From: a virus
Virus record (IMG/VR): IMGVR_UViG_3300045988_138000
Length of the DNA stretch: 64,000 bases
Direction: 5' to 3' (one strand)
In this document: piece after piece, positions 1-64,000 of the stretch
How positions within the stretch are numbered: position 1 is the first letter of the stretch
Layout: every line of letters starts with the position of its first letter
Notes under the pieces: model-generated
What the model saw: only the letters and a program-made list of their open reading frames with translations
What the model was told of the DNA's origin: nothing
Databases searched by the model: none
Made by a program: the position numbers and the translations under genes

Positions 1-191
1 GGGTCTCCACCAGTGAGCATAACGGTATGTGCAGCCTTCAGCTCCTCTACGGTAGCCACTGGCACCGTATCGAGGTCGTACTGCTTGTTGCAGCAAAACG
101 GACAAGAGTTACCACACCATCTGTTAATCATCAAAAGAATGGCTCCCTTATCGGCTCCCGGCTCGTCAGTATATTTACGTTTTGTTTCCAT
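1..191 (-). CDS. radical SAM domain protein, N-terminal fragment (gene runs off the left edge)
   Basis: Own minus-strand translation from ATG 191-189: METKRKYTDEPGADKGAILLMINRWCGNSCPFCCNKQYDL...VMLTGGD. It has a CxxxCxxC cluster motif (CGNSCPFC) and a TGG(D/E)P-like SAM motif. The frame is still open at position 1. Confidence 0.6.
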   Translation of the reverse strand, partial: METKRKYTDEPGADKGAILLMINRWCGNSCPFCCNKQYDLDTVPVATVEELKAAHTVMLTGGD

Positions 192-217
192 ATTATATAA
201 ATTGTTTAATTCAATCT

Positions 218-877
218 TTAATCTGCCAATCTATTCCGCATCATCGACAGCCAGCTCACCACCGATTGATAGTCAGTAGAGCGAAAACGATAACGCTTGT
301 AGTTGGCTGTTATCTCGCCGACCCAGCGGATGCGCTGCGACTTCACGAAGCCGATACCTCGGACAACATGACCTGCAGAGCCCCTGCCTTTCTGCTCGCG
401 TCCTTTTGCGTCGCGCTGTATCTCCTGATAGATAGTGCCGGTACGACGGGCACCGCGTGAATGGGAGGAAATAATCGGCTCGTTCTGAGGGGCAACATCT
501 TTCATCACAAATTTCGCCTTGCATGCCTTTTCCACTACTTGCCTGATATATTCAGGCGATTTCTTTAATTTGTATTTATAAGCCAATCTCGCCAAAGCGA
601 GTTCGCCTATACCCAAATATAACATTAACTTAGAATTTGGCATGGTGGCGTAATTGTCGCACAGCCATTTCGCTTGACTGCCCGTAATTCTGTCGCCTCG
701 CGCCCTTATCATTGCCATTGTAACACGATCTTTTTCCCATCCATGCGAAACAGCAAGACGATGTAATCCAGCACGGCTAATATCATACTGTGAACAGAGC
801 ATGACATTTGCAGTTGTCGGATAAACCAAAGAGAGAGAATGAATCTCGTCTTCGGAAAGAGAGCTATAGTTTCGCAT
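218..877 (-). CDS. hypothetical protein; C-terminus resembles an AP2/integrase-type DNA-binding domain
   Basis: 219-aa ORF colinear with its neighbours. The C-terminal RGIGFVKSQRIRWVGEITANYKRYRFRSTDY resembles the AP2-type pattern (G..W.A.I..N.K). The function is a weak motif call. Confidence 0.55.
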   Translation of the reverse strand: MRNYSSLSEDEIHSLSLVYPTTANVMLCSQYDISRAGLHRLAVSHGWEKDRVTMAMIRARGDRITGSQAKWLCDNYATMPNSKLMLYLGIGELALARLAYKYKLKKSPEYIRQVVEKACKAKFVMKDVAPQNEPIISSHSRGARRTGTIYQEIQRDAKGREQKGRGSAGHVVRGIGFVKSQRIRWVGEITANYKRYRFRSTDYQSVVSWLSMMRNRLAD

Positions 878-887
878 ATCTTTTCTT

Positions 888-1871
888 TTATTTATTGTTT
901 TCTTCCTTTACCGCACTGGTCGCAGGCTTCTCATAAATATCGAATTTGCGTTTGGTTGGACACCAACAGATTCCGGCGGCGTGCAGCGCATTGTCTATTG
1001 TGATTTCAGTCGCAAGATCGGCTGGAATGATAGACAGAGGGACACCATCTTGGCAGAGGTGGTCGAGATAGATACATGGACCAAAGTATATGCCGTCATT
1101 AAAACCAATAAAGGTCATGCTGTACTCAAAACCTCCAATATCTTTGTTTTTCTTCACCATGGAATAAAGGTAGACGGTTCTGTTCTCTACATCGTAGCAG
1201 TTGAAAATGGCTGCATAAGAAGCCAGTCCGCAGCCAGGCTTTGCGTAGGTAAGCTCTACGTACTGACCAGTATTGAATGGCGGAAGGAGTTCAAAACCTT
1301 TACAACTGGAGAAAAGACGACCCGTGAATTTTTCGATTTTACGGTAAAACTCTCGGGTGTCTTCTTCGTTGAGTCTGCAGTAACTATTGACGGAAATCTT
1401 ACACTTTTCGCCATCCGAGGTCTTGGGGCATTCCTTTATACTCTGGATGTCTGAATAACTGTCCTCAAAAACTTCCACCAGCGGGATAAAAGTGTTATAA
1501 TCATCATTGTTTACCTTATCGACAATAAAGAATGGGCCGTCGTATTCGTAAGGACGTCTCACTACCGTGCCCTTGCGCCACGTCAGCACGTCCCATTTCG
1601 CTTTACTTGGATTAGGATGTATCACACAGTCGGAACCTAAAAGGTCTGAGATTTCGATGTTTCCTACTTTGAGTTTCAGACAGCCCTCCTTATTGAACGT
1701 AAGGTAGGCGGTCTTTGGGTCGGCTTCTTTATCGGCGATGGCACAGAAAATCTCGTCATCCGTCACGTCTATCAACGTCATCCAACCGCACAGGTCGCAC
1801 CACAATTGCATTCCTACCCTGCCGTATTGAAACAGAACCTCCTTCACGTTTTCTAAATTTCTCTGGCTCAT
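888..1871 (-). CDS. hypothetical protein
   Basis: Track ORF 888..1940, trimmed to the ATG at 1871 (MSQRNLENVKE...). It is long and colinear. No recognisable motif. Confidence 0.6.
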   Translation of the reverse strand: MSQRNLENVKEVLFQYGRVGMQLWCDLCGWMTLIDVTDDEIFCAIADKEADPKTAYLTFNKEGCLKLKVGNIEISDLLGSDCVIHPNPSKAKWDVLTWRKGTVVRRPYEYDGPFFIVDKVNNDDYNTFIPLVEVFEDSYSDIQSIKECPKTSDGEKCKISVNSYCRLNEEDTREFYRKIEKFTGRLFSSCKGFELLPPFNTGQYVELTYAKPGCGLASYAAIFNCYDVENRTVYLYSMVKKNKDIGGFEYSMTFIGFNDGIYFGPCIYLDHLCQDGVPLSIIPADLATEITIDNALHAAGICWCPTKRKFDIYEKPATSAVKEENNK

Positions 1872-1967
1872 AATATATACATTTAACAAATTGATTAAAC
1901 ATTCTGTTCTCTTTACTTGTCGCTGTCCGAACATGAGCACCAGCCCACGAGTTTTAGTTCTATTTCA

Positions 1968-2621
1968 TCACTCATCGGCAGGCAAGCTGACCTGTGCCTC
2001 TGCCATTCTGTTCTTGCAGATCACACCAAGGCCTTCAATGACACCCAGGAATGAACTACATTCCTGACAATAAGCATAGCCAATCATGGCACTAACTGTT
2101 TTGTTGTATGGGCATTTCTCCCCCTTTATCGCATAGAGTTTTTTGTCCTCCACAAAGTAGTGAAATTCTTTTGCAATCCTCTTCAGCTTCACATTTTCCA
2201 ATTCCGTTTCATTACAACGGTCGCGCATCTGCTGCATCTCTTCCTGCGTCTGCTTCGACGGGGCTTCCACTTGTGGCGCATCCTTACTGCTCAACTGTTG
2301 CACTACGTCATTGTAGTCGGCCGTGAGTTGATGCACGCGCTGCTCAAGTTCTCCGTTCTTTCTTTCCAGTTCGTCGCAATGATCACGCATCTTCAGCATC
2401 TCGCCAAGCGTCTGCTTTGACGAGTCTTCATCCTTGCGCTTCTCCAGTCCGTGCTGTTGGCGCACGGCATCGTTGTAGTCGTCCGTGAGCTGATGCACGC
2501 GTTGCGTCATCTCAATGTTCTCTGCCTTCAAGTCGGCTACGATATAGGAAAGAGCCAACATACGTTTGTTTTCTTCTGTTGTCATTGTTTCTTGGGTTTT
2601 ATGTTTGTTACTCATATTCAT
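1968..2621 (-). CDS. coiled-coil protein with an internal duplication and a Cys-rich C-terminus
   Basis: 217 aa. The segment RVHQLTDDYNDAVRQQ / RVHQLTADYNDVVQQL is repeated and heptad-rich. The C-terminus contains KCPYNK...CQECSS...VICKN. Confidence 0.6.
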   Translation of the reverse strand: MNMSNKHKTQETMTTEENKRMLALSYIVADLKAENIEMTQRVHQLTDDYNDAVRQQHGLEKRKDEDSSKQTLGEMLKMRDHCDELERKNGELEQRVHQLTADYNDVVQQLSSKDAPQVEAPSKQTQEEMQQMRDRCNETELENVKLKRIAKEFHYFVEDKKLYAIKGEKCPYNKTVSAMIGYAYCQECSSFLGVIEGLGVICKNRMAEAQVSLPADE

Positions 2622-2777
2622 ATACTATATGCGGTGTGGTATTGCCCAGTCCGTCGCGAGGATCAGTAACACCCCCCGACCATTGAGGTTACGGCATGGG
2701 CTATCAGCTTGCGCGGTCGGCTCTTTACGAGGCCCTTGCCGTCCTTGCCGCTGCGTACCCATCCGATGTAATACTTG

Positions 2778-3590
2778 TCAGTCATCGGTCTGTGGTAAGG
2801 TCAGATATATTCGTTCGTTAGCCTTGCACGACTCCCCTTGCATTCTACCTGCCTCTAACCCTGCTTTCTTTAGAGCTTCGTCACGCTCATGCTCCAGTTT
2901 TATGCAATATTCAGTTAGGCGATTGTATTCTTTCTGCAAGGCGTTGAAATCCTCGCGCAGTTGCTCGGGAGTGTGAATCTCTGAATCTAATGGCACAAGA
3001 CGCTGCTTTCTCTTGTCCCATATTTTCCCGATTCTCTCCACGGCATTGTTGAGAAGTTTTTCTTCCGTAGGCGTGGCGTATCTCAGTTCGATGCTTACTT
3101 CTTCTGCGCATGTACCGAGAAGATCAAGATGGACGTTAGGAGTAAGTTCGTCGCTGTTTTTGCACAAGCAGGCGTATGTTCTTATCTTGGGATAAGAATC
3201 TATAAATTCCACTTCGTTGAAAATCACAACGAAGGTCAGAATGTTGCCATCTTTATTCTTAATATCCATTGCCACGATGTCACCGGGCTGGAAGTTGAGC
3301 ACATTCCAACTTCGGTAAAGATGCGATAGAAACAGCATACACTCTCCTCTTTCAAAGTTCGCTAAACGCCCATTGCAACGAAAAAGAATGTCGTATGCTT
3401 CATCCTCGTCTGGATTAGGTAGGCCCATCTCAATGCCCGAAGCATTTGTTTTTTTCACATTCAGATAGCCGAACAAAGGTGAGTAAAGCGTGTCACCTTC
3501 AGTCAAACCGTAGAGGAAGGCTGCCATTTTTTCGATCTCGAAAAATTTAGCTTTTATCTCAGAGAAGCTTCTTGTTGATCTTTGTTTCAT
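2778..3590 (-). CDS. hypothetical protein
   Basis: 270-aa ORF with an ATG start, colinear, with a coiled-coil C-terminal tail. Confidence 0.65.
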   Translation of the reverse strand: MKQRSTRSFSEIKAKFFEIEKMAAFLYGLTEGDTLYSPLFGYLNVKKTNASGIEMGLPNPDEDEAYDILFRCNGRLANFERGECMLFLSHLYRSWNVLNFQPGDIVAMDIKNKDGNILTFVVIFNEVEFIDSYPKIRTYACLCKNSDELTPNVHLDLLGTCAEEVSIELRYATPTEEKLLNNAVERIGKIWDKRKQRLVPLDSEIHTPEQLREDFNALQKEYNRLTEYCIKLEHERDEALKKAGLEAGRMQGESCKANERIYLTLPQTDD

Positions 3591-3596
3591 TATGTT

Positions 3597-3626
3597 TCTA
3601 TTTTAAATTATTACTCATATTCTATC
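3597..3626. repeat. 30-nt intergenic repeat, copy 1 (identical copy at 4546-4575)
   Basis: tctattttaaattattactcatattctatc occurs exactly twice. Each copy lies just upstream (minus sense) of a gene start, at 3590 and 4540. Confidence 0.9.
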
Positions 3627-3643
3627 TTGTGATGTTATTCATA

Positions 3644-3934
3644 TTACCCTTTTTCTACTAATTCCCATGTCTTTTCATCGTGAGAGGAATAGACGGTATA
3701 GGTAAGTTCACAACAGTTCTTGGCTGTCCTCACTTCATGCAACATTTCTCTCGTATAGAAGCAACGCTCCATAAGGTACGCCAATGCCTTAAACTGGTCT
3801 TGAGTAAGAAAGACCTCCTGGTCGCCACAAGTGATGCCTACGTTGTCAGTAATGGTAGAATAGAAGATCTTTACGTCCTCTTCCTTTCCTGTGTCCTCGT
3901 TCTTTACGATTATCTTTTCTGTATTAAAACTCAT
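3644..3934 (-). CDS. hypothetical protein
   Basis: 96-aa ORF, colinear, with an ATG start. Confidence 0.55.
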   Translation of the reverse strand: MSFNTEKIIVKNEDTGKEEDVKIFYSTITDNVGITCGDQEVFLTQDQFKALAYLMERCFYTREMLHEVRTAKNCCELTYTVYSSHDEKTWELVEKG

Positions 3935-4078
3935 TAATTATTTCTCCTTTTATTTATAATTCAACAAACACACAAATTCCACCACTTGCAGCGATCAGTG
4001 CGTTTACAAGCTTACTCCCATCCTCGCCATTCGAGCCGATGGCTAACGGGATGCACGGAAATGTAGATGTGGGTCATG

Positions 4079-4540
4079 TTACTCTTGAAGATACTCGCCG
4101 TATAGTTTCCACTCCTTATCATGGATGTTGCCGACAACCTCAAAGCTCTTCATCTTCTCTTGCAAGAGATCATCTGGGATGCCGTCTTCGAGACCACCTA
4201 CGTCAGAGTAGGGATTTTTTACCGTAACGATACCAAAGCAAGCTTTCTTCTCACAATAATACACTACGGCATAGTAGTCGTCGCGAGTATTGTATTCGAT
4301 TCTGCTATACGGATATTCGTCCGATCGCAATACGTCGCCTTCATAAATCTCCTTGCCGTTCTTGTCGGTGAAGCCAGTGAACTGGCATACAGTAGAGGGG
4401 TCAACAGCAAACGTAAAAACAGGGCGTCCATCACTGACTGGATTATTTTTTACGAGAGTCTGGTCACCCACATGGGACAAATCGCCGTAATTCCACTTCC
4501 CGTCCTCTATACTCTTACCCTTAAACTTAATTGTTCTCAT
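4079..4540 (-). CDS. YopX-family phage protein
   Basis: MRTIKFKGK...VCQFTGFTDKNGKEIYEGDVL...VVGNIHDKEW matches the YopX pattern as I recall it (F+.W, TGL.DKNGKEIYEGD, GNIHEN). Confidence 0.8.
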   Translation of the reverse strand: MRTIKFKGKSIEDGKWNYGDLSHVGDQTLVKNNPVSDGRPVFTFAVDPSTVCQFTGFTDKNGKEIYEGDVLRSDEYPYSRIEYNTRDDYYAVVYYCEKKACFGIVTVKNPYSDVGGLEDGIPDDLLQEKMKSFEVVGNIHDKEWKLYGEYLQE

Positions 4541-4545
4541 AATTC

Positions 4546-4575
4546 TCTATTTTAAATTATTACTCATATTCTATC
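4546..4575. repeat. 30-nt intergenic repeat, copy 2
   Basis: Exact copy of 3597-3626. Confidence 0.9.
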
Positions 4576-4601
4576 AATACAATGGTGTGCTGCCCACAGC
4601 T

Positions 4602-4745
4602 CTATCCTTCTTCGAGAAAGGGTCTATACGTCTCCAACACTTCATCGGTCATCAAACCTCGGTCTGTAAATTGTTCTTCAATGATGTCGTCGGGAATCCA
4701 TTCGGGATGCTCTCGACAGATGCGTTCAAAATCTTCTCTTGTCAT
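4602..4745 (-). CDS. small hypothetical protein (47 aa)
   Basis: Own translation: MTREDFERICREHPEWIPDDIIEEQFTDRGLMTDEVLETYRPFLEEG. It fills the gap between the stop at 4747 and the next gene. It is below the ORF-track length cut-off. Confidence 0.35.
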   Translation of the reverse strand: MTREDFERICREHPEWIPDDIIEEQFTDRGLMTDEVLETYRPFLEEG

Positions 4746-4746
4746 A

Positions 4747-5052
4747 TCAATCAAATAATGTTAGAATGGTAGGTTTGCGTTCTCGCTCAAGTGCTGTACC
4801 TGCAAGAGAAGGGAATAGACGAGAGAAAATGTCGGACATTATATCCACAACGATACTGTTACCTCCAAGGTCGCCAATTTGATTGGGCGACAATCCAGAA
4901 TGATACAACGTTTGAATGTCCTTGTCTTCAAGTCCCATCAGGCGCATTTGCTCAAAAGCCGTAAACTTGCGTACCGATTTGTCGATTGGATTATAAACGT
5001 ACATTCCAACGTTCCCCCCCCAACTGAACCTGTTGTGCAACAATGCGCACAA
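4747..5052 (-). CDS. DNA (cytosine-5)-methyltransferase, C-terminal fragment (out of frame with 4938..5798)
   Basis: Contains C-terminal m5C-MTase motifs: FTAFEQMRLMGL (motif IX-like) and GGNSIVV (motif X, GNS). Confidence 0.8.
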   Translation of the reverse strand: MCALLHNRFSWGGNVGMYVYNPIDKSVRKFTAFEQMRLMGLEDKDIQTLYHSGLSPNQIGDLGGNSIVVDIMSDIFSRLFPSLAGTALERERKPTILTLFD

Positions 5053-5798
5053 TCCAGTTTATGAAAATTAGCAACGTGTCCTTTTGCATCCCTACTATGA
5101 CCAAAAAGAAACACTTGGCTGCTGCCAGGTTCTATATCGTCCAGCCGCGCAAGACGCATAAACTCACTGTAAGTTTTTCCTTTAAGATACGAAGTCTGCG
5201 GACCTAACGGCAGAAGAATGTCCGACAACTGCTTGTATCGGGTACGCTGCGGATGGGCGTTAAACTCAAAGCCTCGGTCGTAATCCTTCAATATGCTTAC
5301 CATAAATATACGCTCTCGGTTTTGTGGAATGTAATCTTTAGCGTTGATAACCTTATAGTAGTTGTTATAACCCATTGTTTCAAGCCTTGCAAGCCATTGC
5401 TCGAAATCGGGACGAAACTTTGCACTTAATAAATCGCGCACATTCTCCATAAGCAACCATGTAGGATGCTTTGCAGATATAGCTTTCTCACACTCCCATA
5501 ATAAAGAGCTACTTGTGCCCGTACCTTCAGTAAGACCGCGCTTGTCGCCTATACGACTAATGTCGGTACAAGGAAACGAGTAGGTAAAGAGATCGAAATC
5601 AGGCACTCTATCCCAATTAACTTTTGATATGTTACCATAATTGTGCACATAGCCATGCAGAGCCCGATAAGCGGTCAACGCTTCGGGCTTTATCTCGCTT
5701 ATGCCTACGGACTTATAGGGTATGCGAGCCATTTCCATTGCCAATGCTTGCGAGCCGTAGCCTGCAAAAGCTTCAAACATTCGGATTGTCATCATCAT
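4938..5798 (-). CDS. DNA (cytosine-5)-methyltransferase, N-terminal fragment
   Basis: Motif I FEAFAGYGS, motif IV FPCTDIS, motif VI LMENV, motif VIII QNRERIF. The frame is lost at the C8/G8 tract at 5014-5021. Confidence 0.85.
   Translation of the reverse strand: MMMTIRMFEAFAGYGSQALAMEMARIPYKSVGISEIKPEALTAYRALHGYVHNYGNISKVNWDRVPDFDLFTYSFPCTDISRIGDKRGLTEGTGTSSSLLWECEKAISAKHPTWLLMENVRDLLSAKFRPDFEQWLARLETMGYNNYYKVINAKDYIPQNRERIFMVSILKDYDRGFEFNAHPQRTRYKQLSDILLPLGPQTSYLKGKTYSEFMRLARLDDIEPGSSQVFLFGHSRDAKGHVANFHKLDCAHCCTTGSVGGGTLECTFIIQSTNRYASLRLLSKCA
5014..5021. other. homopolymer tract (C8 on plus, G8 on the coding strand) at the methyltransferase frame break
   Basis: gttcccccccc aact at 5011-5025. 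The two MTase fragments overlap here in different frames. 4747..5798 is 1052 nt, so one extra G would give a single 351-codon ORF. Confidence 0.9.
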
Positions 5799-6096
5799 TA
5801 TTGTCTTGTTGCTTCCGTTTCTGTCCTTCCTTGCAAACTATCTTGCCTCTATCCTTCAGTCGGAGGCAGAAATATTCACAATTCCAACATGCGCAGCTAT
5901 CCACTCTTACTGTTTCGGGATTATCGTTGCAGAACGAGTCCCCAGTCTCCACCATATCGTGAGGACATTCGGTGTTCTTGACGAGAGTGAATCCTTTTTC
6001 CTCAAGCAAGTCGATAAGTTTGCTGCACTCTTGCTTTAAGTTCACGTTCTCGCTTCGCATTTTGACAAGCGCTTTTTCTGAGGTTGTCGGTCTCAC
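5773..6096 (-). CDS. hypothetical Cys-rich protein (possibly the frameshifted C-terminal part of 6002..6346)
   Basis: 107-aa ORF with a GTG start. MRSENVNLKQEC... parallels MRDRCNETELENVKLK of ORF 1968..2621. It has C-terminal Cys clusters (CACWNCEYFC). Confidence 0.45.
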   Translation of the reverse strand: MRPTTSEKALVKMRSENVNLKQECSKLIDLLEEKGFTLVKNTECPHDMVETGDSFCNDNPETVRVDSCACWNCEYFCLRLKDRGKIVCKEGQKRKQQDNNDDDNPNV

Positions 6097-6346
6097 GCCC
6101 TTGCGCCATGTTAGCGTTGCAGACGTTGGAGTAAGCTTTATGCAATTTCTCGAAATTAGCCGTCTTCATGTCCAGTTCCACTAACACATCCTTATGCTTT
6201 TCTTCCAGATTGTGGAGTTTTTTTACTACCCTGTTATTGTCTCTGGCAAGACGATGTATTTTGAGTTCCATCGCCACATTTTCGACTTCCAATTCTCCCA
6301 AACGTCTTGCATAGGCAACACGATTTCTAAATTCCTGATGTTTCAT
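6002..6346 (-). CDS. coiled-coil protein
   Basis: 114 aa, heptad-rich. It overlaps 5773..6096 by 95 nt in another frame. Confidence 0.5.
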   Translation of the reverse strand: MKHQEFRNRVAYARRLGELEVENVAMELKIHRLARDNNRVVKKLHNLEEKHKDVLVELDMKTANFEKLHKAYSNVCNANMAQGRETDNLRKSACQNAKRERELKARVQQTYRLA

Positions 6347-6370
6347 TGTCTCTATTGTTTTTATCCCACG

Positions 6371-6781
6371 TTAAACTTTTCTTTTTCCTGCAAGGCCCTC
6401 CTCAAGTTGTCTGTTAAAATTTATCCAGTCCTGCAACTGCTCATCATATTCAATATCACCAAGTGTATATATCAAACCGTAGGCATCGCATACTGGATGA
6501 GATAACGGTAAGGGTGCTTGGGGCTCACTATAACATATAATGGTAGTTCCATCGTTGTATTGTGCAGTTTTTTGCTCTCCGTATTTCAGCAAGAAGATCA
6601 AGCCCTTCTGCATATTGTATTTCAGTTCAGACATAGAGAACCTTCGTCCTAAATATCCGTTCACAACATAACCTCCTGCATAATACTGGTAGGAAGCTCC
6701 ATCGAGTTGATGACGATAGAGGGTAAGTTTAGCTCGTGATAAGAGAGATTTAAGTACTCTGCGAGTTGCGAATTTTCCCAT
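6371..6781 (-). CDS. hypothetical protein
   Basis: 136-aa colinear ORF. Confidence 0.6.
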   Translation of the reverse strand: MGKFATRRVLKSLLSRAKLTLYRHQLDGASYQYYAGGYVVNGYLGRRFSMSELKYNMQKGLIFLLKYGEQKTAQYNDGTTIICYSEPQAPLPLSHPVCDAYGLIYTLGDIEYDEQLQDWINFNRQLEEGLAGKRKV

Positions 6782-6798
6782 AACATTATCATTTATTT

Positions 6799-7431
6799 TT
6801 AAGGTTCAACTTCTCCTGCCACTTCTTTTGACTTCAACCATCGTCTTTTCTTTTTCATCATCTTGTAGGTGTAATCGCCCAGTTGCTGATAGTCGCCCTG
6901 CTCTATATTCCATTGACACCCTGCTTTTTTCAAACAACGACTAAAATCCAGATAGTCTCTGAGAGGAATAAAGGGCGAAAGAGATTCATTACCCCAAAGG
7001 AAGATGGTGGGGCAGCGATCGAAGATGATATTCAAATGATGGTCCATAACAAAATCTCGAAGCCTTATCGTATCACGAGGGTCGCGGACGTGCAATTCGT
7101 ACACGCCACTCGGAAGTATCGACAGATAGGCGTAGCAGTAGAGACGTTTTTCTTCGGCTTTATATCTCTCAGCACACGCAATGCGAATTTCGGAACTGGA
7201 AGATGATAATATCTCATAAAGACGACCATCCTCAATTTCTATAGAGCAAAACGGAAAATAACGCCTTTCATAGATTGTCTTTTCCGAGGTCGGTTTTCCT
7301 CTACCAGCAAGCAACACTCTGAGTACAAAACGTATGATGCAGAACACGAGTACTGCACCACAGGATATGCCTATTATAGCAACAAGTGATATGCTTGCGA
7401 CACTAAAAATCAACAATAATGTATTCACCAT
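6799..7431 (-). CDS. membrane-anchored hypothetical protein
   Basis: 210 aa with an N-terminal hydrophobic helix, LLLIFSVASISLVAIIGISCGAVLVFCII. Confidence 0.6.
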   Translation of the reverse strand: MVNTLLLIFSVASISLVAIIGISCGAVLVFCIIRFVLRVLLAGRGKPTSEKTIYERRYFPFCSIEIEDGRLYEILSSSSSEIRIACAERYKAEEKRLYCYAYLSILPSGVYELHVRDPRDTIRLRDFVMDHHLNIIFDRCPTIFLWGNESLSPFIPLRDYLDFSRCLKKAGCQWNIEQGDYQQLGDYTYKMMKKKRRWLKSKEVAGEVEP

Positions 7432-7468
7432 ATATTCTATTCTGTTATATTCTATTATTACAAAAAGT

Positions 7469-8170
7469 TTATTCGTCCGCTTCCACCACTTTCAACCCAT
7501 GCCTTGCAGCCGTTGCCTCGCGCCGTGCTGACCGCTGTGTCTCGCTGTCGTAGCAGATGATGTGAGGGTCGCCTAATGGGTCGGCAAAGTAGTTACACTG
7601 GCGTATCATAGCATGTTTCTGAGCCGAAGCCCTGTATGATAGCGGGATGGTGGGAACACGGAGGCGGGTCTTGCGCTCCAGTCCGTAGAAGGCACGCAGA
7701 TGCTCCTTGTGCCATAACTCCTTGCGCTGCTCGCTCTTCTTGCGCAACATTCGCTTGTATTTTCGAGGATTGTTGGCTTTGAGTTGCTTTATCGGACAGA
7801 AGCCGGCGGCAGTGAGACGGTGTCTGGCTTCTATACAAGCCTCGGATGGAGCCTTGCCCCGCAGGGAGTCGTAATAGCCGTTGCGCTCGCAAATCTTCTT
7901 CGTATCCTTGGCTTGCTGCTTACGGATGGCCTTCATGTCCTTCTCAAGCCTTAACTCGCGCTTGAAGCGTTGCAGGGTGGAAAAGCCGATGCCGAACCAC
8001 GTCATCATGCGGCGGTTGGAGTTCTTGGGGAAGAGCTTGCAGAAACGCTCCTTCAGCTCGCCTTCGAGATAATACTCATCTTTGCCAGCTTTGTATTTCG
8101 GTCGCGTAGGTATCTGCCACTTGGCTGGAGTGGTGGGCTTGTTGGGTGTCTTGGTATTACGGAAACTCAT
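7469..8170 (-). CDS. basic hypothetical protein (possible DNA-binding)
   Basis: 233 aa, rich in K and R. ATGA overlap with the upstream YopX gene. Confidence 0.6.
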   Translation of the reverse strand: MSFRNTKTPNKPTTPAKWQIPTRPKYKAGKDEYYLEGELKERFCKLFPKNSNRRMMTWFGIGFSTLQRFKRELRLEKDMKAIRKQQAKDTKKICERNGYYDSLRGKAPSEACIEARHRLTAAGFCPIKQLKANNPRKYKRMLRKKSEQRKELWHKEHLRAFYGLERKTRLRVPTIPLSYRASAQKHAMIRQCNYFADPLGDPHIICYDSETQRSARREATAARHGLKVVEADE

Positions 8171-8658
8171 GATGGTTGTTCCTTATCTTCTTTTTGTAAA
8201 TGCTCACCATATTGCTTCCACTCGGGGTCATGGATATTGCCGACGACCTCGAAGTTCTTCATTCTCTCTCGCGAGACGCAATCGAGGATGCCGTCAGAAA
8301 TTCCTTTTACGTCAGAGGCGGGATTCTTTACCTTCACGAGGTCAAAGCAAGCATCCTCCTCGCTGTAACACACTACGGCGTAGTAACTGTCGCGCTTGTT
8401 TAATCTTGAGCAACTGTACGGATATTCGTCCGATCGCAACACGTCGCCCTCGTAAATCTTCTTACCGTTCTTGTCGAGAAGACCGATAAACTGGCAGACG
8501 GTATCAGGGTCAATTTGATATACCCCAGTGAACCCCATTTTGCCTTCTTCTTCAACAAATCCCGAGATGTTTGATTTTCCATCAAGAGAATGGGCAAAAT
8601 CACCTGACACCCACTGTCCATACATAAGGCTCAAGCCTTTAAACTTAATTGTTCTCAT
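8167..8658 (-). CDS. YopX-family phage protein (paralogue 2)
   Basis: MRTIKFKGLS...VCQFIGLLDKNGKKIYEGDVL...VVGNIHDPEW. Clear paralogue of 4079..4540. Confidence 0.8.
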   Translation of the reverse strand: MRTIKFKGLSLMYGQWVSGDFAHSLDGKSNISGFVEEEGKMGFTGVYQIDPDTVCQFIGLLDKNGKKIYEGDVLRSDEYPYSCSRLNKRDSYYAVVCYSEEDACFDLVKVKNPASDVKGISDGILDCVSRERMKNFEVVGNIHDPEWKQYGEHLQKEDKEQPS

Positions 8659-8692
8659 TGTTCTCTATCTTTTCGTTAATACTCATATCGTT

Positions 8693-8956
8693 TTATCTCT
8701 TTCTTCGCTTCGCCTTGCGTCGTTCTTGCAGGTTATGCTGCACCAGTGGCGTAATGGTAAACGATGGCGATCCATCGGGCATGATAAAACGGACAATCCT
8801 CTTTATATTGCCTTCAAGAAAATCGTCTATAGTATCCACTACAGCGCTGAGAATCTCGATTTGCGATTTCTTCTCACCAGTCTGCTGCTCATACAAATAA
8901 CGGATATATTCCGAATTAACGGTCACGATGTATTGTCTTCCTTTATGTATCTTCAT
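8693..8956 (-). CDS. hypothetical protein
   Basis: 87-aa colinear ORF. Confidence 0.55.
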   Translation of the reverse strand: MKIHKGRQYIVTVNSEYIRYLYEQQTGEKKSQIEILSAVVDTIDDFLEGNIKRIVRFIMPDGSPSFTITPLVQHNLQERRKAKRRKR

Positions 8957-8982
8957 AGTCCTCTATATTTTTGTTGATACAG

Positions 8983-9342
8983 TTATTTGAATTTTATGGT
9001 ATCGAGCCATTTGTCGGGGCACATACCTTTCTTAGGCTTACCGATGCTGATACTGACAATCTCCTTCTTAACACGTGGACTATCCTTGCGATAGCCGTTG
9101 ACGAAGAGGACGTGAGTCAGTGCTTTGCCACACTCTTTAAAAATGTCTTTTCTGTCTCTGATGACATTGTGTTGCAAAGCCAAAGAAATGGTATCTGCTC
9201 CAACCAATGCTCTTGACATATCAAATATACGCCTTACCCAGTACGGCTTAATCTCCCGATACTCCTCGGTCTTTCCGCCAGCCACAATCATGTCGAACCA
9301 TTGCTTGCTGACTGTGAGGGTAAGAACCTTTTTGGTTTCCAT
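8983..9342 (-). CDS. ASCH/PUA-like domain protein
   Basis: LTLTVSKQWFDMIVAGGKTEEYREIKPYW matches the ASCH N-terminal pattern (..W...I..G.K..E.R). Confidence 0.55.
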   Translation of the reverse strand: METKKVLTLTVSKQWFDMIVAGGKTEEYREIKPYWVRRIFDMSRALVGADTISLALQHNVIRDRKDIFKECGKALTHVLFVNGYRKDSPRVKKEIVSISIGKPKKGMCPDKWLDTIKFK

Positions 9343-9345
9343 ACG

Positions 9346-10140
9346 CTACTCTTCTTTATCTTTCGGCTTTTCAATCAAGAACCCGATGTTGGCATGAATG
9401 TTACCAAGCTTATACCACTTTTGGCTGATAGTCATTACGTAACTGCTGAAGGCTTCATCTTCAATTTCCAATTCAAATTCCTCATCGGTATCAGGCTCGC
9501 CGTGTCTTACGTAACCTTTGCCAGGAGTATAGATTAGACGATGATAACCACCATTCTGACAGAGATACAGACCGCTGTTCTCATAATCCGAACTCCAAAA
9601 TTCCGGCTTATTTATATAGCAGAGCATCACATCACCATCGTAGATAGGGATATGTGATTTCTTGCCTTCGTTCTCACCTACATACTCCCTGGCATCAACA
9701 TAATCTACCTGTCGGGCGGTAGTCATCAATACATAGCCATTTTTTATCATTTCGGCTATCTCGACAAACGAAGCCTGACATTGCAGATCAAACTCCTTCT
9801 GGATACATTCATCACCTTTTTCAAATATGGCAAGGATTCTTGAATTTCCATACGCACCAGAGGCAGAGGAATCTTTGACAAGACTATTCAGCATCTGTAA
9901 TTTGCGAGCTTCCTGCGCCATACTTATCATAGTGTGAAAATAGTCGTCTGATTTATCGTTGATACACCAATACAGCCCGGAAGCCACCTTGCGCAAATAG
10001 CCGTACATATCCATCGCCACACGCTCCGAAATGCCATGCTGCATACACACGAACTTGTATTGATCTGGATAAAAATGTTCTACCAAATTGCAGAATGCCT
10101 GCATATTTTTGATGGTGCTTACATATTCTTCTGTTTTCAT
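9346..10140 (-). CDS. hypothetical protein
   Basis: 264-aa ORF with a TAGCGTATG junction at both ends. Confidence 0.65.
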   Translation of the reverse strand: MKTEEYVSTIKNMQAFCNLVEHFYPDQYKFVCMQHGISERVAMDMYGYLRKVASGLYWCINDKSDDYFHTMISMAQEARKLQMLNSLVKDSSASGAYGNSRILAIFEKGDECIQKEFDLQCQASFVEIAEMIKNGYVLMTTARQVDYVDAREYVGENEGKKSHIPIYDGDVMLCYINKPEFWSSDYENSGLYLCQNGGYHRLIYTPGKGYVRHGEPDTDEEFELEIEDEAFSSYVMTISQKWYKLGNIHANIGFLIEKPKDKEE

Positions 10141-10143
10141 ACG

Positions 10144-10539
10144 CTACTCATTTATTTTTAACTTCTCAAAATAGAACACTACAGGGGCATCAAATGCAGG
10201 AATAAGTAAACCGTATGCAATACTCATGTTTACCTGGAATTTAGCTGCACCTCTCAGCAACCCTTCTGCCTGTTGCTTGATGGCATTTCTGAACTGTTCG
10301 ACGCTCATATCACGTTTACGAAAATTACAGGCACGGCAAGAAGGCATATAGTTGCTGATTTTATCTTCTCCGTGGGAAACTATGAATTTCCCATCCTTAG
10401 CACTCCAGCGAGAGTAATAACCTCTATTTTTGGGAACAATATGATCGACCTGCATGTCCTCGTACTTTATCGATTTTCCACAATAAGCACAATGACCATC
10501 ATACATTTTGTAAACGCGAAGCCGTTCTTCTTTCTTCAT
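10144..10539 (-). CDS. HNH endonuclease
   Basis: CAYCGK...VDHIVPK...NYMPSCRACNFRK: the HNH (H-N-H with paired Cys) motif. Confidence 0.85.
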   Translation of the reverse strand: MKKEERLRVYKMYDGHCAYCGKSIKYEDMQVDHIVPKNRGYYSRWSAKDGKFIVSHGEDKISNYMPSCRACNFRKRDMSVEQFRNAIKQQAEGLLRGAAKFQVNMSIAYGLLIPAFDAPVVFYFEKLKINE

Positions 10540-10542
10540 ACG

Positions 10543-10917
10543 CTACTTCTTGTTATCGAATTTATTGCCAATAACTTTACACGTTATCTTCCCGTCCCAT
10601 GTTGTATAATTAGATAAAGAGTACAAAGCATTATCATAAATAGAGTGAATAAGGAAAGCACCTTGGTTAAAACAGATTTCTCCTATATTAGGACCTTCAA
10701 GTATATCTCCTTCCCAAACCTCATTGCCTTCACAATCTGTCAATCCTGTAAACTGACAGACGGTTTCATGGTCAACTCTGTGCACTATTGGTACATCAGA
10801 AAACTCGTCACTGGGGTAACTTATGCCAACATAACTTGTGCTATGTATCAAGTCGCCTTTTACCCATTCTCCGTTATCAAGACGTTTTGCCTTAAACTTG
10901 ATATTTTCTGTTTTCAT
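10543..10917 (-). CDS. YopX-family phage protein (paralogue 3, shorter)
   Basis: IKFKAKRLDNGEWVKGDL...VCQFTGLTDCEGNEVWEGDIL...KVIGNKFDN. Confidence 0.7.
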   Translation of the reverse strand: MKTENIKFKAKRLDNGEWVKGDLIHSTSYVGISYPSDEFSDVPIVHRVDHETVCQFTGLTDCEGNEVWEGDILEGPNIGEICFNQGAFLIHSIYDNALYSLSNYTTWDGKITCKVIGNKFDNKK

Positions 10918-11153
10918 TCGCTACTCTTCTTATTACAAGGACAACTCTTGGCGTGAATAACACAAACTCCATGTTTCGTGTCCACAAGCAGATAGTCATG
11001 CCCATTCTTTGAAAATACTGTTGTACTAAAATCTTTCGCAGGTTCATTTCTTTTAACTAATGAGAAAAAACCTTCAAAAGCCAACGCGCTTACAAGCAAG
11101 CACAAGACGAACCAAATAGTTGACTTGGCTAAGACTAAAATCTTATTCTTCAT
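10914..11153 (-). CDS. small secreted or membrane protein
   Basis: 79 aa with the N-terminal hydrophobic segment TIWFVLCLLVSALAF. Confidence 0.5.
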   Translation of the reverse strand: MKNKILVLAKSTIWFVLCLLVSALAFEGFFSLVKRNEPAKDFSTTVFSKNGHDYLLVDTKHGVCVIHAKSCPCNKKSSE

Positions 11154-11156
11154 ACA

Positions 11157-11543
11157 CTATTCCTCCAATTTAATACCGAAAGGAGTTCCGTCGAAGAAGG
11201 TGTTGTCTTGATAGCTATTTTTTGAAGCCAGCAAGATGGCGCTACCATCCTTATCGCCCAAGCCTGCATAAAAGTTATCAACAGATATGATATTTTGATA
11301 ACCACCTTCTTTGGCTTTTATCCAGCCGAATGGTTGATGCTTCAGCATCTCCTGCAAACATTCTTCGGCATTTGCAAACGAGCGATACTTTGGCTCTGGC
11401 TTGATGCGGTAACTATCAGGCTTTCCTGCAAAGCTCATGTTTTCTATGCTCATCCAGCCTGAGCCTGTTTTGGTTTCAACATCTTTTCCGTCTGCAAATG
11501 CCTGAATAACAGGCATTAGTTTTTTAGCTTCTTCTCTTGTCAT
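11157..11543 (-). CDS. hypothetical protein (paralogue of 12598..13005)
   Basis: Trimmed to the ATG at 11543, which is preceded by caggaggattgatc. The shared block is RIKPEPKYRSFANAEECLQEMLKHQPFGW...GTPFGIKLEE. Confidence 0.6.
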   Translation of the reverse strand: MTREEAKKLMPVIQAFADGKDVETKTGSGWMSIENMSFAGKPDSYRIKPEPKYRSFANAEECLQEMLKHQPFGWIKAKEGGYQNIISVDNFYAGLGDKDGSAILLASKNSYQDNTFFDGTPFGIKLEE

Positions 11544-11575
11544 GATCAATCCTCCTGTTCTTTCTATTATTATAA

Positions 11576-12043
11576 TTACTTTATGAACGCCATCCAAATA
11601 GTTTGATTCTTAGACGTAGTGCGATGCCCGAATATCGGCTTATAATCAGTAATCGCATTGAGTATGTCGTGAACCTTTATCTGATTTTCGTTCCACTTGA
11701 ATATTAGCGTTCCGTTCGTTTTTAGTACTCTCATACCTTCGTGGATTGAGTCGTTGATAAATACTTGCCAATTTTCGGGCAGCTTACCATATTTCTTACA
11801 TAGCCAGGAGTGCTCCCCCACTTTTAACAGATGAGGAGGGTCGAAAACTACCATGTCGAATGTTTCGTCTTCAAATGGCAAATTAGTGCAATCGGCAATT
11901 ATATCCGGCGCTATATCCAATTTCCTTCCATCACACAAAGTTTCATGAACTTCTCTTATATCTGCGAAGAGTACATGAGGGTCTTGCTTGTCGAAATAAA
12001 ACATACGTGACCCACAACACATATCTAATATTCTTTTCTTCAT
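11576..12043 (-). CDS. small SAM-dependent methyltransferase (amino-MTase type, DPPH motif)
   Basis: Motif I-like ILDMCCGS and motif IV-like VVFDPPHL. The substrate (DNA or RNA) cannot be decided from the sequence. Confidence 0.6.
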   Translation of the reverse strand: MKKRILDMCCGSRMFYFDKQDPHVLFADIREVHETLCDGRKLDIAPDIIADCTNLPFEDETFDMVVFDPPHLLKVGEHSWLCKKYGKLPENWQVFINDSIHEGMRVLKTNGTLIFKWNENQIKVHDILNAITDYKPIFGHRTTSKNQTIWMAFIK

Positions 12044-12046
12044 ACG

Positions 12047-12253
12047 CTATTCTTCTTGAAGTTCTACAGGCTCATCGTTCCAAGATAATTCTCTTCCAAT
12101 GAGCTTCTTGATGCTGCCTTTTGGCAGTTCTACGTAGTCGTACACTCTATTTTCGTATTCATAAAATGTTGGCGCCCATACACAATTAAGTCGTTCTGGA
12201 AATGCTTCAAAGATGTATTCGTCACCATACCTATTAACTGCTACCCATGCCAT
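12047..12253 (-). CDS. hypothetical protein
   Basis: Trimmed to the ATG at 12253 (MAWVAVNRYGDE...), which is preceded by ttggaggaatagtt. Confidence 0.5.
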   Translation of the reverse strand: MAWVAVNRYGDEYIFEAFPERLNCVWAPTFYEYENRVYDYVELPKGSIKKLIGRELSWNDEPVELQEE

Positions 12254-12255
12254 AA

Positions 12256-12498
12256 CTATTCCTCCAATTTTGGGCTCCAGTATTTTTGCCCACAGTACTC
12301 TTCCCCACATAGCTCTCTACTGTTCTGATACTGACAATTAGAACAACTTCGCTCGCTTGGATTCCACAGCATGAAATAAATTGCATCATGAAAACCTTGG
12401 TCATATACCTCTTGTTCAAATGCGTCAAAATTTTCCTTATAAGCTCCTTCTTCTTTTGCTTGTTGAATTATTTCATTTATTTTTTCATCAATTTCCAT
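12256..12498 (-). CDS. hypothetical Cys-containing protein
   Basis: Trimmed to the ATG at 12498 (MEIDEKINEII...), which is preceded by agaggaggattagtt. It ends in ...SPKLEE. Confidence 0.5.
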   Translation of the reverse strand: MEIDEKINEIIQQAKEEGAYKENFDAFEQEVYDQGFHDAIYFMLWNPSERSCSNCQYQNSRELCGEEYCGQKYWSPKLEE

Positions 12499-12597
12499 AA
12501 CTAATCCTCCTCTTTCATATAAGGACAAACAACTACCTTTCGATAGAATTTACATTTATCCTTGTAATCACAAAAATCATAAAAACACCAAGCTATA

Positions 12598-13005
12598 TTA
12601 TTCCTCCAATTTTACACCGAAAGGAGTACCATCGGCAAAGGTGTAAATATCAAACAAACGCTCAAACAAAACAGAGCCACAACTAAACATAACCCCATCG
12701 TTATGTACATAGTTTATTACTGTTCGCACATTTCGTTCTTTTTCCTTCACCCACCCAAACGGCTGATGCTTTAGCATTTCCTTCCAACACTCTTCTGCGT
12801 TTGCAAATGGGCGATACTTTGGTTTTTGCTCTGGCTTGATGCGATACTCATGACCTTTCATATACCACAAATCTTTTACCTCAGTCCAATCATCCGAAAA
12901 ACCAGAACCTTTTATAAAATCTGGTTTTAGCCTACACTCAATTACCTTTCCTTCAGCAAAAGCCTGCAGGATAGAATAAAATTCTTTTGCTTGATTTCTA
13001 TCCAT
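12598..13005 (-). CDS. hypothetical protein (paralogue of 11157..11543)
   Basis: RIKPEQKPKYRPFANAEECWKEMLKHQPFGW...GTPFGVKLEE. Confidence 0.6.
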   Translation of the reverse strand: MDRNQAKEFYSILQAFAEGKVIECRLKPDFIKGSGFSDDWTEVKDLWYMKGHEYRIKPEQKPKYRPFANAEECWKEMLKHQPFGWVKEKERNVRTVINYVHNDGVMFSCGSVLFERLFDIYTFADGTPFGVKLEE

Positions 13006-13058
13006 AATTAATCTTTTATATTCTTCCTATCCATTCTCCCATAAGGGATGGTTAGTTA

Positions 13059-13271
13059 CTAAAACTCATCAAACTCTTTCCGAAATCTCTGTTCTGTTTC
13101 TGATACAAGTTGCGAGAATTTAGCGTTGAACTCTTTGTCGCATTTGAGCAAAACATCAAGACACTCTCCAAGTGTTATCTTACCAGCAGTTTCTGGCATT
13201 GTTAGCCTTTCCGCTTTTGGAATTAAACTTTTAGCTAAAAAATTAGCACGTTCTAATTGTTCTTTATTCAT
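13059..13271 (-). CDS. hypothetical protein
   Basis: 70-aa colinear ORF. Confidence 0.5.
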   Translation of the reverse strand: MNKEQLERANFLAKSLIPKAERLTMPETAGKITLGECLDVLLKCDKEFNAKFSQLVSETEQRFRKEFDEF

Positions 13272-13302
13272 TGTTATTCTTTTTATGCCCGAGAGCGATT
13301 AG

Positions 13303-14055
13303 TTACTCAATACCGTATGCCTCTGGCAACTTCTTGATAATATCACCGCCATAAGCATCTTGCGTTAATTTGACGAACTCACGAACAGAAGTCTTACCAT
13401 CAAGGGATAACCCTTTGTTTGACATAAAAGCTTCTCTGCCCATACGACAGGAACCGGTAAGCACGTGGTGATAGACGAACAAATCCATATTGTCATACTT
13501 AACATCATACTCAGGAAACTGCTTCATGAAGGCTTCGATTCGTTCCTCTTCGGTGCTGTCGTCGTACAGCTTTTCCTGAAGAGACATGAAAGCATCTTTT
13601 AGAGTGTCGCCATGAGCAAATTGATTGTTCTCTTTGACAATATAGCAAGGTTCAAATTGTAGGTCGTTTTTAACGATGAAGCCTTTCGCTATATTATTAC
13701 GGATTGACTTAAATATAGTAGGAATATTGTCTACCATATAGATTTCTTTACCATTAATTTCTTTTATGCCATCACCATAGCCTTTGCCAGAGCCTGTGCA
13801 ATATAAGGATCCAGAGCCACAATCATTGCCATCGTTATAGGTGCCATAGGTGCTATAGTTAGAGCCATGACCTAAGCCAGAGTCAGAGCCATCACCCATG
13901 CCATCACCCATGCCATCACCAGAGCCATCGCCATTTCCAGAGCAACCACCCCCAGAGCCTTTGCCATAGAAATCGCAAGAGCCAGCGCCAGCACCATTGC
14001 CATTGCCATTACTAATAGCCGAAAACGCCCTTATCTTGTCTTCTAACATTTCCAT
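13303..14055 (-). CDS. glycine-rich repeat protein with a globular C-terminal domain
   Basis: The N-terminal 100 aa reads NGNGNGAGAGS..GKGSGGGCSGNGDGSGDGMGDGMGDGSDSG..., followed by an ordinary-composition domain. Confidence 0.6.
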   Translation of the reverse strand: MEMLEDKIRAFSAISNGNGNGAGAGSCDFYGKGSGGGCSGNGDGSGDGMGDGMGDGSDSGLGHGSNYSTYGTYNDGNDCGSGSLYCTGSGKGYGDGIKEINGKEIYMVDNIPTIFKSIRNNIAKGFIVKNDLQFEPCYIVKENNQFAHGDTLKDAFMSLQEKLYDDSTEEERIEAFMKQFPEYDVKYDNMDLFVYHHVLTGSCRMGREAFMSNKGLSLDGKTSVREFVKLTQDAYGGDIIKKLPEAYGIE

Positions 14056-14342
14056 ACTTCAACATCCTCAATAGATTTGATTGCCTTGTCTGTGCAAGGA
14101 ATAATCTCAATAGCATCTAAGATAGTGATGCTATCTACAGTTACCGTAAACTTGCAAGATGATGGATTCGTTGTTCCGTCCTTGGCAAGCTGAGACAAGG
14201 AAGCCGCTCCAGCCCAAAACCAAATGCGGCGAGCATCCTTCAAAGTTACCTCTCTACCTTTGTGTTCTACAAGTTCTCCAAACTCCACTCCGCTTCTGTC
14301 GCCGCGGATAATTACTTTCTTTCCGATATTTGTTTCCATCAT
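14043..14342 (-). CDS. hypothetical protein
   Basis: 99-aa colinear ORF. Confidence 0.55.
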   Translation of the reverse strand: MMETNIGKKVIIRGDRSGVEFGELVEHKGREVTLKDARRIWFWAGAASLSQLAKDGTTNPSSCKFTVTVDSITILDAIEIIPCTDKAIKSIEDVEVWKC

Positions 14343-14368
14343 TTAAATTACTTATTTTTTTGATTAAT

Positions 14369-14983
14369 TTATTTTTTGTTGTTTTGACTGAAGACGTAAA
14401 CAGGGAGGGCGTTGGGATGAGGAAGATACCATCCAGGCTTGTTAATTTCGCAACGAGTGAAAATTTCTGTACCTTCTCCTGTTGTATAGACCAATAAATA
14501 ACCGTAATCAGCAGGCACCTGCCAACACTGCAATACTATCGTCCAATATAGCTGAACCTCCCAAGGCTTCTCGTTAGGGGAAGACACGGGACTCCGACAG
14601 ACGTAGGGGATAATACTACGAAAAGGCATCACGTCACTTGCCAACTTGCTCGTCCAGAAAACTGGATCTTCGCACGCCGCATCATCCAAATGAAAGCCTA
14701 AAGGGTCACAATAATGAACACGGCGGTGGTGAGCCAGAGATATACTGTTATCAGAAGACAGGTCTAATTTTTGAGTGATTAAATCTCTTTTATCTGCTAT
14801 CCACACGTCACAGCCAAGTCCTGATGGTACTCCGTCTGCAGCGGTGTCCACGTCCACTTGAAGTCTCCTCCATGCTGAGTTCAGTTGTTCTTTATCATCA
14901 ATGCCTCCTATTTTCATTGCACTGTCAATGAAGTCGGAAGGTAGGTCGAAAGTTTCCATCTCGTTAAAAAATACAGATTTCAT
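14369..14983 (-). CDS. hypothetical protein
   Basis: Trimmed to the ATG at 14983, which forms an ATGA overlap with the upstream stop. Confidence 0.6.
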   Translation of the reverse strand: MKSVFFNEMETFDLPSDFIDSAMKIGGIDDKEQLNSAWRRLQVDVDTAADGVPSGLGCDVWIADKRDLITQKLDLSSDNSISLAHHRRVHYCDPLGFHLDDAACEDPVFWTSKLASDVMPFRSIIPYVCRSPVSSPNEKPWEVQLYWTIVLQCWQVPADYGYLLVYTTGEGTEIFTRCEINKPGWYLPHPNALPVYVFSQNNKK

Positions 14984-15603
14984 ATACACTCTGCCTGATC
15001 CTTGTTCAGTTCCTGGTACTCCTTCTCTTTCTGCTCCAACAGCTCTTCAAGCGACAGGGTGGTATTGACGAGTGGGGCAGTGATATAATTGTATGGCAGA
15101 CAGAAGCTGTAACCTTCGTTGTCGGTAGTGCGGAAAGGATAATGGTCCTCACGGTCGTCCTTATTACGAAATATGGCAGCACGCCACTCGGAGTTTCGGA
15201 AGTCGCGGACCAACACTTTCTCGAAAGGATCAAACTCATATTCAGGCATCAATTCAATAAGCCTCTGCATCTCATGTCTGATGCCCTCATTAATCTTCTT
15301 ATTCATTTCTGTAATAGTATCGGCGTCAGGATCATCATCGTGCTGCCTATCAGACTGATGGTGTTCCTTACTCAGAAATCTGCGCATAAGTGACATGATA
15401 AAATGACATACAAGTAACAATATACAGAAAAAAGCAATAACGCTAACTACTGCCATACGCCCGGCATCATACGCTACAATAAAGGACGGATCAGGATTGA
15501 TGCTTATTGCCATCTTTCTTAAAACGATGCCAAAGGCCATCGCGAAAAAACCGAATGCTAATGAAGCACAGAACACAACAAAAATTTGCTTAAATTTCTT
15601 CAT
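14980..15603 (-). CDS. membrane protein (two N-terminal TM helices)
   Basis: FVVFCASLAFGFFAMAFGIVL and AVVSVIAFFCILLLVCHFIMSL. Confidence 0.6.
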   Translation of the reverse strand: MKKFKQIFVVFCASLAFGFFAMAFGIVLRKMAISINPDPSFIVAYDAGRMAVVSVIAFFCILLLVCHFIMSLMRRFLSKEHHQSDRQHDDDPDADTITEMNKKINEGIRHEMQRLIELMPEYEFDPFEKVLVRDFRNSEWRAAIFRNKDDREDHYPFRTTDNEGYSFCLPYNYITAPLVNTTLSLEELLEQKEKEYQELNKDQAECI

Positions 15604-15651
15604 TCTTATTTGATATTAAATATTTAATAATAGGACATTGCTTTCTCTTTT

Positions 15652-16038
15652 TCAGTCTTCGGGGAAGAGTGACGGATTAGCCAGCTTCCGCTTCGCCTCC
15701 ATCGCAGCCATCTCCTTGATGCGTTCCGACCGCAGGCGAAACTCCTCGGCCTTGAGTGCTTTCTTCAGTTCGGCGCGATCGACTCGGTTGTTGGCCTGTA
15801 CGACACGGATGAAACGCTCCCTGCCCAACTTCTTGTAAGATGGAATAAACTCGCTGTCTATCAGGTCGGCTGGCTCCTTGGGCGGTATATAAGTCCAGTT
15901 TCGGCTGCCCTCCTTGTTGACAACATAAAAGGTATGTTGCTTGCCATCGTCGCCTTTCACGACGATACCGCCCGTATGTCGGGCGATGCTGAAGCAGGAT
16001 GTCATCCAACTCTCCTTGGTCATTAATATACTTTTCAT
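15652..16038 (-). CDS. hypothetical protein
   Basis: 128-aa ORF. The alternative overlapping frame 15677..16054 is Arg/Gly-rich and was rejected. Confidence 0.6.
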   Translation of the reverse strand: MKSILMTKESWMTSCFSIARHTGGIVVKGDDGKQHTFYVVNKEGSRNWTYIPPKEPADLIDSEFIPSYKKLGRERFIRVVQANNRVDRAELKKALKAEEFRLRSERIKEMAAMEAKRKLANPSLFPED

Positions 16039-16199
16039 GCCGAAAACTCCTCACATTTTTCTATCCGTTGATACTGCACATACTTCTTATGGCGCAGGCA
16101 ATAGATGCCTCCAACGCAAGCCCGGCTGAAACTACAGGTCAGACAAACGAGACAAGACAATGAAGTCTGCGATAAGTTGTAGTGGTTTTTGTTTACCAT
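16035..16199 (-). CDS. small Cys-rich protein (54 aa), first ORF after a promoter
   Basis: Own translation: MVNKNHYNLSQTSLSCLVCLTCSFSRACVGGIYCLRHKKYVQYQRIEKCEEFSA. ATGA overlap with 15652..16038. Confidence 0.35.
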   Translation of the reverse strand: MVNKNHYNLSQTSLSCLVCLTCSFSRACVGGIYCLRHKKYVQYQRIEKCEEFSA

Positions 16200-16237
16200 A
16201 TTGTAATATCACGGATATGTTATTATTTATTTCGTTG

Positions 16238-16268
16238 CAAATTTAAGAAATAAAGTCGTAATCACAAA
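16238..16268 (-). promoter_or_regulatory. Bacteroidota-type promoter (TTTG-N19-TAAATTTG)
   Basis: On the minus strand, TTTG lies at 16268-16265 and TAAATTTG at 16245-16238. The ATG of the first ORF is at 16199. Confidence 0.6.
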
Positions 16269-16421
16269 ATATCTCGGGTATTTTGTTGTACTTTTAGGTG
16301 ATATTTAAGATATTTTTAACAATAGTCCGTTGATAATTGTTTTGTAAGTGGTTTTAGTACGGGGCGTAATAGCCATCAGCAGCACGCCCTAAAGGGCGTG
16401 TAGGGAAGAACAACTTTATCA

Positions 16422-16586
16422 CTACCCTTCTCGGTAGAAGTCGTCATTATCGCTAAACCGCGACTTGCTTGTGTCCTTCTTCTCGTCATCACCTGGCTCG
16501 GGCTTGCCGAACAGTGTGAGCAAACAGGCAATGACGAAAGTACACAACATATAGATAAAAAACAAGTACACGATGAAATTCAACAT
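16422..16586 (-). CDS. small membrane protein (54 aa)
   Basis: Own translation: MLNFIVYLFFIYMLCTFVIACLLTLFGKPEPGDDEKKDTSKSRFSDNDDFYREG. It is followed by the hairpin cacgccctaaagggcgtg (16384-16401). Confidence 0.35.
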   Translation of the reverse strand: MLNFIVYLFFIYMLCTFVIACLLTLFGKPEPGDDEKKDTSKSRFSDNDDFYREG

Positions 16587-16593
16587 ACGCGTC

Positions 16594-17187
16594 CTAATCT
16601 TCGTCGCTGCCGTGGCTGCTCACGAGCGACGACTTGACATCATCATACATAGCCATTTCCAACTTCTCTCCGTCGTAATGACCAACAGCCAAGAGCTGTC
16701 CGTTCTCCTCGGTGGCAGAGTCGGCGGTGGTAGCAGACGCACGGATGATGAGAATGTCGAACTCACGTATCAGATTAGGCAGTTGCTCTAAGGGTATCTG
16801 CTCCATGAAGCTGCGGGCATGTTGTCGGATGCGCAATACATCAGCATCCGTCAGGGGCGCTCCCCTCTCCTCCTGGGCTTTACGGGCGGCTGCAACCTCT
16901 ATCTCGATGCGCTTCTGCTCGTAAGCCTCGTTGATTAACTTAAAGTTCTGCCAGTCGCAAACTTTTTTCAGGAAACCTTCAAACAGGGCAGCGCCCAGTC
17001 CTAACTCCACCATGGCCAACGATTCCTCGATGAGAAGCATACGGTTCTTGACTTGCCAGAAAATGAGATTGCGCCGACTAAATTCGTCGATAATGGCAAA
17101 GGAGGCAGCCACGTTGCGAAGCTCACGCTGCCGTGCTTTCTTGCTTATGCTTTTGCCCTTACTTTTTTTTCTGAATGGATTTTTCAT
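16594..17187 (-). CDS. hypothetical protein
   Basis: 197-aa ORF with a basic N-terminus. Confidence 0.6.
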   Translation of the reverse strand: MKNPFRKKSKGKSISKKARQRELRNVAASFAIIDEFSRRNLIFWQVKNRMLLIEESLAMVELGLGAALFEGFLKKVCDWQNFKLINEAYEQKRIEIEVAAARKAQEERGAPLTDADVLRIRQHARSFMEQIPLEQLPNLIREFDILIIRASATTADSATEENGQLLAVGHYDGEKLEMAMYDDVKSSLVSSHGSDED

Positions 17188-17467
17188 ATCTAATATTTTT
17201 AAAACGTTTTAAATAAGAACCCTTCTATTCTCACGAACCAAAGGGCGAAAGTATGAAATTCTTAAAAAACAACGATGCACAGACAAGCTGCGCTTTTTTT
17301 GATCTTTGTTCTCCAGCCCTTTCTCACGAGAGAGCTGGAGGAAATGTAACATTATAATTTCTTAAAAACCTAATACGGACCATTTCGCTAAATGGTACTA
17401 AGAACATTATATAAAAATTATATAGAAATGAATATAATAAGATAATTTCATTGATAAGGCGAGAAAA

Positions 17468-17782
17468 TTAGTGGGTGATAAACCTCGTGCCGTCAATCTC
17501 AAGCACCAGGATGTCGTTCACTACCCTCACCTCGCCACTATCGACAAACTGCACCTTGCGCTGATGACGATTTACGTCAACAGACAGGCATACGCAGTTG
17601 CCTTCATCGACATGGCCTGTCTTGGTGAGAAACTTGATGTAGAACGGCACACGCTCCACCTTTCTCGCTGTCTGCGGATGTACGTAGCCTGTCACTACAC
17701 GCCCGCTGCGTGGGTCTATCCATCGCCACTTCTCCGTGTAGCGACGTATCTCCGTATATGATTGTCGAGGTGTCTTATTCAT
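17468..17782 (-). CDS. hypothetical protein
   Basis: 104-aa ORF, colinear. Confidence 0.55.
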   Translation of the reverse strand: MNKTPRQSYTEIRRYTEKWRWIDPRSGRVVTGYVHPQTARKVERVPFYIKFLTKTGHVDEGNCVCLSVDVNRHQRKVQFVDSGEVRVVNDILVLEIDGTRFITH

Positions 17783-17791
17783 ATTCCTTCA

Positions 17792-18466
17792 TTATATATT
17801 GCCAAAATTGTGATGGTCGTGCGAGCTGTCCTCGCCCTCCTTATTCTTATAGGGTGGGAAGTCAGCCCGCAGAAAAGCCGCCAACTCTGCCTCGTTCACA
17901 TCTCTTTTGTCCTTGTGCACGCGCTGTCGGTGTCGCAACACGTCGGGGAAGAGAATGTTCCTGATAGGATTGCCCCAGTCGAGGTCGTTGATGCTAAGAC
18001 TGTAGTCGGGATAAAACATGAGTGTATAGCCCGACAACCTTCCGCTGGGTCGTTCCGTCATGTGCCCCTGCAGTATCAGCGCACGGGCATTGTTATACAA
18101 TACCATGTGCGCCGCTACCGACGACACATCGCCGTTAAAGGTGTAGAGTATCTTGTCCTTATAGTCCTTCAGATACTTATCCATCATGTCGTCTATGTTG
18201 CGCCCCGTCGAAAGAATGAGATGGGAAATCCAGTCTCGCTCAAAGCACTGCGCCAGGAATGCCAGCATCTCGTTGGAGACCACCGGCATCGCCAGTACAA
18301 GGACGTGCCGACTGATCATCTCATAGCTGATGGCTCGATAGAACTTCTCTGCCGTCACGTCGCCGTGGGTATAGAAAGAAAGCATCCTGCGTGGAGCTTC
18401 CTTCATTGCCTTCGGCAACATCTTGTTCACACAGCAGGGAGGGATAAATAACAATGTGTCGTCCAT
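17792..18466 (-). CDS. hypothetical protein
   Basis: 224-aa ORF. It is preferred over the antisense shadow ORF 17762..18451 because it is colinear and tightly spaced to dnaN. Confidence 0.6.
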   Translation of the reverse strand: MDDTLLFIPPCCVNKMLPKAMKEAPRRMLSFYTHGDVTAEKFYRAISYEMISRHVLVLAMPVVSNEMLAFLAQCFERDWISHLILSTGRNIDDMMDKYLKDYKDKILYTFNGDVSSVAAHMVLYNNARALILQGHMTERPSGRLSGYTLMFYPDYSLSINDLDWGNPIRNILFPDVLRHRQRVHKDKRDVNEAELAAFLRADFPPYKNKEGEDSSHDHHNFGNI

Positions 18467-18487
18467 TTCTTCTTTTTCTAAAAGGGG

Positions 18488-19684
18488 TTATTCTTCAAGC
18501 AGTATAGGCATCAACAGCGTCAACGTTGTCGGTGCTGGAGTGTTGGCTGTAAGTACTCCAGCACGGCTGGGGTCGGCGAGCTGAATGCGGATGGAATCGT
18601 CAGGAATGCCCGTTACGGTATCAAGCAGGTTATGGTAGTTGAAACCTATCGTAAATCCGTCGTTGCATTTGCTGTCCGTTATCAGCACCTGGTCTTCAGC
18701 TTTCTTGCTGAAGTCAATATCACTTGCGCAGATATTCAGGAACATTCCATCCTTCTTCAATGCCACGATATGGGAACTTGCACTACTGAAGAGCGCCACA
18801 CGTTTGACGACAGAGATAAGTTCCTTCTTGTCAACGACCACGTAGTAGGGGTTATTGGTCGGGATGACAGACTTATAGTTGGGGTATTTGCCCTCCACGG
18901 CCTTGCACATGTACTCTATATCGTTGCCGGAAAAGAGGATAGCCTTTCCGTCGGTCTGGATGTCTATCTGTTCGCTGTCATCAAAGACAGACAATGTGCG
19001 GAAGAATGAGGAGTGGACCAATATCTGTGTAGGTTCTCCACTGCGATAGAAATTGCTACCGCCAGTCTCGGGGTTGTTGCTGTGGGTCACCTTGAAAAGA
19101 ATGCGTCCGTCGGTAGCGACAAAGACCACTTCGCTGCGGTCCTCTGCTATATCGATGCACAGGGTGCTCAAGATAGGACGGAGGTCATCGTTGAGAACAA
19201 ACTTGCCTGCCTTTGAAATGACTGACTTAAAGACAGACGAAGGCAGAGAGATGTGCGTCTTCTCCTGATTGAGATCTCTCGCTTCTGGGAAGTCGTCGCC
19301 GGCAAAGAAGGGCAGAGAAATGTTGCCCGACTTCACATTGTCGCCATTATGAGTGCAATACTCAATATTCATCATGTGGCTTTCGTCTTCCGACAAGTCC
19401 ATGGTGAGCACACACTCGGGAGGCAGAGTACCTAACAGGTTTGTGATGCTGACGATAGGCAATACGACGGGCTTAGAGAAGCTGCCCTCCACGATGTCGA
19501 GAGGCGCGGGGATGGTGAGCTGTGTATCGTCAGAGCCTGTGACGAAGAAGAATTTACCGTCCTTCTTGCTCTGTCGCAGAAGGACATCGGCAAGAAGGGC
19601 GACGGAAGGCTTGCTCTCAATGCCCTTTGCTGCCTTCTGCAGGGCTTGTCGAAGCAGAAGTACGGATGGAGTCTGTAATTTCAT
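18488..19684 (-). CDS. dnaN: DNA polymerase III beta subunit (sliding clamp)
   Basis: 398 aa. The N-terminus MKLQTPSVLLLRQALQKAAKGIESKPSVALLADVLL...FVTGSDDTQLTI and the C-terminus LTLLMPILLEE fit the DnaN pattern and length. Confidence 0.8.
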   Translation of the reverse strand: MKLQTPSVLLLRQALQKAAKGIESKPSVALLADVLLRQSKKDGKFFFVTGSDDTQLTIPAPLDIVEGSFSKPVVLPIVSITNLLGTLPPECVLTMDLSEDESHMMNIEYCTHNGDNVKSGNISLPFFAGDDFPEARDLNQEKTHISLPSSVFKSVISKAGKFVLNDDLRPILSTLCIDIAEDRSEVVFVATDGRILFKVTHSNNPETGGSNFYRSGEPTQILVHSSFFRTLSVFDDSEQIDIQTDGKAILFSGNDIEYMCKAVEGKYPNYKSVIPTNNPYYVVVDKKELISVVKRVALFSSASSHIVALKKDGMFLNICASDIDFSKKAEDQVLITDSKCNDGFTIGFNYHNLLDTVTGIPDDSIRIQLADPSRAGVLTANTPAPTTLTLLMPILLEE

Positions 19685-19720
19685 ATACTGAATGTTTTAT
19701 ATTTTTACTAAGGAAAGAGT

Positions 19721-19785
19721 GAGGAGTCCGCTCTGCAATTCTGAAGGGGAAAGCATCCTTCGCAGAAACAGAGTCGGACTGCCTC
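19721..19785. other. long imperfect hairpin between the SSB-like gene and dnaN
   Basis: gaggagtccgctctg ... cagagtcggactgcctc, with an inner ctgaagg/ccttcgcag stem. Confidence 0.5.
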
Positions 19786-19822
19786 GTCAAACAACTAAAG
19801 ATTAGAAAATGAATATTCTTTT

Positions 19823-20431
19823 TTAGAATGGCAGGTCGTCGGGATTCATATCCGCATCTGGTACAAACGGATCGGAAGAGCCGTCGGCTGGTGGTACGTA
19901 AGTATTGGCGCCGTTGACTGCCGAATAAGCCTGTGTAGGATAAGGCTGGCTGTTGCCTGTCGACTGTGGCTGGTATAATTGTGCGATACGCTTGTTCATC
20001 CTGGCACGGATAGCCTTGAAGAGATGAGTGTTCTCATCATTGAAATTTTCATTCACGATGTTGGGATCTTTCTCTTTGTTGGCCTCTTTCACCTGCTCTA
20101 CCAACTTAGGGAAGTTTTTAGCGATAGCCTTGATATAGTCTACTGAGAAAGACAGTTGCATCTCGTGTGTAGGAACACTCACGTTACTGTCGCCTCGCTC
20201 CTGAGCAGACTGGCGCACCTTGTTCTTGTACTGTTCGTTGAAAGGCCAAATGTTCACTCTCAACTTAGCCATTTGTCTGTTTGCGTCATTCTTCGACACT
20301 TCCACTCTAATCTCGTTGAGGTCACAAGGAATACAAACGTAGGGTCTTTGTGGATTTTTCGCATCGATACCTACAAGCACCTGTGTGCCATTCAACGATA
20401 ACAAATCAATATTACCATTATAGCTTGCCAT
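19823..20431 (-). CDS. single-stranded DNA-binding protein-like (non-canonical N-terminal domain)
   Basis: The C-terminus has a Q/P/G/S-rich linker ending in ...DADMNPDDLPF, the acidic-tip signature of bacterial and phage SSBs. It sits beside dnaN and the primase. Confidence 0.55.
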   Translation of the reverse strand: MASYNGNIDLLSLNGTQVLVGIDAKNPQRPYVCIPCDLNEIRVEVSKNDANRQMAKLRVNIWPFNEQYKNKVRQSAQERGDSNVSVPTHEMQLSFSVDYIKAIAKNFPKLVEQVKEANKEKDPNIVNENFNDENTHLFKAIRARMNKRIAQLYQPQSTGNSQPYPTQAYSAVNGANTYVPPADGSSDPFVPDADMNPDDLPF

Positions 20432-20480
20432 AATTTATTGTTTTTATGTTGTTAAAAAATTAATATCCTTTCCGATTCTG

Positions 20481-23400
20481 TCAGAATGGTAGACCATTGT
20501 CTTCCATCTTGGGTACCTGTTCCGCCAGGTTACTGCCATTGTTGGCGTTCTGATTACCTGTTCTTCTGCCCTGTCGACGGGAAACGAAAGTCTTCCATCG
20601 TTCTTCCTCCTCGGTGGTGAGTGTGATGATGTTGCCATCGTCATCACGGTAAGGCAATGGGTCTGGTCCCTCGACATATTCTTTTGCCATCCGTTTCAGG
20701 TCATCGTAATTGTCGGGTATATGGTCTTTACCTGAACGGAAGAAGAAATACACGTGCTTGCTGGTTTCCACCTTTCGGATGTATTTCGGCTCTACGGTAT
20801 CGTCGTTCTCCCACTCCTTGCCGACGAAGTATTCCTTCGTTACCCATGCACGGAGCTTAAAGCATCCATGCCGCTTGTTGTCCTCGCTCACCAGAAGGTG
20901 TTCGGGATTCACAATGATATTCATGTTCTTGCAGTACTTGCGTATCTTCTTCTTGAAGGTGGCACGGCTATATTCCTTGCTCTTACCTTCGGAAGCATCC
21001 GCCCAATCGCGCATGAACTCATTAAACATCTCATCGGTACAGATAGGCGCGGCATACACCTCCTGCCGGGCAAAGAACCACTCAAAGTACTTCACGGAGT
21101 TCTCGGTCAGCTCTCTTACCATCAGTCGGCGCTGTACGTTCTTCTGCGGTGCGATGACGAACTCATGATATTTCATGATAAACTGCACGGACAAGGCACA
21201 GATGTATATCGCCTGGTTGCGGTCGTATTCATTCAACTGCTCGGGGTCAGTAGCGAGATTTTTCATGACCTCCTGTGGTGATCGGGCCAACTGATGCTGC
21301 ATGTGGTTCGCACGACAGAAGCGGTCGGATAAAGACACCAAGGGGAAACGTCCGATCGTCGACGAGTCATCATCACTCAACTGCGAATTGCTGGTAATCA
21401 CGTTGACAGGTGAGTCCTCCAACTTGAGTGTCACCGGGTCACCAAACTTTCGCTCTATCATCGCTCCTGCTGTAACCTTGTTGTAGAAGTACTTCATCGG
21501 GAATGAAGCAGGCTTATCTTCCCAATGTATCAACCTATACTTACCTGGATATATCAGGAGGTTGGAAAGACTGAACTGGGCATTATTGATAGTCGTAAAA
21601 TTCTTCATGTCGACACGCAGGACGTTGATAGCCGAAGCAACAAACGTGTTGACCAACAGCGATTTTCCAGAGCCGCCACTCGCCTCTTTCTCGTCTTCCA
21701 CCTGATCTTCCAAGAGGTAAGGACAGACACTCTGCATGTCCTTCCAGGAGCGATAGCAGATACGGCCAATGCAGGAAATCATGTTAGCGAAATGAGAATT
21801 GATGGTAGCCACTGCGGTGGAGTCCAATTCTTTCTTGTTGCGTATGGCATCCTGCTCCAGTCGCCATAATGTATTGGAACAGCCGCGTATGACTCGCAAT
21901 ACAGGCCACAGCTCTTTCTCCTGCTTGCCGTGCCAGTCAACTTGCCACCTGAAGGTCTGCGCCCATTCGCTTAACTCAACGCGCATCTGCGTGATTTCCT
22001 CGTTGCTGAAAACAGGCGATCCGTCCTCATTGCGCATGACCGCCTTTTGGTCAATAGCACTTTTGCGGTCGAGATATTCCTGACTCTCACTGATGGTGAA
22101 AGGCGCATGAAACACCCTCATCGTGAAGTCGTAAGGCTTCTTTGCCAAAGCTGGGATGAAGAAGTTGATATGGTCGTAACTGACAGGAGTGATGGCCTCC
22201 GGCGTGATTTTCAATGCCACGTTGCGGAAGAAGAAATATTCCATCCGCTCATTGAAAGACTCGTTGAAGTCAATGACCATCGACTGCAAACCTCCAGCCG
22301 ATTTCTCTGAGAAGTTTTTGTCGATAAGGTTGGCTGCATCCGACATCATGCGCTGTTCCTCATCGTTATATCGCCAACTTTGCTCGATAAACTCAAGGAG
22401 TTTGGTCTTCACAGCCTGGATAATGCTCTTCGAGTCGATATACTCTACGAAGCATCGGTCAAGGTGTATGAATTGGCCCACGAGGTCGGTGCTCTCAGGG
22501 TCTATCATTCGATAATAGCCTAACGAGGTCATAAAAAGCCACACCTTTGTAGGACTTACCTTACAGGTCGGTGGCTTGGGCTTACCGCTTCTTGGGTCAC
22601 GGGGATATTCTATCTCGAAAGGGTCGGTATTGTTGGCACCGCGCAATTTTGAATACAGAGGCAAACGAATATCATGATCGAAACGGAAATTATCTGCATC
22701 GGTCATGCGAAACGTCAACATATAATCGCGTACACTACGAGGGGAACAGCCATAGAGCCACTGCCATCGCTGGTTATATCTCACCCTGAAAGCATCAGGC
22801 AACATCGCATAACAAAGATCGCTATACTTGGTGGCAATAGCACCGCAGTCGCGCTGACTGCTGATGTCGTTAGGGTATAGCATGATGATTTTTTCGGCGA
22901 AACGCTTCATCTTCTGGTACTGCACAGCGTTGAAGTCCAGTTTCTCCTGTCGCCACTGACCGCGGTCGATATACCAGAAGTTTCTTCTTCCTACTGAGAA
23001 GGCTACATGATACCAGCATTTCTGCTGAAAATGAGTGTCGCCATCTTTATCCTTACGAAGGGACCGCATGGCATAATAGATGCTGATTGCATCCTCGGGA
23101 GTCCGGCAGAAAATGATGTTCTGCGCCTTGATGGCTGCTGCCGGAATTTCTTCGTCTTCCTGGTGGAAAGTACCTTTTGGCGTACCGTCCTTCAATTCAT
23201 TCTCCACCCATATTTTTTTGTTTTCGGTGTAGACTTCATCGGGCTGCCACTTACTGATGGCAGCATGGACGCCCGTCGTGTTGGAGTCACGATGGTCCAT
23301 GGCGTAAGTGAACACCTTGTCGCCCATCAGCCACCGGCTTACTTTTTTGACGGAGTGCTCTTCGGTAGTGGAAAAGACGATGGGGGACTGCTGCATGGCA

Positions 23401-24161
23401 GGACGGAAAAGGCAACCGCAAGAGCCCTGCGGCGCAATCACATCAGTAGCAAAACAGACAAAGAGGGGATTCCATGGCGTGCCATAAATAACCTCGCTTA
23501 CCTGCTTGCCATCTCTTACGGCATTAGGTAATGTCACTTGGTCAACCGCATAGATACGAAAATCGTCATTCAACATCTTTGTGTTGAAATCCCGACCGAA
23601 ACCGAAAGAAGGCAAGCCTTTTACCATTGTCACCTCGCAGCCCAAAGCAGCCAGTTCCTGTGGATTAAAATCAACCTTTGGGATAAAAGAAAAGGTGTCA
23701 ATATTCTGCACGGCAATGGTGCGATAGTCCATCTTGGAGAAGAGCATAGGATATTTCGCCCTCACGTTCTCAGCATCGCCGTACACTCTTACCACAAGAT
23801 CGTGGCAAAGACGGAGCAGACTGGCTCCGTGCATAGGCAGATTGCGCATGGCAGCATATAGTTCCAGGGCTCCATATCCATGTTTGCCGGTCTTGGTACA
23901 CATCCACCTCACGGCACCATGCTCTGCCTGTCTGTCATCATCCACCCCTACACCATTATAGAGACCACCTCGCTCGTCCTTATAAATAATAAGGTGCGGT
24001 GTCTGTTTCGCTTTGCTTCCGGCATCGTCATTAGCTGCCTCCTTCTGGCAGAAGGGACAGAAACAAGCTGTCTGTCCCTCGATACACTGGTTCTCGGCAG
24101 GCTTCACGAGAAAAGTCATGTCGAGATTGGCAAGCTGGTTGATGATAGGATGAAATAACAT
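20481..24161 (-). CDS. primase-helicase-like replication protein
   Basis: 1226 aa. The N-terminal zinc-finger-like CFCPFCQ...WMCTKTGKHGYGALELY resembles the DnaG CHC2 type. There is a central P-loop, EASGGSGKSLLVN. Confidence 0.7.
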   Translation of the reverse strand: MLFHPIINQLANLDMTFLVKPAENQCIEGQTACFCPFCQKEAANDDAGSKAKQTPHLIIYKDERGGLYNGVGVDDDRQAEHGAVRWMCTKTGKHGYGALELYAAMRNLPMHGASLLRLCHDLVVRVYGDAENVRAKYPMLFSKMDYRTIAVQNIDTFSFIPKVDFNPQELAALGCEVTMVKGLPSFGFGRDFNTKMLNDDFRIYAVDQVTLPNAVRDGKQVSEVIYGTPWNPLFVCFATDVIAPQGSCGCLFRPAMQQSPIVFSTTEEHSVKKVSRWLMGDKVFTYAMDHRDSNTTGVHAAISKWQPDEVYTENKKIWVENELKDGTPKGTFHQEDEEIPAAAIKAQNIIFCRTPEDAISIYYAMRSLRKDKDGDTHFQQKCWYHVAFSVGRRNFWYIDRGQWRQEKLDFNAVQYQKMKRFAEKIIMLYPNDISSQRDCGAIATKYSDLCYAMLPDAFRVRYNQRWQWLYGCSPRSVRDYMLTFRMTDADNFRFDHDIRLPLYSKLRGANNTDPFEIEYPRDPRSGKPKPPTCKVSPTKVWLFMTSLGYYRMIDPESTDLVGQFIHLDRCFVEYIDSKSIIQAVKTKLLEFIEQSWRYNDEEQRMMSDAANLIDKNFSEKSAGGLQSMVIDFNESFNERMEYFFFRNVALKITPEAITPVSYDHINFFIPALAKKPYDFTMRVFHAPFTISESQEYLDRKSAIDQKAVMRNEDGSPVFSNEEITQMRVELSEWAQTFRWQVDWHGKQEKELWPVLRVIRGCSNTLWRLEQDAIRNKKELDSTAVATINSHFANMISCIGRICYRSWKDMQSVCPYLLEDQVEDEKEASGGSGKSLLVNTFVASAINVLRVDMKNFTTINNAQFSLSNLLIYPGKYRLIHWEDKPASFPMKYFYNKVTAGAMIERKFGDPVTLKLEDSPVNVITSNSQLSDDDSSTIGRFPLVSLSDRFCRANHMQHQLARSPQEVMKNLATDPEQLNEYDRNQAIYICALSVQFIMKYHEFVIAPQKNVQRRLMVRELTENSVKYFEWFFARQEVYAAPICTDEMFNEFMRDWADASEGKSKEYSRATFKKKIRKYCKNMNIIVNPEHLLVSEDNKRHGCFKLRAWVTKEYFVGKEWENDDTVEPKYIRKVETSKHVYFFFRSGKDHIPDNYDDLKRMAKEYVEGPDPLPYRDDDGNIITLTTEEEERWKTFVSRRQGRRTGNQNANNGSNLAEQVPKMEDNGLPF

Positions 24162-24279
24162 ATCTCGTTGTTAGTATATATTAGTTAAAAGAAAGAAAAA
24201 CCGACCGAAGCGGACAGGCAAAACTTTTAGAGACAACCATCGTCTTGGCTCATACACGAAGGCAAATGAATCAAAGATA

Positions 24280-24690
24280 CTTTCTATCTTCAAGAATCCA
24301 CTGTACTCCGCATATTTCCGAGGTCGTAGTGTACTTTCGTACTCTACTCCAGAGCTTTCGACAATGGTATATGAGTGAAGCCGCGGACATTTCTGTTACC
24401 GCTATCCGCTTCCATGGCTGAGGTCGGTCTTTCGTTTCTTTTCATATTTTTTCTTCTTAAAAGGAAAGGCAACAGCGATGCGCCAAACTTCAGAGTTGAA
24501 CAACACTTTTTGATGCAGGTTTTCATGACTATTCTCTCAGGCTTACCTACCTCGTTTTGTGCTGCCGTATGATTATCAGAGAGGTATTGCTACACTCTCC
24601 ATCGCTGCGCCTTCCCCGTGAGTGGGACTCGCTCTAAGAACAAATCCCTATATATATGGAACACGATATGGCAAAAACGTGTTTAGGGCT
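24280..24690 (-). ncRNA. candidate structured non-coding RNA (unknown class)
   Basis: A stop-rich, about 410-nt stretch. A 13-bp long-range helix pairs 24466-24480 with 24600-24613. A 9-bp hairpin with a GAAA loop on the minus strand lies at 24326-24347, with several further stems. Confidence 0.35.
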
Positions 24691-24691
24691 T

Positions 24692-25186
24692 TTATAAATT
24701 CAGAAATGTTTCCAGCCGATAGTGCCGGACGGTGCAGTTGCATATCGCCTGGCACTTATATACAAGCAAGCGAGTGAACTCTGTAAGCGAGATAAACTGC
24801 TCGTCAAGTCCTATTATCTGCACTTCCGTTCTCCAGTAGCACTTCCTATTCTTCCATCGGCAGGAATGACTCTCCATGATGCGCAAGTCTTTCACTCTGC
24901 CCGCCATCAGGGGATAGAAGTATTGGCATACATCTTTCAGGAGCTCAAACGGCGCATAGAACAATAAGGTGGGTATCTCGTCATCCAATCCTCTCTTCGT
25001 CTCTGTGTAGGCGAGACGATGCAGGAAGTTGTGTTTGGAATGGCGTCCAGCCTTGGATATATTCTTGCGGTTGGGAACGTATGGCATCCACAGATAATCC
25101 TTTCGTATGATTTTTGCCACGGCTACATTTCTGTTTGCAAACGACAAGAACTGAACGCATCGTGTACCATTCCCATCATCTTCCAT
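24692..25186 (-). CDS. hypothetical protein
   Basis: 164-aa ORF. It overlaps the exonuclease 3' end by 64 nt, and an alternative start exists at 25087. No recognisable motif. Confidence 0.45.
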   Translation of the reverse strand: MEDDGNGTRCVQFLSFANRNVAVAKIIRKDYLWMPYVPNRKNISKAGRHSKHNFLHRLAYTETKRGLDDEIPTLLFYAPFELLKDVCQYFYPLMAGRVKDLRIMESHSCRWKNRKCYWRTEVQIIGLDEQFISLTEFTRLLVYKCQAICNCTVRHYRLETFLNL

Positions 25187-25824
25187 GTGGAAAGAATGCT
25201 GCGCTTACAATCATATATGGGAGAATGGGTAGCCCCGTTGTTCAGTCCGTAGATAACGAAATCGGTCTCTCTTTCGTCCGTAAGCGCATAAGCTTTATCT
25301 GTTGTAAACTCTTCTTCGTCCGAGATGAAACAACGAGCCATCTCCAAATAGTAAGTACGATGGTCACGAAAATTGGTGTGCTTAATGCCGAAGCGAAGCC
25401 CCATCTTGTGACAGATGTTGCGCAGTATCGCCACGTCAAAGTCGGTGCCCTGCGCCCAGAGATAAATCTCGTCTTCGTGAAGTTTCGTGCGGGTGTCCTC
25501 CATCCAGTCCATGAGGTCCTTTACAACCACGTCGATGGGCTGGCAGGGGCAATCCTCGCTGTCGTTGTCAAGAAGGGCTGCCTTTGCTTCGTCATTCTGA
25601 CGAGCCCACCAGTCTGCCGTACTCTGATCGAAGGTAAAGCCGTTCAGAAACTCGCTTCTCAAGTCTACATGTTCGGTAAACTCAGGAAAACTCAATCTAC
25701 CGTCATTCTCGCCGAAGAATGGACTTCTGTCACCATTCCGATCCCATGCCACTGCCGCAATACTCATTACTGCAGCAGTGGGGGCAAGCGAACACGTTTC
25801 AAGATCTACTGTAATATCAATCAT
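25123..25824 (-). CDS. DEDDh-type 3'-5' exonuclease
   Basis: Trimmed to the ATG at 25824. MIDITVDLETCS (D-x-E), WAQGTDFDVAIL and HSPIYDC (H-x4-D). Confidence 0.7.
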   Translation of the reverse strand: MIDITVDLETCSLAPTAAVMSIAAVAWDRNGDRSPFFGENDGRLSFPEFTEHVDLRSEFLNGFTFDQSTADWWARQNDEAKAALLDNDSEDCPCQPIDVVVKDLMDWMEDTRTKLHEDEIYLWAQGTDFDVAILRNICHKMGLRFGIKHTNFRDHRTYYLEMARCFISDEEEFTTDKAYALTDERETDFVIYGLNNGATHSPIYDCKRSILSTWKMMGMVHDAFSSCRLQTEM

Positions 25825-25871
25825 TTGCAATTAAAACTCTATATATTATAATAAAGGTATAAGAAATCTTC

Positions 25872-26360
25872 TTACTTACTCATATACTCCCTCAGTAAAG
25901 AGGTGATGCCCTCCTGCTCCCAAGGTTTCCAATCATCGGAACTGAAGCGCTTGATGGTAACACCCATGCACATGCCTTTGTCTTGCATAAATCGGAAGAA
26001 ACGAGTGCAAAGTCCCTTCTCTTTTTTCAGACAGGCATAGAACACACCAGGCTCGTCGCTACAAGCCATGTCATAGAGAGATTTTCCTTCTCCGTCATTG
26101 TCAGTATCAGGCGCAGTCTCGTGGCTCTTCAGTACTTCAGCTATTTCGGGGATAGACAGGAACTGGCGTTTGCACTCCTTTGTTCCCATAATCTCCCAAA
26201 GAGAAAAGCCCTTCTGAAAGAACCGCAGATAGAAGGTTGGACTGGTAAATCCTTTCTCAAGTAAGAAGCTCGATAAATGCTTCTTTTCATCGGGCGTCAT
26301 GTCTTTGACATCTAACGCAGTACTTGGGATAGAGATTTTTTCTATATTTTCCTTTGTCAT
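25872..26360 (-). CDS. hypothetical protein, first gene of the leftward operon
   Basis: Trimmed to the ATG at 26360 (MTKENIEKISIP...). The upstream part of the track ORF is AT-rich promoter sequence. Confidence 0.6.
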   Translation of the reverse strand: MTKENIEKISIPSTALDVKDMTPDEKKHLSSFLLEKGFTSPTFYLRFFQKGFSLWEIMGTKECKRQFLSIPEIAEVLKSHETAPDTDNDGEGKSLYDMACSDEPGVFYACLKKEKGLCTRFFRFMQDKGMCMGVTIKRFSSDDWKPWEQEGITSLLREYMSK

Positions 26361-26386
26361 TTGAAATCTTTTGATTAAATTTGTTG

Positions 26387-26474
26387 CAAATTTAAGAATT
26401 AAAACCGAAACTATAATATATCTCGGGTATTTTCTTTCTTTAATTTGCAAGATTTAACTTATCCGAGGTATTTT
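26387..26474. promoter_or_regulatory. divergent promoter/operator region
   Basis: The minus-strand -7 box TAAATTTG lies at 26394-26387 and a near-mirror box, ttaatttg, lies on the plus strand at 26440-26447. The repeated site atatctcgggtatttt (26418-26433) and ttatccgaggtatttt (26459-26474) also occurs at 16269-16284. Confidence 0.55.
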
Positions 26475-26525
26475 GAGATAAATAACGGCGAATAGCCGAG
26501 GTGTAATATTATAATTTTAACAATT

Positions 26526-27239
26526 ATGAAGTACGAGTACAATTATTCCTTCCTTGAGAGATGGATGTCAGCCAACGAAAAGATAGATGGCAAGCGAATA
26601 TTACAGGCTATTGGGTCTACCAGTAATCAAAGTCTAAGACTGTATCTGGACAGAAAATGTCCGATGCCTGTCATCAGCATTCTTCGCTTTTGCAACACGT
26701 TCCATGTACCTATCTCAGCTTTCATTGTCGACAAAGAAAAATATCTTGGATATGCCGAAGATTCTAAAGGTATAGAGACAGAAAGTGAGGTCATCCCACT
26801 CGACAGCGACGCTTTTGAGCCTGTTGAAGGCTATATCAAGAACGGCGAGAAGCGGACACACGGCAGTCGTTCTCTTCGTAACCCGATAGACGTAGAACAG
26901 CAAACATCTATCGTTCCCGGCATCATCTTCAAGAAGAATATCAGTTGTGAGCCATCGGGTTGCGCGACAATCACAGACCATAGAGCGGATGCTGAAGTGG
27001 TAGAGTCGAAGACTCCTGACGAAAACACTCCCATCACTGATGTTACAGAAGCAAACTACAGCAGAAACTTGGTTGACCGTCTTTTGGGAATCATCAATGA
27101 GCAACAGAAACTGATGAATGACCAACAAAAAGAGATTGCTGCACTCACCAAGCAGCTACTTGAGGTAAGAGCAAACGGCAATGCGATGGTACGAAATACG
27201 ATGATGGGCATAGCCGCAGACGACATCCATCATGAGTGA
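26526..27239 (+). CDS. HTH transcriptional regulator (repressor candidate) with a coiled-coil C-terminus
   Basis: One of only three credible plus-strand genes. The XRE-like segment is ILQAIGSTSNQSLRLYLDRKCPMPVISILRFCNTFHVPISAF. The C-terminus contains QQKLMNDQQKEIAALTKQLLE. Confidence 0.6.
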   Translation: MKYEYNYSFLERWMSANEKIDGKRILQAIGSTSNQSLRLYLDRKCPMPVISILRFCNTFHVPISAFIVDKEKYLGYAEDSKGIETESEVIPLDSDAFEPVEGYIKNGEKRTHGSRSLRNPIDVEQQTSIVPGIIFKKNISCEPSGCATITDHRADAEVVESKTPDENTPITDVTEANYSRNLVDRLLGIINEQQKLMNDQQKEIAALTKQLLEVRANGNAMVRNTMMGIAADDIHHE

Positions 27240-27271
27240 GTGACATTTCACCCACAGGTATGAACAAAGAA

Positions 27272-27303
27272 GCAGCCATCTATCCTCACGGACGGATGGC
27301 TGC
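27272..27303. terminator. hairpin between convergent genes
   Basis: gcagccatc-tatcctcacggacg-gatggctgc: a 9-bp stem. Confidence 0.55.
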
Positions 27304-27382
27304 ATTGTAACTTAAAAAATCCGTAAACTTAAAAATAAAGAAATAACCGTCCCCTACGCTTAGGGGAAAATAATCTATTAAC

Positions 27383-27949
27383 CTATGAATAATCTTGTTC
27401 GTTAATGAAAGCCATACGACGACGGAAAAACTCTTTCTCGCCCGTAAGAATACAATCGGGCGACGTGCTCTCGTATGGAATATCTGTGTACCAGAATCCG
27501 TGATGCAAAAAGAGAGGCGGCGTAGTGTCGCCAAAGCTGAACGGAACGGGTACCTCGTTTCCTTCCTTGTCCTTTGCCGTAACAGGCTTAAAGGCAAAGA
27601 TGTCAATTAGCTTTGTCTCGCTTACAACGGGGAGCGCCTGCATCTCCTTCTCTAAGTCACTTCCTTTGATGGGAGTAAAGTAGGGCGTGCTCTGATAGCC
27701 TTCTGGTCTTGGTACTCTTACGTTTTCCCAGCCTTCCTTACTGACAGTATTTTTAAACTCGACAAAGAGAATGCCACCAGCATAGCCATCGCACGTTTCG
27801 TAGTAAGCATCAGCATGAACACTTTCTGCCCACGCACGAGCCTTTTCCTGGGCTTCCTTACATTCGTCGATAAACTCCTGCAGCTTCTTGCCTACCTCGC
27901 TGTCGGCTGCAAACTTGTAATAATAATGGGGTCTTTTTTTGCTACTCAT
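27383..27949 (-). CDS. hypothetical protein
   Basis: 188-aa ORF. Confidence 0.6.
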   Translation of the reverse strand: MSSKKRPHYYYKFAADSEVGKKLQEFIDECKEAQEKARAWAESVHADAYYETCDGYAGGILFVEFKNTVSKEGWENVRVPRPEGYQSTPYFTPIKGSDLEKEMQALPVVSETKLIDIFAFKPVTAKDKEGNEVPVPFSFGDTTPPLFLHHGFWYTDIPYESTSPDCILTGEKEFFRRRMAFINEQDYS

Positions 27950-27968
27950 AACTTCTATATTTTATTAT

Positions 27969-28298
27969 TTAACGAAAAAATTTATCACCTTCTTCTCCAG
28001 TTCTGCGCATTCGGCAATAGATAACAGGCTCACCGCTTTCGTCGTTTTTCATACTGAAACCACGAAGTGCCAACTCCTGAAGATAAAGGACAAGAGGGTC
28101 GCCATAAGGGCATACCACTGCCTTGAAGTAGGTCCTCAACTTCGAGTCGTTAAACACATCGCAGTCCTCCGTCCAAGCGCTCAGGGGCTTATAGGTCCGA
28201 CAGAACGCCTCTATCTTGGATTCAATCACGAAATCATCAAGCGTAACCACCGCCTGATCGTTATTGTCAATAAAATCGTCTTTCTTCTTTCTGCCCAT
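27969..28298 (-). CDS. hypothetical protein
   Basis: Track ORF 27969..28427, trimmed to the ATG at 28298 (MGRKKKDDF...) so that it no longer overlaps 28322..28930. Confidence 0.5.
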   Translation of the reverse strand: MGRKKKDDFIDNNDQAVVTLDDFVIESKIEAFCRTYKPLSAWTEDCDVFNDSKLRTYFKAVVCPYGDPLVLYLQELALRGFSMKNDESGEPVIYCRMRRTGEEGDKFFR

Positions 28299-28321
28299 AA
28301 CTATATTATATATAAGGAAAA

Positions 28322-28930
28322 CTATTTCTTTGTCTGCTTTCGATATTTGGCGACCAATACGCAAACGACAATCATCATAAATGCCAGAACGAAGGCCCTC
28401 ATCTGGATCTTGAATCTTCCCCACCATGAAGTAGTACTGTCCATAGCAGTATTTTTTTCTTTATCCAGATAGTTGCTGTCGTTTTTCTCCCAGTGGGTGC
28501 CAACATTCATCTTATTGCTCAACACCAGGCTGTCTATTGTAAGCTGCATCCGCGAGATGATTTCTTCCTGATGCTTCAGCCGTGCCTCGTAGGTGGCATT
28601 GCGCTCATAGTCGCCCTTACGGTGTATGGTTCGGTCGGTGGTGGTGGTCTTATTGCCCTGGGCATCCGTGCTCTCGGTCACTCGCTCAGTGATGGTCTCC
28701 TCGTTACTTCCCTTGTCGGTCATGGAGCCAGTAGTGAACTGTTCGGTGGTGGCAGCACTGATCGTACTGTCCATAGAAGTCTCCGACTTCACCACGCTGT
28801 CCTTAACGATGGCTACGACACTATCGCGCCGTTGCTCACTGCTCCACTTCTCCACCTTACGGGAGGAAGCGCAGCTCGCAAACATGATTACAGCCAGAAG
28901 CCATAACATTGCTGATTTGATTTTTTCCAT
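28322..28930 (-). CDS. lipoprotein with a C-terminal transmembrane anchor
   Basis: Signal plus lipobox, LLAVIMFASC. An S/T-rich middle region. The C-terminal helix is AFVLAFMMIVVCVLVAKYRKQTKK. Confidence 0.6.
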   Translation of the reverse strand: MEKIKSAMLWLLAVIMFASCASSRKVEKWSSEQRRDSVVAIVKDSVVKSETSMDSTISAATTEQFTTGSMTDKGSNEETITERVTESTDAQGNKTTTTDRTIHRKGDYERNATYEARLKHQEEIISRMQLTIDSLVLSNKMNVGTHWEKNDSNYLDKEKNTAMDSTTSWWGRFKIQMRAFVLAFMMIVVCVLVAKYRKQTKK

Positions 28931-28992
28931 AATTCGTCTTGTTGATTTACGCCTACAAAGTTAGAAAAAGCCGCTGACATCAACAGGACATA

Positions 28993-29030
28993 CTAAAACA
29001 CCGCCTACCCTATGGAATGGGTAAGCGGTG
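28993..29030 (-). terminator. intrinsic terminator after the Rep-like gene
   Basis: On the minus strand, caccgcttaccc-attccata-gggtaggcggtg (a 12-bp stem with one mismatch) is followed by TTTT. Confidence 0.65.
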
Positions 29031-29036
29031 TAATAA

Positions 29037-30182
29037 TCATTTATCCGATAAAGAATAATTCCAATTAACTATCTTGCCAAATACTTTGACGGAGCATTTT
29101 TTTACGTGCTTAATAACATCGTCGGTTAGACAACTCTCTACCCTTTCGCATTGCTCCCGACTTGCCTTTAAAAGTATAGTCTTTCCATCGTAGGACATAA
29201 ACCCAACCTTTCGCAGTTCGTCACCAGCCTCTCCATCAAGCATAGATAAGAGCTGCTGCCACTCTCTCTCCCCTGGCTGCTCATCAGCAAAGAGCAACGT
29301 CTGTTCCTTGGGCGCTGTCGCCTTCATCATCTCCTCGAAAGTATCGTAAACATTAAACTCGATAAAAGCAGGATTACCTACCTTGCGCTTACCATTGTAG
29401 ACAGGTTCATACGACACGCAAACGTCGAGTTGACCCATCTGCTTCAGTCGGTTTATATCGGCAATGCTATTGTCGAGTACATTCTTCTTGAATTGCGAAA
29501 ACTTAGGATAGGTCTCTTTCACAATTTCCGTACCACTAAATTCAAGCATACCTAAATACTTCTTGATTTTACTGACCGTAAGCCGGATTTTGCGCTCTTT
29601 CCAGTTATTGCCGCTTGCATCGCGCAGAATGTAATATATCATTGGCATACGCGCCACCTCACCAATCAAAGCAATGTTATCAGGATGTGACACATATCCC
29701 TCGGTCATATTGAAGGCATAGTCCAATACATAAAGGTGTTTGTCGGGATCTATCACTTGCGGGTTAAGCCCAAAAACAACTCCCGTGTTCTTAATAGACG
29801 TTTCGCCACTCAGAAAAACATTATACATGTGCATACCCCATGTACCATCCTCATTCTTCTTCGGACCTTCCACCTTTACGTCCAACACTTCTTTCATCGC
29901 TTGCTTCACGGCAAAGAAATTGTTTTCTGGTACACCTAACTCAGCATAGGAGATGTATATCTGGGTGACACCCGAATTTTTCACTGCCTCGGAGAACAGG
30001 GATTTGGGTACCTTGCGCGACTTAGCCAAATCTGAACCAAAGAACTCTTTTATGAAGGGCTGCAACTGCTCACTCACCTTCACCAGCACCGCCTGCTGCA
30101 ACAGCGACAGGTTCTTGCTCAACCTGGTGAAGGCAAAAGGCGTATTTATCCACTTTTGCGGTAATCGTTTCTCGTTTTCCAT
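29037..30182 (-). CDS. plasmid-type replication initiator (Rep-like)
   Basis: 381 aa, directly downstream of an iteron and AT-rich field. The N-terminal FAFTRLSKNLSLLQQAVLVKVSEQL resembles the Rep_3-type pattern. The call rests mainly on context. Confidence 0.5.
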   Translation of the reverse strand: MENEKRLPQKWINTPFAFTRLSKNLSLLQQAVLVKVSEQLQPFIKEFFGSDLAKSRKVPKSLFSEAVKNSGVTQIYISYAELGVPENNFFAVKQAMKEVLDVKVEGPKKNEDGTWGMHMYNVFLSGETSIKNTGVVFGLNPQVIDPDKHLYVLDYAFNMTEGYVSHPDNIALIGEVARMPMIYYILRDASGNNWKERKIRLTVSKIKKYLGMLEFSGTEIVKETYPKFSQFKKNVLDNSIADINRLKQMGQLDVCVSYEPVYNGKRKVGNPAFIEFNVYDTFEEMMKATAPKEQTLLFADEQPGEREWQQLLSMLDGEAGDELRKVGFMSYDGKTILLKASREQCERVESCLTDDVIKHVKKCSVKVFGKIVNWNYSLSDK

Positions 30183-30198
30183 ATCGTTTCCTTTCCTT

Positions 30199-30570
30199 TG
30201 AGGTAAAAAGTTACTAAATCTTTTTACCTATTTACTATTTCGTTTTACCTATTTACTAACTATTTTTCTTTACCTTGTACTTAAATCACTGAAAATCAGT
30301 AATTTCTCATAAACTCCTATAATATAGATAAGAAGAAACATATTTTTTCTTTATATATATATTTTAATAGTAAGGTAAAAATATTTAGTATATAGGTAAA
30401 AAGATTTAGTAAGATTTTACCTTATCGTCACCTTTCGAGTAAAGCAATTTAGTACTTCACATTTAAGGTAAAAAGATTTAGTAAAATTTTACCTTATCGT
30501 CACCTTATGGGTAAAGCGATTTTTCTTTCTTATGTTTGAGGTAAAAAGATTTAGTAAGATTTTACCTTAA
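30199..30570. repeat. iteron field / candidate oriV
   Basis: aggtaaaaagatttagtaaRattttaccttatcgtcacctt occurs at 30394, 30466 and 30539 (spacing 72-73 bp). A degenerate copy lies at 30372 and an inverted copy within the palindrome 30201-30229. TTTTACCTATTTACTA occurs twice. An AT-rich block lies at 30300-30370. Confidence 0.75.
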
Positions 30571-30923
30571 CCTTGAGAATATCTGTCGATAAACTCTATC
30601 ACTCCCTGGGCAGCCAGTTCCTGAAGCGTCTTACCCGTACATTCCTTCAGACGAGCCAAGCGGAAATAATAATCCATGGGGATTGTTACCTTTACACTTT
30701 TCTCTGTCTTTAAAGGTTGCATGGATAATGACTGTTGCGCTTCGGCTGTTGGCTGTTGGCTGCCAGTGGAAGAGGTGGTGGTAGCACTACCGCTCGCCGT
30801 ACCCGTTGAAGGCATAAAAAATGCCGACTGTTGCGAGGTCTGTCCTTGCTCGTATATTCCTTCTATTTTATCCATTGCGTCTGATTTATTCAAACCGAAT
30901 TTTTTTACATTTGGTCTTGCCAT
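30567..30923 (-). CDS. ParG-like ribbon-helix-helix partition/centromere-binding protein (candidate)
   Basis: 118 aa immediately downstream of parA. A disordered S/T/Q-rich N-terminal half is followed by KVTIPMDYYFRLARLKECTGKTLQELAAQGVIEFI, which is RHH-like. Confidence 0.45.
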   Translation of the reverse strand: MARPNVKKFGLNKSDAMDKIEGIYEQGQTSQQSAFFMPSTGTASGSATTTSSTGSQQPTAEAQQSLSMQPLKTEKSVKVTIPMDYYFRLARLKECTGKTLQELAAQGVIEFIDRYSQG

Positions 30924-30980
30924 AATATTCTATTGATTAAAAGTCCTCAATTATTTGTATGAAATTATAACATGAGCTGC

Positions 30981-31853
30981 CTACTGAGGCATACTCTCTA
31001 AGATTTCTTTCGTAAATCGCTCATAGTCCTGCCCTACCCTGCAGTAAGGTGCATAAGAAAAAATGTCGGTACCCATCGCCTGAGCTTCCACCATCTTGGT
31101 ATCTCTGCGGGTATATGAATCGAACACGTAGTCATCGAACTTCTCGCTCAGATATTCCTTGAACTGACGCGTCGCCTTGGTCTGGTCATTACTCATCACC
31201 TCCAACAGTCCACGAATATCCAGGTCCTCATTCAGGTCTTCCCTGGTCTCTATCACGGCATTGGTGATTTCTGCAATACCCTTTGTGGCCAACACTTCCA
31301 ACTGGACGGGGATAACGACACTCGATGCCGCCGCCAGCGCATTATAGGTAAGCAGCGACATGGCTGGAGGGCAGTCTATCAATACGTAGTCGAAGGCATC
31401 CAGGATGCTGCTTACGCCCTCGTCTGCGAGTTCTGTGCCCTGCATCTCCTGTAATGGCTTCAATAGGATTTTACGAAGGGCCTTGCGAGGCACCGCCATC
31501 TGGTTAAGAAAGGGCTCGATGCTGACCATCTTCTGTGAGGCCGGAGCGAGGTAGATACCTTCCTGCATCTTATATACGGGCAGGGAGGTCTGGTTGATAA
31601 GAGCATCGTAGGTGGTAGGCTTATTGTCGCTGTTCACCTGGTCCCAACCGAAAAGGAAAGACAGACTGACCTGTGGGTCGAGGTCTACGAGTAAGATACG
31701 TGGCTTTCGCTCCTTTCCGTCTGCACCCTTTCCGAAGTACCCTTTACCGAAGCGACGCAGCCCTGTTGCTAAACTCTGTACCGTTGTGGTCTTGCCTACT
31801 CCACCTTTATGATTCACGAAGGCGAGTATTTCTTTCAATCTTGTTTCTGCCAT
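30981..31853 (-). CDS. parA: ParA-family partition ATPase
   Basis: Deviant Walker A, VNHKGGVGKTTT. Also LLVDLDPQ and IDCPP. Confidence 0.85.
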   Translation of the reverse strand: MAETRLKEILAFVNHKGGVGKTTTVQSLATGLRRFGKGYFGKGADGKERKPRILLVDLDPQVSLSFLFGWDQVNSDNKPTTYDALINQTSLPVYKMQEGIYLAPASQKMVSIEPFLNQMAVPRKALRKILLKPLQEMQGTELADEGVSSILDAFDYVLIDCPPAMSLLTYNALAAASSVVIPVQLEVLATKGIAEITNAVIETREDLNEDLDIRGLLEVMSNDQTKATRQFKEYLSEKFDDYVFDSYTRRDTKMVEAQAMGTDIFSYAPYCRVGQDYERFTKEILESMPQ

Positions 31854-31904
31854 AATCTTTTTATTTAATGAATAATCTATTCGATAATGCTATAATGTGT
31901 AACC

Positions 31905-32450
31905 AAATACACCGAAGTACATAAGTACATTAGTACTAAAGTACGAACCTACGTATCTACGTACCTACATACGTACCTATGATTTTTCATACGTGCAAAG
32001 ATACAACTAAAAAACATAACTACCAACTATTTTCCGTTTTATATTTTAAATATTAAGTATTTTTATAGGTTCGCATCTATGAACGAATGAAAATATGAAC
32101 GTAGATACCTATCAGCATACGAACCCACGTACCTACGTGCGAATAAACGTATGAACCTACGTACCTACGTGCATACGAAAGTGCATAAGTACGTAGGTGC
32201 AAAGATACGAAAGTACGAATGCGTGGAAGTTTGGACGTATCGAAGTGGAAAGGAGTGGACGTTGAAAGGTGCAATCGTATAAAGTACTAAAGTACTAAAG
32301 TGCAATAATATTAAAGTATAATGGTGTATTTGCATAAAAGTACAAAAGTACAATAGTTTTAAAGTGTAATTGTGTAAACGTATAAAAGTACTAAAGTACT
32401 AAAATACAATAACACAAAAGTACAATGGTGCAAAAGTATAAAAGCGCAAT
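31905..32450. repeat. GTAC-rich short direct repeats (centromere/operator candidate)
   Basis: About 17 GTAC cores sit within AAGTAC(T/A)A and ACCTACGTA units, for example aaagtactaaagtactaaagtgc at 32281 and acgtacctacgtgc twice. The region lies directly upstream of parA. Confidence 0.7.
31996..32027 (-). promoter_or_regulatory. Bacteroidota-type promoter for the par operon (TTG-N20-TATCTTTG)
   Basis: On the plus strand, caaagata lies at 31996-32003 and caac at 32024-32027. The GTGCAAAGATAC box recurs at 32197-32208. Confidence 0.45.
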
Positions 32451-32459
32451 GGTCATCGC

Positions 32460-32660
32460 CATTAGGGGTAACAGCCATCAGTAGCACGCCCTGTAAGGGC
32501 AGAAGCTCTTAGCCCAGGGTAACACCCTGGGTATAATGGCAAAAAGCAATGCGCCCTGTAAGGGCAAAAGCTTTATACATTGCCAGGAGATTTTAAGCTT
32601 TTGCCCTTACAGGGCGACAGGTTACCGCATAAAATAACCCAGGGCGTGCTGGGGGAACTC
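32460..32660. repeat. cluster of GC-rich hairpin repeats downstream of the lipoprotein gene
   Basis: cccagggtaacaccctggg lies at 32513-32531. Perfect 22-bp arms cgccctgtaagggcaaaagctt / aagcttttgcccttacagggcg lie at 32552-32573 and 32595-32616. A related agccatcagYagcacgccctRtaagggc also occurs at 16370-16400. Confidence 0.8.
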
Positions 32661-32668
32661 TTTTGAAT

Positions 32669-33655
32669 TTATATGTTAATATCATTACCTTCCTGTTGCC
32701 ATTCATCTTTGATGGAAAGTGAGAGGGAGGCGCGGTGATTGTAAAATGAACCTGTAATAGTCGTTATCTTGTTGCGCTCCAGGCGGACGTTAGGTACCGT
32801 GATAGTTGCATAGGGCGTGGGGGTGTTCTTGCGGTTCATCGTGAAGGTGATGTCGGCTGAATAGCCGTCTTTCGGGCAAAGCACGAAGTAGGCAATGGTG
32901 GTGCCTACGGTACCGGCAAGAGAGGAAACATCAGAGCTGCGCTGATTTTTCACATGGTCCATAACGTCCAAGGTCTGCCAGTTGATAGTGCGGTATTCGT
33001 TGAATGTGGCATCGATGGTGCTGCAATCGTCCGGGAACGCATCGGTGCTGTTGATCACCATCTTCGCCACCAATCGTTCCAGGGAGATGACGGCCACCTC
33101 GTTCTGACCCACGGCAACCGTTATGTCCTTCACTGCGCCGAAGCTGTCTGAGGTTTTGTCGCTCGTCCAGACGACGGGCTCCGTGGTGGATGATACAGGC
33201 GTCAGCAGGTTGTCAGTAAGTGCAAAGGGAGTGCTGGTTGCGTCGAGGAGGGTAGGGGCGGTGCTGCGAGTTGCTATCACCTTGAGGGTATGCTCGCCAT
33301 AGTCGAGCGTCAGGTCAGGCTCGGCGAAGTCGGCTGCCGTGTTCGTCTGATGGAGCACTTGGAGCAACTTGCCTGTCGCCTTGTCGTAGTCCAGGATATA
33401 CAGGTCTGTGAGCTCTTTGCCGTTGGCAACAAGGGAGGCTCGCGTAGTTGCATCGAACATTGGAGCTACGGCTGCCTTAGCAAAGGATGAGGGCTGTGAG
33501 GCACTAACGAAACGCAACTTGACGTGAGCCTTACCAGCAGGCTGTTCCTGTTGCTGCTCGTCCTGAAGGTGAAAACTCTCGCATGATGTCATCGTGGGCA
33601 TCAGCAGAGCTGCAGCCATGGCCATGGTGCAACAAACAAATAGTTTCTTTTTCAT
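32669..33655 (-). CDS. surface lipoprotein (possibly fimbrillin-like)
   Basis: Signal plus lipobox, MKKKLFVCCTMAMAAALLMPTMTSC. The mature part is rich in beta strands. The fimbrillin comparison is a weak impression only. Confidence 0.6.
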   Translation of the reverse strand: MKKKLFVCCTMAMAAALLMPTMTSCESFHLQDEQQQEQPAGKAHVKLRFVSASQPSSFAKAAVAPMFDATTRASLVANGKELTDLYILDYDKATGKLLQVLHQTNTAADFAEPDLTLDYGEHTLKVIATRSTAPTLLDATSTPFALTDNLLTPVSSTTEPVVWTSDKTSDSFGAVKDITVAVGQNEVAVISLERLVAKMVINSTDAFPDDCSTIDATFNEYRTINWQTLDVMDHVKNQRSSDVSSLAGTVGTTIAYFVLCPKDGYSADITFTMNRKNTPTPYATITVPNVRLERNKITTITGSFYNHRASLSLSIKDEWQQEGNDINI

Positions 33656-33704
33656 TTTCTTTTAGTTTTTAGTTAATAAAAGAATTTAGTAGACGAAACG
33701 GATT

Positions 33705-33932
33705 TTACCCTACAAGCGACCTTACCAGATTTTCGCCTTTCTCCGTCAACTTATACACATCCTCGCCGAACATTCTCTGATACCACGTCTCAAGATACCC
33801 TGCTTCTACGAGTTCCTCCAGTTCCGGACTTTTTGGCTTTTCGTCTACACGTCGATAAGCCGCAAATCCTTTCTTCTGAATGTGCTTCAATGTTTCAATC
33901 TGACTCTTTGAAAATTTCTCTGTTTCTGCCAT
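33705..33932 (-). CDS. hypothetical protein
   Basis: 75-aa colinear ORF. Confidence 0.5.
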   Translation of the reverse strand: MAETEKFSKSQIETLKHIQKKGFAAYRRVDEKPKSPELEELVEAGYLETWYQRMFGEDVYKLTEKGENLVRSLVG

Positions 33933-33958
33933 AATTCTCTAAATATTAAAAATATTGA

Positions 33959-34207
33959 TTATTTTCCGTTCACAATCTCGTTATACTCCTCTTCGGATAT
34001 TACTCCCTTTTCCTTCTGCTCATAGAAAAAACGTCTCGCAAACAATCCCATCGTGTGCCTCAGACTCTCACATGCCAGTCGAAGGTTCTCGCCTTCGAGT
34101 GCATCCTGGGTAAAGTTCTCCCCGTCCTTCTGGCAACAAACGTCTGCCGTCACAGTCTTACCGTCGGTTTCCACAGAAATAACAATATCAAATAGTTTCT
34201 TTTTCAT
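33959..34207 (-). CDS. hypothetical protein
   Basis: 82-aa colinear ORF. Confidence 0.5.
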   Translation of the reverse strand: MKKKLFDIVISVETDGKTVTADVCCQKDGENFTQDALEGENLRLACESLRHTMGLFARRFFYEQKEKGVISEEEYNEIVNGK

Positions 34208-34226
34208 TTTCTTTTTGTATTAATGT

Positions 34227-35810
34227 TTATTGTTTGAAAGCTCCTGCCAACAATGGCAAGAAGAAAACAGCAGCACCGATCATGGAGAAGAGAACAACAC
34301 CCGTTGATACGATAGCCAAGGCCGCGAACATATAGGTCAACGCCTTTTTTATGCCACAAGAAGACATCTCCTGCTGTGCAGATACCGATTCTTCATTTCC
34401 TCGCAGTGTCGGCTCGCCTACCTGCGGATAGTTACGCTTGCGCTTCGGCTTCGGCTGAGGGTCAGGCTCCGGCTGAAGAATAGGTTCTGGCTCTGCTTCA
34501 GACTCCTGGCTCTGATTAATATCCTGCCCTATAACGTGAGGCTCTGGATGATGAACCATCCCCGACTCGTCTATAACAAGAGGCTCCTCGTCTATAACAA
34601 GAGGTTCTTCCTCAATGATAGATTCTTCCTCCACCTTTCCATCAACGCAAACAATCACATCGCCGTGCAAGCTAACCTCAATCTTGCATCCAGGTGTAAG
34701 ATCCTTCTGAAGGAACGTGCGCTCGCTGCCACAGTTAGCATGGGCGAAAAGGTGTCCGTTCATTTCCACCTCGTCAAAGTCGGCAACATACGTCACCTTG
34801 CCAGTCTTTTCGCCTACCGTGGTATGATGGCCGCGATAGGTGGTTACGGCCTTGAATACGGGACGGAACTTAAATGCGCAGTTATACTTTGCGTCATGGT
34901 CTGTCTGTCCGATGCGGTCGTAATAGTCGTAGTTGTCAAACCTAAAGACAAGTCCGTCGGTAGGATAGGGCAGCTTCTCGCGCTCCACCTCGGCAGCACA
35001 CACGATGTTCTCGATGTCCTGCTCCAGCTCGGCATCCGTATTCTCAAGATTGAGAGCCGACACGAAGCCCGAAGTCTTGAAACCGTTACGCTCAAGGGCT
35101 TGCATCGCCGACATGTGTCTTATCACGCCGTCCATAATAAGACGGAAAGGATGAAACTCCAGGCGCTTGCACTCGTCAGCCACAGCCACCTTCTTAGCCA
35201 TGATGCCATTGCTCGTAGAACGAGGTGATTTGCCAGCCTTGCTATAACGGGCAAACTCCTCAAGCGAAATGATTACCTCACCTCTCACCTCTACTCGGTC
35301 GTACTGGCTCCATACGTCCACCTGGGCAGGAACACCCTGCACATGCTTGATATGGTCCAGGCAGTCGTTGCCAAACAACTCCTTGCCGTGTCCGTAGGTG
35401 GCTTCTGCCAATACTCCCTGACGATATACTAAGCTCACGGTCTCGCCGTCAAACTTCCACTCTACAGCCACCTCCGTGCCCTTGCTGCCGATATTGGCAG
35501 CTCTCTGCTGCGCTCTCAGGTATTTCACTACCGCCTTGGCATCATGCAGCTTCTTCATCGAGAGGCAAGCCGTGCGACGTGCCACCGTGTGCTTGCCGTT
35601 GCCGTTCTCGCTGTAGCACTGCTGAGTAGGAGAGTCTGGCAATATCTCGTCCGTGTGTTGATCTTCATACTCCTGCAGGGCAAAGTACATCGCGTCGTAT
35701 TCCTCGTCGCTGATGGTCGGGCGGTTCAGCCCGAAATATCTATAGTCGTGCATCTTCACCACGTCCACCAGCGCACGATAATCGTCGAAATTCTCTATTG
35801 TTTTCATCAT
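34227..35810 (-). CDS. ligA: NAD-dependent-type DNA ligase (minimal: Ia + adenylation + OB) with an acidic repeat linker and a hydrophobic C-terminal tail
   Basis: The Ia-like segment is YRYFGLNRPTISDEEYDAMYFALQEYE...PDSPTQ. The KxDG adenylation motif is EWKFDGETVSL. The OB-like segment is VGEKTGKVTYVADF...HGDVIVCV. The tail is ALTYMFAALAIVSTGVVLFSMIGAAVFFLPLLAGAF. Confidence 0.75.
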   Translation of the reverse strand: MMKTIENFDDYRALVDVVKMHDYRYFGLNRPTISDEEYDAMYFALQEYEDQHTDEILPDSPTQQCYSENGNGKHTVARRTACLSMKKLHDAKAVVKYLRAQQRAANIGSKGTEVAVEWKFDGETVSLVYRQGVLAEATYGHGKELFGNDCLDHIKHVQGVPAQVDVWSQYDRVEVRGEVIISLEEFARYSKAGKSPRSTSNGIMAKKVAVADECKRLEFHPFRLIMDGVIRHMSAMQALERNGFKTSGFVSALNLENTDAELEQDIENIVCAAEVEREKLPYPTDGLVFRFDNYDYYDRIGQTDHDAKYNCAFKFRPVFKAVTTYRGHHTTVGEKTGKVTYVADFDEVEMNGHLFAHANCGSERTFLQKDLTPGCKIEVSLHGDVIVCVDGKVEEESIIEEEPLVIDEEPLVIDESGMVHHPEPHVIGQDINQSQESEAEPEPILQPEPDPQPKPKRKRNYPQVGEPTLRGNEESVSAQQEMSSCGIKKALTYMFAALAIVSTGVVLFSMIGAAVFFLPLLAGAFKQ

Positions 35811-35853
35811 GCTATAATATGTTTCTAAATTAAAAGTATGTTGTTGCTATTTT

Positions 35854-36027
35854 TTATTCGTTTCCCTGCTGCACTGCCATAATCGTGCGCATGGTGTCTG
35901 TGATATACTGACCGCCTCCGTGCTGGAGAATCCACTCGTGCACATCATCGGCTACGATATATTTTCGTGTCCTGCCCTCCATGGCAGGGCGACCTGATCT
36001 TGAATTTTCAGTCTTGATTATTTCCAT
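35854..36027 (-). CDS. small hypothetical protein (57 aa)
   Basis: Own translation: MEIIKTENSRSGRPAMEGRTRKYIVADDVHEWILQHGGGQYITDTMRTIMAVQQGNE. It fills the gap between two genes. Confidence 0.4.
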   Translation of the reverse strand: MEIIKTENSRSGRPAMEGRTRKYIVADDVHEWILQHGGGQYITDTMRTIMAVQQGNE

Positions 36028-36039
36028 ATTTCCCTCGTT

Positions 36040-36657
36040 TTATTTTTTGTCTATAATATCATCATCTGCGGTCTCAGACTCTTTCAGATCCGTTGGCAAC
36101 CATACAGGCCACCAGGTCACGTCCAAAGCCCATTGGAACATGTCGCCCTGGTCAGCCTTGTAGTTCCAAAAGACGTGCAGGATTTTGAACACTTCCCAGG
36201 CTTCTGCGTCCGTCAGTTCCGACAACACGCCTTTCAGGTTTTCCTCCTCGGCTTTCGTCAGGTCCACTGTCTTCTCCATTTCCAACCAGTCGCACACCTC
36301 TGCGCACAACATACAAGCCGCGTTTTCTGCGTCCTTGTCCGATAACAGAAGGCTGTTGGTAGCTGCTGCCATCGCCAGCCAGTATTTCTCGTTGCTCAAC
36401 TTCCAGATAGCAGAGCGACGAGTGCGCCAGTCGCTAAGAGCCACCTCCACGTGTTTCTCTGCCATCCAGTCGCCAATCTCGCGCATGATACGTGCCATTT
36501 CTGACGCATCAAAAGGAACGAAGTCGACAAGGACTTTCACCTCCTGACTCTCATTAAACAAACCTTCGCGGAAATCAATCGCGATGCCACTCTCATTGTC
36601 TGTCACTGTCCACATCAGATCCTTGCCCGATGTCAACTCAAATCTTTCTTTTGCCAT
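36040..36657 (-). CDS. hypothetical protein
   Basis: Trimmed to the ATG at 36657 (MAKERFELTSG...). Confidence 0.6.
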   Translation of the reverse strand: MAKERFELTSGKDLMWTVTDNESGIAIDFREGLFNESQEVKVLVDFVPFDASEMARIMREIGDWMAEKHVEVALSDWRTRRSAIWKLSNEKYWLAMAAATNSLLLSDKDAENAACMLCAEVCDWLEMEKTVDLTKAEEENLKGVLSELTDAEAWEVFKILHVFWNYKADQGDMFQWALDVTWWPVWLPTDLKESETADDDIIDKK

Positions 36658-36743
36658 AATCTGTCGTTTTTTTACTTTTTGTTTTGAAATCAGCAAGAAG
36701 GCTCTTTTTACCTTTTTACTTTTTTACTTTTTTACCTTTAAAA

Positions 36744-36968
36744 TTACCTTTCCACCATTCTCAGCTCCGCACCAAGTGCTCCTGCAATCTTGTTGAGTAC
36801 GTCGATATTGACGGCATACTTGCCGGCTTCCACACTGCGAATGTTTGAAATAGAGATGCCCGCAATCTTGGCGAGCTGCTCTTGCTCCCAACCCTGGGCG
36901 GTACGCATCGCGCGGATGCTCTCGCCCATGGCCTTACGCTTGTCATAAATGATTTGGTCTTTTTCCAT
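36744..36968 (-). CDS. XRE-family HTH transcriptional regulator
   Basis: GESIRAMRTAQGWEQEQLAKIAGISISNIRSVEAGKYAVNIDVLNKIAGALG is a classic HTH_3 pattern. Confidence 0.75.
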   Translation of the reverse strand: MEKDQIIYDKRKAMGESIRAMRTAQGWEQEQLAKIAGISISNIRSVEAGKYAVNIDVLNKIAGALGAELRMVER

Positions 36969-36987
36969 ATTGTCTATAATAAATCAA

Positions 36988-37770
36988 TTAATTGTCGTTC
37001 TGTTCTATCTGTTCAAGTTTCATATACACCAAAGTGTTCTTGTCGTAATATCTTCGAGGCGCAGCCGAGGAAAAGTAGGTGTTCTTACTCTCTTTGATGT
37101 AGGGAGCTGCATCCACTAATTTCTTTCCGAAGCTTGTCAGGGCGTGCGTTTTACCGATGATGTTTATGCCAGACTCGTAAGCCTTCCGCACAGCAACGGC
37201 AAAACGATGTAAAGCGGCTTTACTATTCTTCTCCTCCTTCGTCACCTTTGCCAACACCTTCAGATGGTCGGTCGTTCGTGCTTTCGTGCGCAACTCCACC
37301 GTGCCCTTTTTCCTATAGTTGATGCAAACGACATACTCACCAGGCTTCAGTTGTTCCAGATGTTCCTCTAAGAGGTCGTACCGCTGCAACACCTCAATAG
37401 GCTTAACACATACGCTGTCCTTCGTGCCGGCAAGCGCAGCCCTAATCTCCTGAGCCTTCTGTAAAGCCTTCGCTTTAGCTTCGGCTTCCGCTTTCAGGCG
37501 AAACTCCTCACGCTCTCGCTGCGCAGTCTCCTCGGCTATCTCACGATCCACGGCAGCGCGTATCTCAGCAACATCGTTGCCCATGTCCCTGCAAGCTGCC
37601 CAAAGACCACCACTATGACTCTCATGCCCTTTTATTATCGACTTTTCGTTGGTGCATTTGGTGCCATCCATCCGAGTGACACGCAGCCTCCCCGTCAGCT
37701 CGTCTCTATATACAAGCATATAGGTGGAGCGTAGATTCTTCGACTTCCAAACTCTAATCTGTTCTGCCAT
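36988..37770 (-). CDS. hypothetical protein
   Basis: 260-aa ORF with a central coiled coil. Confidence 0.6.
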   Translation of the reverse strand: MAEQIRVWKSKNLRSTYMLVYRDELTGRLRVTRMDGTKCTNEKSIIKGHESHSGGLWAACRDMGNDVAEIRAAVDREIAEETAQREREEFRLKAEAEAKAKALQKAQEIRAALAGTKDSVCVKPIEVLQRYDLLEEHLEQLKPGEYVVCINYRKKGTVELRTKARTTDHLKVLAKVTKEEKNSKAALHRFAVAVRKAYESGINIIGKTHALTSFGKKLVDAAPYIKESKNTYFSSAAPRRYYDKNTLVYMKLEQIEQNDN

Positions 37771-37815
37771 AATAAGATTATTTTCTAAATATTTGTTAAT
37801 AATACAGCCAATTTC

Positions 37816-37846
37816 TTTGTCCGTATTGTTTTATTTCTTATATTTG
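37816..37846 (+). promoter_or_regulatory. plus-strand Bacteroidota-type promoter (TTTG-N19-TATATTTG)
   Basis: TTTG at 37816-37819 and TATATTTG at 37839-37846. No plus-strand ORF lies downstream. Confidence 0.5.
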
Positions 37847-37852
37847 CAACTG

Positions 37853-38023
37853 TCTCCGGAGGCTTTTAATCGTACCTTTATGGAATAGAAAGAAAACAAC
37901 AACTTCCGTTGACAGTCAGGCGTCAGCCTGTGGATTTAAACGTTCTCCAAAGAACGAATTTCTACTATCGTAGATTCGAGCCAGATGGCTCGCGTAGCCC
38001 GGCTTAGGTCGGGCTATTTTATT
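37853..38023 (+). ncRNA. candidate about 170-nt antisense-oriented small RNA
   Basis: Four consecutive tetraloop hairpins lie at 37917-37930, 37941-37956, 37961-37974 and 37977-37992. They are followed by the terminator hairpin agcccg/cgggct at 37996-38015 plus ATTTTATT. There is no ORF. Confidence 0.4.
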
Positions 38024-38576
38024 CCTCCTCGTCTTCCTCCTCACAAGTATTCTGATATTTGTCGCTGTTGCTCACAAGGTCATCAATAGCAGATTTTAGA
38101 GTATAATCCTTTTTGGGATAATAGACTATATCGCTTTCTAAATCATCATAGAAGTCGGATCCGCGTTCATCCTCAGAGGCTCTTAATATACCTCCGTCAG
38201 GATCTAAACAGAAGCCAAAGATATATTCATCTTTACTCCAGCCCCCATAGATATTGATTTCAAAACCATCATAATCAACAGTAACATGGTCAATATATCC
38301 TATAAACTTTAGACCATCATTATCACCAACACCAATATAAAGAATCCCTTCCTCGTCCTCGCGCAAATCATACCATGCTTCGTCCTCGTGATTCTTGTAC
38401 CACTTAGACACCTCGCCGTCGTATTTAAAAGACGACCACAGATAATAATATAAACGATCTTCTAATATCTCGCTATCGAAAAGGTCTTCACCAAACTTCT
38501 TGTATTCCGTGTTATCAGGCGAACTGTTTACGCTTTTCAATTCATTAAAACCTGCTATCTCATCTATTTCAAACAT
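38019..38576 (-). CDS. acidic hypothetical protein
   Basis: 185 aa, rich in D and E, ending in CEEEDEEE. Confidence 0.6.
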   Translation of the reverse strand: MFEIDEIAGFNELKSVNSSPDNTEYKKFGEDLFDSEILEDRLYYYLWSSFKYDGEVSKWYKNHEDEAWYDLREDEEGILYIGVGDNDGLKFIGYIDHVTVDYDGFEINIYGGWSKDEYIFGFCLDPDGGILRASEDERGSDFYDDLESDIVYYPKKDYTLKSAIDDLVSNSDKYQNTCEEEDEEE

Positions 38577-38652
38577 ATCTTATGACTTAACCGTGATGTC
38601 AAGGGCTGAAACTTGTAATTAAAAAACCTTGCTATAACAAAGATGTTGCTCT

Positions 38653-38955
38653 TTATTTTAATTGTTTTTTAAGTAAATCTAAAATTATATCCTCTTCTGC
38701 TTCGTCAAGATTATAACAAGCATGAGGGACGATGGTTGTTCTCAGGTTGTCTTTATGTAGATAGATGATGTTTGCGTTCTCGTTCCAAGTGCGAGGCTTA
38801 TAGCACCTCTTCAACATTTCGGAGAATGATTTATTCTCCTTCTTTGCATAGTCGGTGTTCCAGATGTTCATAAGAGCAATAAGCTGCTTCCAACTTAATT
38901 CGTTCAACTCTATATTGCCATTTGCTTTTACGATTTTCTCTAATATATTCTCCAT
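38653..38955 (-). CDS. hypothetical protein
   Basis: 100-aa ORF. Confidence 0.55.
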   Translation of the reverse strand: MENILEKIVKANGNIELNELSWKQLIALMNIWNTDYAKKENKSFSEMLKRCYKPRTWNENANIIYLHKDNLRTTIVPHACYNLDEAEEDIILDLLKKQLK

Positions 38956-39045
38956 AAGATTCCCGCTTGCCGTGATGCGGTAGGGCAGAATGGTTTATGT
39001 TATTTTTTGTGATTACCCACAGCCTCCATAAAGAGGCTGCAAGGC

Positions 39046-40449
39046 TTAATGATTAAGTGCATACTCGATGGCCTGCTCTGCATAATATTCAACACCGAAC
39101 TGCTTGGCATACTTACGGAGGTCTGCTATTGAGATAGATGTAGCCTTATGGCCTATGGCTTCCTCGTACTTGTGCTTGAACTCCTGAGTACCAGGGCGAC
39201 AGTTGCCAGCATTCAGCGAGTCGGCAAAGGTGATCTTCAGGCTGCCGTTCTGTTTCTCTTCCTCGCGTCTCTCGGCTCTCTTGCGCTTGCTCAATATGCG
39301 AGCCAGCTTCATGGCTCGGTGCTCCTCGTTGATGCGGACAGCCTCACGCAGACTCTTAGCCTCGATGTGCTCACCTCTTACAAGGTAGCCCGTATGCTTA
39401 GTGATGTCGGCTATAGAGCGTCCCTGCTCTATCCATTCCACTTTCATTCCTTGGCGATTAAACTCGCCCTTATAGAAGGTAATCAGACCGCCTACATTAC
39501 GAACCCTGAAGCCCTTCTTGATGTTCAGGGTGAAGAAACGGCGTATCATTGCGAACTTGCAACTCCGAGAATAACCATCAAAATCTCGTTCCTCATCGCA
39601 GACGATATTGTTCTCGTCGGCAATATGACCAGAGATGTTGCCGGTATTTTCACCCGTGCGCAAATTTGCTATAACAAATCCAAATACCGAGAAGTAGTCG
39701 TCAATCATCATACTAACGCGCTTCTGCTCTTCCTCGTAAGCCTTGCGAGCCTTTTCCTCGGCTTTCTCTCTCGCCTTCTGCTCCTTCTCCTGCTCCTTCT
39801 TCAACTGCTTCTGATACTTGAGCCACATCTTCGCACCTTCTTCAAGCGATAGGCCCTTAGTGTCAATCTCCTTGCATCTGCCCAGAACGCCACGTATGTA
39901 CGACTGATATTTCTGCACTTGTTGGGCAATAACTTCCTTAGCCTCCTGACGTGTAGCGAAATCCGCACGTCCCTTATAATAAGGAGTTTCTACGCGCTGA
40001 ATGATGCCACGCACTTGCTTTCCGCGGAGGTCAAGCAGCTGGCTGCATGACTTACCCAGAACACGACGTATCATTTCCGCAGTCACCTTATAAGGATATT
40101 GACTTGCAACGATACCCTTCCGAAGGCTATAGTAGTCACAGATTAACGCAACAAAAATGTCGTCGCCATTGTCTTCGAGATTACGATAATCATAAAGACA
40201 CTTTTCGCCGTAATATCCGAACACGTCCTCGTTAAAGGTCTTCTGTAATACCTTATTATTAGAGAGACCAGCCGAGAATGAATAAACATCGAATACTGCT
40301 TCGCCAGGGAGCATGTCTATAAATTTCCAGATGTCCTCAACGTCTGGAATGTTATAAACAACGTCTGCGTAATAAGGATACACGAATGCGATAGAATCCT
40401 TCTTGTCGCCAAACTTCTCTATGAACTGCTGTTTGTTGTAAGTCTTCAT
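39046..40449 (-). CDS. hypothetical protein with a central charged coiled coil
   Basis: 467 aa. It contains KKEQEKEQKAREKAEEKARKAYEEEQKR. Confidence 0.65.
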   Translation of the reverse strand: MKTYNKQQFIEKFGDKKDSIAFVYPYYADVVYNIPDVEDIWKFIDMLPGEAVFDVYSFSAGLSNNKVLQKTFNEDVFGYYGEKCLYDYRNLEDNGDDIFVALICDYYSLRKGIVASQYPYKVTAEMIRRVLGKSCSQLLDLRGKQVRGIIQRVETPYYKGRADFATRQEAKEVIAQQVQKYQSYIRGVLGRCKEIDTKGLSLEEGAKMWLKYQKQLKKEQEKEQKAREKAEEKARKAYEEEQKRVSMMIDDYFSVFGFVIANLRTGENTGNISGHIADENNIVCDEERDFDGYSRSCKFAMIRRFFTLNIKKGFRVRNVGGLITFYKGEFNRQGMKVEWIEQGRSIADITKHTGYLVRGEHIEAKSLREAVRINEEHRAMKLARILSKRKRAERREEEKQNGSLKITFADSLNAGNCRPGTQEFKHKYEEAIGHKATSISIADLRKYAKQFGVEYYAEQAIEYALNH

Positions 40450-40518
40450 ATTCTAATTGCCGCTTATAGGTTGCCGCCCTGTTCTAATGATTAATATTGT
40501 TTTCTTTATTTTCTGATG

Positions 40519-40550
40519 CAAAGATAGTGATAATTTTTGAAACTACCAAA
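40519..40550 (-). promoter_or_regulatory. Bacteroidota-type promoter (TTTG-N20-TATCTTTG)
   Basis: On the plus strand, caaagata lies at 40519-40526 and caaa at 40547-40550. The ATG is at 40449. Confidence 0.55.
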
Positions 40551-40639
40551 ATAAAAAGGACTTTTATTCAGAATAAAATGCACTTTTATTATTTTCTTTA
40601 CATTTTCCGTCATATTTCACAGATTTCGCGAGTTTTTTC

Positions 40640-40843
40640 GTGTCTTCCGTGTCGTATGTCGGTTCACGTTGTCACTCCTTCGGGTGTCGAGCCCTCACAT
40701 GCCAGCCGTGGGGAGTGGTGCGCTGCTGCTATCCTCACGGACTGCCAGCAGCTAAAAAACAAAAATACTCAGATGATGATTATGATAGCTCCCGCCGAAG
40801 GGGTCGATCCTTCGCAAGGCCGTGCCGGGCGCGGGATAGGGTG
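40640..40843. other. GC-rich hairpin island
   Basis: Stems: cactcc/ggagtg; gctgctg/cagcagc (40722-40752); tcccgc/gcggga enclosing gaagg-ggtcgat-ccttc (40785-40835). There is no ORF. Confidence 0.5.
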
Positions 40844-41161
40844 TTATCTAAGCTCGGACAATTCCAGATGTCCGTATATTATTTTGTCCTGCAGGTCACG
40901 CAAGAAGGTCGTTGCACATTCTCTCTTTTCGTCCTCCTTGAACGTCAGAATCTGTTCCTCACGCGACATGCTTTCATCTTCATACGCGAATGTGCCGTTT
41001 TTAATGCCTTAGCACTCCACATCTGTAATAACTCTCACCTTAACGTGATAATTATCAGCTTGCTTAAAAGCCGCATCAGTAATAGCTTTATAAATTGCAT
41101 TGTAGGCATGTATGTTGTTGTGAAATATTTCAATAATAATCGTTTCTTTTTCATTATTCAT
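40844..41161 (-). CDS. small ORF interrupted by an in-frame TAA (either two mini-ORFs or one 105-codon gene)
   Basis: Own translation: MNNEKETIIIEIFHNNIHAYNAIYKAITDAAFKQADNYHVKVRVITDVEC*GIKNGTFAYEDESMSREEQILTFKEDEKRECATTFLRDLQDKIIYGHLELSELR*. The TAA lies at 41011-41009. Confidence 0.3.
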
Positions 41162-41525
41162 AATTTTCCGTCGTTTTTTTAAGGGTTCTTATAATATTTG
41201 TCTCATACCACACCGCCGCCTGAGCCATCGTGTCCTTCAGCTCCTCGATGATCTGCTTGTAGTTGTTCTGAGTGATGGCAATGTGCCGTTCTGGGTGCTT
41301 CCCGTCGTGGTCGCCGCTTGCCAGGTGGATGATGCAGAATGTGCGGTCGGTATCGTGATGAGCTACCATGCCTCGTTGCTTGAGAGCTGCCACCGTGCGG
41401 TCGAAGTCTGCAGGAGTGGTGGGTATCACCTGCAACACGCTCCAGGGGCGTTCCTGAGCCGTGAGGAGGATGTTCCCTTCCTGCTCACTAAGCAGGAAGG
41501 AATGAATTGTTTTAGATGTTTTCAT
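41154..41525 (-). CDS. hypothetical protein
   Basis: Trimmed to the ATG at 41525 (MKTSKTIHSF...). Confidence 0.55.
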   Translation of the reverse strand: MKTSKTIHSFLLSEQEGNILLTAQERPWSVLQVIPTTPADFDRTVAALKQRGMVAHHDTDRTFCIIHLASGDHDGKHPERHIAITQNNYKQIIEELKDTMAQAAVWYETNIIRTLKKTTENYE

Positions 41526-41529
41526 ACAA

Positions 41530-42156
41530 TTAAGCAACTTTTTCGATGTCCTTCATATATGATGTTATACTAATATCTTCACATATTCGACCGTACACTT
41601 CGTATTCAAGACTTTCAGTTTCACCTTTCGCTATATATTCTGCCTTAACAATATAATAGAGCATACAAAAGAGATAGGCAGGTTGGAAAGTCTCGTTGTC
41701 ATCGAACAAGCGGCGTGGCCACTGGTCGATGTCGTTGGATAGATTGGAAAAGAAGCCATCATAGTTTGTATGGTTCTTCTTTATCCACTTAGCCAACTGA
41801 TTGCGGTGTTTCCCTATCTTTGCTATAATAGCATCCTCCGCAGCCTGTGTCAAGCGAATTTTTACACGACAAGAATCATTTTCAAAATTGTAGTATCGTG
41901 GACTGACTACCTCTAAGAACTCCAGCTCTATATCATCGCTAATAAACTCCTGCATCCACAATTCCCACACCTCCGTATATGCTTGGCAGATGTCGTTCTG
42001 GTACTGCTTATAGTCGAAAGTAAAGTCAACATCCTCCTTCAGACCTTCTTCCTCACACTCATAATATATTGTGTCGTTAGGACTCCAGATGGAGTCGTAA
42101 AAGCCTACGAAACTCTGCAATATACCTATAGTCTCATTTACAAAAATCTTTTCCAT
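41530..42156 (-). CDS. hypothetical protein
   Basis: 208-aa acidic ORF. Confidence 0.6.
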   Translation of the reverse strand: MEKIFVNETIGILQSFVGFYDSIWSPNDTIYYECEEEGLKEDVDFTFDYKQYQNDICQAYTEVWELWMQEFISDDIELEFLEVVSPRYYNFENDSCRVKIRLTQAAEDAIIAKIGKHRNQLAKWIKKNHTNYDGFFSNLSNDIDQWPRRLFDDNETFQPAYLFCMLYYIVKAEYIAKGETESLEYEVYGRICEDISITSYMKDIEKVA

Positions 42157-42168
42157 AATTCTAATATT

Positions 42169-42420
42169 TTAGTCGTCTATAATAGAGATTCGAGACAACT
42201 CATTGTCCACGTGAATCTCGTACCCTTTATAATTGATGCTATAGCCTATACGGCCATAGCTGCAGAACAGCGGTTCACAAATCATACGAAAACCGTACCA
42301 GGCGAAGCGCCATGGATCTTGATTATATCCATCAAGCCATTTTTCGCAATCGCCAGAACGTTTCAATATTGCATTGATAAGGCGTTTTAGTTCTGCGGGT
42401 ATATCTTTTGGTACTCTCAT
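42169..42420 (-). CDS. hypothetical protein
   Basis: 83-aa ORF. Confidence 0.5.
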   Translation of the reverse strand: MRVPKDIPAELKRLINAILKRSGDCEKWLDGYNQDPWRFAWYGFRMICEPLFCSYGRIGYSINYKGYEIHVDNELSRISIIDD

Positions 42421-42440
42421 AATTGTAATATTTTTATTTG

Positions 42441-42463
42441 TCTATAATAGGGGCAAATGCCCC
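42441..42463 (-). promoter_or_regulatory. hairpin + TATTATAGA intergenic element (copy A)
   Basis: On the minus strand: GGGGC-attt-GCCCC, then TATTATAGA, then 20 nt to the ATG at 42420. Confidence 0.5.
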
Positions 42464-42472
42464 CGTGATACC

Positions 42473-43156
42473 TTATTTCCGATTTTCCGCTAATATTTTT
42501 CTCACGCTATAATAAGGCGTATTAAACGGATATTTCACTTCGTTGATGACGTACACCACCATCGGCTCATTCATGCGCAATGTATCTCGACACTCCACAC
42601 GGCCATACATGCCATGTGCCATGAGATTCAGGGCGCACATCTTGCAAGCAATAGGATCGCTGTCCTGTGCCACATACTCGAAGCGGCGGCCAGCCGAATG
42701 GTCCAGTTTGCTCTTATCCATGTAGTGAGCCAGGAGCAAACGTCCGCTACCTGCTGCGCAGTCGTTCACCTTGCCATGATTCCCCGCTCCCAAGGCACTA
42801 ATCCGTGCCATAAGGTCCGAAATACTCTGAGGCGTGAAGAACTGCCCCGTTTTCGATGCCTTGCCACGGCTCAAATACATTTCTTCATACAGGATACCGA
42901 ACACGTCCAGCCACTCGCCACGATTCATCGCTGTTGCCACATCGCCCAGCCACTGGAGGGCGAGAGCGGAAAACTCAGGATTCTGCTCTGTGCAACTCAA
43001 AATGTGCTGGCTATATTCAACGGTGCCAGCCTTGAAAGCGTCAATGCTGAAGAACTCTATAAGATAGTCGCAAAAGTCGCTCAGAGCCAGTTCCTGCGGT
43101 CTGCTATGCTTGTTAGCCTGTTCGGTCAATACGTCGATATACTTCTTTTTATCCAT
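42473..43156 (-). CDS. HsdM/N6-adenine-methylase-like protein lacking the catalytic NPPF/Y motif
   Basis: TGQFFTPQSISDLMA (motif X-like), VNDCAAGSGRLLLA (motif I) and YVAQDSDPIACKMCALNLMAHG...CRDTL. The ORF ends 30 aa later with no NPP[FY]. Confidence 0.6.
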   Translation of the reverse strand: MDKKKYIDVLTEQANKHSRPQELALSDFCDYLIEFFSIDAFKAGTVEYSQHILSCTEQNPEFSALALQWLGDVATAMNRGEWLDVFGILYEEMYLSRGKASKTGQFFTPQSISDLMARISALGAGNHGKVNDCAAGSGRLLLAHYMDKSKLDHSAGRRFEYVAQDSDPIACKMCALNLMAHGMYGRVECRDTLRMNEPMVVYVINEVKYPFNTPYYSVRKILAENRK

Positions 43157-43179
43157 GATTTTCTCAAAATTTTATGTGT

Positions 43180-43216
43180 TCTATAATAGGGCTGCCCTAC
43201 TGCCAGGTGCAGCCCC
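43180..43216 (-). promoter_or_regulatory. hairpin + TATTATAGA intergenic element (copy B)
   Basis: On the minus strand: GGGCTGC-acctggcagtagg-GCAGCCC, then TATTATAGA, then 23 nt to the ATG at 43156. Confidence 0.5.
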
Positions 43217-43228
43217 GTGAATGATGAT

Positions 43229-44035
43229 TTAATAACCCTTCCAAAAGTAAGAGTGATGGCTATACTGGCTTAATGCCTTCTCCTTGGCAAACTCGCGGAT
43301 CTCGTAGTCGTAGCCTTCCATCTCCTTCATAATCGCCTCCGCTTTTCGTGCCAGGCGCAGATAGGCTGCATACTTCTTCTTGGATGCCTTCAGATTATCA
43401 ATAACCGCCAAACGCTCTTTTTTATACTGTTCTATAACAGCAACCGCCTTTTCGGCCTCCAGACGGTCGCCAGTGTTCCACTGCCATTCGTTCGGATTCA
43501 CTTCTTTCTTCTTACCGGTGTAACGGTTGATGCCGTGGCTCCAGTCTGCGGATATTGAAACGTTTGGGCGATATTCCACAATACGGTAATAATCCCAGCA
43601 ATTCAGCTCGAAGCGGTTTTCACCAAACGAACTATAAAAGCCCGTCGCCTCCTTCACGGCATCGTGGAAGCGTTTATTCAGGACCTTTTCATCAAACTTT
43701 CGGCATACCTGAATAAGTCCGTCCAGGGCCTTGATTTCAAGTTTTCTGCGCTCTATCAATGCGTCCGCGTGCTTGCAATACTCCTTCACCTCGTTGACCT
43801 TTTTGTCGGCTTCATGTTTTTTTGCAGCCGCCATAAAGTCCGCCTCCGTACCGATACTGTAGGACTTCTCTTTCCATCCATTCTCGCGACTAAACTGGTG
43901 ATATAAATCTATATACCTCTGCGCATCATCCTTTGTGGCAAAGTGGCACACGCCGTCCAATGTTTCAGACTTCCACAACCACACATCGCCATCGTTGCAA
44001 ATAAGATTTTTTGCTTCAACAAATATCTGGAACAT
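43229..44035 (-). CDS. hypothetical protein
   Basis: 268-aa ORF. Confidence 0.6.
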   Translation of the reverse strand: MFQIFVEAKNLICNDGDVWLWKSETLDGVCHFATKDDAQRYIDLYHQFSRENGWKEKSYSIGTEADFMAAAKKHEADKKVNEVKEYCKHADALIERRKLEIKALDGLIQVCRKFDEKVLNKRFHDAVKEATGFYSSFGENRFELNCWDYYRIVEYRPNVSISADWSHGINRYTGKKKEVNPNEWQWNTGDRLEAEKAVAVIEQYKKERLAVIDNLKASKKKYAAYLRLARKAEAIMKEMEGYDYEIREFAKEKALSQYSHHSYFWKGY

Positions 44036-44058
44036 AATATTCTCAATTTTTTATGTAT

Positions 44059-44094
44059 TCTATAATAGGGCTGCCCTGCTGCCAGGTGCAGCCC
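44059..44094 (-). promoter_or_regulatory. hairpin + TATTATAGA intergenic element (copy C, about 90 percent identical to B)
   Basis: Same architecture as B, 23 nt from the ATG at 44035. Confidence 0.5.
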
Positions 44095-44105
44095 GTGAAT
44101 GATGA

Positions 44106-44498
44106 TTAGTAAGACAAAACGGCTATACGGTAATACTCCGTTTCTCCATCCTCCGGAATGTTGGCAATACACAGATCGCCTGTAGGTGCCTCGTAAATAT
44201 ACGAGCTGCCTATAATATCATGCACCGTAAACTCGCCTCGCTGCTGGCTGTGTTCGCCGCTGTTGGCTATACATGTGATGCCGTTGTGATAGCCTCCAGC
44301 CGGTGCAGGAAAATCCCCGGCTACCATCCTGTCCTGAAGGAAGCGAGACGAGCGGCGGCCCGCCTCCTTGCTGTGCTGTCTGAGTACCTGAGCCATGAGG
44401 CGCTTTGCCTCGGTCCATCGTGCCTCGTTAAACATATCCCGACGCTGTGGGAAATACTTCTGGTCGTTGCTAACGTTATATAATACTATCTGTGCCAT
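44106..44498 (-). CDS. hypothetical protein
   Basis: 130-aa ORF. Confidence 0.55.
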   Translation of the reverse strand: MAQIVLYNVSNDQKYFPQRRDMFNEARWTEAKRLMAQVLRQHSKEAGRRSSRFLQDRMVAGDFPAPAGGYHNGITCIANSGEHSQQRGEFTVHDIIGSSYIYEAPTGDLCIANIPEDGETEYYRIAVLSY

Positions 44499-44553
44499 AA
44501 TCTTAAAATATTAAAAGTCTGTGATATTTTTATCTGCCTATAATAAGGCGTTA

Positions 44554-44811
44554 TTAATACTCGATGCAGAGCAATATTGCCACTACAGCTGCAATGATGT
44601 TGTAGCCGACAAACTGCCAGCCGGTGCACTTTATGGGGTCGCCATCCTGGCCATAAAAGCTGTGCTTGGTTTGGAGCCACTGGCAGACAGTTTTCAGGGC
44701 CGCCAGGGCATTCTTAGCCATGCGAGTGGCGAGTAACACGATAACGGCAAATAAGGCCGTCAGAAGGGCACGTGTGCCCGTTGTGCGTGATATTGTGATA
44801 TTCTGTGCCAT
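44554..44811 (-). CDS. small membrane protein (two TM helices)
   Basis: ALLTALFAVIVLLA and FVGYNIIAAVVAILLCI. Confidence 0.5.
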   Translation of the reverse strand: MAQNITISRTTGTRALLTALFAVIVLLATRMAKNALAALKTVCQWLQTKHSFYGQDGDPIKCTGWQFVGYNIIAAVVAILLCIEY

Positions 44812-44823
44812 GATGATATTGTT

Positions 44824-45498
44824 TTATGCGATTTTCTTCTTCTGTTCTTCCACTTCCTGCCAAAGGCGCTTGTCCGTTCTGCCATAGCCGGCCTCGCCAT
44901 TGGAGCATAGATAGGCGCGATACATTTCCTCGTCGCAATACATTGAGAAAGCCAGCTCAGCCTCGTTTTTCAGCTCGTCTATAATAGCCTCGATCTTGCG
45001 AATAATGTGCGCGGCGTGAATCTTACTGAGCCCCTTATTGTCGTACCAGTTGTCGCGGATCACGTCGTCGGCCTCCAGCTCGTCGTGCTCATACTCAAAC
45101 GTCTCTATATAGCCGTCTATCATGCCGATAACCTTCACTTTCGCGAACCAGTCAAAATTAGCTGCCTCGTAATAGCCGGACGTGCAACCGGCCTGTATAG
45201 TAATATCTATTGACGTACTGCCAAACCAGAAAGTTTTAGTCTTTTCTGAAAATAGAGTTGTAGGGTAATAGCGATCCCCGTCGCATTCCTCTATATCGTT
45301 CCAGCCCTTTGCCTTCAACTCACAAGCCACATTCTCTTTGTCGGCTTCATAATAAGCCTCCGTGTCCAGTTCATCATACTCGCCTAAAAGGTCCTGGTCG
45401 AGTTCGCGCTCGTCAATTTCCTCCTGTGTGTAAAAAACAGGCATACCGAAAACGAAATAACGTGAGGCGTTTTTTAATGCAAAATTAGGTGTACTCAT
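44824..45498 (-). CDS. acidic hypothetical protein
   Basis: 224-aa ORF. Confidence 0.6.
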   Translation of the reverse strand: MSTPNFALKNASRYFVFGMPVFYTQEEIDERELDQDLLGEYDELDTEAYYEADKENVACELKAKGWNDIEECDGDRYYPTTLFSEKTKTFWFGSTSIDITIQAGCTSGYYEAANFDWFAKVKVIGMIDGYIETFEYEHDELEADDVIRDNWYDNKGLSKIHAAHIIRKIEAIIDELKNEAELAFSMYCDEEMYRAYLCSNGEAGYGRTDKRLWQEVEEQKKKIA

Positions 45499-45537
45499 AA
45501 TCTAAAGTATTTTTTATGTTAGTGATTTTATATGTAG

Positions 45538-45564
45538 TCTATAATAGGGAGGCCGGAGTCTCCC
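45538..45564 (-). promoter_or_regulatory. hairpin + TATTATAGA intergenic element (copy D)
   Basis: On the minus strand: GGGAG-actccggc-CTCCC, then TATTATAGA, then 39 nt to the ATG at 45498. Confidence 0.45.
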
Positions 45565-45572
45565 TGGTATGG

Positions 45573-45848
45573 TTAGGCGCAGCGCATGAAATCGTCCAGA
45601 TAATAACGCGTTCCGTATATGGTAAAATACGGACGGCATTCAGCTTCAGGATCACGCGGGCAAGTGTATTTGATGCGCTGCCATCGTTGTGCCGTGTGCT
45701 CGTTTCTGCTGGTGCAGTCGCGCCACAATACCCCTTCTCCTCCATCGTCTATAACGATGCAATAACCGCCATAATTGTTAGTCTGAAGAAAAGCGCAGCC
45801 GAACTTTAAAAGCTCGTCGAACTCCTGTTTTTTAGTGATACGTGCCAT
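45573..45848 (-). CDS. hypothetical protein
   Basis: 91-aa ORF. Confidence 0.55.
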   Translation of the reverse strand: MARITKKQEFDELLKFGCAFLQTNNYGGYCIVIDDGGEGVLWRDCTSRNEHTAQRWQRIKYTCPRDPEAECRPYFTIYGTRYYLDDFMRCA

Positions 45849-45913
45849 AATCTATAAGCCGAATTGCTGTTGCCGCCAGATCTAAATTGTTATTTGTTTC
45901 TTATTTTCGTTTG

Positions 45914-45945
45914 CAAAATTACTATATACATTTGAAATAGCCAAA
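45914..45945 (-). promoter_or_regulatory. Bacteroidota-type promoter (TTTG-N20-TAATTTTG) inside a duplicated about 97-nt module
   Basis: On the plus strand, caaaatta lies at 45914-45921 and caaa at 45942-45945. The module at 45890-45986 is about 80 percent identical to 48246-48342. Confidence 0.6.
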
Positions 45946-46160
45946 TATTTAAATTAAAAAGTTATCAAATACATTTATTTTTAACGTTTATACACAATTA
46001 TATGTATTTGTAATAGGTATTATTTACATTTGTTTACAATTCCCTGATCTCTGTGATATGCTATAAAGTCTATAACGAGCTGCCAGGAGTGGGGGCACCG
46101 CTGCAAAATCTCTAAAATCTGTGATATACTATAATATGTATAACGTAACAAAGTGGGCAC

Positions 46161-46588
46161 CATTGAGGCGCACCAGGAACGGCGCAACGGTGCAACGGGC
46201 AACACTCCACACCTGGCAGCATCGAGGCACCAGGACGGCGCAAAATGGTGCAACGGACAACACTCCACGCCTGGCAGCATCGAGGCACACCAGGAAGGCG
46301 CAAATGGCACGGCGGCAATACTCCACACCTGGCAGCATTGAGGCGCCAGGAACGGCGCAAAAGGGCACGGCGGCAATACGTCCACACCTGGCAGCATCGA
46401 GGCGCACCAGGAACGGCGCAAAGGGTGCACGGGTAACACTCCACACCTGGCAGCATTGAGGCGCACCAGGAAGGCGCAAATGGCACGGCGGCAATACTCC
46501 ACACCTGGCAGCATTGAGGCGCACCAGGAAGGCGCAAATGGCACGGCGGCAATACTCCACACCTGGCAGCATTGAGGCGCACCAGGAA
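46161..46588. repeat. GC-rich tandem repeat array 1 (58-59-nt unit, about 7.5 copies)
   Basis: The unit is ctccacacctggcagcattgaggcgcaccaggaaggcgcaaatggcacggcggcaata. Copies start at 46205, 46263, 46321, 46380, 46439, 46497 and 46555. There are 15 CCWGG sites. Confidence 0.9.
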
Positions 46589-46590
46589 CG

Positions 46591-46622
46591 AAAAAAAACG
46601 GGCTGCAAACAATTTGCAGCCC
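46591..46622 (-). terminator. intrinsic terminator of gene 46631..46981
   Basis: On the minus strand: gggctgcaaa-ttg-tttgcagccc (a 10-bp stem) followed by T8. Confidence 0.8.
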
Positions 46623-46630
46623 GCGAACGG

Positions 46631-46981
46631 TTAAAACATCCGATATAATTCATTATACATATTATATGTATTATCTTGATTCAAGAACTCAAGGAAGGCC
46701 GCGGCGCGTTTTTTAGTTAAAACTTTGTAGTTATGCAAAGTTAAAAACGCTTTCTTTGCGGCCGCCTTAATCTTCTCGAGTACGTCAATAATAACGTTTT
46801 TTATTGCGCTTTGGTACAGGTAACTTTCCCACGTTCTGTTATAATAACGTATCTTTGTGCGGGCAACTTTGAACGTGTTATTTTTATATAATGTAACTTC
46901 GTGTCCCCAACTGGTGCGAGTTCTCCAGGACTCGCACACAAATGTAAATTTTACGCCGTTTATTTCTTTGTTATAAATCAT
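46631..46981 (-). CDS. hypothetical protein
   Basis: 116-aa ORF followed by a strong terminator. Confidence 0.6.
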   Translation of the reverse strand: MIYNKEINGVKFTFVCESWRTRTSWGHEVTLYKNNTFKVARTKIRYYNRTWESYLYQSAIKNVIIDVLEKIKAAAKKAFLTLHNYKVLTKKRAAAFLEFLNQDNTYNMYNELYRMF

Positions 46982-47016
46982 AATATTAAGTATTTTTGTT
47001 ATTGTTAGATATTTAT

Positions 47017-47349
47017 TTATTTTTCGCAGAAGGTACGAGCCCAGAAGCTGCAGACCTCGAAAGACGAGCGGCGACCATTGCAGAAAGCGGGAAAAAGACG
47101 CTCAACCACTGCCAAGGCATTTGTTTCGATATTCATTGCCACCTCAAACGCAGGACCAAGCAAGAAAAAGAAGGAGAGAACGACACGCGCGGCGATACCG
47201 GTAATACAAAATACACTAATTAATGAAACAAGGAGATAGACACAACCTAACAGAGCGGAAACAGTTAGGACGATCACAACGAGGAGAGAGAGAAGGAAGG
47301 CGGCACGCTTGGCGGCCTTTACTGAATTATTTACAAAATTTGTCTTCAT
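47017..47349 (-). CDS. membrane protein
   Basis: 110 aa with two or three hydrophobic helices (AAFLLSLLVVIVLTVSALLGCVYLLVSLISVFCITGIAA...). Confidence 0.5.
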   Translation of the reverse strand: MKTNFVNNSVKAAKRAAFLLSLLVVIVLTVSALLGCVYLLVSLISVFCITGIAARVVLSFFFLLGPAFEVAMNIETNALAVVERLFPAFCNGRRSSFEVCSFWARTFCEK

Positions 47350-47381
47350 AATCTATATATTTTTTTAAGTTGTTAGATGAA

Positions 47382-47400
47382 GGACCGGCGGCGCCGGTCC
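47382..47400. terminator. GC palindrome hairpin (copy 1)
   Basis: ggaccggcggcgccggtcc, just after the stop of 47411..47788. Confidence 0.55.
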
Positions 47401-47410
47401 CTGGTTATTT

Positions 47411-47788
47411 CTATTTTTGCAAACTTGCTATAAAAGCATCTACAGAATCGAAATCATTTTTATTTGAATGATCGTGCAAAAAATTCACTCTAAACTTTTC
47501 ATAACTCGTTATACAATCTTTTCTAACTTTGCCGTTTAAAAAGACACGTTCACCACACGCACCACCACGGGGCGAAACGTTCATAGAGCCACACGCAACC
47601 TTTAAACGATACAAAACGTTTATAACGTCGAATGTTTCAACGTGTTTTGTGTTTTTGTCGCTGTATCCCGTTGTAGCTATACCAAAAACAGCAAGACGAC
47701 AAATTGCTTTATAAACGCGTGAATTTTTACGGATTCCATAATTAAATGGATTCTTTATAAAGCTATGTAATTTATCTATTTGTCTCAT
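47411..47788 (-). CDS. hypothetical protein
   Basis: 125-aa ORF. Confidence 0.55.
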   Translation of the reverse strand: MRQIDKLHSFIKNPFNYGIRKNSRVYKAICRLAVFGIATTGYSDKNTKHVETFDVINVLYRLKVACGSMNVSPRGGACGERVFLNGKVRKDCITSYEKFRVNFLHDHSNKNDFDSVDAFIASLQK

Positions 47789-47820
47789 AATTATAATTAT
47801 TAAAAAATTGTTTGATGTAA

Positions 47821-47839
47821 GGACCGGCGCCGCCGGTCC
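47821..47839. terminator. GC palindrome hairpin (copy 2)
   Basis: ggaccggcgccgccggtcc, just after the stop of 47850..48224. Confidence 0.55.
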
Positions 47840-47849
47840 TGGTTCTTGT

Positions 47850-48224
47850 TTAAAGTTTTATTTCTTTCATGTTCGCCAGATCAAAAATAGCTATCTGGTT
47901 GTTATAACGTCCAAGATCTTTTGCGGTTTGCAAATCGTCTACGATTACGGTTGCGTCAAAATAAAATTGATTATTGTCTCCATTATACCAGCCGCCAAAG
48001 GCGTTTATTTCTGGATGCTCAGAAACGTATTTTACGACGTTTGCCAGACCATCCAGGCCAAAAGAGTCTTGCGTATCTGCAACGGCTACAGCGTAACCGC
48101 TTGTCACCGGCTGCAAGTTGGCAGCGTCCACGGTAAAGCCTTCTTTGTTAGCCATTGCGATCGCTGCAAGTGCGATCAATACTTTAGTTTGTTGTTTATT
48201 CATTGTTTTAATGCGGAATTTCAT
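47850..48224 (-). CDS. hypothetical protein with a signal-peptide-like N-terminus
   Basis: 124 aa, containing KVLIALAAIAMA. Confidence 0.55.
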   Translation of the reverse strand: MKFRIKTMNKQQTKVLIALAAIAMANKEGFTVDAANLQPVTSGYAVAVADTQDSFGLDGLANVVKYVSEHPEINAFGGWYNGDNNQFYFDATVIVDDLQTAKDLGRYNNQIAIFDLANMKEIKL

Positions 48225-48270
48225 ACTGTTGCCCCCAGCTTTATATTATTTGTTTCTTGTTTTACAGTTG

Positions 48271-48302
48271 CAAAAGTACTACATATAATTGTAATAGCCA
48301 AA
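48271..48302 (-). promoter_or_regulatory. Bacteroidota-type promoter (TTTG-N20-TACTTTTG), second copy of the duplicated module
   Basis: On the plus strand, caaaagta lies at 48271-48278 and caaa at 48299-48302. Confidence 0.6.
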
Positions 48303-48430
48303 TTTTTCGATTAAAAAGTTATCAAATGTATTTATTTTTAACCTCCTTAAACAAATATATATGATTTGTTTACACTTATTTGCAAATAGATATAATTGCA
48401 TACCTTATTATATATAGGGTCGTTGCGGTT

Positions 48431-48878
48431 CTGGTGGCTGGTGGCTCCCTGGTGGCCGCCTCCCTGGTTCCAGTGGTGGAGGTGCCTCCCTGGTGGCTGG
48501 TGCCTCCCTGGTGGCTGCCTTCCTGGTGGTGCTGGTGGCCGCCTCCCTGGTTCCAGTGGTGGAGGTGCCTCCCTTGGTGGCTGGTGGCTCCCTGGTGGCC
48601 GCCTTCCTGGTGGTGTTGGTGGTGCCTCCCTGGTTCCAGTGGTGGAGGTGCCTCCCTGGTGGCTGCCTTCCTGGTGGTGCTGGTGGTGCCTCCCTGGTTC
48701 CAGTGGTGGAGGTGCCTCCCTTGGTGGCTGGTGTCCTCGTGGCTGGTGGCTGCCTTCCTGGTGGTGTTGGTGGTGCCTCCCTGGTTCCAGTGGTGGAGGT
48801 GCCTCCCTTGGTGGCTGGTGTCCTCGTGGCTGGTGGCTGCCTTCCTGGTGGTGCTGGTGGTGCCTCCCTGGTTCCTCG
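48431..48878. repeat. GC-rich composite tandem repeat array 2
   Basis: The core ctggttccagtggtggaggtgcctccc starts at 48464, 48547, 48630, 48684 and 48781, with a partial copy at 48868. Variable ggtggctg/cttcctggtggtg blocks lie in between. There are 16 CCTGG sites, all in the same orientation. Confidence 0.9.
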
Positions 48879-49224
48879 CCCGCATATTCACAGCCGGACA
48901 CGCGGGCGGGGGCACGCAAGGCTCCTCAGTGCGGCGGCGCTCTCGCTTGTGAATCGAAGTTGCAAGGAAAGTTTGCTGGATGCGATTGCTCTAATTATCA
49001 ATTATTTAGGTTTTCCTTTCGGGATGGCTTTTACAGGTTGGCTTTTCTGTTAAGCCTTTGATTATTAACTATTTATAGGGGCGAAAGAATAATTCAGATA
49101 CAACAAAACAGATTATATACCTCTCTTTTTTTACAAAAAAATACAAAAGAAAACGCTGCAAACAGATAAAACTATACTCTTTTGAACAGAAATAAACGTA
49201 TATAATAATTATTTTTCAGAAAAA

Positions 49225-49256
49225 CTTGCAAAATACAAATATATGTATTAACTTTG
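49225..49256 (+). promoter_or_regulatory. Bacteroidota-type promoter (TTG-N20-TAACTTTG)
   Basis: cttg at 49225-49228 and taactttg at 49249-49256. The ATG is at 49282. Confidence 0.55.
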
Positions 49257-49281
49257 CAGCCAAAACAATACAAATATAAAC

Positions 49282-49575
49282 ATGAGAACGAAAATTGACA
49301 TTCGTCGCGCCATAAAAGAGCGCGGTTACACCATTACGTCTTTCTGTCAGAAGTTCGACCTAAAGACGCAGAACATCATTCAGAATTACATCAAAGGAAA
49401 CCCTACAATAAAACGTTTGGAGGACCTTTGCGAGAAACTGGATTGCGACATCACTGATTTGTTCTATCCAATAGGCGATTCGAGCGATGCACAGCCTACT
49501 ATCAACACCACCGCCTTCTGTCCTCATTGTGGTGCAAAGGTTCGTGTCGGTGTGATGCTCCTGCCCGAAGAATAA
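49282..49575 (+). CDS. HTH (XRE-like) regulator with a C-terminal zinc-ribbon-like CxxC
   Basis: IRRAIKERGYTITSFCQKFDLKTQNIIQNYIKGNPTIKRLEDLCEKLDCDITDLF, followed by FCPHCGAKV. Confidence 0.7.
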   Translation: MRTKIDIRRAIKERGYTITSFCQKFDLKTQNIIQNYIKGNPTIKRLEDLCEKLDCDITDLFYPIGDSSDAQPTINTTAFCPHCGAKVRVGVMLLPEE

Positions 49576-49610
49576 AAAATCCCACGGCAAGCCGTGTGCC
49601 TACCGTGGGA
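49574..49610 (-). terminator. intrinsic terminator (minus sense; also closes the plus-strand HTH gene)
   Basis: tcccacgg-N15-ccgtggga, followed on the minus strand by T6. Confidence 0.7.
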
Positions 49611-49641
49611 AATGTTAAGGCCTTTGTGTGCAAGCCAGCCT

Positions 49642-50079
49642 TTAAGACTCCAGCTCGCCGCCAGGCTTCTGACCGCCGCCTTCAGTTGTGGAGCCGCCTG
49701 GCTTCACGCCACCCGTGAGGTCGTTGCCGGCAAGGATGACCTTGAGGTCGTCGGTGACGAGGGAGCGCATGAAGCTGTAGGGGTTGCCGATCTTGTGCTG
49801 CGCCTTGTAGGCCTTCATCACGGCGAGGTAAGCCTCCGTGCCCTTCGCCGACGTTGCCGACGGGCGGTTCTGCTTCCACCAAGAGGAGGCAAATTACGAT
49901 TTCTTCGTAAACGAAGATTTCACCGTCTGCTGTTTCTCACTGTTCGGCTGCACGCATCCGTGATAGCCAGCCGAATACATCTTACCCGTGCGCTTGTTGA
50001 CACCAATGTAAGTGGTGTCCTTCTTGCACAGTTTGCCACTGATTGAACTAATCAAATGGCTGGGTGTAATTTTTGCCAT
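49642..50079 (-). CDS. hypothetical protein, 145 codons with one in-frame TAA (codon 62)
   Basis: Own translation: MAKITPSHLISSISGKL...QQTVKSSFTKKS*FASSWWKQNRPSATSAKGTEAYLAVMKAYKAQHKIGNPYSFMRSLVTDDLKVILAGNDLTGG...ELES*. The terminator follows 30 nt after the second stop. Confidence 0.45.
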
Positions 50080-50135
50080 AGTTGCAATAGAATTACGTGA
50101 AACATTGCCCCTAAAAGGGGGCGTTAATTAACTCA

Positions 50136-50180
50136 GAGCAAGTACTACGAAAGTACTATGAAAGTACTACGACGTTGCTC
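50136..50180. repeat. three tandem AAGTACTAYGA units flanked by the inverted gagcaa/ttgctc
   Basis: gagcaagtactacgaaagtactatgaaagtactacgacgttgctc has the same AAGTACTA core as the repeats upstream of parA. Confidence 0.8.
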
Positions 50181-50257
50181 ATAGTGTAAAGGTACAAAAA
50201 ACGTGCGTGAAACATCGGACATAAAAAATAATTACTAACTAAAATAACAGATTTATT

Positions 50258-50842
50258 ATGAAGAAAATTTTCAGTTTTTTGCTCATGTTAGCCATGATGC
50301 TTGCCATGGGCGAGAGTGTAGCGAGTTGTAGCAGTAGCAGTGACGATGAAGGTGGGGAGAATAAACCTCCAAAAGAAGAGTATGTCGCAAAAGAAAGCAA
50401 ATTTTGCGATGCCTTGAGAAAATTCAAGGTATCAGGGTTTGACTACTATCAATACCAATATGTCAGTAAATTCTCGCTGCATAGCGAGGCTCGCAGTGGA
50501 AGAGATGCCACCGACAGATGGGAGATTGGAATGTATATAGCAAACGACCCAGGTTTGGATAAGTGGGACGGCACATACCAGTTAGACCAACTTTGGGGTA
50601 CGCTCTACGGCTTTGAAAATGGGTACGAGGTGACAAAAGCATATTTAGGTACAGCAGATACTCTCCCAGTGAAAGGAGCATGGATAAAATTCACCTACTT
50701 GCACAAAAACGACAAATACGGCAATAAAATATACACCATAGAGTTGCATATCGACGAAATGAAGGAGAAAAACGGAGACTACGCACGCGACATCAACATC
50801 ACATACACGGGTTCGATTAGCGGCGGCATGATAGAATATTAA
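50258..50842 (+). CDS. lipoprotein (opposite-strand cargo gene)
   Basis: Signal plus lipobox, MKKIFSFLLMLAMMLAMGESVASC, followed by an SSSSDDEGG linker. Confidence 0.7.
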   Translation: MKKIFSFLLMLAMMLAMGESVASCSSSSDDEGGENKPPKEEYVAKESKFCDALRKFKVSGFDYYQYQYVSKFSLHSEARSGRDATDRWEIGMYIANDPGLDKWDGTYQLDQLWGTLYGFENGYEVTKAYLGTADTLPVKGAWIKFTYLHKNDKYGNKIYTIELHIDEMKEKNGDYARDINITYTGSISGGMIEY

Positions 50843-50859
50843 AGATATATGGTAGAAAG

Positions 50860-50891
50860 TTTGCACATTTCGCAAACTTTGCTTACCTTTG
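50860..50891 (+). promoter_or_regulatory. plus-strand promoter (TTTG-N20-TACCTTTG)
   Basis: TTTG at 50860-50863 and TACCTTTG at 50884-50891. Confidence 0.45.
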
Positions 50892-50896
50892 CAGTG

Positions 50897-51000
50897 CTAT
50901 AATGTGACTCGAAGTTTCAAATAGAGAGTCATAATCTAAAATTAAAAGTATGGATCCCTGCCATTCGTGAGAATAGCAGGGATTGTTTTATATGTTTTTT
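50897..51000 (+). ncRNA. candidate about 100-nt small RNA
   Basis: A 5' hairpin tgactc/gagtca lies at 50905-50931. The terminator atccctgc-N14-gcagggat at 50954-50983 is followed by a T-rich run. Only ATGTGA is present as an ORF. Confidence 0.35.
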
Positions 51001-51080
51001 CTTGAAACGACCAAATTTTTTCGTTTCCAATTATTTCCTAAGAAATAAAAGGAAATAAATGGAAACGAGTTCTGCCGCAA

Positions 51081-51350
51081 TCAACAGAGCACGACAATAT
51101 GATTCATCTTCAAGATATAAGCAAAGATGAAATAGTTGATGATGCTTCCCAGGATGATGACGAGGGTGTATCGCACAATATCCTCCCACTCAAACTTTGC
51201 CAAATGATAGTGTTTGTATTGATATACCTCTCTACATATCATTACAGGCAAAGCAAGCGGACCTACAAATATACTGACAAACAGCCAACAGGCGAGACCG
51301 ATGAGGTCGCGCTTGTTGAGAGTGATGAGGTTTCGGAGAAAGGTCTTCAT
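51081..51350 (-). CDS. small membrane protein
   Basis: Trimmed to the ATG at 51350 (ATGA overlap). It has two or three TM helices. Confidence 0.5.
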   Translation of the reverse strand: MKTFLRNLITLNKRDLIGLACWLFVSIFVGPLALPVMICREVYQYKHYHLAKFEWEDIVRYTLVIILGSIINYFIFAYILKMNHIVVLC

Positions 51351-51871
51351 ACGCAGAGCCAATAGGTGAAATATACGTCAATGAAGCCCGCCATCTCTGC
51401 CCAATACCAGGGTTTGTAGTATGAAGCCCTGCGGTCGAAGATGTAGAGGCAGAGAAGGTACTCTGCCAGTACGATGAGTGTCATCATCCAGCATACGGAC
51501 AGACTCCAACCTACACATCCTATGGCGGCTACGATGGCTCCTCCCTTATGGACAGGAAGGGCGTCGGCATCGAGATAGTTGGGTGCCGCACCGACAAACA
51601 TCAGTCCTGCGCAACCTATGAAGGCGAGGCACTGAATGCCCTTACCTGTGTCGAGCATACACACCATCATCAGTACCGCACACGTAACCATAACGGCCGT
51701 GAATACCCAGCCATAATTTCGCTTGCGCTTGTCTCCGATGATTTCACTTCCAGTACAGTTCTGTAACTGGTAATACACGTCACTTACCATCGCTGGAACA
51801 CCAAAGCGCATGGCTGCGAGAAGCAGAAACCCTCCAAGTAAGAGGAAAGAAATAACACTTAGTATATACAT
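51347..51871 (-). CDS. polytopic membrane protein
   Basis: 174 aa with about five hydrophobic helices. Confidence 0.6.
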   Translation of the reverse strand: MYILSVISFLLLGGFLLLAAMRFGVPAMVSDVYYQLQNCTGSEIIGDKRKRNYGWVFTAVMVTCAVLMMVCMLDTGKGIQCLAFIGCAGLMFVGAAPNYLDADALPVHKGGAIVAAIGCVGWSLSVCWMMTLIVLAEYLLCLYIFDRRASYYKPWYWAEMAGFIDVYFTYWLCV

Positions 51872-52044
51872 AGTCTTTTTTATTTTAGTTGTGTTAAACT
51901 ATCTCAAACGCAAGAGGTATGCGCTTGAACTTCTGTGCAGGCAGGCAGAGGGAAAGCCTGTGGTCTTCCCTCTACCATCTTCATCACTGGAATCCTCAGC
52001 GTGAAGTCATTACCTTTAACGATTTTCTTCATATAGCTATAAAA

Positions 52045-52590
52045 TTAAATTGTTAGTCGTACTTTTTCGGGATAACCTGCCGTAATATCATAAGCTATCA
52101 ATGCGCCTATCGTCTGTAGCTCCACAACCTTGTCAAGATGGGTCTGCGTAACATTGTAGCAGTCTTTGGCGTATACTTCTATCTTACTGATGAGGTTTTG
52201 GGCTGTATCAATAGGCAGGGTATAGCACTCGCCGTCGAGCCATAGGGTTGTTTCCGTTCTCCCCATTCGTCTCAGTCGCTCGTTGCCCTGATACACTCTG
52301 TCTCTTGTCTCGAAGTCGAGCCAGTACGCCTTGTCGTTGAGATAAAACGTATTCACCTCTGCGCTCTTATCGTACTCCGTTATCTGCTCGATGCACTTGT
52401 TTCTCAGAGCCTCTGCCAGCTGTTCTTCAGTAGGCTCCGCATCGGTATTCATATCGAGCAACACGCAGTCGTACAGATACTCACCGTCTTCTGTCTTGCG
52501 TTCGTTCACAGCAAGACGCACCTCATTATTTTTCCATGTCGCAACCTTCGTTTCCAAAGGCGTAGCATACAATTCCTTATATGTTATCAT
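52045..52590 (-). CDS. hypothetical protein (its position suggests a fibre-assembly or accessory protein)
   Basis: 181-aa ORF, 6 nt downstream of the 881-aa fibre gene. The function is inferred from position only. Confidence 0.55.
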   Translation of the reverse strand: MITYKELYATPLETKVATWKNNEVRLAVNERKTEDGEYLYDCVLLDMNTDAEPTEEQLAEALRNKCIEQITEYDKSAEVNTFYLNDKAYWLDFETRDRVYQGNERLRRMGRTETTLWLDGECYTLPIDTAQNLISKIEVYAKDCYNVTQTHLDKVVELQTIGALIAYDITAGYPEKVRLTI

Positions 52591-52596
52591 ATCCGC

Positions 52597-55242
52597 TTAG
52601 TAATTATTATTGTTGCTCATTATTCCTGCGTCAAGATTACCGAAAGTGGTTTCCGTCTGTATTGAATAGATTTTTTCGTGAAATTCGGGTGCCATGTACG
52701 TTGCGCTAAAGGAAGCTATCTGTACATAGAAGGATGGCCTTGTCACGCTCTGTCCCTTTTTGATGGCAGGCACCAGCTTTGTGTTGTCGTAGACCTTGGC
52801 ATCCGCAGTAAGGAACACGCCATCCGCAAGATTTGTCAGCGCACCATTCTTCACCATTGTGCGGCTCGTAAACGTCCTTCCGTCGGCTGCACTCGCAAGG
52901 TCGTAGGTACTCAATCCGTTAGCCGAGTCGGCTACTATCTTTCCGTTCACCCTTGGTGCTGAGTAACGATACAGGGTTGTCTGTTTTCCCGTCGCACCCT
53001 TAACGAAAAGAATGTAGTTGTTATCCTTCATTGCCGTGTACCACGTCTTAGTGGTGTCAACCCACGGAAGATCTACATTCTCTCCAAGCGGAGTCGTCAG
53101 TCCTGCATCCTCTGCTTTGATATATCGCGCAGAAGTTATCTTCGCGTCGGTCTTGCTGAGCGAGGCGACACCAGCAGGGCCGAGGTCGTAGAGAAAGTTT
53201 CCGTTGTCGTCGTAGTACGACAGCACGGCCTGTCCCGAACTGTTCAGACCGAAGCGGATGTTTGCAGTTCCTGCCTTTCCGTAGATATTGATAAGGCCAT
53301 CGGCTATCCTTACCATCTGTCCGTTGAGTCCTTGCGATGTAAGCATCTGCGCCAGTATCAGAGCCGCATTGATGGCTCCGTCTGTAAAGAGCGCGGCTGT
53401 CGTAGTCTGACCGGTAGAGAGTGTGTTCTCTACCTTGATTTTCTCGCCATACAGAGTTACTCCGCTCGACGTAATCTCCAGTCCCGCCGCCTTGGCTGTG
53501 GCTCTGTCGATGAGGTCGGTCTTCCGTTCTGTATAATCAGTAAGTTGCGCGCCTTCCTCCAGCTTCGGCTTTGTCACCCAAGCTTCAGTATCGCCTGGAA
53601 CACGTATCAGCACCTTGTCTGGAATCACCTCTGCTCCCTCGCCGGTATAGTCCTCTATTCGCCAATGCACCCAGTACCGCTTATAGGTCGAGGTGAGTGC
53701 GAGCTGTGCGTATCCGTCAGCCCTGCCGTCCGTATATTCGTTTCCTTCACAGGTTTCTGTATATACATTTGCATGAACGCTGTCTCCATAGAGAAAAACG
53801 TTGATGTTCCCGCTGCCCTTGGCAACGAAGGAGAACACATAGTCCTGATTCTTTACTATTCTCGCCTGCCCAGAAAGGGTAGCCGTTGTTGGAAATTTAT
53901 ATTGCAAGGCTTCTGTGAACTGAGACTCTGCCGAGTTGTTTTTGTTGTACAATATACCGTAGCAGCCTTCGTATTTTTCAAACATAATCAGTCCGCTGGC
54001 AAACTGGAGATTGCTTTTGTCAGACGATTTGGTCAGTGCCATCGTGTCCTCCAAAAGGTTTCCGCCCACATAGTCGTAGTCCGTTTCCGCAGGAGTCCAG
54101 CCTGTGTACTCGCTTCCTTCCTCCAACATCGGCATACATATCCATCCGTTACCAGAGGCAGTATAACCAAAGGTTCCGTCCACGGTTATGCCATTGTAGA
54201 CAAAGATATTAACTTCGATAAACTCTGCGTTGCCCGTATTGAAGGTGTAGTTCACCTGCCTCCACCGATTCACCTCGTTCTCCTTCGTCAGCCAATCCAT
54301 TTTACCCGAGGTGGCAGTAATTCTGTCCCCTCTATTGCCATTCAGCGCAGCCATCTTGAAAACTTCTGAATGAACCTGTAAGTCCTTCGTGTCGCACTTT
54401 ATCCATGCGGAAAATGTATAATCGGTGTTCTTCTTCACAGCGATGCCGTTGATGGTCTGTCCCCAGAAAAGTCCCTTGTACTGAGGCGTTCCGTTACCCG
54501 TCACCGAGAAGCGGATGGCATTATGTCCGTTCACGCCCTGTGTTATCGTAGGCTGGAATAGTCCGTCCGAATAATATATATCACCCTTCCTCGTCAGTGC
54601 CGTATCTCGCAGTAGGTTATGCCGTCCTTGCTGGCTCTGAGTAACACTGAGAGTAATCTCCTTAGCTGTCTGCTTGATAGTAGATGTGTAGGCGTTGAGA
54701 ACGGTAGGATTACTTCCTTTGAGGTCGTTCTCCAATGCCTTAAATTGCGACTGATACTGCTTTGCCGTAACCTTTACACTACCCATATACTTCGACACGT
54801 TCACCGAGAATGGAACCTGCGCAAAATAGACAACACCAGCGTAAACAAATTGTGCGACCGCATAGCCTGATGTTGCAGAAACCTGTCCTTGATTTACCCC
54901 GTCAACAATTACATCGTTCTTTGCAATATTACTGCCTGATACAGATACTTCGATATATCCATCCTTCTGTATTGCACCACATTTACAATTTACACACAAA
55001 TCATCCCTTGAGTTAATATTGCTGCATTCATTAGAGATATTCAGGTTACCCTTCATTATCTTTACCTTCGCAACCTTTGATATGCTAACAGGTACAATTC
55101 CATTGTCATCTGTGTCAAAAACGAGCGGAGCGTCTTCGACAATAATAGAAACGGCATCCTTGCCAGGCTTGCCTTGCGGACCTGGCGCACCATCCTTTAT
55201 CGCCGCTATCGTTATCTGGCCCCTCGCCAATAATACTGCCAT
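52597..55242 (-). CDS. tail fibre / receptor-binding protein
   Basis: 881 aa. The N-terminus reads LARGQITIAAIKDGAPGPQGKPGKD, a short collagen-like G-X-Y run. It is long and rich in beta strands. Confidence 0.65.
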   Translation of the reverse strand: MAVLLARGQITIAAIKDGAPGPQGKPGKDAVSIIVEDAPLVFDTDDNGIVPVSISKVAKVKIMKGNLNISNECSNINSRDDLCVNCKCGAIQKDGYIEVSVSGSNIAKNDVIVDGVNQGQVSATSGYAVAQFVYAGVVYFAQVPFSVNVSKYMGSVKVTAKQYQSQFKALENDLKGSNPTVLNAYTSTIKQTAKEITLSVTQSQQGRHNLLRDTALTRKGDIYYSDGLFQPTITQGVNGHNAIRFSVTGNGTPQYKGLFWGQTINGIAVKKNTDYTFSAWIKCDTKDLQVHSEVFKMAALNGNRGDRITATSGKMDWLTKENEVNRWRQVNYTFNTGNAEFIEVNIFVYNGITVDGTFGYTASGNGWICMPMLEEGSEYTGWTPAETDYDYVGGNLLEDTMALTKSSDKSNLQFASGLIMFEKYEGCYGILYNKNNSAESQFTEALQYKFPTTATLSGQARIVKNQDYVFSFVAKGSGNINVFLYGDSVHANVYTETCEGNEYTDGRADGYAQLALTSTYKRYWVHWRIEDYTGEGAEVIPDKVLIRVPGDTEAWVTKPKLEEGAQLTDYTERKTDLIDRATAKAAGLEITSSGVTLYGEKIKVENTLSTGQTTTAALFTDGAINAALILAQMLTSQGLNGQMVRIADGLINIYGKAGTANIRFGLNSSGQAVLSYYDDNGNFLYDLGPAGVASLSKTDAKITSARYIKAEDAGLTTPLGENVDLPWVDTTKTWYTAMKDNNYILFVKGATGKQTTLYRYSAPRVNGKIVADSANGLSTYDLASAADGRTFTSRTMVKNGALTNLADGVFLTADAKVYDNTKLVPAIKKGQSVTRPSFYVQIASFSATYMAPEFHEKIYSIQTETTFGNLDAGIMSNNNNY

Positions 55243-55286
55243 ACTCTTTCATTTTTTTATTAATAAAAAATAAGGGTGAGGTGCCC

Positions 55287-56330
55287 TTATTTAGACACCT
55301 CACAAGTAAACGTGCCTCTCACTGCCACGTCAGCGTTGGACACCGTGACGTAAGGCTTGTTCGAAGCATTCACCGCACTTGATGTACCGTTCCAGTTCGT
55401 GGCTACACCGCTGGCATTGTACTTCGTCCATTTGTAGATGTAGTTCGAGGCATGGTTGCTGTCTGCCTTCACCGCTGCACCATCCTCCACTACCTTGCCG
55501 TCTTTCCAGAGTCGGGCGTAAAGCTCCGTCGACTGCGCACCGTTCACTATCTTGTCGCCGGTCAGCGAATACACCTCCACCACGTACGGGTCGCTCGCAT
55601 CGAAGAACGTGATGATAGCGCTGGCGGTATCAGCACCGTCCTTCACCGTACAGCGGAAAGTCTGGAAGTTAAGCACGTCGTTGGCGCTCACATTCAGAGT
55701 GCTCACGCCGCCCGAAGTGCTCACGTTGCCCGAAGCCACGGCGTCCCATGTTCCTGCACTGATATTCAGCACCTCCCAAGTCATTGATGTCATGGTGGTG
55801 TCCTGCACGTTGCCACGGAAGAACTTGGCTATAGCACGCAGCTTCTTGCTGTTGTTGGTCGAGTCGAACGTATTGCCGTCGGGGGTCTCAATCTGCACCG
55901 TCTGAAGCGCACCGCCACTCTTGGCCAGTGAAATGGTCTTGTAGCCGATACACGTAGTCGTAGCCTTTGTCTCCGGGTCTGTGTATTTGCACGACCACTC
56001 GATGTTCTTCACGCTGCCGTTCTTGTCGATGTTGCTGGCGAGGTTAAGCTGATACGACTTGCCGCTCACAGGAGTGGCAGCCACACCATCCAACTTCCAC
56101 GACCATCCCGTACAAGCCGAGGTCGGAGCCTGGTCTGTAGCACTGCCCGTCACATATACACGGGCTGTTATCACGTTTGGTTCACTCGACGAGTAGTTCG
56201 GAGTGTACACACCCGTGTCGGGGGTGTAAATCTGAGTCTCGCCCTTAGAGCATTGTGTAAAACACTGAACGGCCTTGCCGTCATTGAGGTCAACGATAGT
56301 AATCTGACCATTAGCTAATACTTTTGCCAT
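55287..56330 (-). CDS. tail fibre-like protein
   Basis: The N-terminus LANGQITIVDLNDG is homologous to that of the 881-aa protein. It is rich in T, S and beta strands. Confidence 0.6.
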   Translation of the reverse strand: MAKVLANGQITIVDLNDGKAVQCFTQCSKGETQIYTPDTGVYTPNYSSSEPNVITARVYVTGSATDQAPTSACTGWSWKLDGVAATPVSGKSYQLNLASNIDKNGSVKNIEWSCKYTDPETKATTTCIGYKTISLAKSGGALQTVQIETPDGNTFDSTNNSKKLRAIAKFFRGNVQDTTMTSMTWEVLNISAGTWDAVASGNVSTSGGVSTLNVSANDVLNFQTFRCTVKDGADTASAIITFFDASDPYVVEVYSLTGDKIVNGAQSTELYARLWKDGKVVEDGAAVKADSNHASNYIYKWTKYNASGVATNWNGTSSAVNASNKPYVTVSNADVAVRGTFTCEVSK

Positions 56331-56354
56331 AATCGTTTGTTTGTTTTAATATTA

Positions 56355-58670
56355 TTATATGTTACTATTAATAGTCTTTGTATCTGATACGCACACACTA
56401 CATCCGAATTGTGCCTGTCTGTCTACGTCGTCACGTGTTATAAGACAGTTCCGGCCAATCCCCTCATGCAGCTTATTCCATACAGCATCATCTTCGGCAT
56501 CAGCCGATTGTCGCCACCACGACCATGAGCTGTTGCCCACGGTGTCGCTTATGTCCTCGCCATTGCGTAGCAGCGTTGCCTTCAGCGTCATTTCGCCCGA
56601 ACCGTTAATCATCACCGTGCCCGTATCGCTCGTTATCATTATCTGATAAGCCACGCCGTCCTCGCCCTTGTCTCCCTTCTCGCCTTTGCTTCCAGATAGA
56701 ACTTTTTTCCATTGTGTCGAGCCGTCAGAAGGCTCACCTGTTACGTCCTCCTCTGAATTGGCAACACACACCCAAACGGCATTATTGTGATTTACTTGGT
56801 CGTTCTTATGATAGGTATTTCCTTCTACCCAGTCACCTCTATAATTGATGATATTAATAGTACTGCCGTCATCCGAAATCAATTCAAAGTGTGAGGAATT
56901 GATTTTCGTTCCACCCTTCGGTGAAGTCTCGAATACCGACAGAGATACTTCTTTGTTCTCGCCATTTACGCTTTTTGTGATAGTATGCTTGTACTCAGAG
57001 ATATTAGCATAGCAAGCGATACGAGGAGCATAGTCGCCAGTTGTCTCAAGGATAATCACGTTCTGCCTGTCCGTCTTGTCGTACTCAAGATTGCCATTAC
57101 GATGTCTGTTGCCGTCCAGCACGATTGTGTCGCCCTCAGCAGGGTCTCCCTTTATCTCAACAGGCGCATTCTTCTCTGTATATCCGTCTAAGCCTTCGGA
57201 ATGCTTGCCAACGACAATCCAAGCAAACGCCTGACCATCGTACAATTCCACCTGTTCTTCTCTCGTCTGCTCCTTACCAGCTTCGTCAAGATAAGTCTCC
57301 GTTTTAGTGCCGTATATCTTCTCATTTTGCGTAGATACGCCACCATCAGGAATAGTACGCCAGTAACTCTTATTACTTGTATCACTATATGCTCCACCAG
57401 CCACAATCTCGCCAATAGTCTGACAGCGCACTTGGTCGCCCTCCTGCCAGTAGTTCATCGTGGCAGTAGTTCCGTTGTCAGCTAAGAGATAGCATTTCCA
57501 GCCAGCGCATTCTGCATCATCCGCAGTTGTTTCTACCCAAAATATAACACCGTCAGCAGATACCGATTCCTTGACAGGCACAACTTTGATAAGCTTGCTA
57601 CCAGCTCCAGATAAATAGATGTTGCCTCCAGAATAAGACAGCTTGCGTACATCTAATTCGTGGAATATCGCCTTGCCCCAGATGGTGAGGTTCGTAACGA
57701 AGGCGTGATATTTTCCGTTATCCTTCTTAACAGCGAAACCCTGCTCTGCTTCGTTGTCGTAGTCGATGGACTGTAACGACTCAAAGATGGCACGTCCTGC
57801 CTCGTCTATCAACGCTCCTCCCTTACCAAAGTAAGCACCTCTGTTCAGCTTTACTAAAGCCTCGCTCACCAGTCCTTTGATAAAGGTAATCATGCCGTTT
57901 ACCGTGTCATCATTCTCTTTGGATAAGAAATGGCGTACACCAAACTGCCCAAGGAACTCAGGAGTAACCACTTTGTTGGCTGACGTATCATCGGTGTTTT
58001 CTGTCGCTACGCCAACGATTTTATGTCCATTCAAGAAAAGGGTGGCGATAGTGGCTGTCGCTGCCTTGAGCGTAGTAAATGCTGCCACAGAGATGGTCTT
58101 CAGGAACTTGATGGTGTCGTGTACTGACTCATATCTCCACCACTGACCCTCGCCGCCGGAAGCTATCGCTTCGTCGGTGGCAAGAGAACCGTATTCCACA
58201 GTGAGAGTCCACTCACGATACTTTTCTATGATGTCCTGATCGTTCTCATCCTTACCTACATTTTTGGTCAGGACCTCAGAGATTTCTCCTTGCAGATACA
58301 CATAGTAATAGTCCTCGTTGCCCACCTGCTTGTCCGGAGATGCAATAGACTTACCGTAGATGTCAATGCGCTCGCTGGGGAATACCACCATTGCCGTACC
58401 GTTGACGCCATTGCTGACGCGCGGAATGGCTACGTAAACATACTTAGCCTTTGCATCAGGAAAGAGAGAGGGATAAGCCACTAACGGCCAACGCTGATAG
58501 TTGTGCCCGGCATCGTAGCCCAGACCCTCAATGTCCTGCATATAGCATAGAATAGAAGCACCACTCGCCACGCTACACTGGATGTAGTTAGGCTCACCCA
58601 TTGCGTTGAGTTGGATATAGAGCGCACTGCTCGAAATCCAATAATTCGTAAGTTTGACTTCTGTTGCCAT
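56355..58670 (-). CDS. large tail fibre/spike-like virion protein
   Basis: 771 aa, with the collagen-like run GSKGEKGDKGEDG near the C-terminus. Confidence 0.6.
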   Translation of the reverse strand: MATEVKLTNYWISSSALYIQLNAMGEPNYIQCSVASGASILCYMQDIEGLGYDAGHNYQRWPLVAYPSLFPDAKAKYVYVAIPRVSNGVNGTAMVVFPSERIDIYGKSIASPDKQVGNEDYYYVYLQGEISEVLTKNVGKDENDQDIIEKYREWTLTVEYGSLATDEAIASGGEGQWWRYESVHDTIKFLKTISVAAFTTLKAATATIATLFLNGHKIVGVATENTDDTSANKVVTPEFLGQFGVRHFLSKENDDTVNGMITFIKGLVSEALVKLNRGAYFGKGGALIDEAGRAIFESLQSIDYDNEAEQGFAVKKDNGKYHAFVTNLTIWGKAIFHELDVRKLSYSGGNIYLSGAGSKLIKVVPVKESVSADGVIFWVETTADDAECAGWKCYLLADNGTTATMNYWQEGDQVRCQTIGEIVAGGAYSDTSNKSYWRTIPDGGVSTQNEKIYGTKTETYLDEAGKEQTREEQVELYDGQAFAWIVVGKHSEGLDGYTEKNAPVEIKGDPAEGDTIVLDGNRHRNGNLEYDKTDRQNVIILETTGDYAPRIACYANISEYKHTITKSVNGENKEVSLSVFETSPKGGTKINSSHFELISDDGSTINIINYRGDWVEGNTYHKNDQVNHNNAVWVCVANSEEDVTGEPSDGSTQWKKVLSGSKGEKGDKGEDGVAYQIMITSDTGTVMINGSGEMTLKATLLRNGEDISDTVGNSSWSWWRQSADAEDDAVWNKLHEGIGRNCLITRDDVDRQAQFGCSVCVSDTKTINSNI

Positions 58671-58836
58671 GATGATTTTTGATTATTTATTTTTAGATGT
58701 AGCAAAGTTACCGAAAACACTTTTCTTGATAGGGACAAAGCATGACGGGAGGGTGACACTTAGATACAAAAAAACGAAGAACACAGCCCTAAAGCCGATG
58801 TCCTTTGCCAAACAAACTAAGAAAAAAAGTATTCTA

Positions 58837-59889
58837 TCAAAGTAAAAGCGAACCATTAATATCGATCACTACTTTAAACGACAAAGCATACATGTTGGTG
58901 TTGGTGTCATCCTGGATAGTGGTCTCGTCTTCCAAAAGAATGGTGCATGGAATCCAAATGCCGTGCGATAGAATCCATGCGTGTTCGCTCATGGCAAACT
59001 CGTGCAGATACCAGTCGAGCCAACTCTCGTCGAGCGGGTCAGTAGTGAGATTCCAAGTTTCCTGATCATTCTGCTTCTTGACCGACGCACGAGAGAAGGA
59101 GTTAAAAGTCTCCTGCTTTGCCACAATATACGATTCTGTTGTAAGCGCCATCTTACGGCTGTAGGATTTCGGCAGACTGACACTCTCAAGTACACCAAAC
59201 AGATTGATGAAGCGTATGGTGTAACGGTTGCTCGCCTCTGTAGCAGGAAGCGCATAGAGTTGGTGAGTACCGACGGTCTGCAGTCCTTCCTGCGTAATCT
59301 CCTTAGAGACAGACGTGGGAGGAACCAGGGTCGGACTGTTACTGAGCAGTTGTTCCGTCTCGTAGGGTGTAGTATAAATAAAGGTGTCACCCACAACGAC
59401 GGGTTGCGGCAAAGTGTTCGGCTTTCGGGTGAAAGAAATGACTCCCTTACTGGGTCCAGACTGAAGGCGCACCATATCAGAGAAAGCACCCGCAATGCAG
59501 CGAAGGTTCGTGTTGCCGGTTTCGTCGGGCTCTTGAGGATAAAACACCTCGCCTACATTGGTAAATATCTCACCATTGTTATCCATATATTCATCGTAGG
59601 CATGGACGTACCAGCTCACGAAAGGATAGGTTGTCGGCTCGGGAGTATATTTATAGGAGTCGAGTGCCGCACGCAAAGCTGACGATACATCAAGCGATAC
59701 ATCAGTGCCCTCTTTGGTGACGGGTTCATTGAGTTTTATGACATCATAGCTGCCGTCATTGTCGAACACGACCTCTACGACGACACGATGAAAAGAAGGC
59801 GTATTCTCAAAAGCTGACGGAGAGATGGTAAAAGTAATCGGGTTGCCAGCAAGGATTGAACCAGATGTAAGTAAAATTTTCTGTGCCAT
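58837..59889 (-). CDS. virion-associated hypothetical protein
   Basis: 350-aa ORF within the fibre cluster. Confidence 0.55.
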   Translation of the reverse strand: MAQKILLTSGSILAGNPITFTISPSAFENTPSFHRVVVEVVFDNDGSYDVIKLNEPVTKEGTDVSLDVSSALRAALDSYKYTPEPTTYPFVSWYVHAYDEYMDNNGEIFTNVGEVFYPQEPDETGNTNLRCIAGAFSDMVRLQSGPSKGVISFTRKPNTLPQPVVVGDTFIYTTPYETEQLLSNSPTLVPPTSVSKEITQEGLQTVGTHQLYALPATEASNRYTIRFINLFGVLESVSLPKSYSRKMALTTESYIVAKQETFNSFSRASVKKQNDQETWNLTTDPLDESWLDWYLHEFAMSEHAWILSHGIWIPCTILLEDETTIQDDTNTNMYALSFKVVIDINGSLLL

Positions 59890-59952
59890 ATCTATAGATA
59901 AAACAGGAGATGAATGTATGTGCTGAGATTTTTCTTGGGGCTACGAAAGTCG

Positions 59953-60201
59953 CTAAGACATTTTTTTCTCTACGATAGCTGTCACATCAGACACAAGTTG
60001 TAAGTCTTTTGCCTCTTCGGGCGAAATCTTGATATGGAACATGGTTTCGGTCTGAAGAACGAGATCGAGAAAGTCGATAGACTCAAGAGCGAGATCATCA
60101 CGCAGGTTAGAGCTGTCGGTCACTTCTGCTGTCGATGCCCAAGGTGTGCGCAGGCCTTCAACTATATTGAACACCCGCTGGCGAATATCTTCTTTGTTCA
60201 T
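59953..60201 (-). CDS. acyl carrier protein
   Basis: 82 aa. LRDDLALESIDFLDLVLQTETMF matches the ACP DLGLDSLD..EL..E.E.F pattern, with the Ser attachment site. Confidence 0.8.
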   Translation of the reverse strand: MNKEDIRQRVFNIVEGLRTPWASTAEVTDSSNLRDDLALESIDFLDLVLQTETMFHIKISPEEAKDLQLVSDVTAIVEKKMS

Positions 60202-61412
60202 AATGATTGGAATTTAGAAATGATGAATGACGAGTTGGTGCCTCCGAAGCCAAAGGCATTACAAAGAATATGGTGTGATAAGTACTCGCGTGACTGCATG
60301 ACGAGATTGAGCTTAGGAAAAGCATTCTCGGCTGTGGTAGCCGCACCGAAGATAGTGTCTGTGTTGAGCATCATGGCGGCTTGAACGGCCTGCGATACAC
60401 CAGCCATCCAGCACTCGTGACCCGTCATACCCTTGGTGGCTACGATATAAGGGCTCTCGGGGAACACCTTTCCGATGGCTTCTGCCTCTGCAGCATCGCC
60501 CTGCTCCGTACCTGTGGCATGGGCGAGGAGTACATCTATCATTCCGGCATCGAGTCCAGCCGACTCTATGGCCTTAATCATTGCCACCTCTTCCTGATAA
60601 GCATCCGGGGTACAGATGCTGGTGCCATTAGTGGAAAAGCCGTAGCCTGAAAGTTCTGCCACGGGCGAGACTTCATAATCCTCAAAACGCAAGCTGTCGG
60701 AAGGCTCAAGAATGACACAGGCTGCACCACCCGAAGGAGCAAGACCATTGCGGGCTTTGCCGAAAGGCTGCACCTTGTCGGGCGAGAAAACGCCCATGGC
60801 ATCAAACGACAGCATGGAGAAGGGACCAGTCTCCTGTGCTCCAACGACAATCACCATGTCGGTTTGGCGCGCATCAAGAAGCATCTTGGCAAGACCGATG
60901 GCATGACCTCCTCCGGCACAAGCCCCGCTGACGGTAAGCGAGAGTCCTTTCAGTCCGTAGATAGAGGCGAGGCTCATGCTGACGGTGGAATTGAGTGTGC
61001 GGAACACTGCACCTGCCCCTAAACGTCGGGTGTCGCGCTGTGTAATGGCAGTGGTCATTGCCTGATAGTTGTCTCCCGCCGTAGAGTCGTTGCTGACGAT
61101 GACCGATACATTGTGAGACTGCAAGAACTCGGGAAGAATATTGGCTTCCACCAGAGCCTCGTTGACGGCAGATAAGGAATATAGGGTCGGTTCGGAAAGA
61201 CATTGCCGTTGACCCCTGGTGAGTTTTGAAAACTTCCAAGGGTTCGGATCATTTATCTTTCCGCACAGGTCGGACTGATAACCTTTCTCGCTGCGCGCGG
61301 GGTCGTGGTGCAGACCGCACTCTCCATACGCCAGCTTCTGTGCGACGGAAAAGGTATCGTTGCCAAGACTGGAAACAATACCTGTGCCTGTGATTAATAT
61401 TTTTCTATCCAT
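60198..61412 (-). CDS. beta-ketoacyl-ACP synthase (KAS I/II, FabF/FabB-like)
   Basis: Trimmed to the ATG at 61412 (MDRKILITGTGIVS...). The catalytic Cys lies in VSGACAGGGHAIG. The His motifs are LLAHATGT and KGMTGHECWMAG. The C-terminus contains NAFGFGGTNSS. Confidence 0.85.
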   Translation of the reverse strand: MDRKILITGTGIVSSLGNDTFSVAQKLAYGECGLHHDPARSEKGYQSDLCGKINDPNPWKFSKLTRGQRQCLSEPTLYSLSAVNEALVEANILPEFLQSHNVSVIVSNDSTAGDNYQAMTTAITQRDTRRLGAGAVFRTLNSTVSMSLASIYGLKGLSLTVSGACAGGGHAIGLAKMLLDARQTDMVIVVGAQETGPFSMLSFDAMGVFSPDKVQPFGKARNGLAPSGGAACVILEPSDSLRFEDYEVSPVAELSGYGFSTNGTSICTPDAYQEEVAMIKAIESAGLDAGMIDVLLAHATGTEQGDAAEAEAIGKVFPESPYIVATKGMTGHECWMAGVSQAVQAAMMLNTDTIFGAATTAENAFPKLNLVMQSREYLSHHILCNAFGFGGTNSSFIISKFQSL

Positions 61413-61441
61413 GATTATGTTTGTTTGATTAAAGAATACTC

Positions 61442-63994
61442 TTACAAGGCATAGACGGTCAGTTCTACCTCTCCAATGCCTTCCTTGGCCGTGATAGTTG
61501 TATTCACCTTGTCGATAAGACATTTCACACCTCCGATGTTCCACCACGTCTTCCAGTGGTTAGGTATGTCGGCTATCTGTGCGACAGAAGCCGAACAGCG
61601 GATGATGTACTTCTTGCGGTTAAGCAGGAAATAGGCGTAGGGCAGAATGAAGGTATCGAAAAGACCGCGTGAGCGTATCTTGGTTATCACATTGCCGTTA
61701 GTGTCCACCTCGTCGGGGGCGCAGAGTGAAACATCCTTATATTCAGGCTTACTGAGCCATGACGGCTCTTTGAAAGCACGTATCTTGAGCGAGAAACGTT
61801 CACCTTTGCCTCTGCCTTCCTGAATACCATTATAGTCGAAGACATTGCCCATCATGTCAATAGAGTCGCAAGCAAGAGCATATTCGCCTGCTGCCGTGCG
61901 CCACTTGGAAGTACCGAAGTGGTCGTAGTTATAGTCATAGGGCTCTGTAGTTGCATTCGTACCGCCGCCTCGCATCATGGCCAAGGCAAAGCCCCATCGT
62001 GAATCGTCTTGAAGAGGCGAGTTGCCGTCTTCGGTGTTTGACGGGTCGTAGCTCTCGACGAGTTTCAACGACTGCTGCATATAGAAGTCGCAGAAAGGCG
62101 AGGAGATGGTCTGGTTGATGATTTGCTCGACAAACTCATGCTCCATGTCCTCATCGACATAGGCGCAGAGGATAGGCTGTCCTTCCTTGATAACGACACC
62201 ATAGGTTGTTGTCTTTGAATCGTCATAGTACTTTGCCGTATGAGAGCCGTAAGCAGCCTCTATCTCCTTGAAATAGTTGACATCATTGAACGGCACGGGG
62301 GTGAAGTCGATGGTGATGTCGTGGATGAAGTCTTCATTCTCCTCGCTGCAATCGCCATACTCCACACCCTTGTACTGGCCTACCTCGAAAAGCACAGGCT
62401 TGAGGTCGGCTGTAGTAGTGGCGTCGCCATTCACCTTCACGCGATAGGCATTGCCCGTCTTCGGGTCGATGTAGCATCTTTTATCGCCAGAACTTAAATT
62501 ATGAAAGAAGTCAACGTAATCTCGATCGTAAACCGTTTCGTTGTCTCCACTTCCCGGTTCGGGATAGTCGATATAGTCGTAGTCGGTAGCATAGCCCATA
62601 TTTTTATTCTTGCGGCTGTCCTTGACGTTCTGCTGCTGATCCTTGGCATCGCTCTCTTCGGAGTATCGCATACGTACACCCGTTATCTTCTCGCTGACGG
62701 GAATGATAGAATGAACGTCTGCGCGAAACGTGCGTGCTGGCTGTCCACTCTCGCGAAGCACGTCACGGATGAGGTAGGCCGTGACTTTCTTTTGCTCATA
62801 GTCGTAGGAAAACTTGATGCCGAAGGCGCTCTCCAAGGATGAGATAATCGTGCTGACACTCTCATCGGGGAAGTTGTCGCTGTTGGCCACCATATAGAGC
62901 ACGTTGGCCTGCACGTTGAACTTAGAGATTTGCGCCTCGATGCTGATACCTGTCACCTTTCCGCCCTCTTTTGTCGTCTCTCCCACCTGTATGTGTTCGG
63001 AAGTTCCTTCGTTAGTGGTAAGGGTGAGCTCGTTGACCGTCTTGTCCTCTGCCTTTACGATGTTGATTTTTCCACCACAACCGCGCGACTCCAACCAGGA
63101 GTTGATATGATCTTGCTTCTTGAAATATCCTTCCTTAATCTCGCCTGCCTTCTTTTTCTTGGCGATGACTTCGGGGTCTTTATCCTCATAGTATGTTCCG
63201 TGATGTGGATGCTCTTTGGTGTCGTAGGCGCAAACGGTGGTGAAGAAACAGAGGTGCTTCATATCCTCTATCTGCATCAGTGCCGACTTGTCGAAGGTGA
63301 CACCCAGGTGAGCAAACAGGCAGTCGAGAAAATAGAGTACATAGAAACAGATGCCCGACTGCGGACGGCGTGCGTCCAACACCCAATAGGGATAAAGATC
63401 CTCGTTGGTCCACTTGCAGTCCTTCGTGCTGATAACGTCGCTCGATGTGGTGCCATCGTCAGCAAGTCCGTGGTGCTTGTAGCAGATACGGGCGTTGCAA
63501 TAAGCTGCCGGACGGCCTGCGCCATCTGTCTCGCCATAGGCTGCCGACGTGTTGATATAGTCGCCATTCTTGGCGATGGCGGGCTCGTTGACTGTATTTC
63601 CGTTGGGGTAGGCTCGTGACGACTTTCTCTTAGCGTCGGCCTTCATGTGTAAAGGATAAAGGATATTGGTGGTGTACTCCTGGCACGATGCAGGATAGGA
63701 GAAGCCAAGAGCCTGCGGTTCGAGCACTTTACTTACACTTACGTGCTCGGCATGAATGGTTCGGGTGACAGTCTCATCATCCTTATGCTTTCCTCCCTCC
63801 ACAAACACACTGACATTTACAACAGGGTCGCTCTCGATGTCTACCCTTACGTTGCCTATCTTCTCGCCGATGATCAGTTCATCCTTGATGGGGATGTCAC
63901 GACAGTTGAGCGAACCGATGAGGTCGCTGAAACTCTGTCTGCCTGCATTAATACTCATAGAGAGCGAGTCTTTTATCTCTTCAGCATCCTGCAT
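61442..63994 (-). CDS. large virion/baseplate-type hypothetical protein
   Basis: 850-aa ORF with an ATG at 63994. It lies directly upstream of the KAS gene on the same strand. Confidence 0.6.
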   Translation of the reverse strand: MQDAEEIKDSLSMSINAGRQSFSDLIGSLNCRDIPIKDELIIGEKIGNVRVDIESDPVVNVSVFVEGGKHKDDETVTRTIHAEHVSVSKVLEPQALGFSYPASCQEYTTNILYPLHMKADAKRKSSRAYPNGNTVNEPAIAKNGDYINTSAAYGETDGAGRPAAYCNARICYKHHGLADDGTTSSDVISTKDCKWTNEDLYPYWVLDARRPQSGICFYVLYFLDCLFAHLGVTFDKSALMQIEDMKHLCFFTTVCAYDTKEHPHHGTYYEDKDPEVIAKKKKAGEIKEGYFKKQDHINSWLESRGCGGKINIVKAEDKTVNELTLTTNEGTSEHIQVGETTKEGGKVTGISIEAQISKFNVQANVLYMVANSDNFPDESVSTIISSLESAFGIKFSYDYEQKKVTAYLIRDVLRESGQPARTFRADVHSIIPVSEKITGVRMRYSEESDAKDQQQNVKDSRKNKNMGYATDYDYIDYPEPGSGDNETVYDRDYVDFFHNLSSGDKRCYIDPKTGNAYRVKVNGDATTTADLKPVLFEVGQYKGVEYGDCSEENEDFIHDITIDFTPVPFNDVNYFKEIEAAYGSHTAKYYDDSKTTTYGVVIKEGQPILCAYVDEDMEHEFVEQIINQTISSPFCDFYMQQSLKLVESYDPSNTEDGNSPLQDDSRWGFALAMMRGGGTNATTEPYDYNYDHFGTSKWRTAAGEYALACDSIDMMGNVFDYNGIQEGRGKGERFSLKIRAFKEPSWLSKPEYKDVSLCAPDEVDTNGNVITKIRSRGLFDTFILPYAYFLLNRKKYIIRCSASVAQIADIPNHWKTWWNIGGVKCLIDKVNTTITAKEGIGEVELTVYAL

Positions 63995-64000
63995 GACGAG

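Follow-up and report, generated by a model that had tools for sequence, protein, structure and literature searches.

Organization of the locus

The stretch analysed here, in the following called the window, comprises 64,000 nucleotides of the IMG/VR virus record IMGVR_UViG_3300045988_138000. Judged by its genes, it belongs to a tailed phage with a genome of ~102.7-103 kb, whose host is the gut bacterium Segatella (Prevotella) and which carries a plasmid-style replication and partition cassette. This cassette reads on the minus strand from 32452 to 28998, in the order 8-bp repeats with promoter, ParA, 118-aa protein, iterons with AT-rich spacer, Rep and terminator. The features are the following:

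31905-32452, minus: repeat field upstream of parA, ~54 consecutive 8-bp units in three arrays
32270..32452, minus: array A (distal), ~23 units CTTTnGTA, i.e. a GTAC box plus a T-rich spacer
32085..32262, minus: array B, ~22 units ACnTnCGT, candidate centromere/operator
31996..32026, minus: Bacteroidota-type promoter of the par operon, TTG-N20-TATCTTTG, with a TAnnTTTG -7 element
31905..31985, minus: array C, ~9 units (~31976-31913) of GTAGGTAC / GTACTTAT, consensus GTAnnTAC
30981..31853, minus: ParA-family partition ATPase, 290 aa (Pfam AAA_31, 1.1e-34)
30567..30923, minus: candidate centromere-binding adaptor, 118 aa, conserved ORF
30373..30595, plus: distal iterons, four AGGTAAAAAGATTTAGTAA copies, inverted relative to rep
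30268..30372, no strand: AT-rich spacer, 80% AT, iterons on both sides
30201..30275, minus: proximal iterons, three copies in direct orientation spaced by 21-25 bp, and an inverted half-site
29037..30182, minus: predicted replication initiator Rep, 381 aa, divergent Rep_3 (WH1-WH2, iteron-binding)
28998..29031, minus: intrinsic terminator-like hairpin, 13 pairs (8 G-C), then TTTAGT
36744-36968: XRE/CI-like HTH protein, repressor-like
49282-49575: XRE/CI-like HTH protein, repressor-like, heading the sole divergently transcribed cluster

The initial annotation had described a GTAC repeat field with an embedded promoter, a ParA with the deviant Walker A motif KGGVGKT, an iteron and AT-rich field, a 381-aa Rep-like ORF and a hairpin with T-run, and all of these were borne out by the analyses below, close to or exactly where they had been placed and each well above chance expectation.

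Repeat arrays and partition genes

The par promoter is embedded between arrays B and C, and array C separates it from the parA start codon. Within 601 bp of the field GTAC occurs 17 times, which is 28 per kb compared to 2.95 per kb in the window, and all of its spacings are multiples of 4. The period-8 self-similarity of the field (0.497) lies 7 SD above the background of all 700-nt windows (0.264 +/- 0.032), and values above 0.40 were obtained solely where such windows overlap the field. The top periodicity upstream of parA was also 8 or one of its multiples (16, 24) in 12 of 12 relatives, as it was in the S. copri plasmid described below. Array A differs in length by strain and is shortened or absent in some strains with identical Rep. 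The proximal part of array B (~32185 downward) was kept in all ten strains compared, and this array includes a second TATCTTTG box (32207-32200). A GC-rich palindromic stretch just upstream of the arrays (32470-32660) is a separate insertion: of the strains that share an identical Rep, some have it and others lack it.

The deviant Walker A motif of ParA occupies residues 16-22, indicating a ParA without the N-terminal DNA-binding (HTH) extension. Its sequence thus looks type Ib-like. The match to the NCBIfam model ParA_partition (5e-21) reached 75 bits, below the curated cut-off of 180 of this model.

The N-terminal tail of the adaptor is basic and conserved; it is followed by a variable linker rich in Q, S and T and by a C-terminal domain of 47 residues. 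In an alignment with 18 relatives, this domain (a strand-like segment, a helix, a G-K-T turn and a second helix) is near-invariant, and the AF2 model places helices at 83-96 and 100-115, with pLDDT values of 72-80. The protein had been proposed to be of the ParG type with a ribbon-helix-helix (RHH) C-terminus. The ORF is real and conserved, but Pfam, PDB, Foldseek and hhalign gave no support for an RHH or ParG character, and similarity to ParG was not detectable at the sequence level (hhalign probability 0.2). One relative is labelled ‘Ribbon-helix-helix domain’ in a third-party annotation record in nr. ‘ParG type’ is best read as an analogy of architecture and not as demonstrated homology. 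In the examples examined, the box sequence tracks the adaptor: it is GTAC where the C-terminal domain is at least 68% identical, and ATAA or AACA where the domain has diverged.

Iterons and Rep

Allowing up to 3 mismatches, six matches to AGGTAAAAAGATTTAGTAA were found, all within 30211-30557, at a chance expectation of 0.02. GGTAAA cores occur 12 times, in both orientations. Three of the four distal iterons lie inside 72-73-bp repeat units, each of which also holds an inverted TTTTACC half-site, and the last of these units extends into the adaptor gene at its 3' end. The proximal iterons are found directly upstream of the rep start codon and are candidate origin and autorepression sites. The spacer between both sets is a candidate DNA-unwinding element of the origin; its core (30321-30420) is 85% AT, more than any other 100 nt in the 64 kb. 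Neither a DnaA box within the origin region nor a Bacteroidota -7 box directly upstream of rep was found. Iteron positions were kept in 12 relatives. In a lineage with a Rep of 62% identity, most iterons share a changed core, with GGTAAAAGACTTTAGTAA replacing GGTAAAAAGATTTAGTAA.

Based on its profile matches, we assign Rep to the Rep_3 family of iteron initiators. The Pfam model Rep3_C was matched with 24.7 bits, above its gathering cut-off of 21.1, and in the family alignment Rep3_C matched 7 of 9 members and Rep3_N 3 of 9. The Rep of the window itself passes the Pfam threshold for WH2 only, the WH1 match being confined to relatives. Additionally, the Rep profile matches the R6K pi protein (2nra, E 3e-4).

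Kinship with Segatella replicons

The closest plasmid relatives of ParA and Rep were extrachromosomal replicons of cultured Segatella. Plasmids and large extrachromosomal elements of the S. copri complex have been described by Blanco-Miguez et al. 2023 (PMC10635906), a paper in which the word ‘phage’ is absent. Here NZ_CP085934.1 (59 kb, S. copri DSM 18205), NZ_CP085933.1, NZ_CP137558.1 and NZ_CP137560.1 were compared. These four replicons gave the best four ParA matches among the best-scoring 5,000 PLSDB records, with 40-43% identity; the ParA of the DSM 18205 plasmid is 43% identical (E 4e-79). The Rep proteins of Segatella plasmids and large extrachromosomal elements are detected by tblastn at E 8e-32 and are homologous to the phage Rep over its full length, with 27% identity for this window. 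In a sibling phage, the Rep allele is 58% identical to the Rep of the DSM 18205 plasmid and 44% to those of the large extrachromosomal elements.

The gene order of the phage recurs in the 59-kb plasmid, which carries ParA, a small ORF (99 aa), an iteron region of ~370 bp (six iterons of 22 bp) and Rep; periods of 24, 16 and 8 dominate upstream of its parA. Iterons of the Segatella replicons and of the phage share the GGTAAA core and a spacing of ~21-22 bp, whereas the iteron sequences differ and no similarity is detectable between the small ORFs. The Segatella replicons also differ from the phage in gene content: they have genes for housekeeping and metabolism (ftsZ, smpB, transporters) but none of phage type. 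A MITE-like element is common to the phage and an S. copri replicon.

Across the family, 68 Rep loci and 173 ParA stretches were found, and the cassette sat at the same position in 10 of 10 relatives mapped with their flanks. Rep and ParA alleles vary independently of one another. This diversification and swapping at a fixed locus resembles the behavior of incompatibility determinants. By these resemblances, the cassette is of plasmid type. The host, previously read as a member of the Bacteroidota, can be narrowed down to Segatella/Prevotellaceae.

Gene content of the phage

A PHROG scan matched a tail protein (phrog_3267, 2.3e-59), a head maturation protease (phrog_53, 1.6e-29), a minor head protein (5e-16) and tail-fibre families, and profile matches to an endolysin and a holin were also obtained. 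The block at 52.6-64 kb, annotated earlier as tail-fibre genes, also contains genes for beta-ketoacyl-ACP synthase (KAS) and acyl carrier protein (ACP). From the phage replication set named in the same annotation, DnaN, NAD-ligase and an Rv2179c-like exonuclease were confirmed and the primase-helicase was not. One strain carries an IS110 insertion within the element.

The element could alternatively be a large plasmid with phage-derived genes, e.g. a tailocin or gene-transfer-agent-like cluster. Metabolic genes (KAS, ACP and a PAPS reductase-like gene) would fit such a plasmid, as would the lack of a secure identification for terminase and major capsid protein (the AF2 model, with pLDDT 40.6, was unusable). 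On the other side stand the head, tail and lysis matches given above, the lack of any conjugation genes seen in the element, and its listing as viral in IMG/VR. Furthermore, a strongly conserved 664-aa protein shows a terminase-like arrangement of Walker A (RRVGKT) and Walker B (VGDE) motifs, along with one weak TerL match (phrog_2, 7.5e-4). Finally, 140 IMG/VR stretches are related to the element; their contigs reach ~110 kb. Among the longer contigs, sizes stay within 87-110 kb across lineages with only 45% protein identity, a narrow range that fits the expectation for capsid packaging. Altogether, we consider a non-phage plasmid the least probable explanation.

Probable extrachromosomal state

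The initial annotation had noted no integrase in the 64 kb. Extending the search over the ~102.7-kb element led to the same result: Pfam families of integrases, recombinases, resolvases and protelomerases were absent from a precomputed annotation covering almost all called genes, and integrase/recombinase PHROG families from ~60 scanned ORFs. The suggested check for circular closure was also positive. The ends of the MEGAHIT contig k119_219652 (102,832 bp) overlap exactly by its k-mer of 119 nt, closing it as a 102.7-kb circle; the closed junction is 100% identical to window positions 38288-37208 over 1,081 nt, so that the window reads across it. One IMG/VR contig tested negative for a DTR.

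For the exact Rep protein, 530 assembly blocks were found, and for each of four other proteins of the window, also matched exactly, between 44 and 211, with no contig above 200 kb among them. Neither these ~1,100 blocks (five look-ups summed, with possible overlap) nor 23 loci in genomes showed host flanks or a contig above phage size, and no look-up or scan returned a contig above 118 kb carrying the element. All 23 GTDB loci lie on contigs of at most 104 kb. In the isolate Prevotella sp. MGM1 the element is a stand-alone contig of 90,283 bp, and it was repeatedly binned with Prevotella MAGs.

These observations bear on a second alternative, an ordinary integrating temperate phage whose recombinase is too divergent for recognition or lies in one of the few unscanned ORFs, with par and rep as an accessory or remnant cassette. 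The majority of ORFs are without family assignment, those at 40.5-42.6 kb of the window were scanned in part, and ~750 bp of the genome as well as the interior of a 1796-aa ORF lie outside direct reading, all of which leaves some room for it. Against it, sensitive Pfam integrase and resolvase models matched none of the called genes covered, host flanks are absent throughout, and the cassette is intact and conserved in position across the family. Integration is thus highly improbable. Because the replication and partition cassette is complete and no integrase was found, a low-copy circular plasmid is the most likely state.

A third alternative is more serious. The phage could be virulent, or live in a carrier or pseudolysogenic state only, with Rep and iterons as a lytic origin and with ParA and adaptor positioning or segregating genomes during prolonged non-lysogenic infection. 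Iteron-binding initiators serve purely lytic replication in some phages, e.g. lambda O. Neither a polymerase nor a second recognisable initiator was found in the phage, and Rep may therefore be its sole initiator. Circular assembly, phage-sized contigs and missing host junctions would arise just as well from a virulent phage that packages its DNA by the headful mechanism. Flandersviridae likewise assemble as circles, their temperate nature not being shown (PMC8008677), and for Crassvirales it has been discussed how Bacteroidota phages persist in the absence of classical integrative lysogeny (PMC10983915). However, a full set of ParA, adaptor and putative centromere beside an iteron replicon is a hallmark of low-copy vertical inheritance, the cassette shares its gene order with a genuine plasmid replicon of S. 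copri, and its Rep and ParA alleles swap like incompatibility determinants. IS and MITE insertions in some strains, XRE repressor-like genes including that of the divergent cluster, and the presence in Prevotella MAGs and in an isolate assembly likewise suggest residence in cells. We hence regard a virulent or carrier phage as unlikely, at odds of roughly one against several.

With a probability of about two in three, these 3.5 kb form a functional maintenance cassette of plasmid type, core and positionally fixed in ~90-110-kb tailed phages of Segatella/Prevotellaceae, that serves a low-copy circular plasmid prophage (phage-plasmid). The extrachromosomal prophage predicted in the initial annotation is thus supported by cassette, phage genes, absent integrase and circular assembly; the episomal state itself we infer, since a circularly permuted virion genome also yields a circular assembly.

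Proposed mechanism

From the elements described above, we infer DNA binding, origin firing and partition to proceed as follows. After injection, circularly permuted or terminally redundant DNA would circularise. The Rep_3-type initiator would bind the 19-21-bp iterons flanking the 85% AT spacer, melt this spacer and recruit the host helicase and Pol III; the phage, which has no polymerase, would contribute a sliding clamp and an NAD-ligase. As in other iteron replicons, autorepression and copy control by handcuffing could be exerted by the iterons at the start of rep together with the inverted distal ones. The adaptor may bind the ~54-unit array upstream of parA, forming a partition complex and repressing the embedded promoter, while its basic N-terminal tail would stimulate ParA-ATP on the nucleoid, so that sister copies are segregated. 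The two XRE-type repressors would keep lytic genes off.

Comparison with known systems

P1, too, is a tailed phage living as a low-copy plasmid prophage, and ~100-kb phage-plasmids are known in enterobacteria, e.g. the SSU5 group. In P1, of similar genome size, an iteron-controlled initiator likewise adjoins a ParA-based partition operon, the plasmid-maintenance region consisting of repA, oriR/incA iterons and parA-parB-parS. The ParA of P1 is of type Ia and bears an N-terminal HTH, its ParB is large and its parS compact; P1 also has Cre/lox and a separate lytic replicon (RepL). Here, in contrast, ParA is without the HTH extension, the adaptor has 118 aa, no recombinase was found and, upstream of the operon, ~540 bp of 8-bp units form the putative centromere. 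Beyond the family level, the two show no sequence relationship.

The partition genes are closer in design to the type Ib systems ParF-ParG-parH (TP228; ParG 1p94) and delta-omega (pSM19035). These also combine a small ParA without HTH, a small adaptor whose N-terminal tail is flexible and whose compact C-terminal domain binds DNA (putative here), and a centromere of many short repeats (putative here) that lies upstream of the operon and overlaps its promoter. parH is built of 4-bp boxes and 4-bp spacers, hence the same 8-bp period as in the phage array. Different from these systems, ParA is longer than typical, the array is much longer and the RHH fold of the adaptor is not demonstrated.

Phage-plasmids are not unknown in Bacteroidota, as crAssphage (Carjivirus communis) has been reported or proposed as one. 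Similarly, it is abundant in the human gut, measures ~100 kb, infects a Bacteroidota host and has no integrase, and its persistence is explained by a plasmid-like state; it relies on RepL genes, and a partition system is not described in the passages on this topic (PMC10983915). The phage studied here differs by its Rep_3 initiator with iterons, its ParA system and its virion module, and no similarity between the two was found. ‘Flandersviridae’ are also Bacteroidales phages often assembled as closed circles from whole-community metagenomes, for which P1-like persistence was considered by the authors; they encode PolA and DnaG, and partition genes were not found (PMC8008677), whereas the phage described here combines DnaN, ParA and Rep. 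Altogether, these sequences point to a credible new family of phage-plasmids in Prevotellaceae, whose members would persist as episomal prophages.

Architecture of the partition and replication cassette

The initial annotation had described a complete plasmid-type maintenance module within a tailed-phage genome. On reading the sequence, all of its parts were found on the minus strand, including the hairpin and T-run terminator claimed for its end:

32452-32270, minus strand: repeat array A, consensus CTTTnGTA
32262-32085, minus strand: repeat array B, consensus ACnTnCGT
32026-31996, minus strand: promoter of Bacteroidota type, TTG-N20-TATCTTTG, between arrays B and C
about 31976-31913, minus strand: repeat array C, consensus GTAnnTAC
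30981-31853, minus strand: parA
30567-30923, minus strand: 118-aa ORF, candidate adaptor
29037-30182, minus strand: rep
after rep, minus strand: terminator-like hairpin of 13 pairs with a T-run

The repeat field upstream of parA consists of about 54 consecutive 8-bp units distributed over the three arrays. GTAC occurs there 17 times in 601 bp, thus 28 times per kb compared to 2.95 per kb in the window, and all spacings between these sites are multiples of 4. The period-8 self-similarity of the field reached 0.497, the value for all 700-nt windows across the 64 kb being 0.264 +/- 0.032, and values above 0.40 were reached only in 700-nt windows overlapping the field. Upstream of parA, period 8 or one of its multiples was also the top periodicity in 12 of 12 relatives. 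Within the phage family the sequence of the 8-bp box changes along with the adaptor protein, the period of 8 or its multiples being kept.

Beyond the field lies a GC-rich palindromic stretch (32470-32660), which is an insertion separate from the repeat field and is absent in four of ten strains with an identical Rep. This stretch is MITE-like, with 22-nt perfect inverted arms, and is 86% identical to sequence in the 167-kb replicon of S. copri DSM 18205 and in a faecal phage contig.

ParA and the candidate adaptor

The assignment of ORF 30981-31853 as ParA was confirmed by profile search (Pfam AAA_31, 1.1e-34; CbiA, 5.5e-10) together with the deviant Walker A motif KGGVGKT; the NCBIfam model ParA_partition matched at 5e-21, under the curated cut-off of that model. 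Because the Walker A motif starts at residue 16, this is a ParA without an N-terminal DNA-binding (HTH) extension. ParA proteins of type Ib lack this extension and are small, about 200-230 aa. At 290 aa the present protein is longer, owing to insertions within its sequence when it is compared with the ParA of the S. copri plasmid. With the 118-aa ORF located 57 bp downstream of parA and the array of about 54 8-bp units upstream, the arrangement would correspond to a type Ib-like adaptor/centromere layout.

In the case of the 118-aa protein, proposed initially as a ParG-type protein with an RHH-like C-terminus, there is a resemblance in architecture, and homology could not be supported. Alignment divides the protein into an N-terminal segment that is basic and conserved, a linker rich in Q/S/T and varying in length, and a C-terminal domain of 47 residues that is almost invariant across the aligned relatives. 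AlphaFold2 (AF2) predicted helices at 83-96 and 100-115 with a pLDDT of 72-80, a moderate confidence that applies to these C-terminal helices only, and a disordered N-terminus. The residues VKVTIPM precede the first helix and G-K-T joins both helices; this V-K-V-T-I / helix / G-K-T / helix pattern looks like a ribbon-helix-helix. A relative carries the name ‘Ribbon-helix-helix domain’ in a third-party nr annotation record. The protein gave no Pfam match at E < 0.1, no RHH match in PDB profile searches (phmmer/hmmsearch) and, for its AF2 model, no Foldseek match against the PDB, and hhalign against ParG (1p94) returned a probability of 0.2, i.e. no similarity. By analogy of architecture, and not by homology, the conserved ORF may thus be called ParG-like.

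Iterons, origin and Rep

The iteron and AT-rich field reported between the 118-aa ORF and rep was recovered quantitatively. The 19-mer AGGTAAAAAGATTTAGTAA has six matches with at most three mismatches, all in the 384-bp gap between these two genes and none elsewhere in the window, compared to 0.02 matches expected by chance. The iteron region contains 12 GGTAAA cores in both orientations, and the iteron sites flank an AT-rich spacer whose core, at 85% AT, exceeds every other 100-nt stretch of the window in AT content. In relatives the positions of the iterons are kept and their sequence changes in concert within a lineage. This co-variation of iterons and 8-bp boxes with lineage and adaptor is the strongest in-silico evidence that both are likely to be real binding arrays.

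The DnaA box TTATNCACA has two matches in the whole window (33751 and 45988) and none in the origin region of the cassette; DnaA boxes are common in Rep_3 origins, not universal. No Bacteroidota -7 box was found upstream of rep.

Elsewhere in the window, two short tandem arrays were noted. At 36704-36739, CTTTTTAC is repeated 4.5 times, and in its reverse complement, GTAAAAAG, it is similar to the iteron core; at 50140-50172, AAGTACTACGA, with GTAC boxes, is repeated three times. Both may be candidate extra sites for binding of Rep or the adaptor.

The Rep-like character of ORF 29037-30182 was borne out by Rep3_C (PF21205), the C-terminal winged-helix domain (WH2), which matches residues 221-266 above its gathering cut-off (24.7 bits, E 2.9e-5; cut-off 21.1). 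Among nine relatives that can be aligned over their full length, Rep3_C was matched in seven and Rep3_N (PF01051) in three. Rep3_N, the N-terminal winged-helix domain (WH1), had no match in the window Rep itself, and its best match in a relative was at E 1.3e-6. The family profile also picks up R6K pi (2nra) at E 3e-4, the match covering the region of Rep3_C, and the window Rep aligns over its full length with the Reps of Segatella and Prevotella plasmids. Therefore, this Rep is a divergent iteron initiator of the Rep_3 type, to which RepE, RepA and R6K pi belong.

The phage carrier

Profile matches within the window include a tail protein (phrog_3267, 2.3e-59), tail-fibre families and a minor head protein; beyond the window ends follow a head maturation protease (phrog_53, 1.6e-29), an endolysin, a holin-like protein and a 1796-aa ORF. 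A conserved 664-aa protein beyond the window ends has Walker motifs of a terminase-like kind and matches TerL weakly. Proof of a terminase was not obtained from profiles, phrog_2 being matched at only 7.5e-4 with no Pfam or PDB match, and the AF2 model of this candidate was unusable (pLDDT 40.6). Relatives of the 938-aa structural protein occur in at least 140 IMG/VR stretches, on contigs of mostly 87-110 kb. Assignment to known groups was attempted: membership of Flandersviridae was rejected from gene content, and so was membership of Crassvirales.

Virion and lysis genes, ParA and Rep lie on one circularly closed sequence of 102.7 kb. A non-viral plasmid is an unlikely reading of the element.

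A phage-style replication set had also been listed. DnaN (TIGR00663, 6.9e-36), an NAD-ligase and an Rv2179c-like exonuclease were recognised by profile as phage-encoded replication genes. The primase-helicase was not borne out, as the 1226-aa ORF in question (20481-24161) gave just a sub-threshold DUF5906 match and a PHROG of unknown function. As for DNA polymerases, the genome of about 102.7 kb, read from the window and three retrieved loci of related contigs (L030, L110, L117), showed no recognisable gene.

Two XRE/CI-like HTH proteins are encoded in the window. One of them (phrog_8/3/4) heads the only sizeable divergent cluster (49282-50842, plus strand), which is preceded by an AT-rich intergenic region of about 360 bp; the second is encoded at 36744-36968 on the minus strand. 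Together they are a possible lysis-lysogeny switch.

Several further features were observed. Embedded in the tail and structural block of the phage is a beta-ketoacyl-ACP synthase gene (FabB/FabF-like, NCBIfam 1.8e-56) followed directly by that of an acyl carrier protein of 82 aa, whose PP-binding match passes the Pfam threshold, at 59953-61547 on the minus strand. The element also carries three YopX-domain paralogues, at least four DNA methyltransferases and a PAPS-reductase-like gene. At 46156-46590 a 58-bp unit is repeated 7.4 times in tandem, followed on the minus strand by a stretch of 84% AT with a DnaA-box-like TTATACACA (45988-45996) and a TAATTTTG -7 box; 45881-46590 has the appearance of a second origin or else of regulatory DNA, and by coordinate mapping IMG/VR contig 155282 breaks close to it. 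Dense nested GC-rich tandem repeats (GGTGCCTCCCTGGTGG-like, units of 18-151 bp) fill 48431-48875 inside ORF 48347-48919, with a local AT skew of -0.36. In one strain an IS110-family transposase is found upstream of the 205-aa gene (locus L009, 205-1281, on contig k119_55445), and the contig breaks there; this IS110 had no match among PLSDB plasmids.

Circularity and probable extrachromosomal state

The exact Rep protein was found in 530 assembly blocks, whose longest contigs measure 102.7-113.9 kb with none above 200 kb. Four other exact window proteins likewise gave no contig above 200 kb, the five look-ups summing to about 1,100 assembly blocks. The start points of the contigs differ on one gene circle. 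Circular closure, suggested earlier as a check, was obtained for the MEGAHIT contig k119_219652 (102,832 bp), which closes on itself, its last 119 nt being its first 119 nt at a k-mer size of 119; the window reads across the closed junction at 38288-37208 with 100% identity over 1,081 nt. It follows that the genome is either circular, with 102,713 bp, or circularly permuted. A direct terminal repeat on IMG/VR contig 132745 was considered and rejected: the start of this contig recurs once, as an internal repeat of 167 bp with 93% identity, and so does not represent terminal redundancy.

In GTDB, with one genome per species, relatives were found at 23 loci, none on a contig above 104 kb. About half of these loci are titled Prevotella or Prevotellaceae (human gut, rumen), and the rest come mostly from other Bacteroidales and a few Firmicutes bins. 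These phage-sized and circular contigs exclude integration as the common state.

The genome inventory, built from exact-protein look-ups and IMG/VR loci, rests on direct reading of all but about 750 bp and the inner part of the 1796-aa ORF; the ORFs at 40.5-42.6 kb of the window were partly scanned. The earlier failure to recognise an integrase in 64 kb now extends over almost the entire genome of about 102.7 kb: no Pfam family of integrases, resolvases, recombinases or telomere resolvases was found on the called genes covered, and none among about 60 PHROG-scanned ORFs. An integrating phage with a cryptic recombinase is unlikely.

The assembly data alone fit a plasmid prophage and a virulent phage with headful packaging alike. 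The sole hint of plasmid inheritance in a host cell comes from a relative at one of the 23 GTDB loci, that of the isolate Prevotella sp. MGM1, in which a stand-alone contig of 90,283 bp (NZ_BEWV01000204.1; retrieved loci L143 / L092) encodes a protein 47% identical to the 938-aa structural protein. Neither the Rep scan nor the ParA scan listed this contig. One of its ends falls in short GC-rich repeats.

Kinship with host plasmids and variation of alleles

Among the best 5,000 PLSDB plasmids, the top four ParA matches are four Segatella extrachromosomal replicons (NZ_CP085934.1, NZ_CP085933.1, NZ_CP137558.1 and NZ_CP137560.1; 40-43% identity), and plasmid Rep matches came solely from Segatella and Prevotella. 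In the 59-kb plasmid of S. copri DSM 18205, ParA (43% identical) is followed, in the order seen here, by an ORF of 99 aa, by six iterons of 22 bp that have a GGTAAA core, and by Rep. The Segatella replicons named here are those described as plasmids and ‘large extrachromosomal elements’ (LEEs) by Blanco-Miguez et al. 2023, where phages are unmentioned (PMC10635906).

On the viral side, relatives of Rep were found in 68 loci and of ParA in 173 stretches. The trio of ParA, small protein and Rep kept its order in all 12 sampled phage lineages, and in all ten lineages mapped with flanks the cassette occupies the identical locus, with the ligase/lipoprotein side on one flank and the orf202-orf152-orf188/exonuclease side on the other. 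At this fixed locus the cassette alleles follow neither the flanking genes nor one another in their variation, e.g. a 78% identical ligase with a 25% identical Rep, or a 78% ParA with a 30% Rep. Phages with 78% identical structural proteins can have Reps of just 30% identity, and the Rep of the DSM 18205 59-kb plasmid shares 58% identity with one of the phage alleles. Such allele turnover would be expected of incompatibility determinants. Deposited phages gave no nucleotide relatives of the module or of 40-64 kb by megablast against INPHARED, except for a 140-bp MITE-like match, and no Rep by tblastn.

Interpretation and significance

Altogether, the best reading of this element is a phage-plasmid, to which we assign a probability of roughly two in three. 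Rep would fire the iteron origin at low copy with parts of the host replisome, ParA and the adaptor on the 8-bp array would segregate the copies, and the adaptor would autoregulate the promoter embedded in the array. The main rival holds that the phage is non-lysogenic and puts these parts to use in lytic or carrier-state replication; it is equally compatible with the circular assemblies, and we regard it as fairly unlikely.

Beyond the phage-plasmid reading, it is conceivable, at clearly less than even odds, that these phages and the plasmids and LEEs of the S. copri complex share one pool of ParA-adaptor-iteron-Rep modules, with alleles swapped at a fixed locus. Which strains each phage-plasmid can lysogenise would then be shaped by replicon incompatibility and by competition with the extrachromosomal elements of the host itself, and not by receptors or integration sites only.

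The combination of an iteron Rep with an adjacent ParA operon is classical among phage-plasmids, as in P1. Within Bacteroidota a phage-plasmid, based on RepL, has already been reported in crAssphage (PMC10983915); if maintained as a plasmid, the present phage would be a second and mechanistically different one. No description of a Segatella or Prevotella phage-plasmid was found in the literature searched. As far as the searchable literature shows, the host clade, the prevalence of the family and the proposed exchangeable replicon pool common to phages and Segatella extrachromosomal elements are new.

Segatella (Prevotella) copri is among the most prevalent, health-associated gut taxa, and few genetic tools exist for it. 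Phages isolated for this species are few or none (PMC11652159). The phage family is widespread (exact Rep in 530 assembly blocks, at least 140 IMG/VR stretches), and for Segatella shuttle vectors the 3.5-kb cassette offers a ready candidate for both replicon and stability module. If the phage is maintained as a plasmid, the reading of the gut virome would change, as lifestyle calls based on integrases are expected to label it virulent, and phage biology would be tied to the Segatella LEEs, which were described recently. If the shared pool also holds true, the commonest Segatella phage of the human gut would be a plasmid prophage, probably missed by lifestyle predictors that rely on an integrase.

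Follow-up and report, generated by a model that had tools for sequence, protein, structure and literature searches.

Bacterial and phage VNTR loci are built from non-coding units arranged head to tail, differ in copy number between near-identical genomes, tend to contain homogenized units and are places where short-read assemblies break. The GC-rich tandem array studied here (array 1) lies within a 64-kb window, that is, the whole stretch of viral DNA that was analyzed (IMG/VR record IMGVR_UViG_3300045988_138000). It shares each of these properties, the identical units being the terminator-proximal ones, but differs from VNTR loci in three respects: two arrays of mirror-image composition occupy fixed slots before a duplicated promoter throughout a phage family, A is nearly missing from one strand, and unit families are replaced as a whole while the slot is kept.

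Tandem units of some tens of bp, each with a short inverted repeat, are also known from other extrachromosomal replicons, where the sopC locus of the F plasmid (12 × 43 bp), the incA iterons of P1 and the FR element of EBV are repeats for episome maintenance. In contrast to these systems, no cognate ParB or Rep gene is located beside the array, separate iterons and a centromere-like field are present at 30–32.5 kb, and neither the sequence of the array unit nor its copy number is conserved.

Chi hotspots and GT-rich sequences preferred by RecA resemble the arrays in having a GT-rich strand with a TGGTG core, in their polarity and in their association with mosaic junctions, and one strand of a second array in the window (array 2) repeats the octamer GCTGGTGG, which is the Chi sequence of Escherichia coli, not of the presumed host. 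Chi sites proper are octamers that occur singly at scattered positions and are over-represented across the whole genome, whereas the motif in the window is confined to the arrays and the units vary between close relatives. Lastly, promoter-proximal contingency repeats, such as the TAAA tract upstream of Neisseria nadA and the 7-bp repeats of Haemophilus influenzae hmw, are similar to the arrays in being repeats of variable number upstream of a promoter that could tune expression. They differ in unit length (1–7 nt compared with 10–87 nt in the arrays) and in distance, since the arrays are located 130–210 nt upstream of the -33 box of early promoters with conserved elements in between and no known regulator site on the far side. 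Literature searches retrieved no description of arrays of this kind.

Arrays 1 and 2 are both GC-rich, non-coding and hypervariable minisatellites, and they fill the two spacers before the two copies of an early promoter module.

Source genome and anatomy of the array locus

The window is part of the genome of an uncultured gut phage-plasmid, probably of Prevotellaceae, and combines genes of a tailed phage with a plasmid module of its own (Rep, iterons and ParA). It encodes tail proteins, a minor head-like protein, a sliding clamp and an NAD-dependent ligase, and nearly all genes are oriented on the minus strand (the gene strand). No tRNAs were found in the window and no terminase was found among the window ORFs that were screened. 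The Rep protein shows 27% identity to RepB of Segatella and Prevotella plasmids; a 93-kb Segatella copri plasmid with a related Rep proved to be an unrelated metabolic plasmid. Related contigs in IMG/VR are circular assemblies of 86–101 kb, and short contigs that encode p91 come from ENA metagenome assemblies, one of which carries the label gut metagenome. A megablast search of INPHARED with positions 44–50 kb of the window gave no match, searches with the tail protein, p124 and the Rep protein gave distant matches or none and revealed no close relative among deposited phages, and p91 had no match in the GTDB species genomes or PLSDB. The features that bear on the arrays are listed in table 1.

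Table 1. Features relevant to the arrays and their positions in the 64-kb window
Feature	Position	Strand	Description
C5 cytosine methylase	4938–5798		
Rep3/RepB-like initiator	29037–30182		Rep3_C
Iterons	30211–30569		~6 iterons of 19–21 nt, beside the Rep3-like initiator
ParA-like ATPase	30981–31853		
Small ribbon-helix-helix (RHH) ORF			with ParA
Centromere-like field	31.9–32.45 kb		GTACTTT and GTAGGTACGTA repeats
Intergenic hairpin	43188–43215	-	GGGCTGC-ACCTGGCAGTAGG-GCAGCCC; 10 nt (CACCTGGCAG) in common with the array unit
Second copy of the same intergenic hairpin	44067–44094	-	12 nt (CACCTGGCAGCA) in common with the array unit
p91 gene	45573–45848	-	first gene downstream of M1
Promoter module M1	45849–46040	-	-33 TTTG (45942–45945), 20-nt spacer, -7 box TAATTTTG (45914–45921)
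~40-nt elements	46038–46145		two copies of TTATAG.ATATCACAGA (gene strand) between array 1 and M1
Array 1	46156–46590	none	TRF: period 58, 7.4 copies of a 58–59-nt unit, 85% matches
Intrinsic terminator of the p116 operon	46598–46624	-	12-bp stem, 3-nt loop, T8
p116 gene	46631–46981	-	116 aa; assigned to no family; last gene in the cassette between the two arrays
p124 gene	47850–48224	-	first gene downstream of M2
Promoter module M2	48225–48385	-	paralogue of M1; -7 box TACTTTTG (48271–48278), -33 TTTG (48299–48302)
Array 2	48431–48875	none	compound repeats of 64/83/87 nt, 68% GC
HTH (Cro/C1-type) regulator with zinc ribbon	49282–49575	+	divergent from M2; Pfam and PHROG matches

The original prediction, made from the sequence of the window alone, described array 1 as a tandem array of a 58–59-nt unit, and most of this description was confirmed. 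TRF recovers the 58-nt period (with the end of the array at 46588 or 46590) and all predicted unit starts (46205, 46263, 46321, 46380, 46439, 46497, and 46555) are in register. The copy at 46439 is identical to that at 46497, and the copy at 46555 is the same until the array ends after ~35 nt, whereas the earlier copies diverge from them, mainly between GGAGT and TTTGCGCC. The expected contrast with the flanks is present as well (GC content of 0.63 in the array compared with flanking values of 0.29 on the left and 0.36 on the right), as are the 15 CCWGG sites (7 CCTGG and 8 CCAGG), compared with 0.64 sites expected from the composition of the window and 1.6 expected from the composition of the array itself. 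The 58-nt unit contains an imperfect palindrome (CCTGG...CCAGG).

The claim that the array is free of stop codons in all six frames holds for the three frames of the minus strand but not for the plus-strand frames, which contain 2, 1, and 3 stops (TGA codons in the 'cattgagg' units). The minus-strand frames are open because this strand is poor in A (9% in array 1), stop codons requiring A on their own strand and T on the other. ORFs of 166–180 aa that cross the array on the minus strand are spurious, as had been suspected, and if the arrays are minisatellites, annotators should be warned of the ORFs of 166–190 aa that are called across the two arrays. Array 1 is non-coding: the periods are mostly no multiple of 3, the reading frame rotates from unit to unit, and whole units are replaced.

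The gene-strand order at the locus is p116, the intrinsic terminator, array 1, the two 40-nt elements, promoter module M1, and p91. The predicted minus-strand terminator beside the array is present; the array begins straight after its T run and relatives show the same hairpin–array junction. The 40-nt elements are kept in nearly all relatives regardless of the array type, the TAnnTTTGCA box is kept in all of them, and the -7 box of M1 lies ~60 nt before the ATG of p91, a protein with 88–99% identity in close relatives. The duplication of the promoter module was confirmed and found to extend further than the ~97 nt first noticed: positions 45904–46003 and 48261–48360 are 81% identical and the alignment of the two AT-rich modules reaches ~175 nt at 77% identity. 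Both copies carry the canonical Bacteroidota promoter arrangement on the gene strand (-33 TTTG, 20 nt, -7 TAnnTTTG), in agreement with their reading as promoter modules. M2 is predicted to drive p124, p125, p110, and p116.

The second GC-rich array that had been noticed next to the second module copy is array 2, which is located ~130 nt upstream of M2 inside the divergent region shared with the HTH gene. The early promoters downstream of the two arrays thus read away from them, and the arrays are predicted to be outside any transcription unit. Array 2 is the compositional mirror image of array 1, with only 2% A on the plus strand. Its 16 CCTGG sites are all on the plus strand, and 7 exact copies of GCTGGTGG together with 18 copies of CTGGTGG are found on one strand and none on the opposite strand; array 1 contains 7 copies of CTGGTG on the strand opposite to the one that carries the motifs in array 2. 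The two arrays show inverted similarity to each other in the window (z = 4.9) and in its closest relative (z = 3.1). It seems that the duplication included the array as well as the promoter module. Concerted evolution of the two arrays was rejected, as no significant inverted similarity was found in 11 other genomes. A strong terminator is present at 49580–49610. With this terminator present, there is less need to interpret the strand of array 2 that is rich in C and free of U as a Rho-utilization site.

Turnover and conservation of the arrays among related phages

Searches with p116, p91, and the unit pattern identified ~25 related phage contigs in IMG/VR, and tandem arrays occupy the same two slots in these contigs, so that array 1 is not a one-off. 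Slot 1 is bordered by the terminator and the 40-nt elements described above and contains units of either 58–60 nt or 10–20 nt. At the extremes, complete slot-1 arrays consist of ~1.3 copies of a 58-nt unit or of 47 copies of a 10-nt unit. Among the arrays with 58–60-nt units, which comprise several subtypes, the window contains 7.4 copies, contig 155282 contains 6.2, contigs 124938 and 137429 contain 4.4 each, contig 138700 contains 4.2, and minimal arrays are found in contigs 097331 (~1.5 copies) and 161048 (~1.3 copies, with flanking genes that are ~95% identical). Copy numbers of 7.4, 6.2, and ~1.3 despite flanks that are 89–99% identical are what defines a VNTR locus. The shorter units are equally variable in number (CTTGTACGTG/CTTGGATGCT with up to 47 copies, GTGGCTAYYC with 5–30 copies, and CTGTATCKYG with 3–36 copies), and contigs 108496 and 111964, which are 100% identical in the left flank and 93% identical in the right flank, differ by 21 versus ~3 copies. 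Slot 1 is absent from two relatives (L068 and L082), both of which lack p116, and a third relative (L073) contains the terminator and the array but is missing p125, p110, and p116. Slot 2 contains units of 15, 20–23, 39, 48, 50, 62, 69, or 83–87 nt, most of which are not multiples of 3.

The units themselves change as well. The closest relative, whose flanks are 96–99% identical, has a unit consensus of only 83% identity and an array 2 composed of a different unit. Between lineages the identity of the unit consensus is 73–83%. The units thus change rapidly over short time spans, while their long-term divergence is limited. Long arrays (≥100 nt) are present in 10 out of 14 fully assembled slots, and at least 11 further contigs break inside an array. 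Contig 121434 has both ends in array 1, contig 155282 has an end in array 2, and many other contigs behave likewise, as is usual for assemblers at repeats. In distant relatives, in which p91 is 63% identical, a GC-rich island is still found in the equivalent slot. A search of the GTDB genomes for the 58-nt unit gave single chance matches in GC-rich genomes only, and within IMG/VR the unit pattern is multi-copy in this phage family only.

Overall, the array is real and part of a family-wide feature, but conservation extends neither to its sequence nor to its copy number, nor even to its presence. The original prediction had stated that arrays absent from, or unrelated in, close relatives would speak against a function, and this is in part what was found: in close relatives the arrays are unrelated in sequence or nearly absent.

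A number of properties remain constant during this turnover. The 58-nt family shares three conserved blocks (TCCTGGTGCC, TGGAGTATT, and TTTGCGCC) and a variable stretch of 13–15 nt, and the three blocks are invariant even across lineages whose promoter modules cannot be aligned. Based on their full spans, slot-1 arrays contain 8–15% A and slot-2 arrays 0–10% T on the gene strand, and this strand asymmetry and the mirror orientation have one exception, relative L022, in which array 1 is inverted straight after the terminator. The motif TGGTG is found on the A-poor strand in 27 out of 32 arrays; outside the arrays, the core motifs are no more frequent in the 64-kb window than expected by chance. 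The 10-nt units appear to be related to one another (GCTnTAYnGT in a consensus reading) and possibly also to the GGTATGGAGT part of the 58-nt unit. Such a relationship of the 10-nt units would imply few independent origins, and a common composition can then be inherited and need not be selected.

The flanks of the arrays are mosaic. The nearest relative identified by the left 250 nt differs from the nearest relative identified by the right 300 nt in L012, L014, and L083 (3 out of 13 complete slots). Furthermore, the gene content between the two arrays varies (L068, L073, and L082), and the junctions fall on GC palindromes and on the arrays.

Candidate explanations for the arrays

The different or near-absent repeats that relatives carry in the slot argue for a fast-evolving minisatellite and against a CCWGG decoy, an origin or a packaging site. 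That array 1 is a minisatellite driven by slippage and recombination at a mosaic junction is held with moderate confidence. The anatomy of the arrays, their non-coding status, the changes of copy number and unit, the mosaic flanks and the independence from the neighboring regulator (see below) are direct results; the mechanism would be the following. Arrays may form and turn over by replication slippage and by unequal or out-of-register homologous recombination, and new units may be born from pieces of old units, which would explain why one strand is A-poor in every version. The arrays would be situated at break-points where related phages exchanged early-gene modules, in a spacer tolerant of insertions, and their likeliest role would be that of a sequence-tolerant, recombination-prone linker or spacer between the terminator and the promoters, with no specific recognition site. 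If this is correct, the arrays could be used as strain markers for a widespread uncultured gut phage-plasmid, and the tendency of assemblies to break at the same two places is accounted for.

Several observations count against a pure spacer: the invariant blocks of the unit, the near-constant strand polarity, the TGGTG motif in most arrays, the GC-rich island of the distant relatives and the apparent joint duplication of array and promoter module. In addition, phage genomes normally lose repeats, yet long arrays are the rule in this family, which hints at maintenance by selection. Taken together, the persistent long arrays, the conserved blocks and the near-constant polarity keep a binding platform and a Chi-like element under consideration.

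A multi-site binding platform, in which a phage or host protein binds TCCTGGTGCC or the GGTG/CTGGTG core, is rather unlikely. Such a platform could enhance, silence or insulate the early promoters in a tunable way, with the copy number determining its strength. The position of the arrays upstream of both early promoter module copies would suit this role, as would the unit blocks conserved across lineages and the frequent TGGTG motif. Even the minimal array of contig 161048 retains three TCCTGGTGC motifs, and the 10-nt period of many arrays corresponds to one helical turn. Nevertheless, a candidate for the binding protein was not found: Pfam, PHROG, and NCBIfam searches revealed no DNA-binding candidate among p116, p91, p124, and p125, the HTH regulator covaries with the module and not with the array, p91 stays 88–99% identical across changes of the arrays, and L073, in which an array persists without p116, shows p116 to be dispensable. 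The arrays themselves also fit poorly with a binding platform, as the copy number decreases to ~1, some 10-nt arrays lack the core, the orientation can flip (L022), and the motif is found nowhere else in the 64 kb.

That the mirror-oriented GT-rich arrays represent a dedicated polar signal that brackets an exchangeable early cassette, either as Chi-like elements for the host AddAB or as a loading or roadblock site for a recombination or anti-nuclease protein of the phage, is clearly unlikely, and Chi-like elements with a role in nuclease control or in promoting recombination are, taken as an explanation of their own, improbable. The GT-rich, A-free strands would point away from the cassette, and a helicase-nuclease of the AddAB type, from whichever side it came, would encounter them ahead of the early cassette, stop degrading and start recombination. 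Arrays 1 and 2 are indeed mirror-oriented in nearly all relatives, the GT-rich strand bears the TGGTG core, the GCTGGTGG and CTGGTGG motifs of array 2 are restricted to one strand with the CTGGTG motifs of array 1 on the opposite strand, and the arrays coincide with mosaic break-points. However, the octamer is that of E. coli, and TGGTG, CTGGTG, and GCTGGTGG occur at their Markov expectation and without skew outside the arrays of the window. In addition, the units differ between phages that are closely related to each other, array 1 is inverted in L022, and we know of no Chi system that uses arrays. If a polar signal were nevertheless present, the arrays would be built-in recombination hotspots that protect the early modules and shuffle them among relatives. 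To our knowledge, almost nothing is known experimentally about Chi-like signals and early-gene control in Prevotellaceae phages, and a polar or protein-binding function of the arrays would provide a first handle on either. Bacteroides has AddAB, which would favor a Chi-like element, but the Chi sequence of Bacteroides AddAB is not known, nor is that of the host (PMC2887965).

Transcription of the array into a functional repeat RNA, whether it acts as decoy, as sponge or by interacting with the CACCUGGCAG hairpin loops of the early mRNA, is highly improbable. The original prediction had pointed out a 10-mer shared by the array and two intergenic hairpins. This 10-mer (CACCTGGCAG) occurs six times in array 1 and its reverse complement is found in the hairpins at 43200 and 44079, where the match in fact extends to 12 nt. 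TATAAT-like boxes are present on the plus strand just left of both arrays, the unit can form an imperfect hairpin (CCTGGTGCC...GGCAxCAGG, 86% paired), and the fold z-score, computed with the terminator included, is -3.0 for the gene strand compared with -1.5 for the plus strand. The link to the hairpins is contradicted by the relatives, where the loop does not covary with the array type: the hairpin GGGCTGC-ACCTGGCAGCAGG-GCAGCCC is constant in lineages with 10-nt arrays, which lack the complementary motif, and a kissing interaction was rejected because the loops stay constant while the arrays change. The RNA hairpin of the unit was likewise rejected, as none of its 9 pairs shows double (compensatory) changes and shuffled controls score equally. 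RNAalifold gives a weak consensus (-6.8 kcal/mol with a covariation term of -0.65), a search of Rfam including the CRISPR-DR models gave no match at the gathering score or at E ≤ 1, and the 10-nt arrays are unable to form this hairpin. The boxes next to the arrays are of the sigma-70 type and not of the Bacteroidota promoter type, and their count is not above that of shuffled sequences. A CRISPR array or an RNA anti-CRISPR mimic was also considered and rejected, the units being contiguous and their variable part consisting of variations on one theme.

Even less probable is a role as lytic replication origin, pac or terminus site, or partition centromere, the first two of which had been among the functions originally proposed. 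The direct repeats adjoin an AT-rich region, tandem repeats on an episome recall sopC of the F plasmid, and many contigs of 86–96 kb start and end inside the array. The last observation is explained by assembler behavior, as contigs break at both arrays (121434 and 155282). Replication and partition appear to be provided for elsewhere in the window: the Rep3-like initiator, the only initiator found, is accompanied by its own iterons, and the ParA and RHH genes by their own repeat field, which shows no similarity to the array (table 1). Furthermore, the unit is not conserved and its copy number varies freely down to ~1–3 copies in some relatives, slot 1 is absent from L068 and L082, and the cumulative GC skew shows no turn at the arrays.

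Finally, a decoy or sink for CCWGG enzymes (EcoRII-type restriction or a Dcm-type methylase), suggested by the 15 and 16 CCWGG sites of arrays 1 and 2 and by the C5 cytosine methylase that the phage encodes, can practically be dismissed, as the 10/20-nt arrays of relatives carry 0–1 CCWGG sites, array 2 of other lineages (GGTGTCCTCGGTGG types) carries none, conservation in the 58-nt family is limited to one CCTGG per unit, and CCWGG is neither avoided nor enriched outside the arrays of the window (87 sites observed, ~94 expected). In the preferred minisatellite reading, the CCWGG density is a by-product of the imperfect CCTGG...CCAGG palindrome in the unit of this lineage.

Pairing of the promoter module with the neighboring regulator

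The N-terminal domain of the HTH regulator is present in at least five types among the relatives. For a comparison with the promoters, the modules were clustered based on the 110 nt that end at the -7 box. Within a genome, M1 and M2 are always assigned to a common cluster. Separate module clusters were obtained for the H1, H4, and H5 genomes, and the three H2/H3 genomes (L022, L068, and L082) all share the H1 cluster; no HTH type was assigned to L073 in this comparison. The arrays behave differently. One identical H1 domain is found together with five array types, the L013-type array is found with H4 and with H1 (L013/L015 vs. L016), and the GTGGCTATC array is found with H1 and with H5 (L017/L018 vs. 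L078). The possibility that array 1 is an operator array of the neighboring HTH regulator was therefore rejected, as the array type does not follow the HTH type. Since it is the module type, and not the array type, that tracks the HTH type, regulator-specific determinants are to be sought in the module and not in the arrays. The duplicated module and its pairing with the HTH type point to a putative immunity-type switch with two co-regulated early promoters, and the pairing itself (H1, H4, and H5) is a more solid by-product of the analysis than the reading of the arrays as minisatellites.

GC-rich island and early control region in relatives

In three distant relatives (L085, L087 and L088; contigs 3300045988_168399, _165610 and _163316), in which the window gene p91 is 63% identical, a GC-rich island reaching at most 75% GC is located at approximately 2000–2430, in the region from which the HTH gene and the early promoter diverge. 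The island is hardly repetitive and contains GGTGGCGAG(A/G)T mini-repeats. Its presence in this slot at such a distance shows that the GC-rich element is old.

At least five N-terminal domain types of the HTH/zinc-ribbon regulator were found across relatives, and the module type changes jointly in both early promoter copies, with a separate module type for genomes carrying each of the domain types H1, H4 and H5. The regulator and the two co-regulated early promoters look like an immunity-type system. Gene gain and loss in relatives falls exactly at the two perfect GC palindrome hairpins flanking the p125 gene, which therefore behave like cassette boundaries.

Features of the window by topic, with positions and strand
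Feature	Position	Strand	Location or remark
HTH/zinc-ribbon regulator	49282-49575	plus	
Early promoter copies	45849-46040, 48225-48385		
GC palindrome GGACCGGCG(G/C)CGCCGGTCC, 2 copies	47381-47400, 47820-47840		both sides of p125
Plasmid-type maintenance module	29037-32450		
Mfa1 fimbrial subunit-like protein	32669-33655		accessory
C5 cytosine methylase	4938-5798		accessory
hsdM-like N6 methylase, half-size	42473-43156		accessory; early region
Beta-ketoacyl synthase	60198-61547		accessory; adjoins tail genes
12/24-nt tandem repeats, GCCATCACCCAT and variants	13857-13943		inside ORF 13303-14055
Intergenic hairpin unit	43154-43215, 44033-44094	minus (gene strand)	recurring
Strong bidirectional terminator	49580-49610		after interrupted ORF
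ORF with one in-frame TAA	49620-50079	minus	
AAGTACTACGA, 3 copies	50140-50172		upstream of lipoprotein gene
Lipoprotein gene	50258-50842	plus	

Plasmid-type maintenance module

The presence of a plasmid-type maintenance module inside a tailed-phage genome suggests a phage-plasmid lifestyle. The module comprises an initiator of Rep3/RepB-like type and about six iterons (TTACTAAATCTTTTTACCT), together with an ATPase resembling ParA and a small RHH ORF (ParG/CopG-like). It also contains a centromere-like field in which GTACTTT and GTAGGTACGTA are repeated. The Rep protein shares 27% identity with RepB of Segatella/Prevotella plasmids. An AAGTAC core is common to the repeat field near parA and the AAGTACTACGA repeats.

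Intergenic signals and other features

The recurring intergenic unit consists of a hairpin, GGGCTGC-ACCTGGCAG(C/T)AGG-GCAGCCC, followed by CCCTATTATAGA approximately 20 nt upstream of the next start codon, and may serve as a promoter specific to the phage or as a signal for RNA processing. Its motif was also observed at 42159, 42424, 42489, 44520 and 45521. The ORF with a single in-frame TAA may be a pseudogene or a pair of short genes, or the stop may stem from a sequencing error. The 12/24-nt tandem repeats are probably a coding repeat.

Follow-up and report, generated by a model that had tools for sequence, protein, structure and literature searches.

Dedicated pairs of an acyl carrier protein (ACP) and a beta-ketoacyl-ACP synthase (KS) that divert housekeeping FAS II are known from rhizobia, in the form of NodF/NodE and AcpXL/FabF-XL, and for these pairs both the acyltransferase and the acceptor are known (NodA, LpxXL). 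Condensing enzymes are nearly absent from described phage gene families. In predicted roseobacter prophages, fabG-acpP-fabF has been annotated as an AMG with a role in metabolic reprogramming (PMC8224337). The window analyzed here, which comprises 64,000 nt of the IMG/VR virus record IMGVR_UViG_3300045988_138000, contains a KS gene followed by a private ACP gene. Purifying selection has preserved both genes throughout a deep, abundant lineage of uncultured human-gut phages with genomes of about 100 kb. An initial annotation of the window had assigned the pair to the virion module because of its position. Comparison of the sequences of related phages favors the interpretation that the pair is a movable accessory cassette and not a fixed part of the tail module.

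The KS-ACP pair and its neighbors in the window

The pair and the genes around it are arranged as follows.

61442 to 64000, minus strand: C-terminal 850 aa of g938, a conserved phage protein of unknown fold (about 938 aa); the open reading frame leaves the window at its end
61413 to 61441, minus strand: g938-KS spacer, 29 nt in the window sequence
60198 to 61412, minus strand: KS (beta-ketoacyl-ACP synthase), 404 aa, ATG at 61412; Cys165/His298/Lys327/His332 and C-terminal NAFGFGGTN loop
59953 to 60201, minus strand: ACP (acyl carrier protein), 82 aa; PF00550, phrog_5934; carrier Ser in LALESIDFLDL
59890 to 59952, minus strand: ACP-g350 spacer, 63 nt; only 1 to 2 nt in many relatives
58837 to 59889, minus strand: g350, 350 aa; phage-specific, all-beta, predicted Ig/FN3-like sandwich (AF2 pLDDT, 61.5)
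56355 to 58670, minus strand: 771-aa tail-fiber-like protein; C-terminal part matches PHROG tail-fiber families
55287 to 56330, minus strand: 347-aa tail protein; phrog_3267 over the full length, E = 2.3e-59
55276 to 55303, minus strand: terminator-like hairpin, the strongest in the block; 11-bp stem, then a T run
52597 to 55242, minus strand: 881-aa fiber-like protein; weak carbohydrate-binding-module matches

The KS has the domains PF00109 (2e-26, 93.5 bits) and PF02801 (2.4e-20, 73.1 bits; gathering cutoff, 20.8). Alignment to solved structures places Cys165, His298, Lys327, His332, and the NAFGFGGTN loop at the catalytic positions of FabB. With both domains, the Cys-His-His-Lys set, and the GFGG loop, the protein is, as judged from its sequence, an enzyme of the KAS I/II type. 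No PHROG family matched the KS at an E value of ≤0.01. The active-site Cys of chain-length factors and decarboxylating KS-beta proteins is replaced, usually by Gln. Assignment of the KS as a chain-length factor was ruled out because its active-site Cys is kept and invariant. A 449-aa version of the KS starting from an upstream GTG was also rejected; it would overlap the upstream gene, and the N termini of homologues speak against it.

The ACP scored just over the PF00550 cutoff of 20.8 (22.7 bits, 1.2e-4), and its top profile matches are AcpP-type subfamilies. Its ESID motif occupies the position of DSLD, where phosphopantetheine is attached in solved ACPs. A PP-binding domain with a Ser at the start of helix II makes it look like a genuine ACP. 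All of the motifs that the initial annotation quoted for the 404-aa KS with a Cys-His-His set and for the 82-aa ACP with a carrier Ser are present. The translational coupling that it described is found as well, with the KS stop and the ACP start overlapping in ATGA at 60198 to 60201. It had further placed the pair 30 nt after an 850-aa gene of putative virion type and 64 nt before a run of four large fiber or structural genes. Both gaps are short and on the same strand, as described, with actual lengths of 29 and 63 nt. The length of 850 aa has to be corrected: the gene is cut by the window end, and its homologues give a full length of about 932 to 954 aa. In a 99%-identical contig the g938 start lies 87 codons earlier, in an ATGA overlap with the preceding gene.

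Pfam, PHROG, and PDB-sequence searches returned nothing for g938, g350, and four upstream genes. The AF2 model of a g938 homologue had a pLDDT of 29.7 and no usable fold. The g350 model is of moderate confidence (pLDDT, 61.5); Foldseek matched it to beta-sandwich arrays of the Ig/FN3/macroglobulin type in the PDB and to many uncharacterized phage proteins in BFVD. On this model, g350 looks like a plain beta-sandwich protein rather than an enzyme.

No sigma-70-type promoter, intrinsic terminator, or Bacteroidota TAnnTTTG (-7) motif was found between the pair and its neighbors, in agreement with the initial annotation, which had seen nothing that isolates the two genes; Bacteroidota promoters are poorly covered by the available tools, and this null result does not establish cotranscription. 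The hairpin at 55303 to 55276 covers 17 nt at the stop end of the 347-aa gene and part of the 44-nt spacer before the 881-aa gene. In relatives, the g938-KS spacer ranges from 17 to 205 nt, with hairpin and AAGGTAAAA-type repeat inserts.

Conservation and placement of the pair in related phages

A search of IMG/VR with the KS recovered 59 loci, mainly on contigs of about 90 to 110 kb. The order g938-KS-ACP-g350-fiber is kept in all 58 loci that have the full flanking set (group 1), and all 61 loci found in an independent search with g938 also have the KS and the ACP. Within group 1, identities are 59 to 99% for the KS, 54 to 100% for the ACP, and 67 to 99% for g938. The distance between the KS and ACP genes ranges from -4 to +83 nt, with one gap of 363 nt. 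The catalytic residues of the KS are invariant in 58 phage homologues and also in an alignment of 15 sequences, cellular relatives among them; the carrier Ser of the ACP is invariant in 59 sequences. Pairwise dN/dS values are 0.06 to 0.15 for the KS and 0.03 to 0.30 for the ACP, comparable to those of the conserved neighbor g938 (0.03 to 0.13); the values for g350 are 0.08 to 0.33. The low dN/dS values and the invariant catalytic residues and Ser indicate that the KS and the ACP are maintained as working proteins.

These results bear on the possibility that the pair is an inert passenger, a recently captured host fragment without function for the phage. Polymorphism for presence and absence among related phages, described below, would fit such an origin. 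However, a dN/dS of about 0.1 and invariant catalytic residues contradict it, the pair persists in clades whose protein sequences have diverged by more than 50%, and no close cellular donor was found, the best cellular match being only 42% identical. We consider this explanation very improbable.

Among GenBank phage records, no relatives were found by DNA or with the 1226-aa and g938 proteins. Matches of the KS in the GenBank collection were rejected as phage relatives because they are mostly bacterial contaminants. The best of them, MT837464 (40% identity), seems from its translations to be a bacterial fragment, with a NusG/UpxY-like open reading frame, an SDR, a KS, and lipoprotein-like open reading frames. 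Host assignment comes only from MAG names (Prevotella/Segatella), the other source names being "Bacteriophage sp." One metagenome contig from a human gut assembly has an upstream gene at 100% identity, and the related protein clusters contain from hundreds to more than 1,400 member sequences each.

About 20 further contigs of approximately 50 to 106 kb, which were found with an upstream lipoprotein gene, form a sister clade (group 3). Their gene order, u272-u594-u367-u358-u225-g938-g350, is that of this phage, with identities from u272 to g350 of 96%, 73%, 55%, 70%, 26%, 46%, and 42 to 47%, respectively. In this clade the g938 and g350 homologues are 29 to 50 nt apart, without a KS or an ACP. 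Sister-clade contigs were also absent from the KS matches among the best 80 of 238 viral stretches, which reached down to 28% identity; the clade was checked for a KS with two peptide patterns, which a very distant KS elsewhere in the genomes could escape. The empty g938/g350 site demonstrates that phages with g938 and g350 homologues assemble virions without the pair. Presence or absence at a defined intergenic site, the pattern by which morons and AMGs are recognized, is thus found at the g938/g350 junction. Clades with and without the cassette, with modules that are otherwise collinear, offer a natural contrast for testing its function.

The nearest KS relatives outside group 1 (P0242 and P0245; 42 to 46% identity) are on viral contigs of about 100 kb, referred to here as group 2. 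Their pair has the opposite order, ACP then KS, and directly follows a gene whose 1741- to 1941-aa product matches tape-measure PHROGs (9e-36). After the pair come primase-like, ThyX, Tad2-like, YopX, and methylase genes. In a full-length group 2 genome, the pair is about 42 kb away from the u594-type gene; in one group 2 variant (L209), it is a few kilobases past the fiber genes. Contigs of about 160 to 175 kb carry a KS with 34 to 36% identity (L215 and four more of about 170 kb). On L215 (about 160 kb), the order is KS then ACP, and the pair lies among replication genes, next to genes whose translations read as clamp-loader-, terminase-, topoisomerase-, and exonuclease-like.

A fixed part of a tail module would be kept wherever its flanks are kept. 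That is not the pattern seen here, because the sister clade has the flanks without the pair and because group 2 and L215 have the pair elsewhere. These placements weigh on the possibility that the KS and the ACP have a virion role, either as the source of an acyl or polyketide group that decorates a protein of the tail or baseplate or by making a lipid cofactor for adsorption or ejection. The setting in group 1, with g938 on one side and g350 on the other, all on one strand and with short gaps (often 1 to 2 nt between the ACP and g350), the position directly 3' of the tape-measure-like gene in group 2, and the lack of a promoter or terminator that sets the pair apart are all consistent with such a role. 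However, the sister clade, with g938 and g350 adjacent, makes the pair dispensable for this virion type. Moreover, the group 2 pair is distant from the u594-type gene and has replication genes next to it, the L215 pair is among replication genes, no acyltransferase was found, and g350 is modeled as a plain beta-sandwich. A virion role is therefore judged improbable.

The pair adjoins tail-related genes in both of the ~100-kb clades, namely, baseplate/fiber-like genes in group 1 and a tape-measure-like gene in group 2. This recurrent adjacency in two rearranged architectures is the main observation that could speak for a link to the virion. A specific form of that link, in which the pair makes a lipid or polyene-type group on the tail tip (for example, on g938, g350, or the tape-measure-like protein), appears slightly less probable still. 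If it were true, adsorption or ejection would be tuned to particular Bacteroidota envelopes, the hosts of the sister clade would need no such group, and virion proteins would carry a covalent or cofactor modification that is phage-encoded and FAS-derived.

The initial annotation had proposed a synteny survey, and the one carried out here revealed a fixed order in group 1 and absence or relocation of the pair in other clades. The view that the two genes belong to the virion module rather than to a moron holds insofar as they are closely coupled and share the strand of the tail-fiber genes; the morphogenetic role had been suggested on the basis of position. The step from position to morphogenesis does not stand, given a sister clade without the pair and other clades in which it is elsewhere or in the opposite order. 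Sporadic occurrence with a private promoter and terminator was named in advance as evidence that would speak against the virion-module reading. Sporadic presence in relatives was found; a private promoter or terminator was not.

In an NJ tree, the group 1 KSs form a single clade (bootstrap, 100), whose sister is formed by the group 2 representatives (bootstrap, 91). Between groups 1 and 2, the KS is about 45% identical, and common structural proteins are 35 to 46% identical. The similar divergence of the KS and the structural proteins fits an old association of the pair with the phage lineage. Taken together, the sequences fit such an old association, after which the pair was relocated and lost at least once; they are also compatible with independent transfer among phages.

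Relationship of the KS to cellular enzymes

The KS scored below every NCBIfam cutoff, including those for FabB (NF005935, 192 versus 630 bits) and FabF (TIGR03150, 179 versus 494 bits). By these profiles, it is an orthologue of neither FabB nor FabF. Among 1.84 billion cluster representatives, the phage KS family is one representative. The next matches are about a dozen clusters of standalone KSs (33 to 46% identity), followed by modular PKSs and FabB-like proteins. The top matches in GTDB are 35 to 42% identical and nearly all from Bacteroidota, including Chryseobacterium, Flavobacterium, Dyadobacter, Chitinophagaceae, Prevotella, Alistipes, and other Bacteroidales; proteobacterial FabB comes next, at 28 to 31%.

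In the Bacteroidota relatives, the KS gene precedes an ACP gene within clusters of the flexirubin/aryl-polyene (APE) type. The order in these clusters is aromatic-amino-acid ammonia-lyase, SDR ketoreductase, KS, ACP, lipid-A-type acyltransferase, 4HBT thioesterase, further KS, ACP, KS, and Ketoacyl-synt_2, an organization known from flexirubin/APE biosynthesis (PMC3992019). From gene order, rather than from direct comparison with the Cpin genes, the cellular relative of the phage KS would correspond to flxC. A flexirubin/APE cluster is recognized by co-located genes for an ammonia-lyase or CoA ligase, a KR, a DH, a TE, an acyltransferase, and further KS/CLF proteins, none of which was found in about 98 of the 100.8 kb of the phage. 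The NJ tree places the phage KS clade outside the flexirubin/APE KS group, with 42 to 68% support at the deep nodes. Because of this level of support, the KSs of the bacterial clusters are referred to as the closest cellular relatives and not as a demonstrated origin. Derivation of the phage KS from a host flexirubin/APE cluster is suggested by the best matches and is not established by the tree. Placement of the KS, which the initial annotation had also called for, thus separates it from FabB/FabF and from chain-length factors. Polyene-type chemistry of the phage KS is only suggested, by the identity of its best matches.

These relationships are relevant to the possibility that the KS and the ACP simply boost housekeeping FAS, adding elongation capacity for membrane phospholipid during a long infection. 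The KS is FabB/FabF-like along its full length, the best profiles of the ACP are AcpP-type subfamilies, and fabG-acpP-fabF in predicted prophages provides a precedent (PMC8224337). However, the KS is far under the FabB and FabF cutoffs, and its nearest cellular kin are in pigment/polyene clusters rather than in fab operons. Bulk FAS needs no private ACP, and the phage KS family split long ago from any host FabF. A FAS boost seems unlikely, although it deserves more credit than the virion role.

The same kinship raises the possibility of interference with the host, in which the ACP and the KS would act as a malonyl sink or as a competitor of the host aryl-polyene/flexirubin or FAS machinery. 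Such interference would shut an envelope pathway, for example, one for a protective pigment or a receptor-masking lipid. The closest cellular kin are the KS-ACP pairs of Bacteroidota outer-membrane pigment clusters, including clusters in Prevotella, Alistipes, and Bacteroidaceae, and no downstream enzymes were found in the phage. However, a decoy needs no full catalytic set that is invariant across 40 to 100% identity. Both the sink or competitor activity and the resulting shutdown are doubtful, about on a par with the virion role.

Possible use of host FAS II and comparison with known systems

Partner enzymes were sought among the open reading frames of at least 85 aa in the window and in about 29 kb from the same or near-identical contigs, and precomputed Pfam annotation for ±10 kb in a relative was used as well, for a total of about 98 of 100.8 kb. 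Within this span, Pfam searches found no PPTase, malonyl transferase, reductase, dehydratase, thioesterase, or acyltransferase, which extends the initial annotation's observation that no partner lipid enzymes lie nearby. The scan did find methylases, three YopX paralogues, an HNH protein, a ligase, ParA, a sliding clamp, a GH108 lysozyme, a holin, ThyX, a guanylate kinase, and a LysR-type regulator. With no PPTase or other lipid enzyme found in the phage, host enzymes would be needed if the pair works, AcpS in the case of the ACP.

Our preferred interpretation, in which we place moderate confidence, is that the pair is a functional accessory cassette of the AMG/moron type that uses host FAS II to produce a specialized acyl chain. 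In an infected Bacteroidota cell, host AcpS would phosphopantetheinylate the phage ACP, and host FabD would load malonate onto it. The phage KS would then carry out decarboxylative Claisen condensations on this ACP, and host FabG, FabZ, and FabI would supply whichever of the subsequent reduction steps apply. Host FAS II steps combined with the phage KS and ACP would yield a specialized acyl or polyene-like chain on a phage-private carrier. The most likely destination of the product is a lipid or pigment of the host envelope, not the virion. The sequences show the intact catalytic set, purifying selection, long retention, mobility of the cassette, and a lack of partner enzymes in the scanned span; we infer the use of host partners, when the genes are expressed, and what the product is and where it goes. 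An observation that counts against the specialized-chain model is that no acyltransferase to deliver the chain was found.

If the pair does divert host FAS II to a specialized chain, Bacteroidota phages would have a lipid-directed auxiliary function of a new class, one that could alter the lipids or pigments in the envelopes of major gut bacteria. In literature searches, no account was found of a KS-ACP cassette in gut Bacteroidota phages that is diverged and has been retained for long; the initial annotation had remarked that a pair in this position suggests something not described for phage morphogenesis modules.

FabB (KAS I) and FabF (KAS II) share with the phage KS the two-domain thiolase fold, alignment over the full length, the Cys-His-His-Lys set, and the GFGG loop; yet the phage KS is only 28 to 31% identical to FabB. 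The flexirubin/APE KS-ACP is like the phage pair in the adjacency of KS and ACP, and it has the catalytic set and the TGHECWM signature as well. Of the two ACPs in those clusters, the one next to the KS gives the higher score with the phage ACP (22 to 33 bits, versus 14 to 18 bits for the second ACP). In contrast to the phage, the flexirubin/APE clusters add genes for an ammonia-lyase, a ketoreductase, a thioesterase, an acyltransferase of the lipid-A type, and further KS/CLF proteins.

The rhizobial NodF/NodE and AcpXL/FabF-XL serve as a working analogy, that of a minimal ACP and KS relying on housekeeping FAS II. The likeness drawn is one of layout, and an acyltransferase is known there (NodA, LpxXL), whereas none was found in the phage. 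Among phage lipid AMGs, a phage ACP family (phrog_5934) already exists, and the moron-like presence and absence of such genes is likewise seen here. Phage ACPs and the fabG-acpP-fabF of prophages are known; a diverged KS-ACP cassette that has been kept for a long time is apparently new. This pair differs from the known lipid AMGs in being highly diverged from host genes and in having been kept over deep phage divergence.

The upstream gene and its spacer in relatives

The initial annotation gave the gene upstream of the ketoacyl-ACP synthase (KS) gene a size of 850 aa. That figure does not hold, because the window edge cuts the ORF (g938, 61442-64000, minus strand); the complete protein is ~938 aa. 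In the related locus L005, the 225-aa gene that precedes g938 overlaps it by ATGA, an arrangement of translational coupling.

The spacer between g938 and the KS gene is 54 to 205 nt in relatives (L006 to L058; e.g., L006:9878-10000), versus only 29 nt in the window. The spacers of these relatives are assembled from recurring modules:

~66-nt element with a CCCAGGG...CCCTGGG hairpin
CCAGCGAT...ATCGCTGG hairpin
AAGGTAAAAA repeats

In appearance, these modules resemble either regulatory hairpins or short elements that can insert between genes.

KS genes in other records

A KS with 34 to 36% identity is found on contigs of ~160 to 175 kb (L215:9989-11355; L356 to L358 and L360), and in L215 it is followed by the acyl carrier protein (ACP) gene. 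Thus, the cassette appears to be present in a third, larger phage type. The neighbors of the L215 pair resemble clamp-loader, terminase, topoisomerase, and exonuclease genes.

The sequence of GenBank record MT837464.1, listed under the name "Bacteriophage sp.," resembles a fragment of a Bacteroidales chromosome. As judged solely by reading translations, its positions 101-2848 hold a NusG/UpxY-like ORF, an SDR, and a KS (40% identity), followed by lipoprotein-like ORFs.

Possible exchange and accessory genes in relatives

The upstream lipoprotein gene u272 (phrog_200) is 95 to 97% identical between the cassette-positive clade and its cassette-negative sister clade (L240 to L271, ~10001-10816), whereas the genes flanking it share only 26 to 75% identity. 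This difference suggests that u272 has recently recombined between the lineages.

In the relative L062, genes for Lcl_C (C-type-lectin-like) and bAvd lie 3' of the fiber genes (20182-21224). Their presence there suggests a diversity-generating retroelement with a receptor-binding protein as its target. A group 2 phage (L206:16539-17267) encodes a protein with a Tad2-like (anti-Thoeris) domain a few kilobases downstream of its ACP-KS pair.

Repeats, paralogues, and genes outside the window

Two tandem-repeat arrays are present elsewhere in the window:

46156-46590, tandem-repeat array
48431-48875, tandem-repeat array

The first consists of 58-bp units (7.4 copies, 85% matches), and the second is G+C rich with periods of 18 to 151 bp. 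The ORFs around them are of low complexity only. The arrays are possibly iterons or an origin, or a repeat-protein gene. The nonstructural half of the window also carries three YopX-domain paralogues (4079-4540, 8167-8658, and 10543-10917).

Contigs of the same or a near-identical phage (L280 or L364) extend into the genome outside the window. One stretch there encodes guanylate kinase, ThyX, and a holin, and a radical-SAM family is weakly matched as well. An ORF in the same stretch matches the LysR family of regulators (HTH_1, E = 2e-20; LysR_substrate, E = 4.5e-26), which is unusual in phage.
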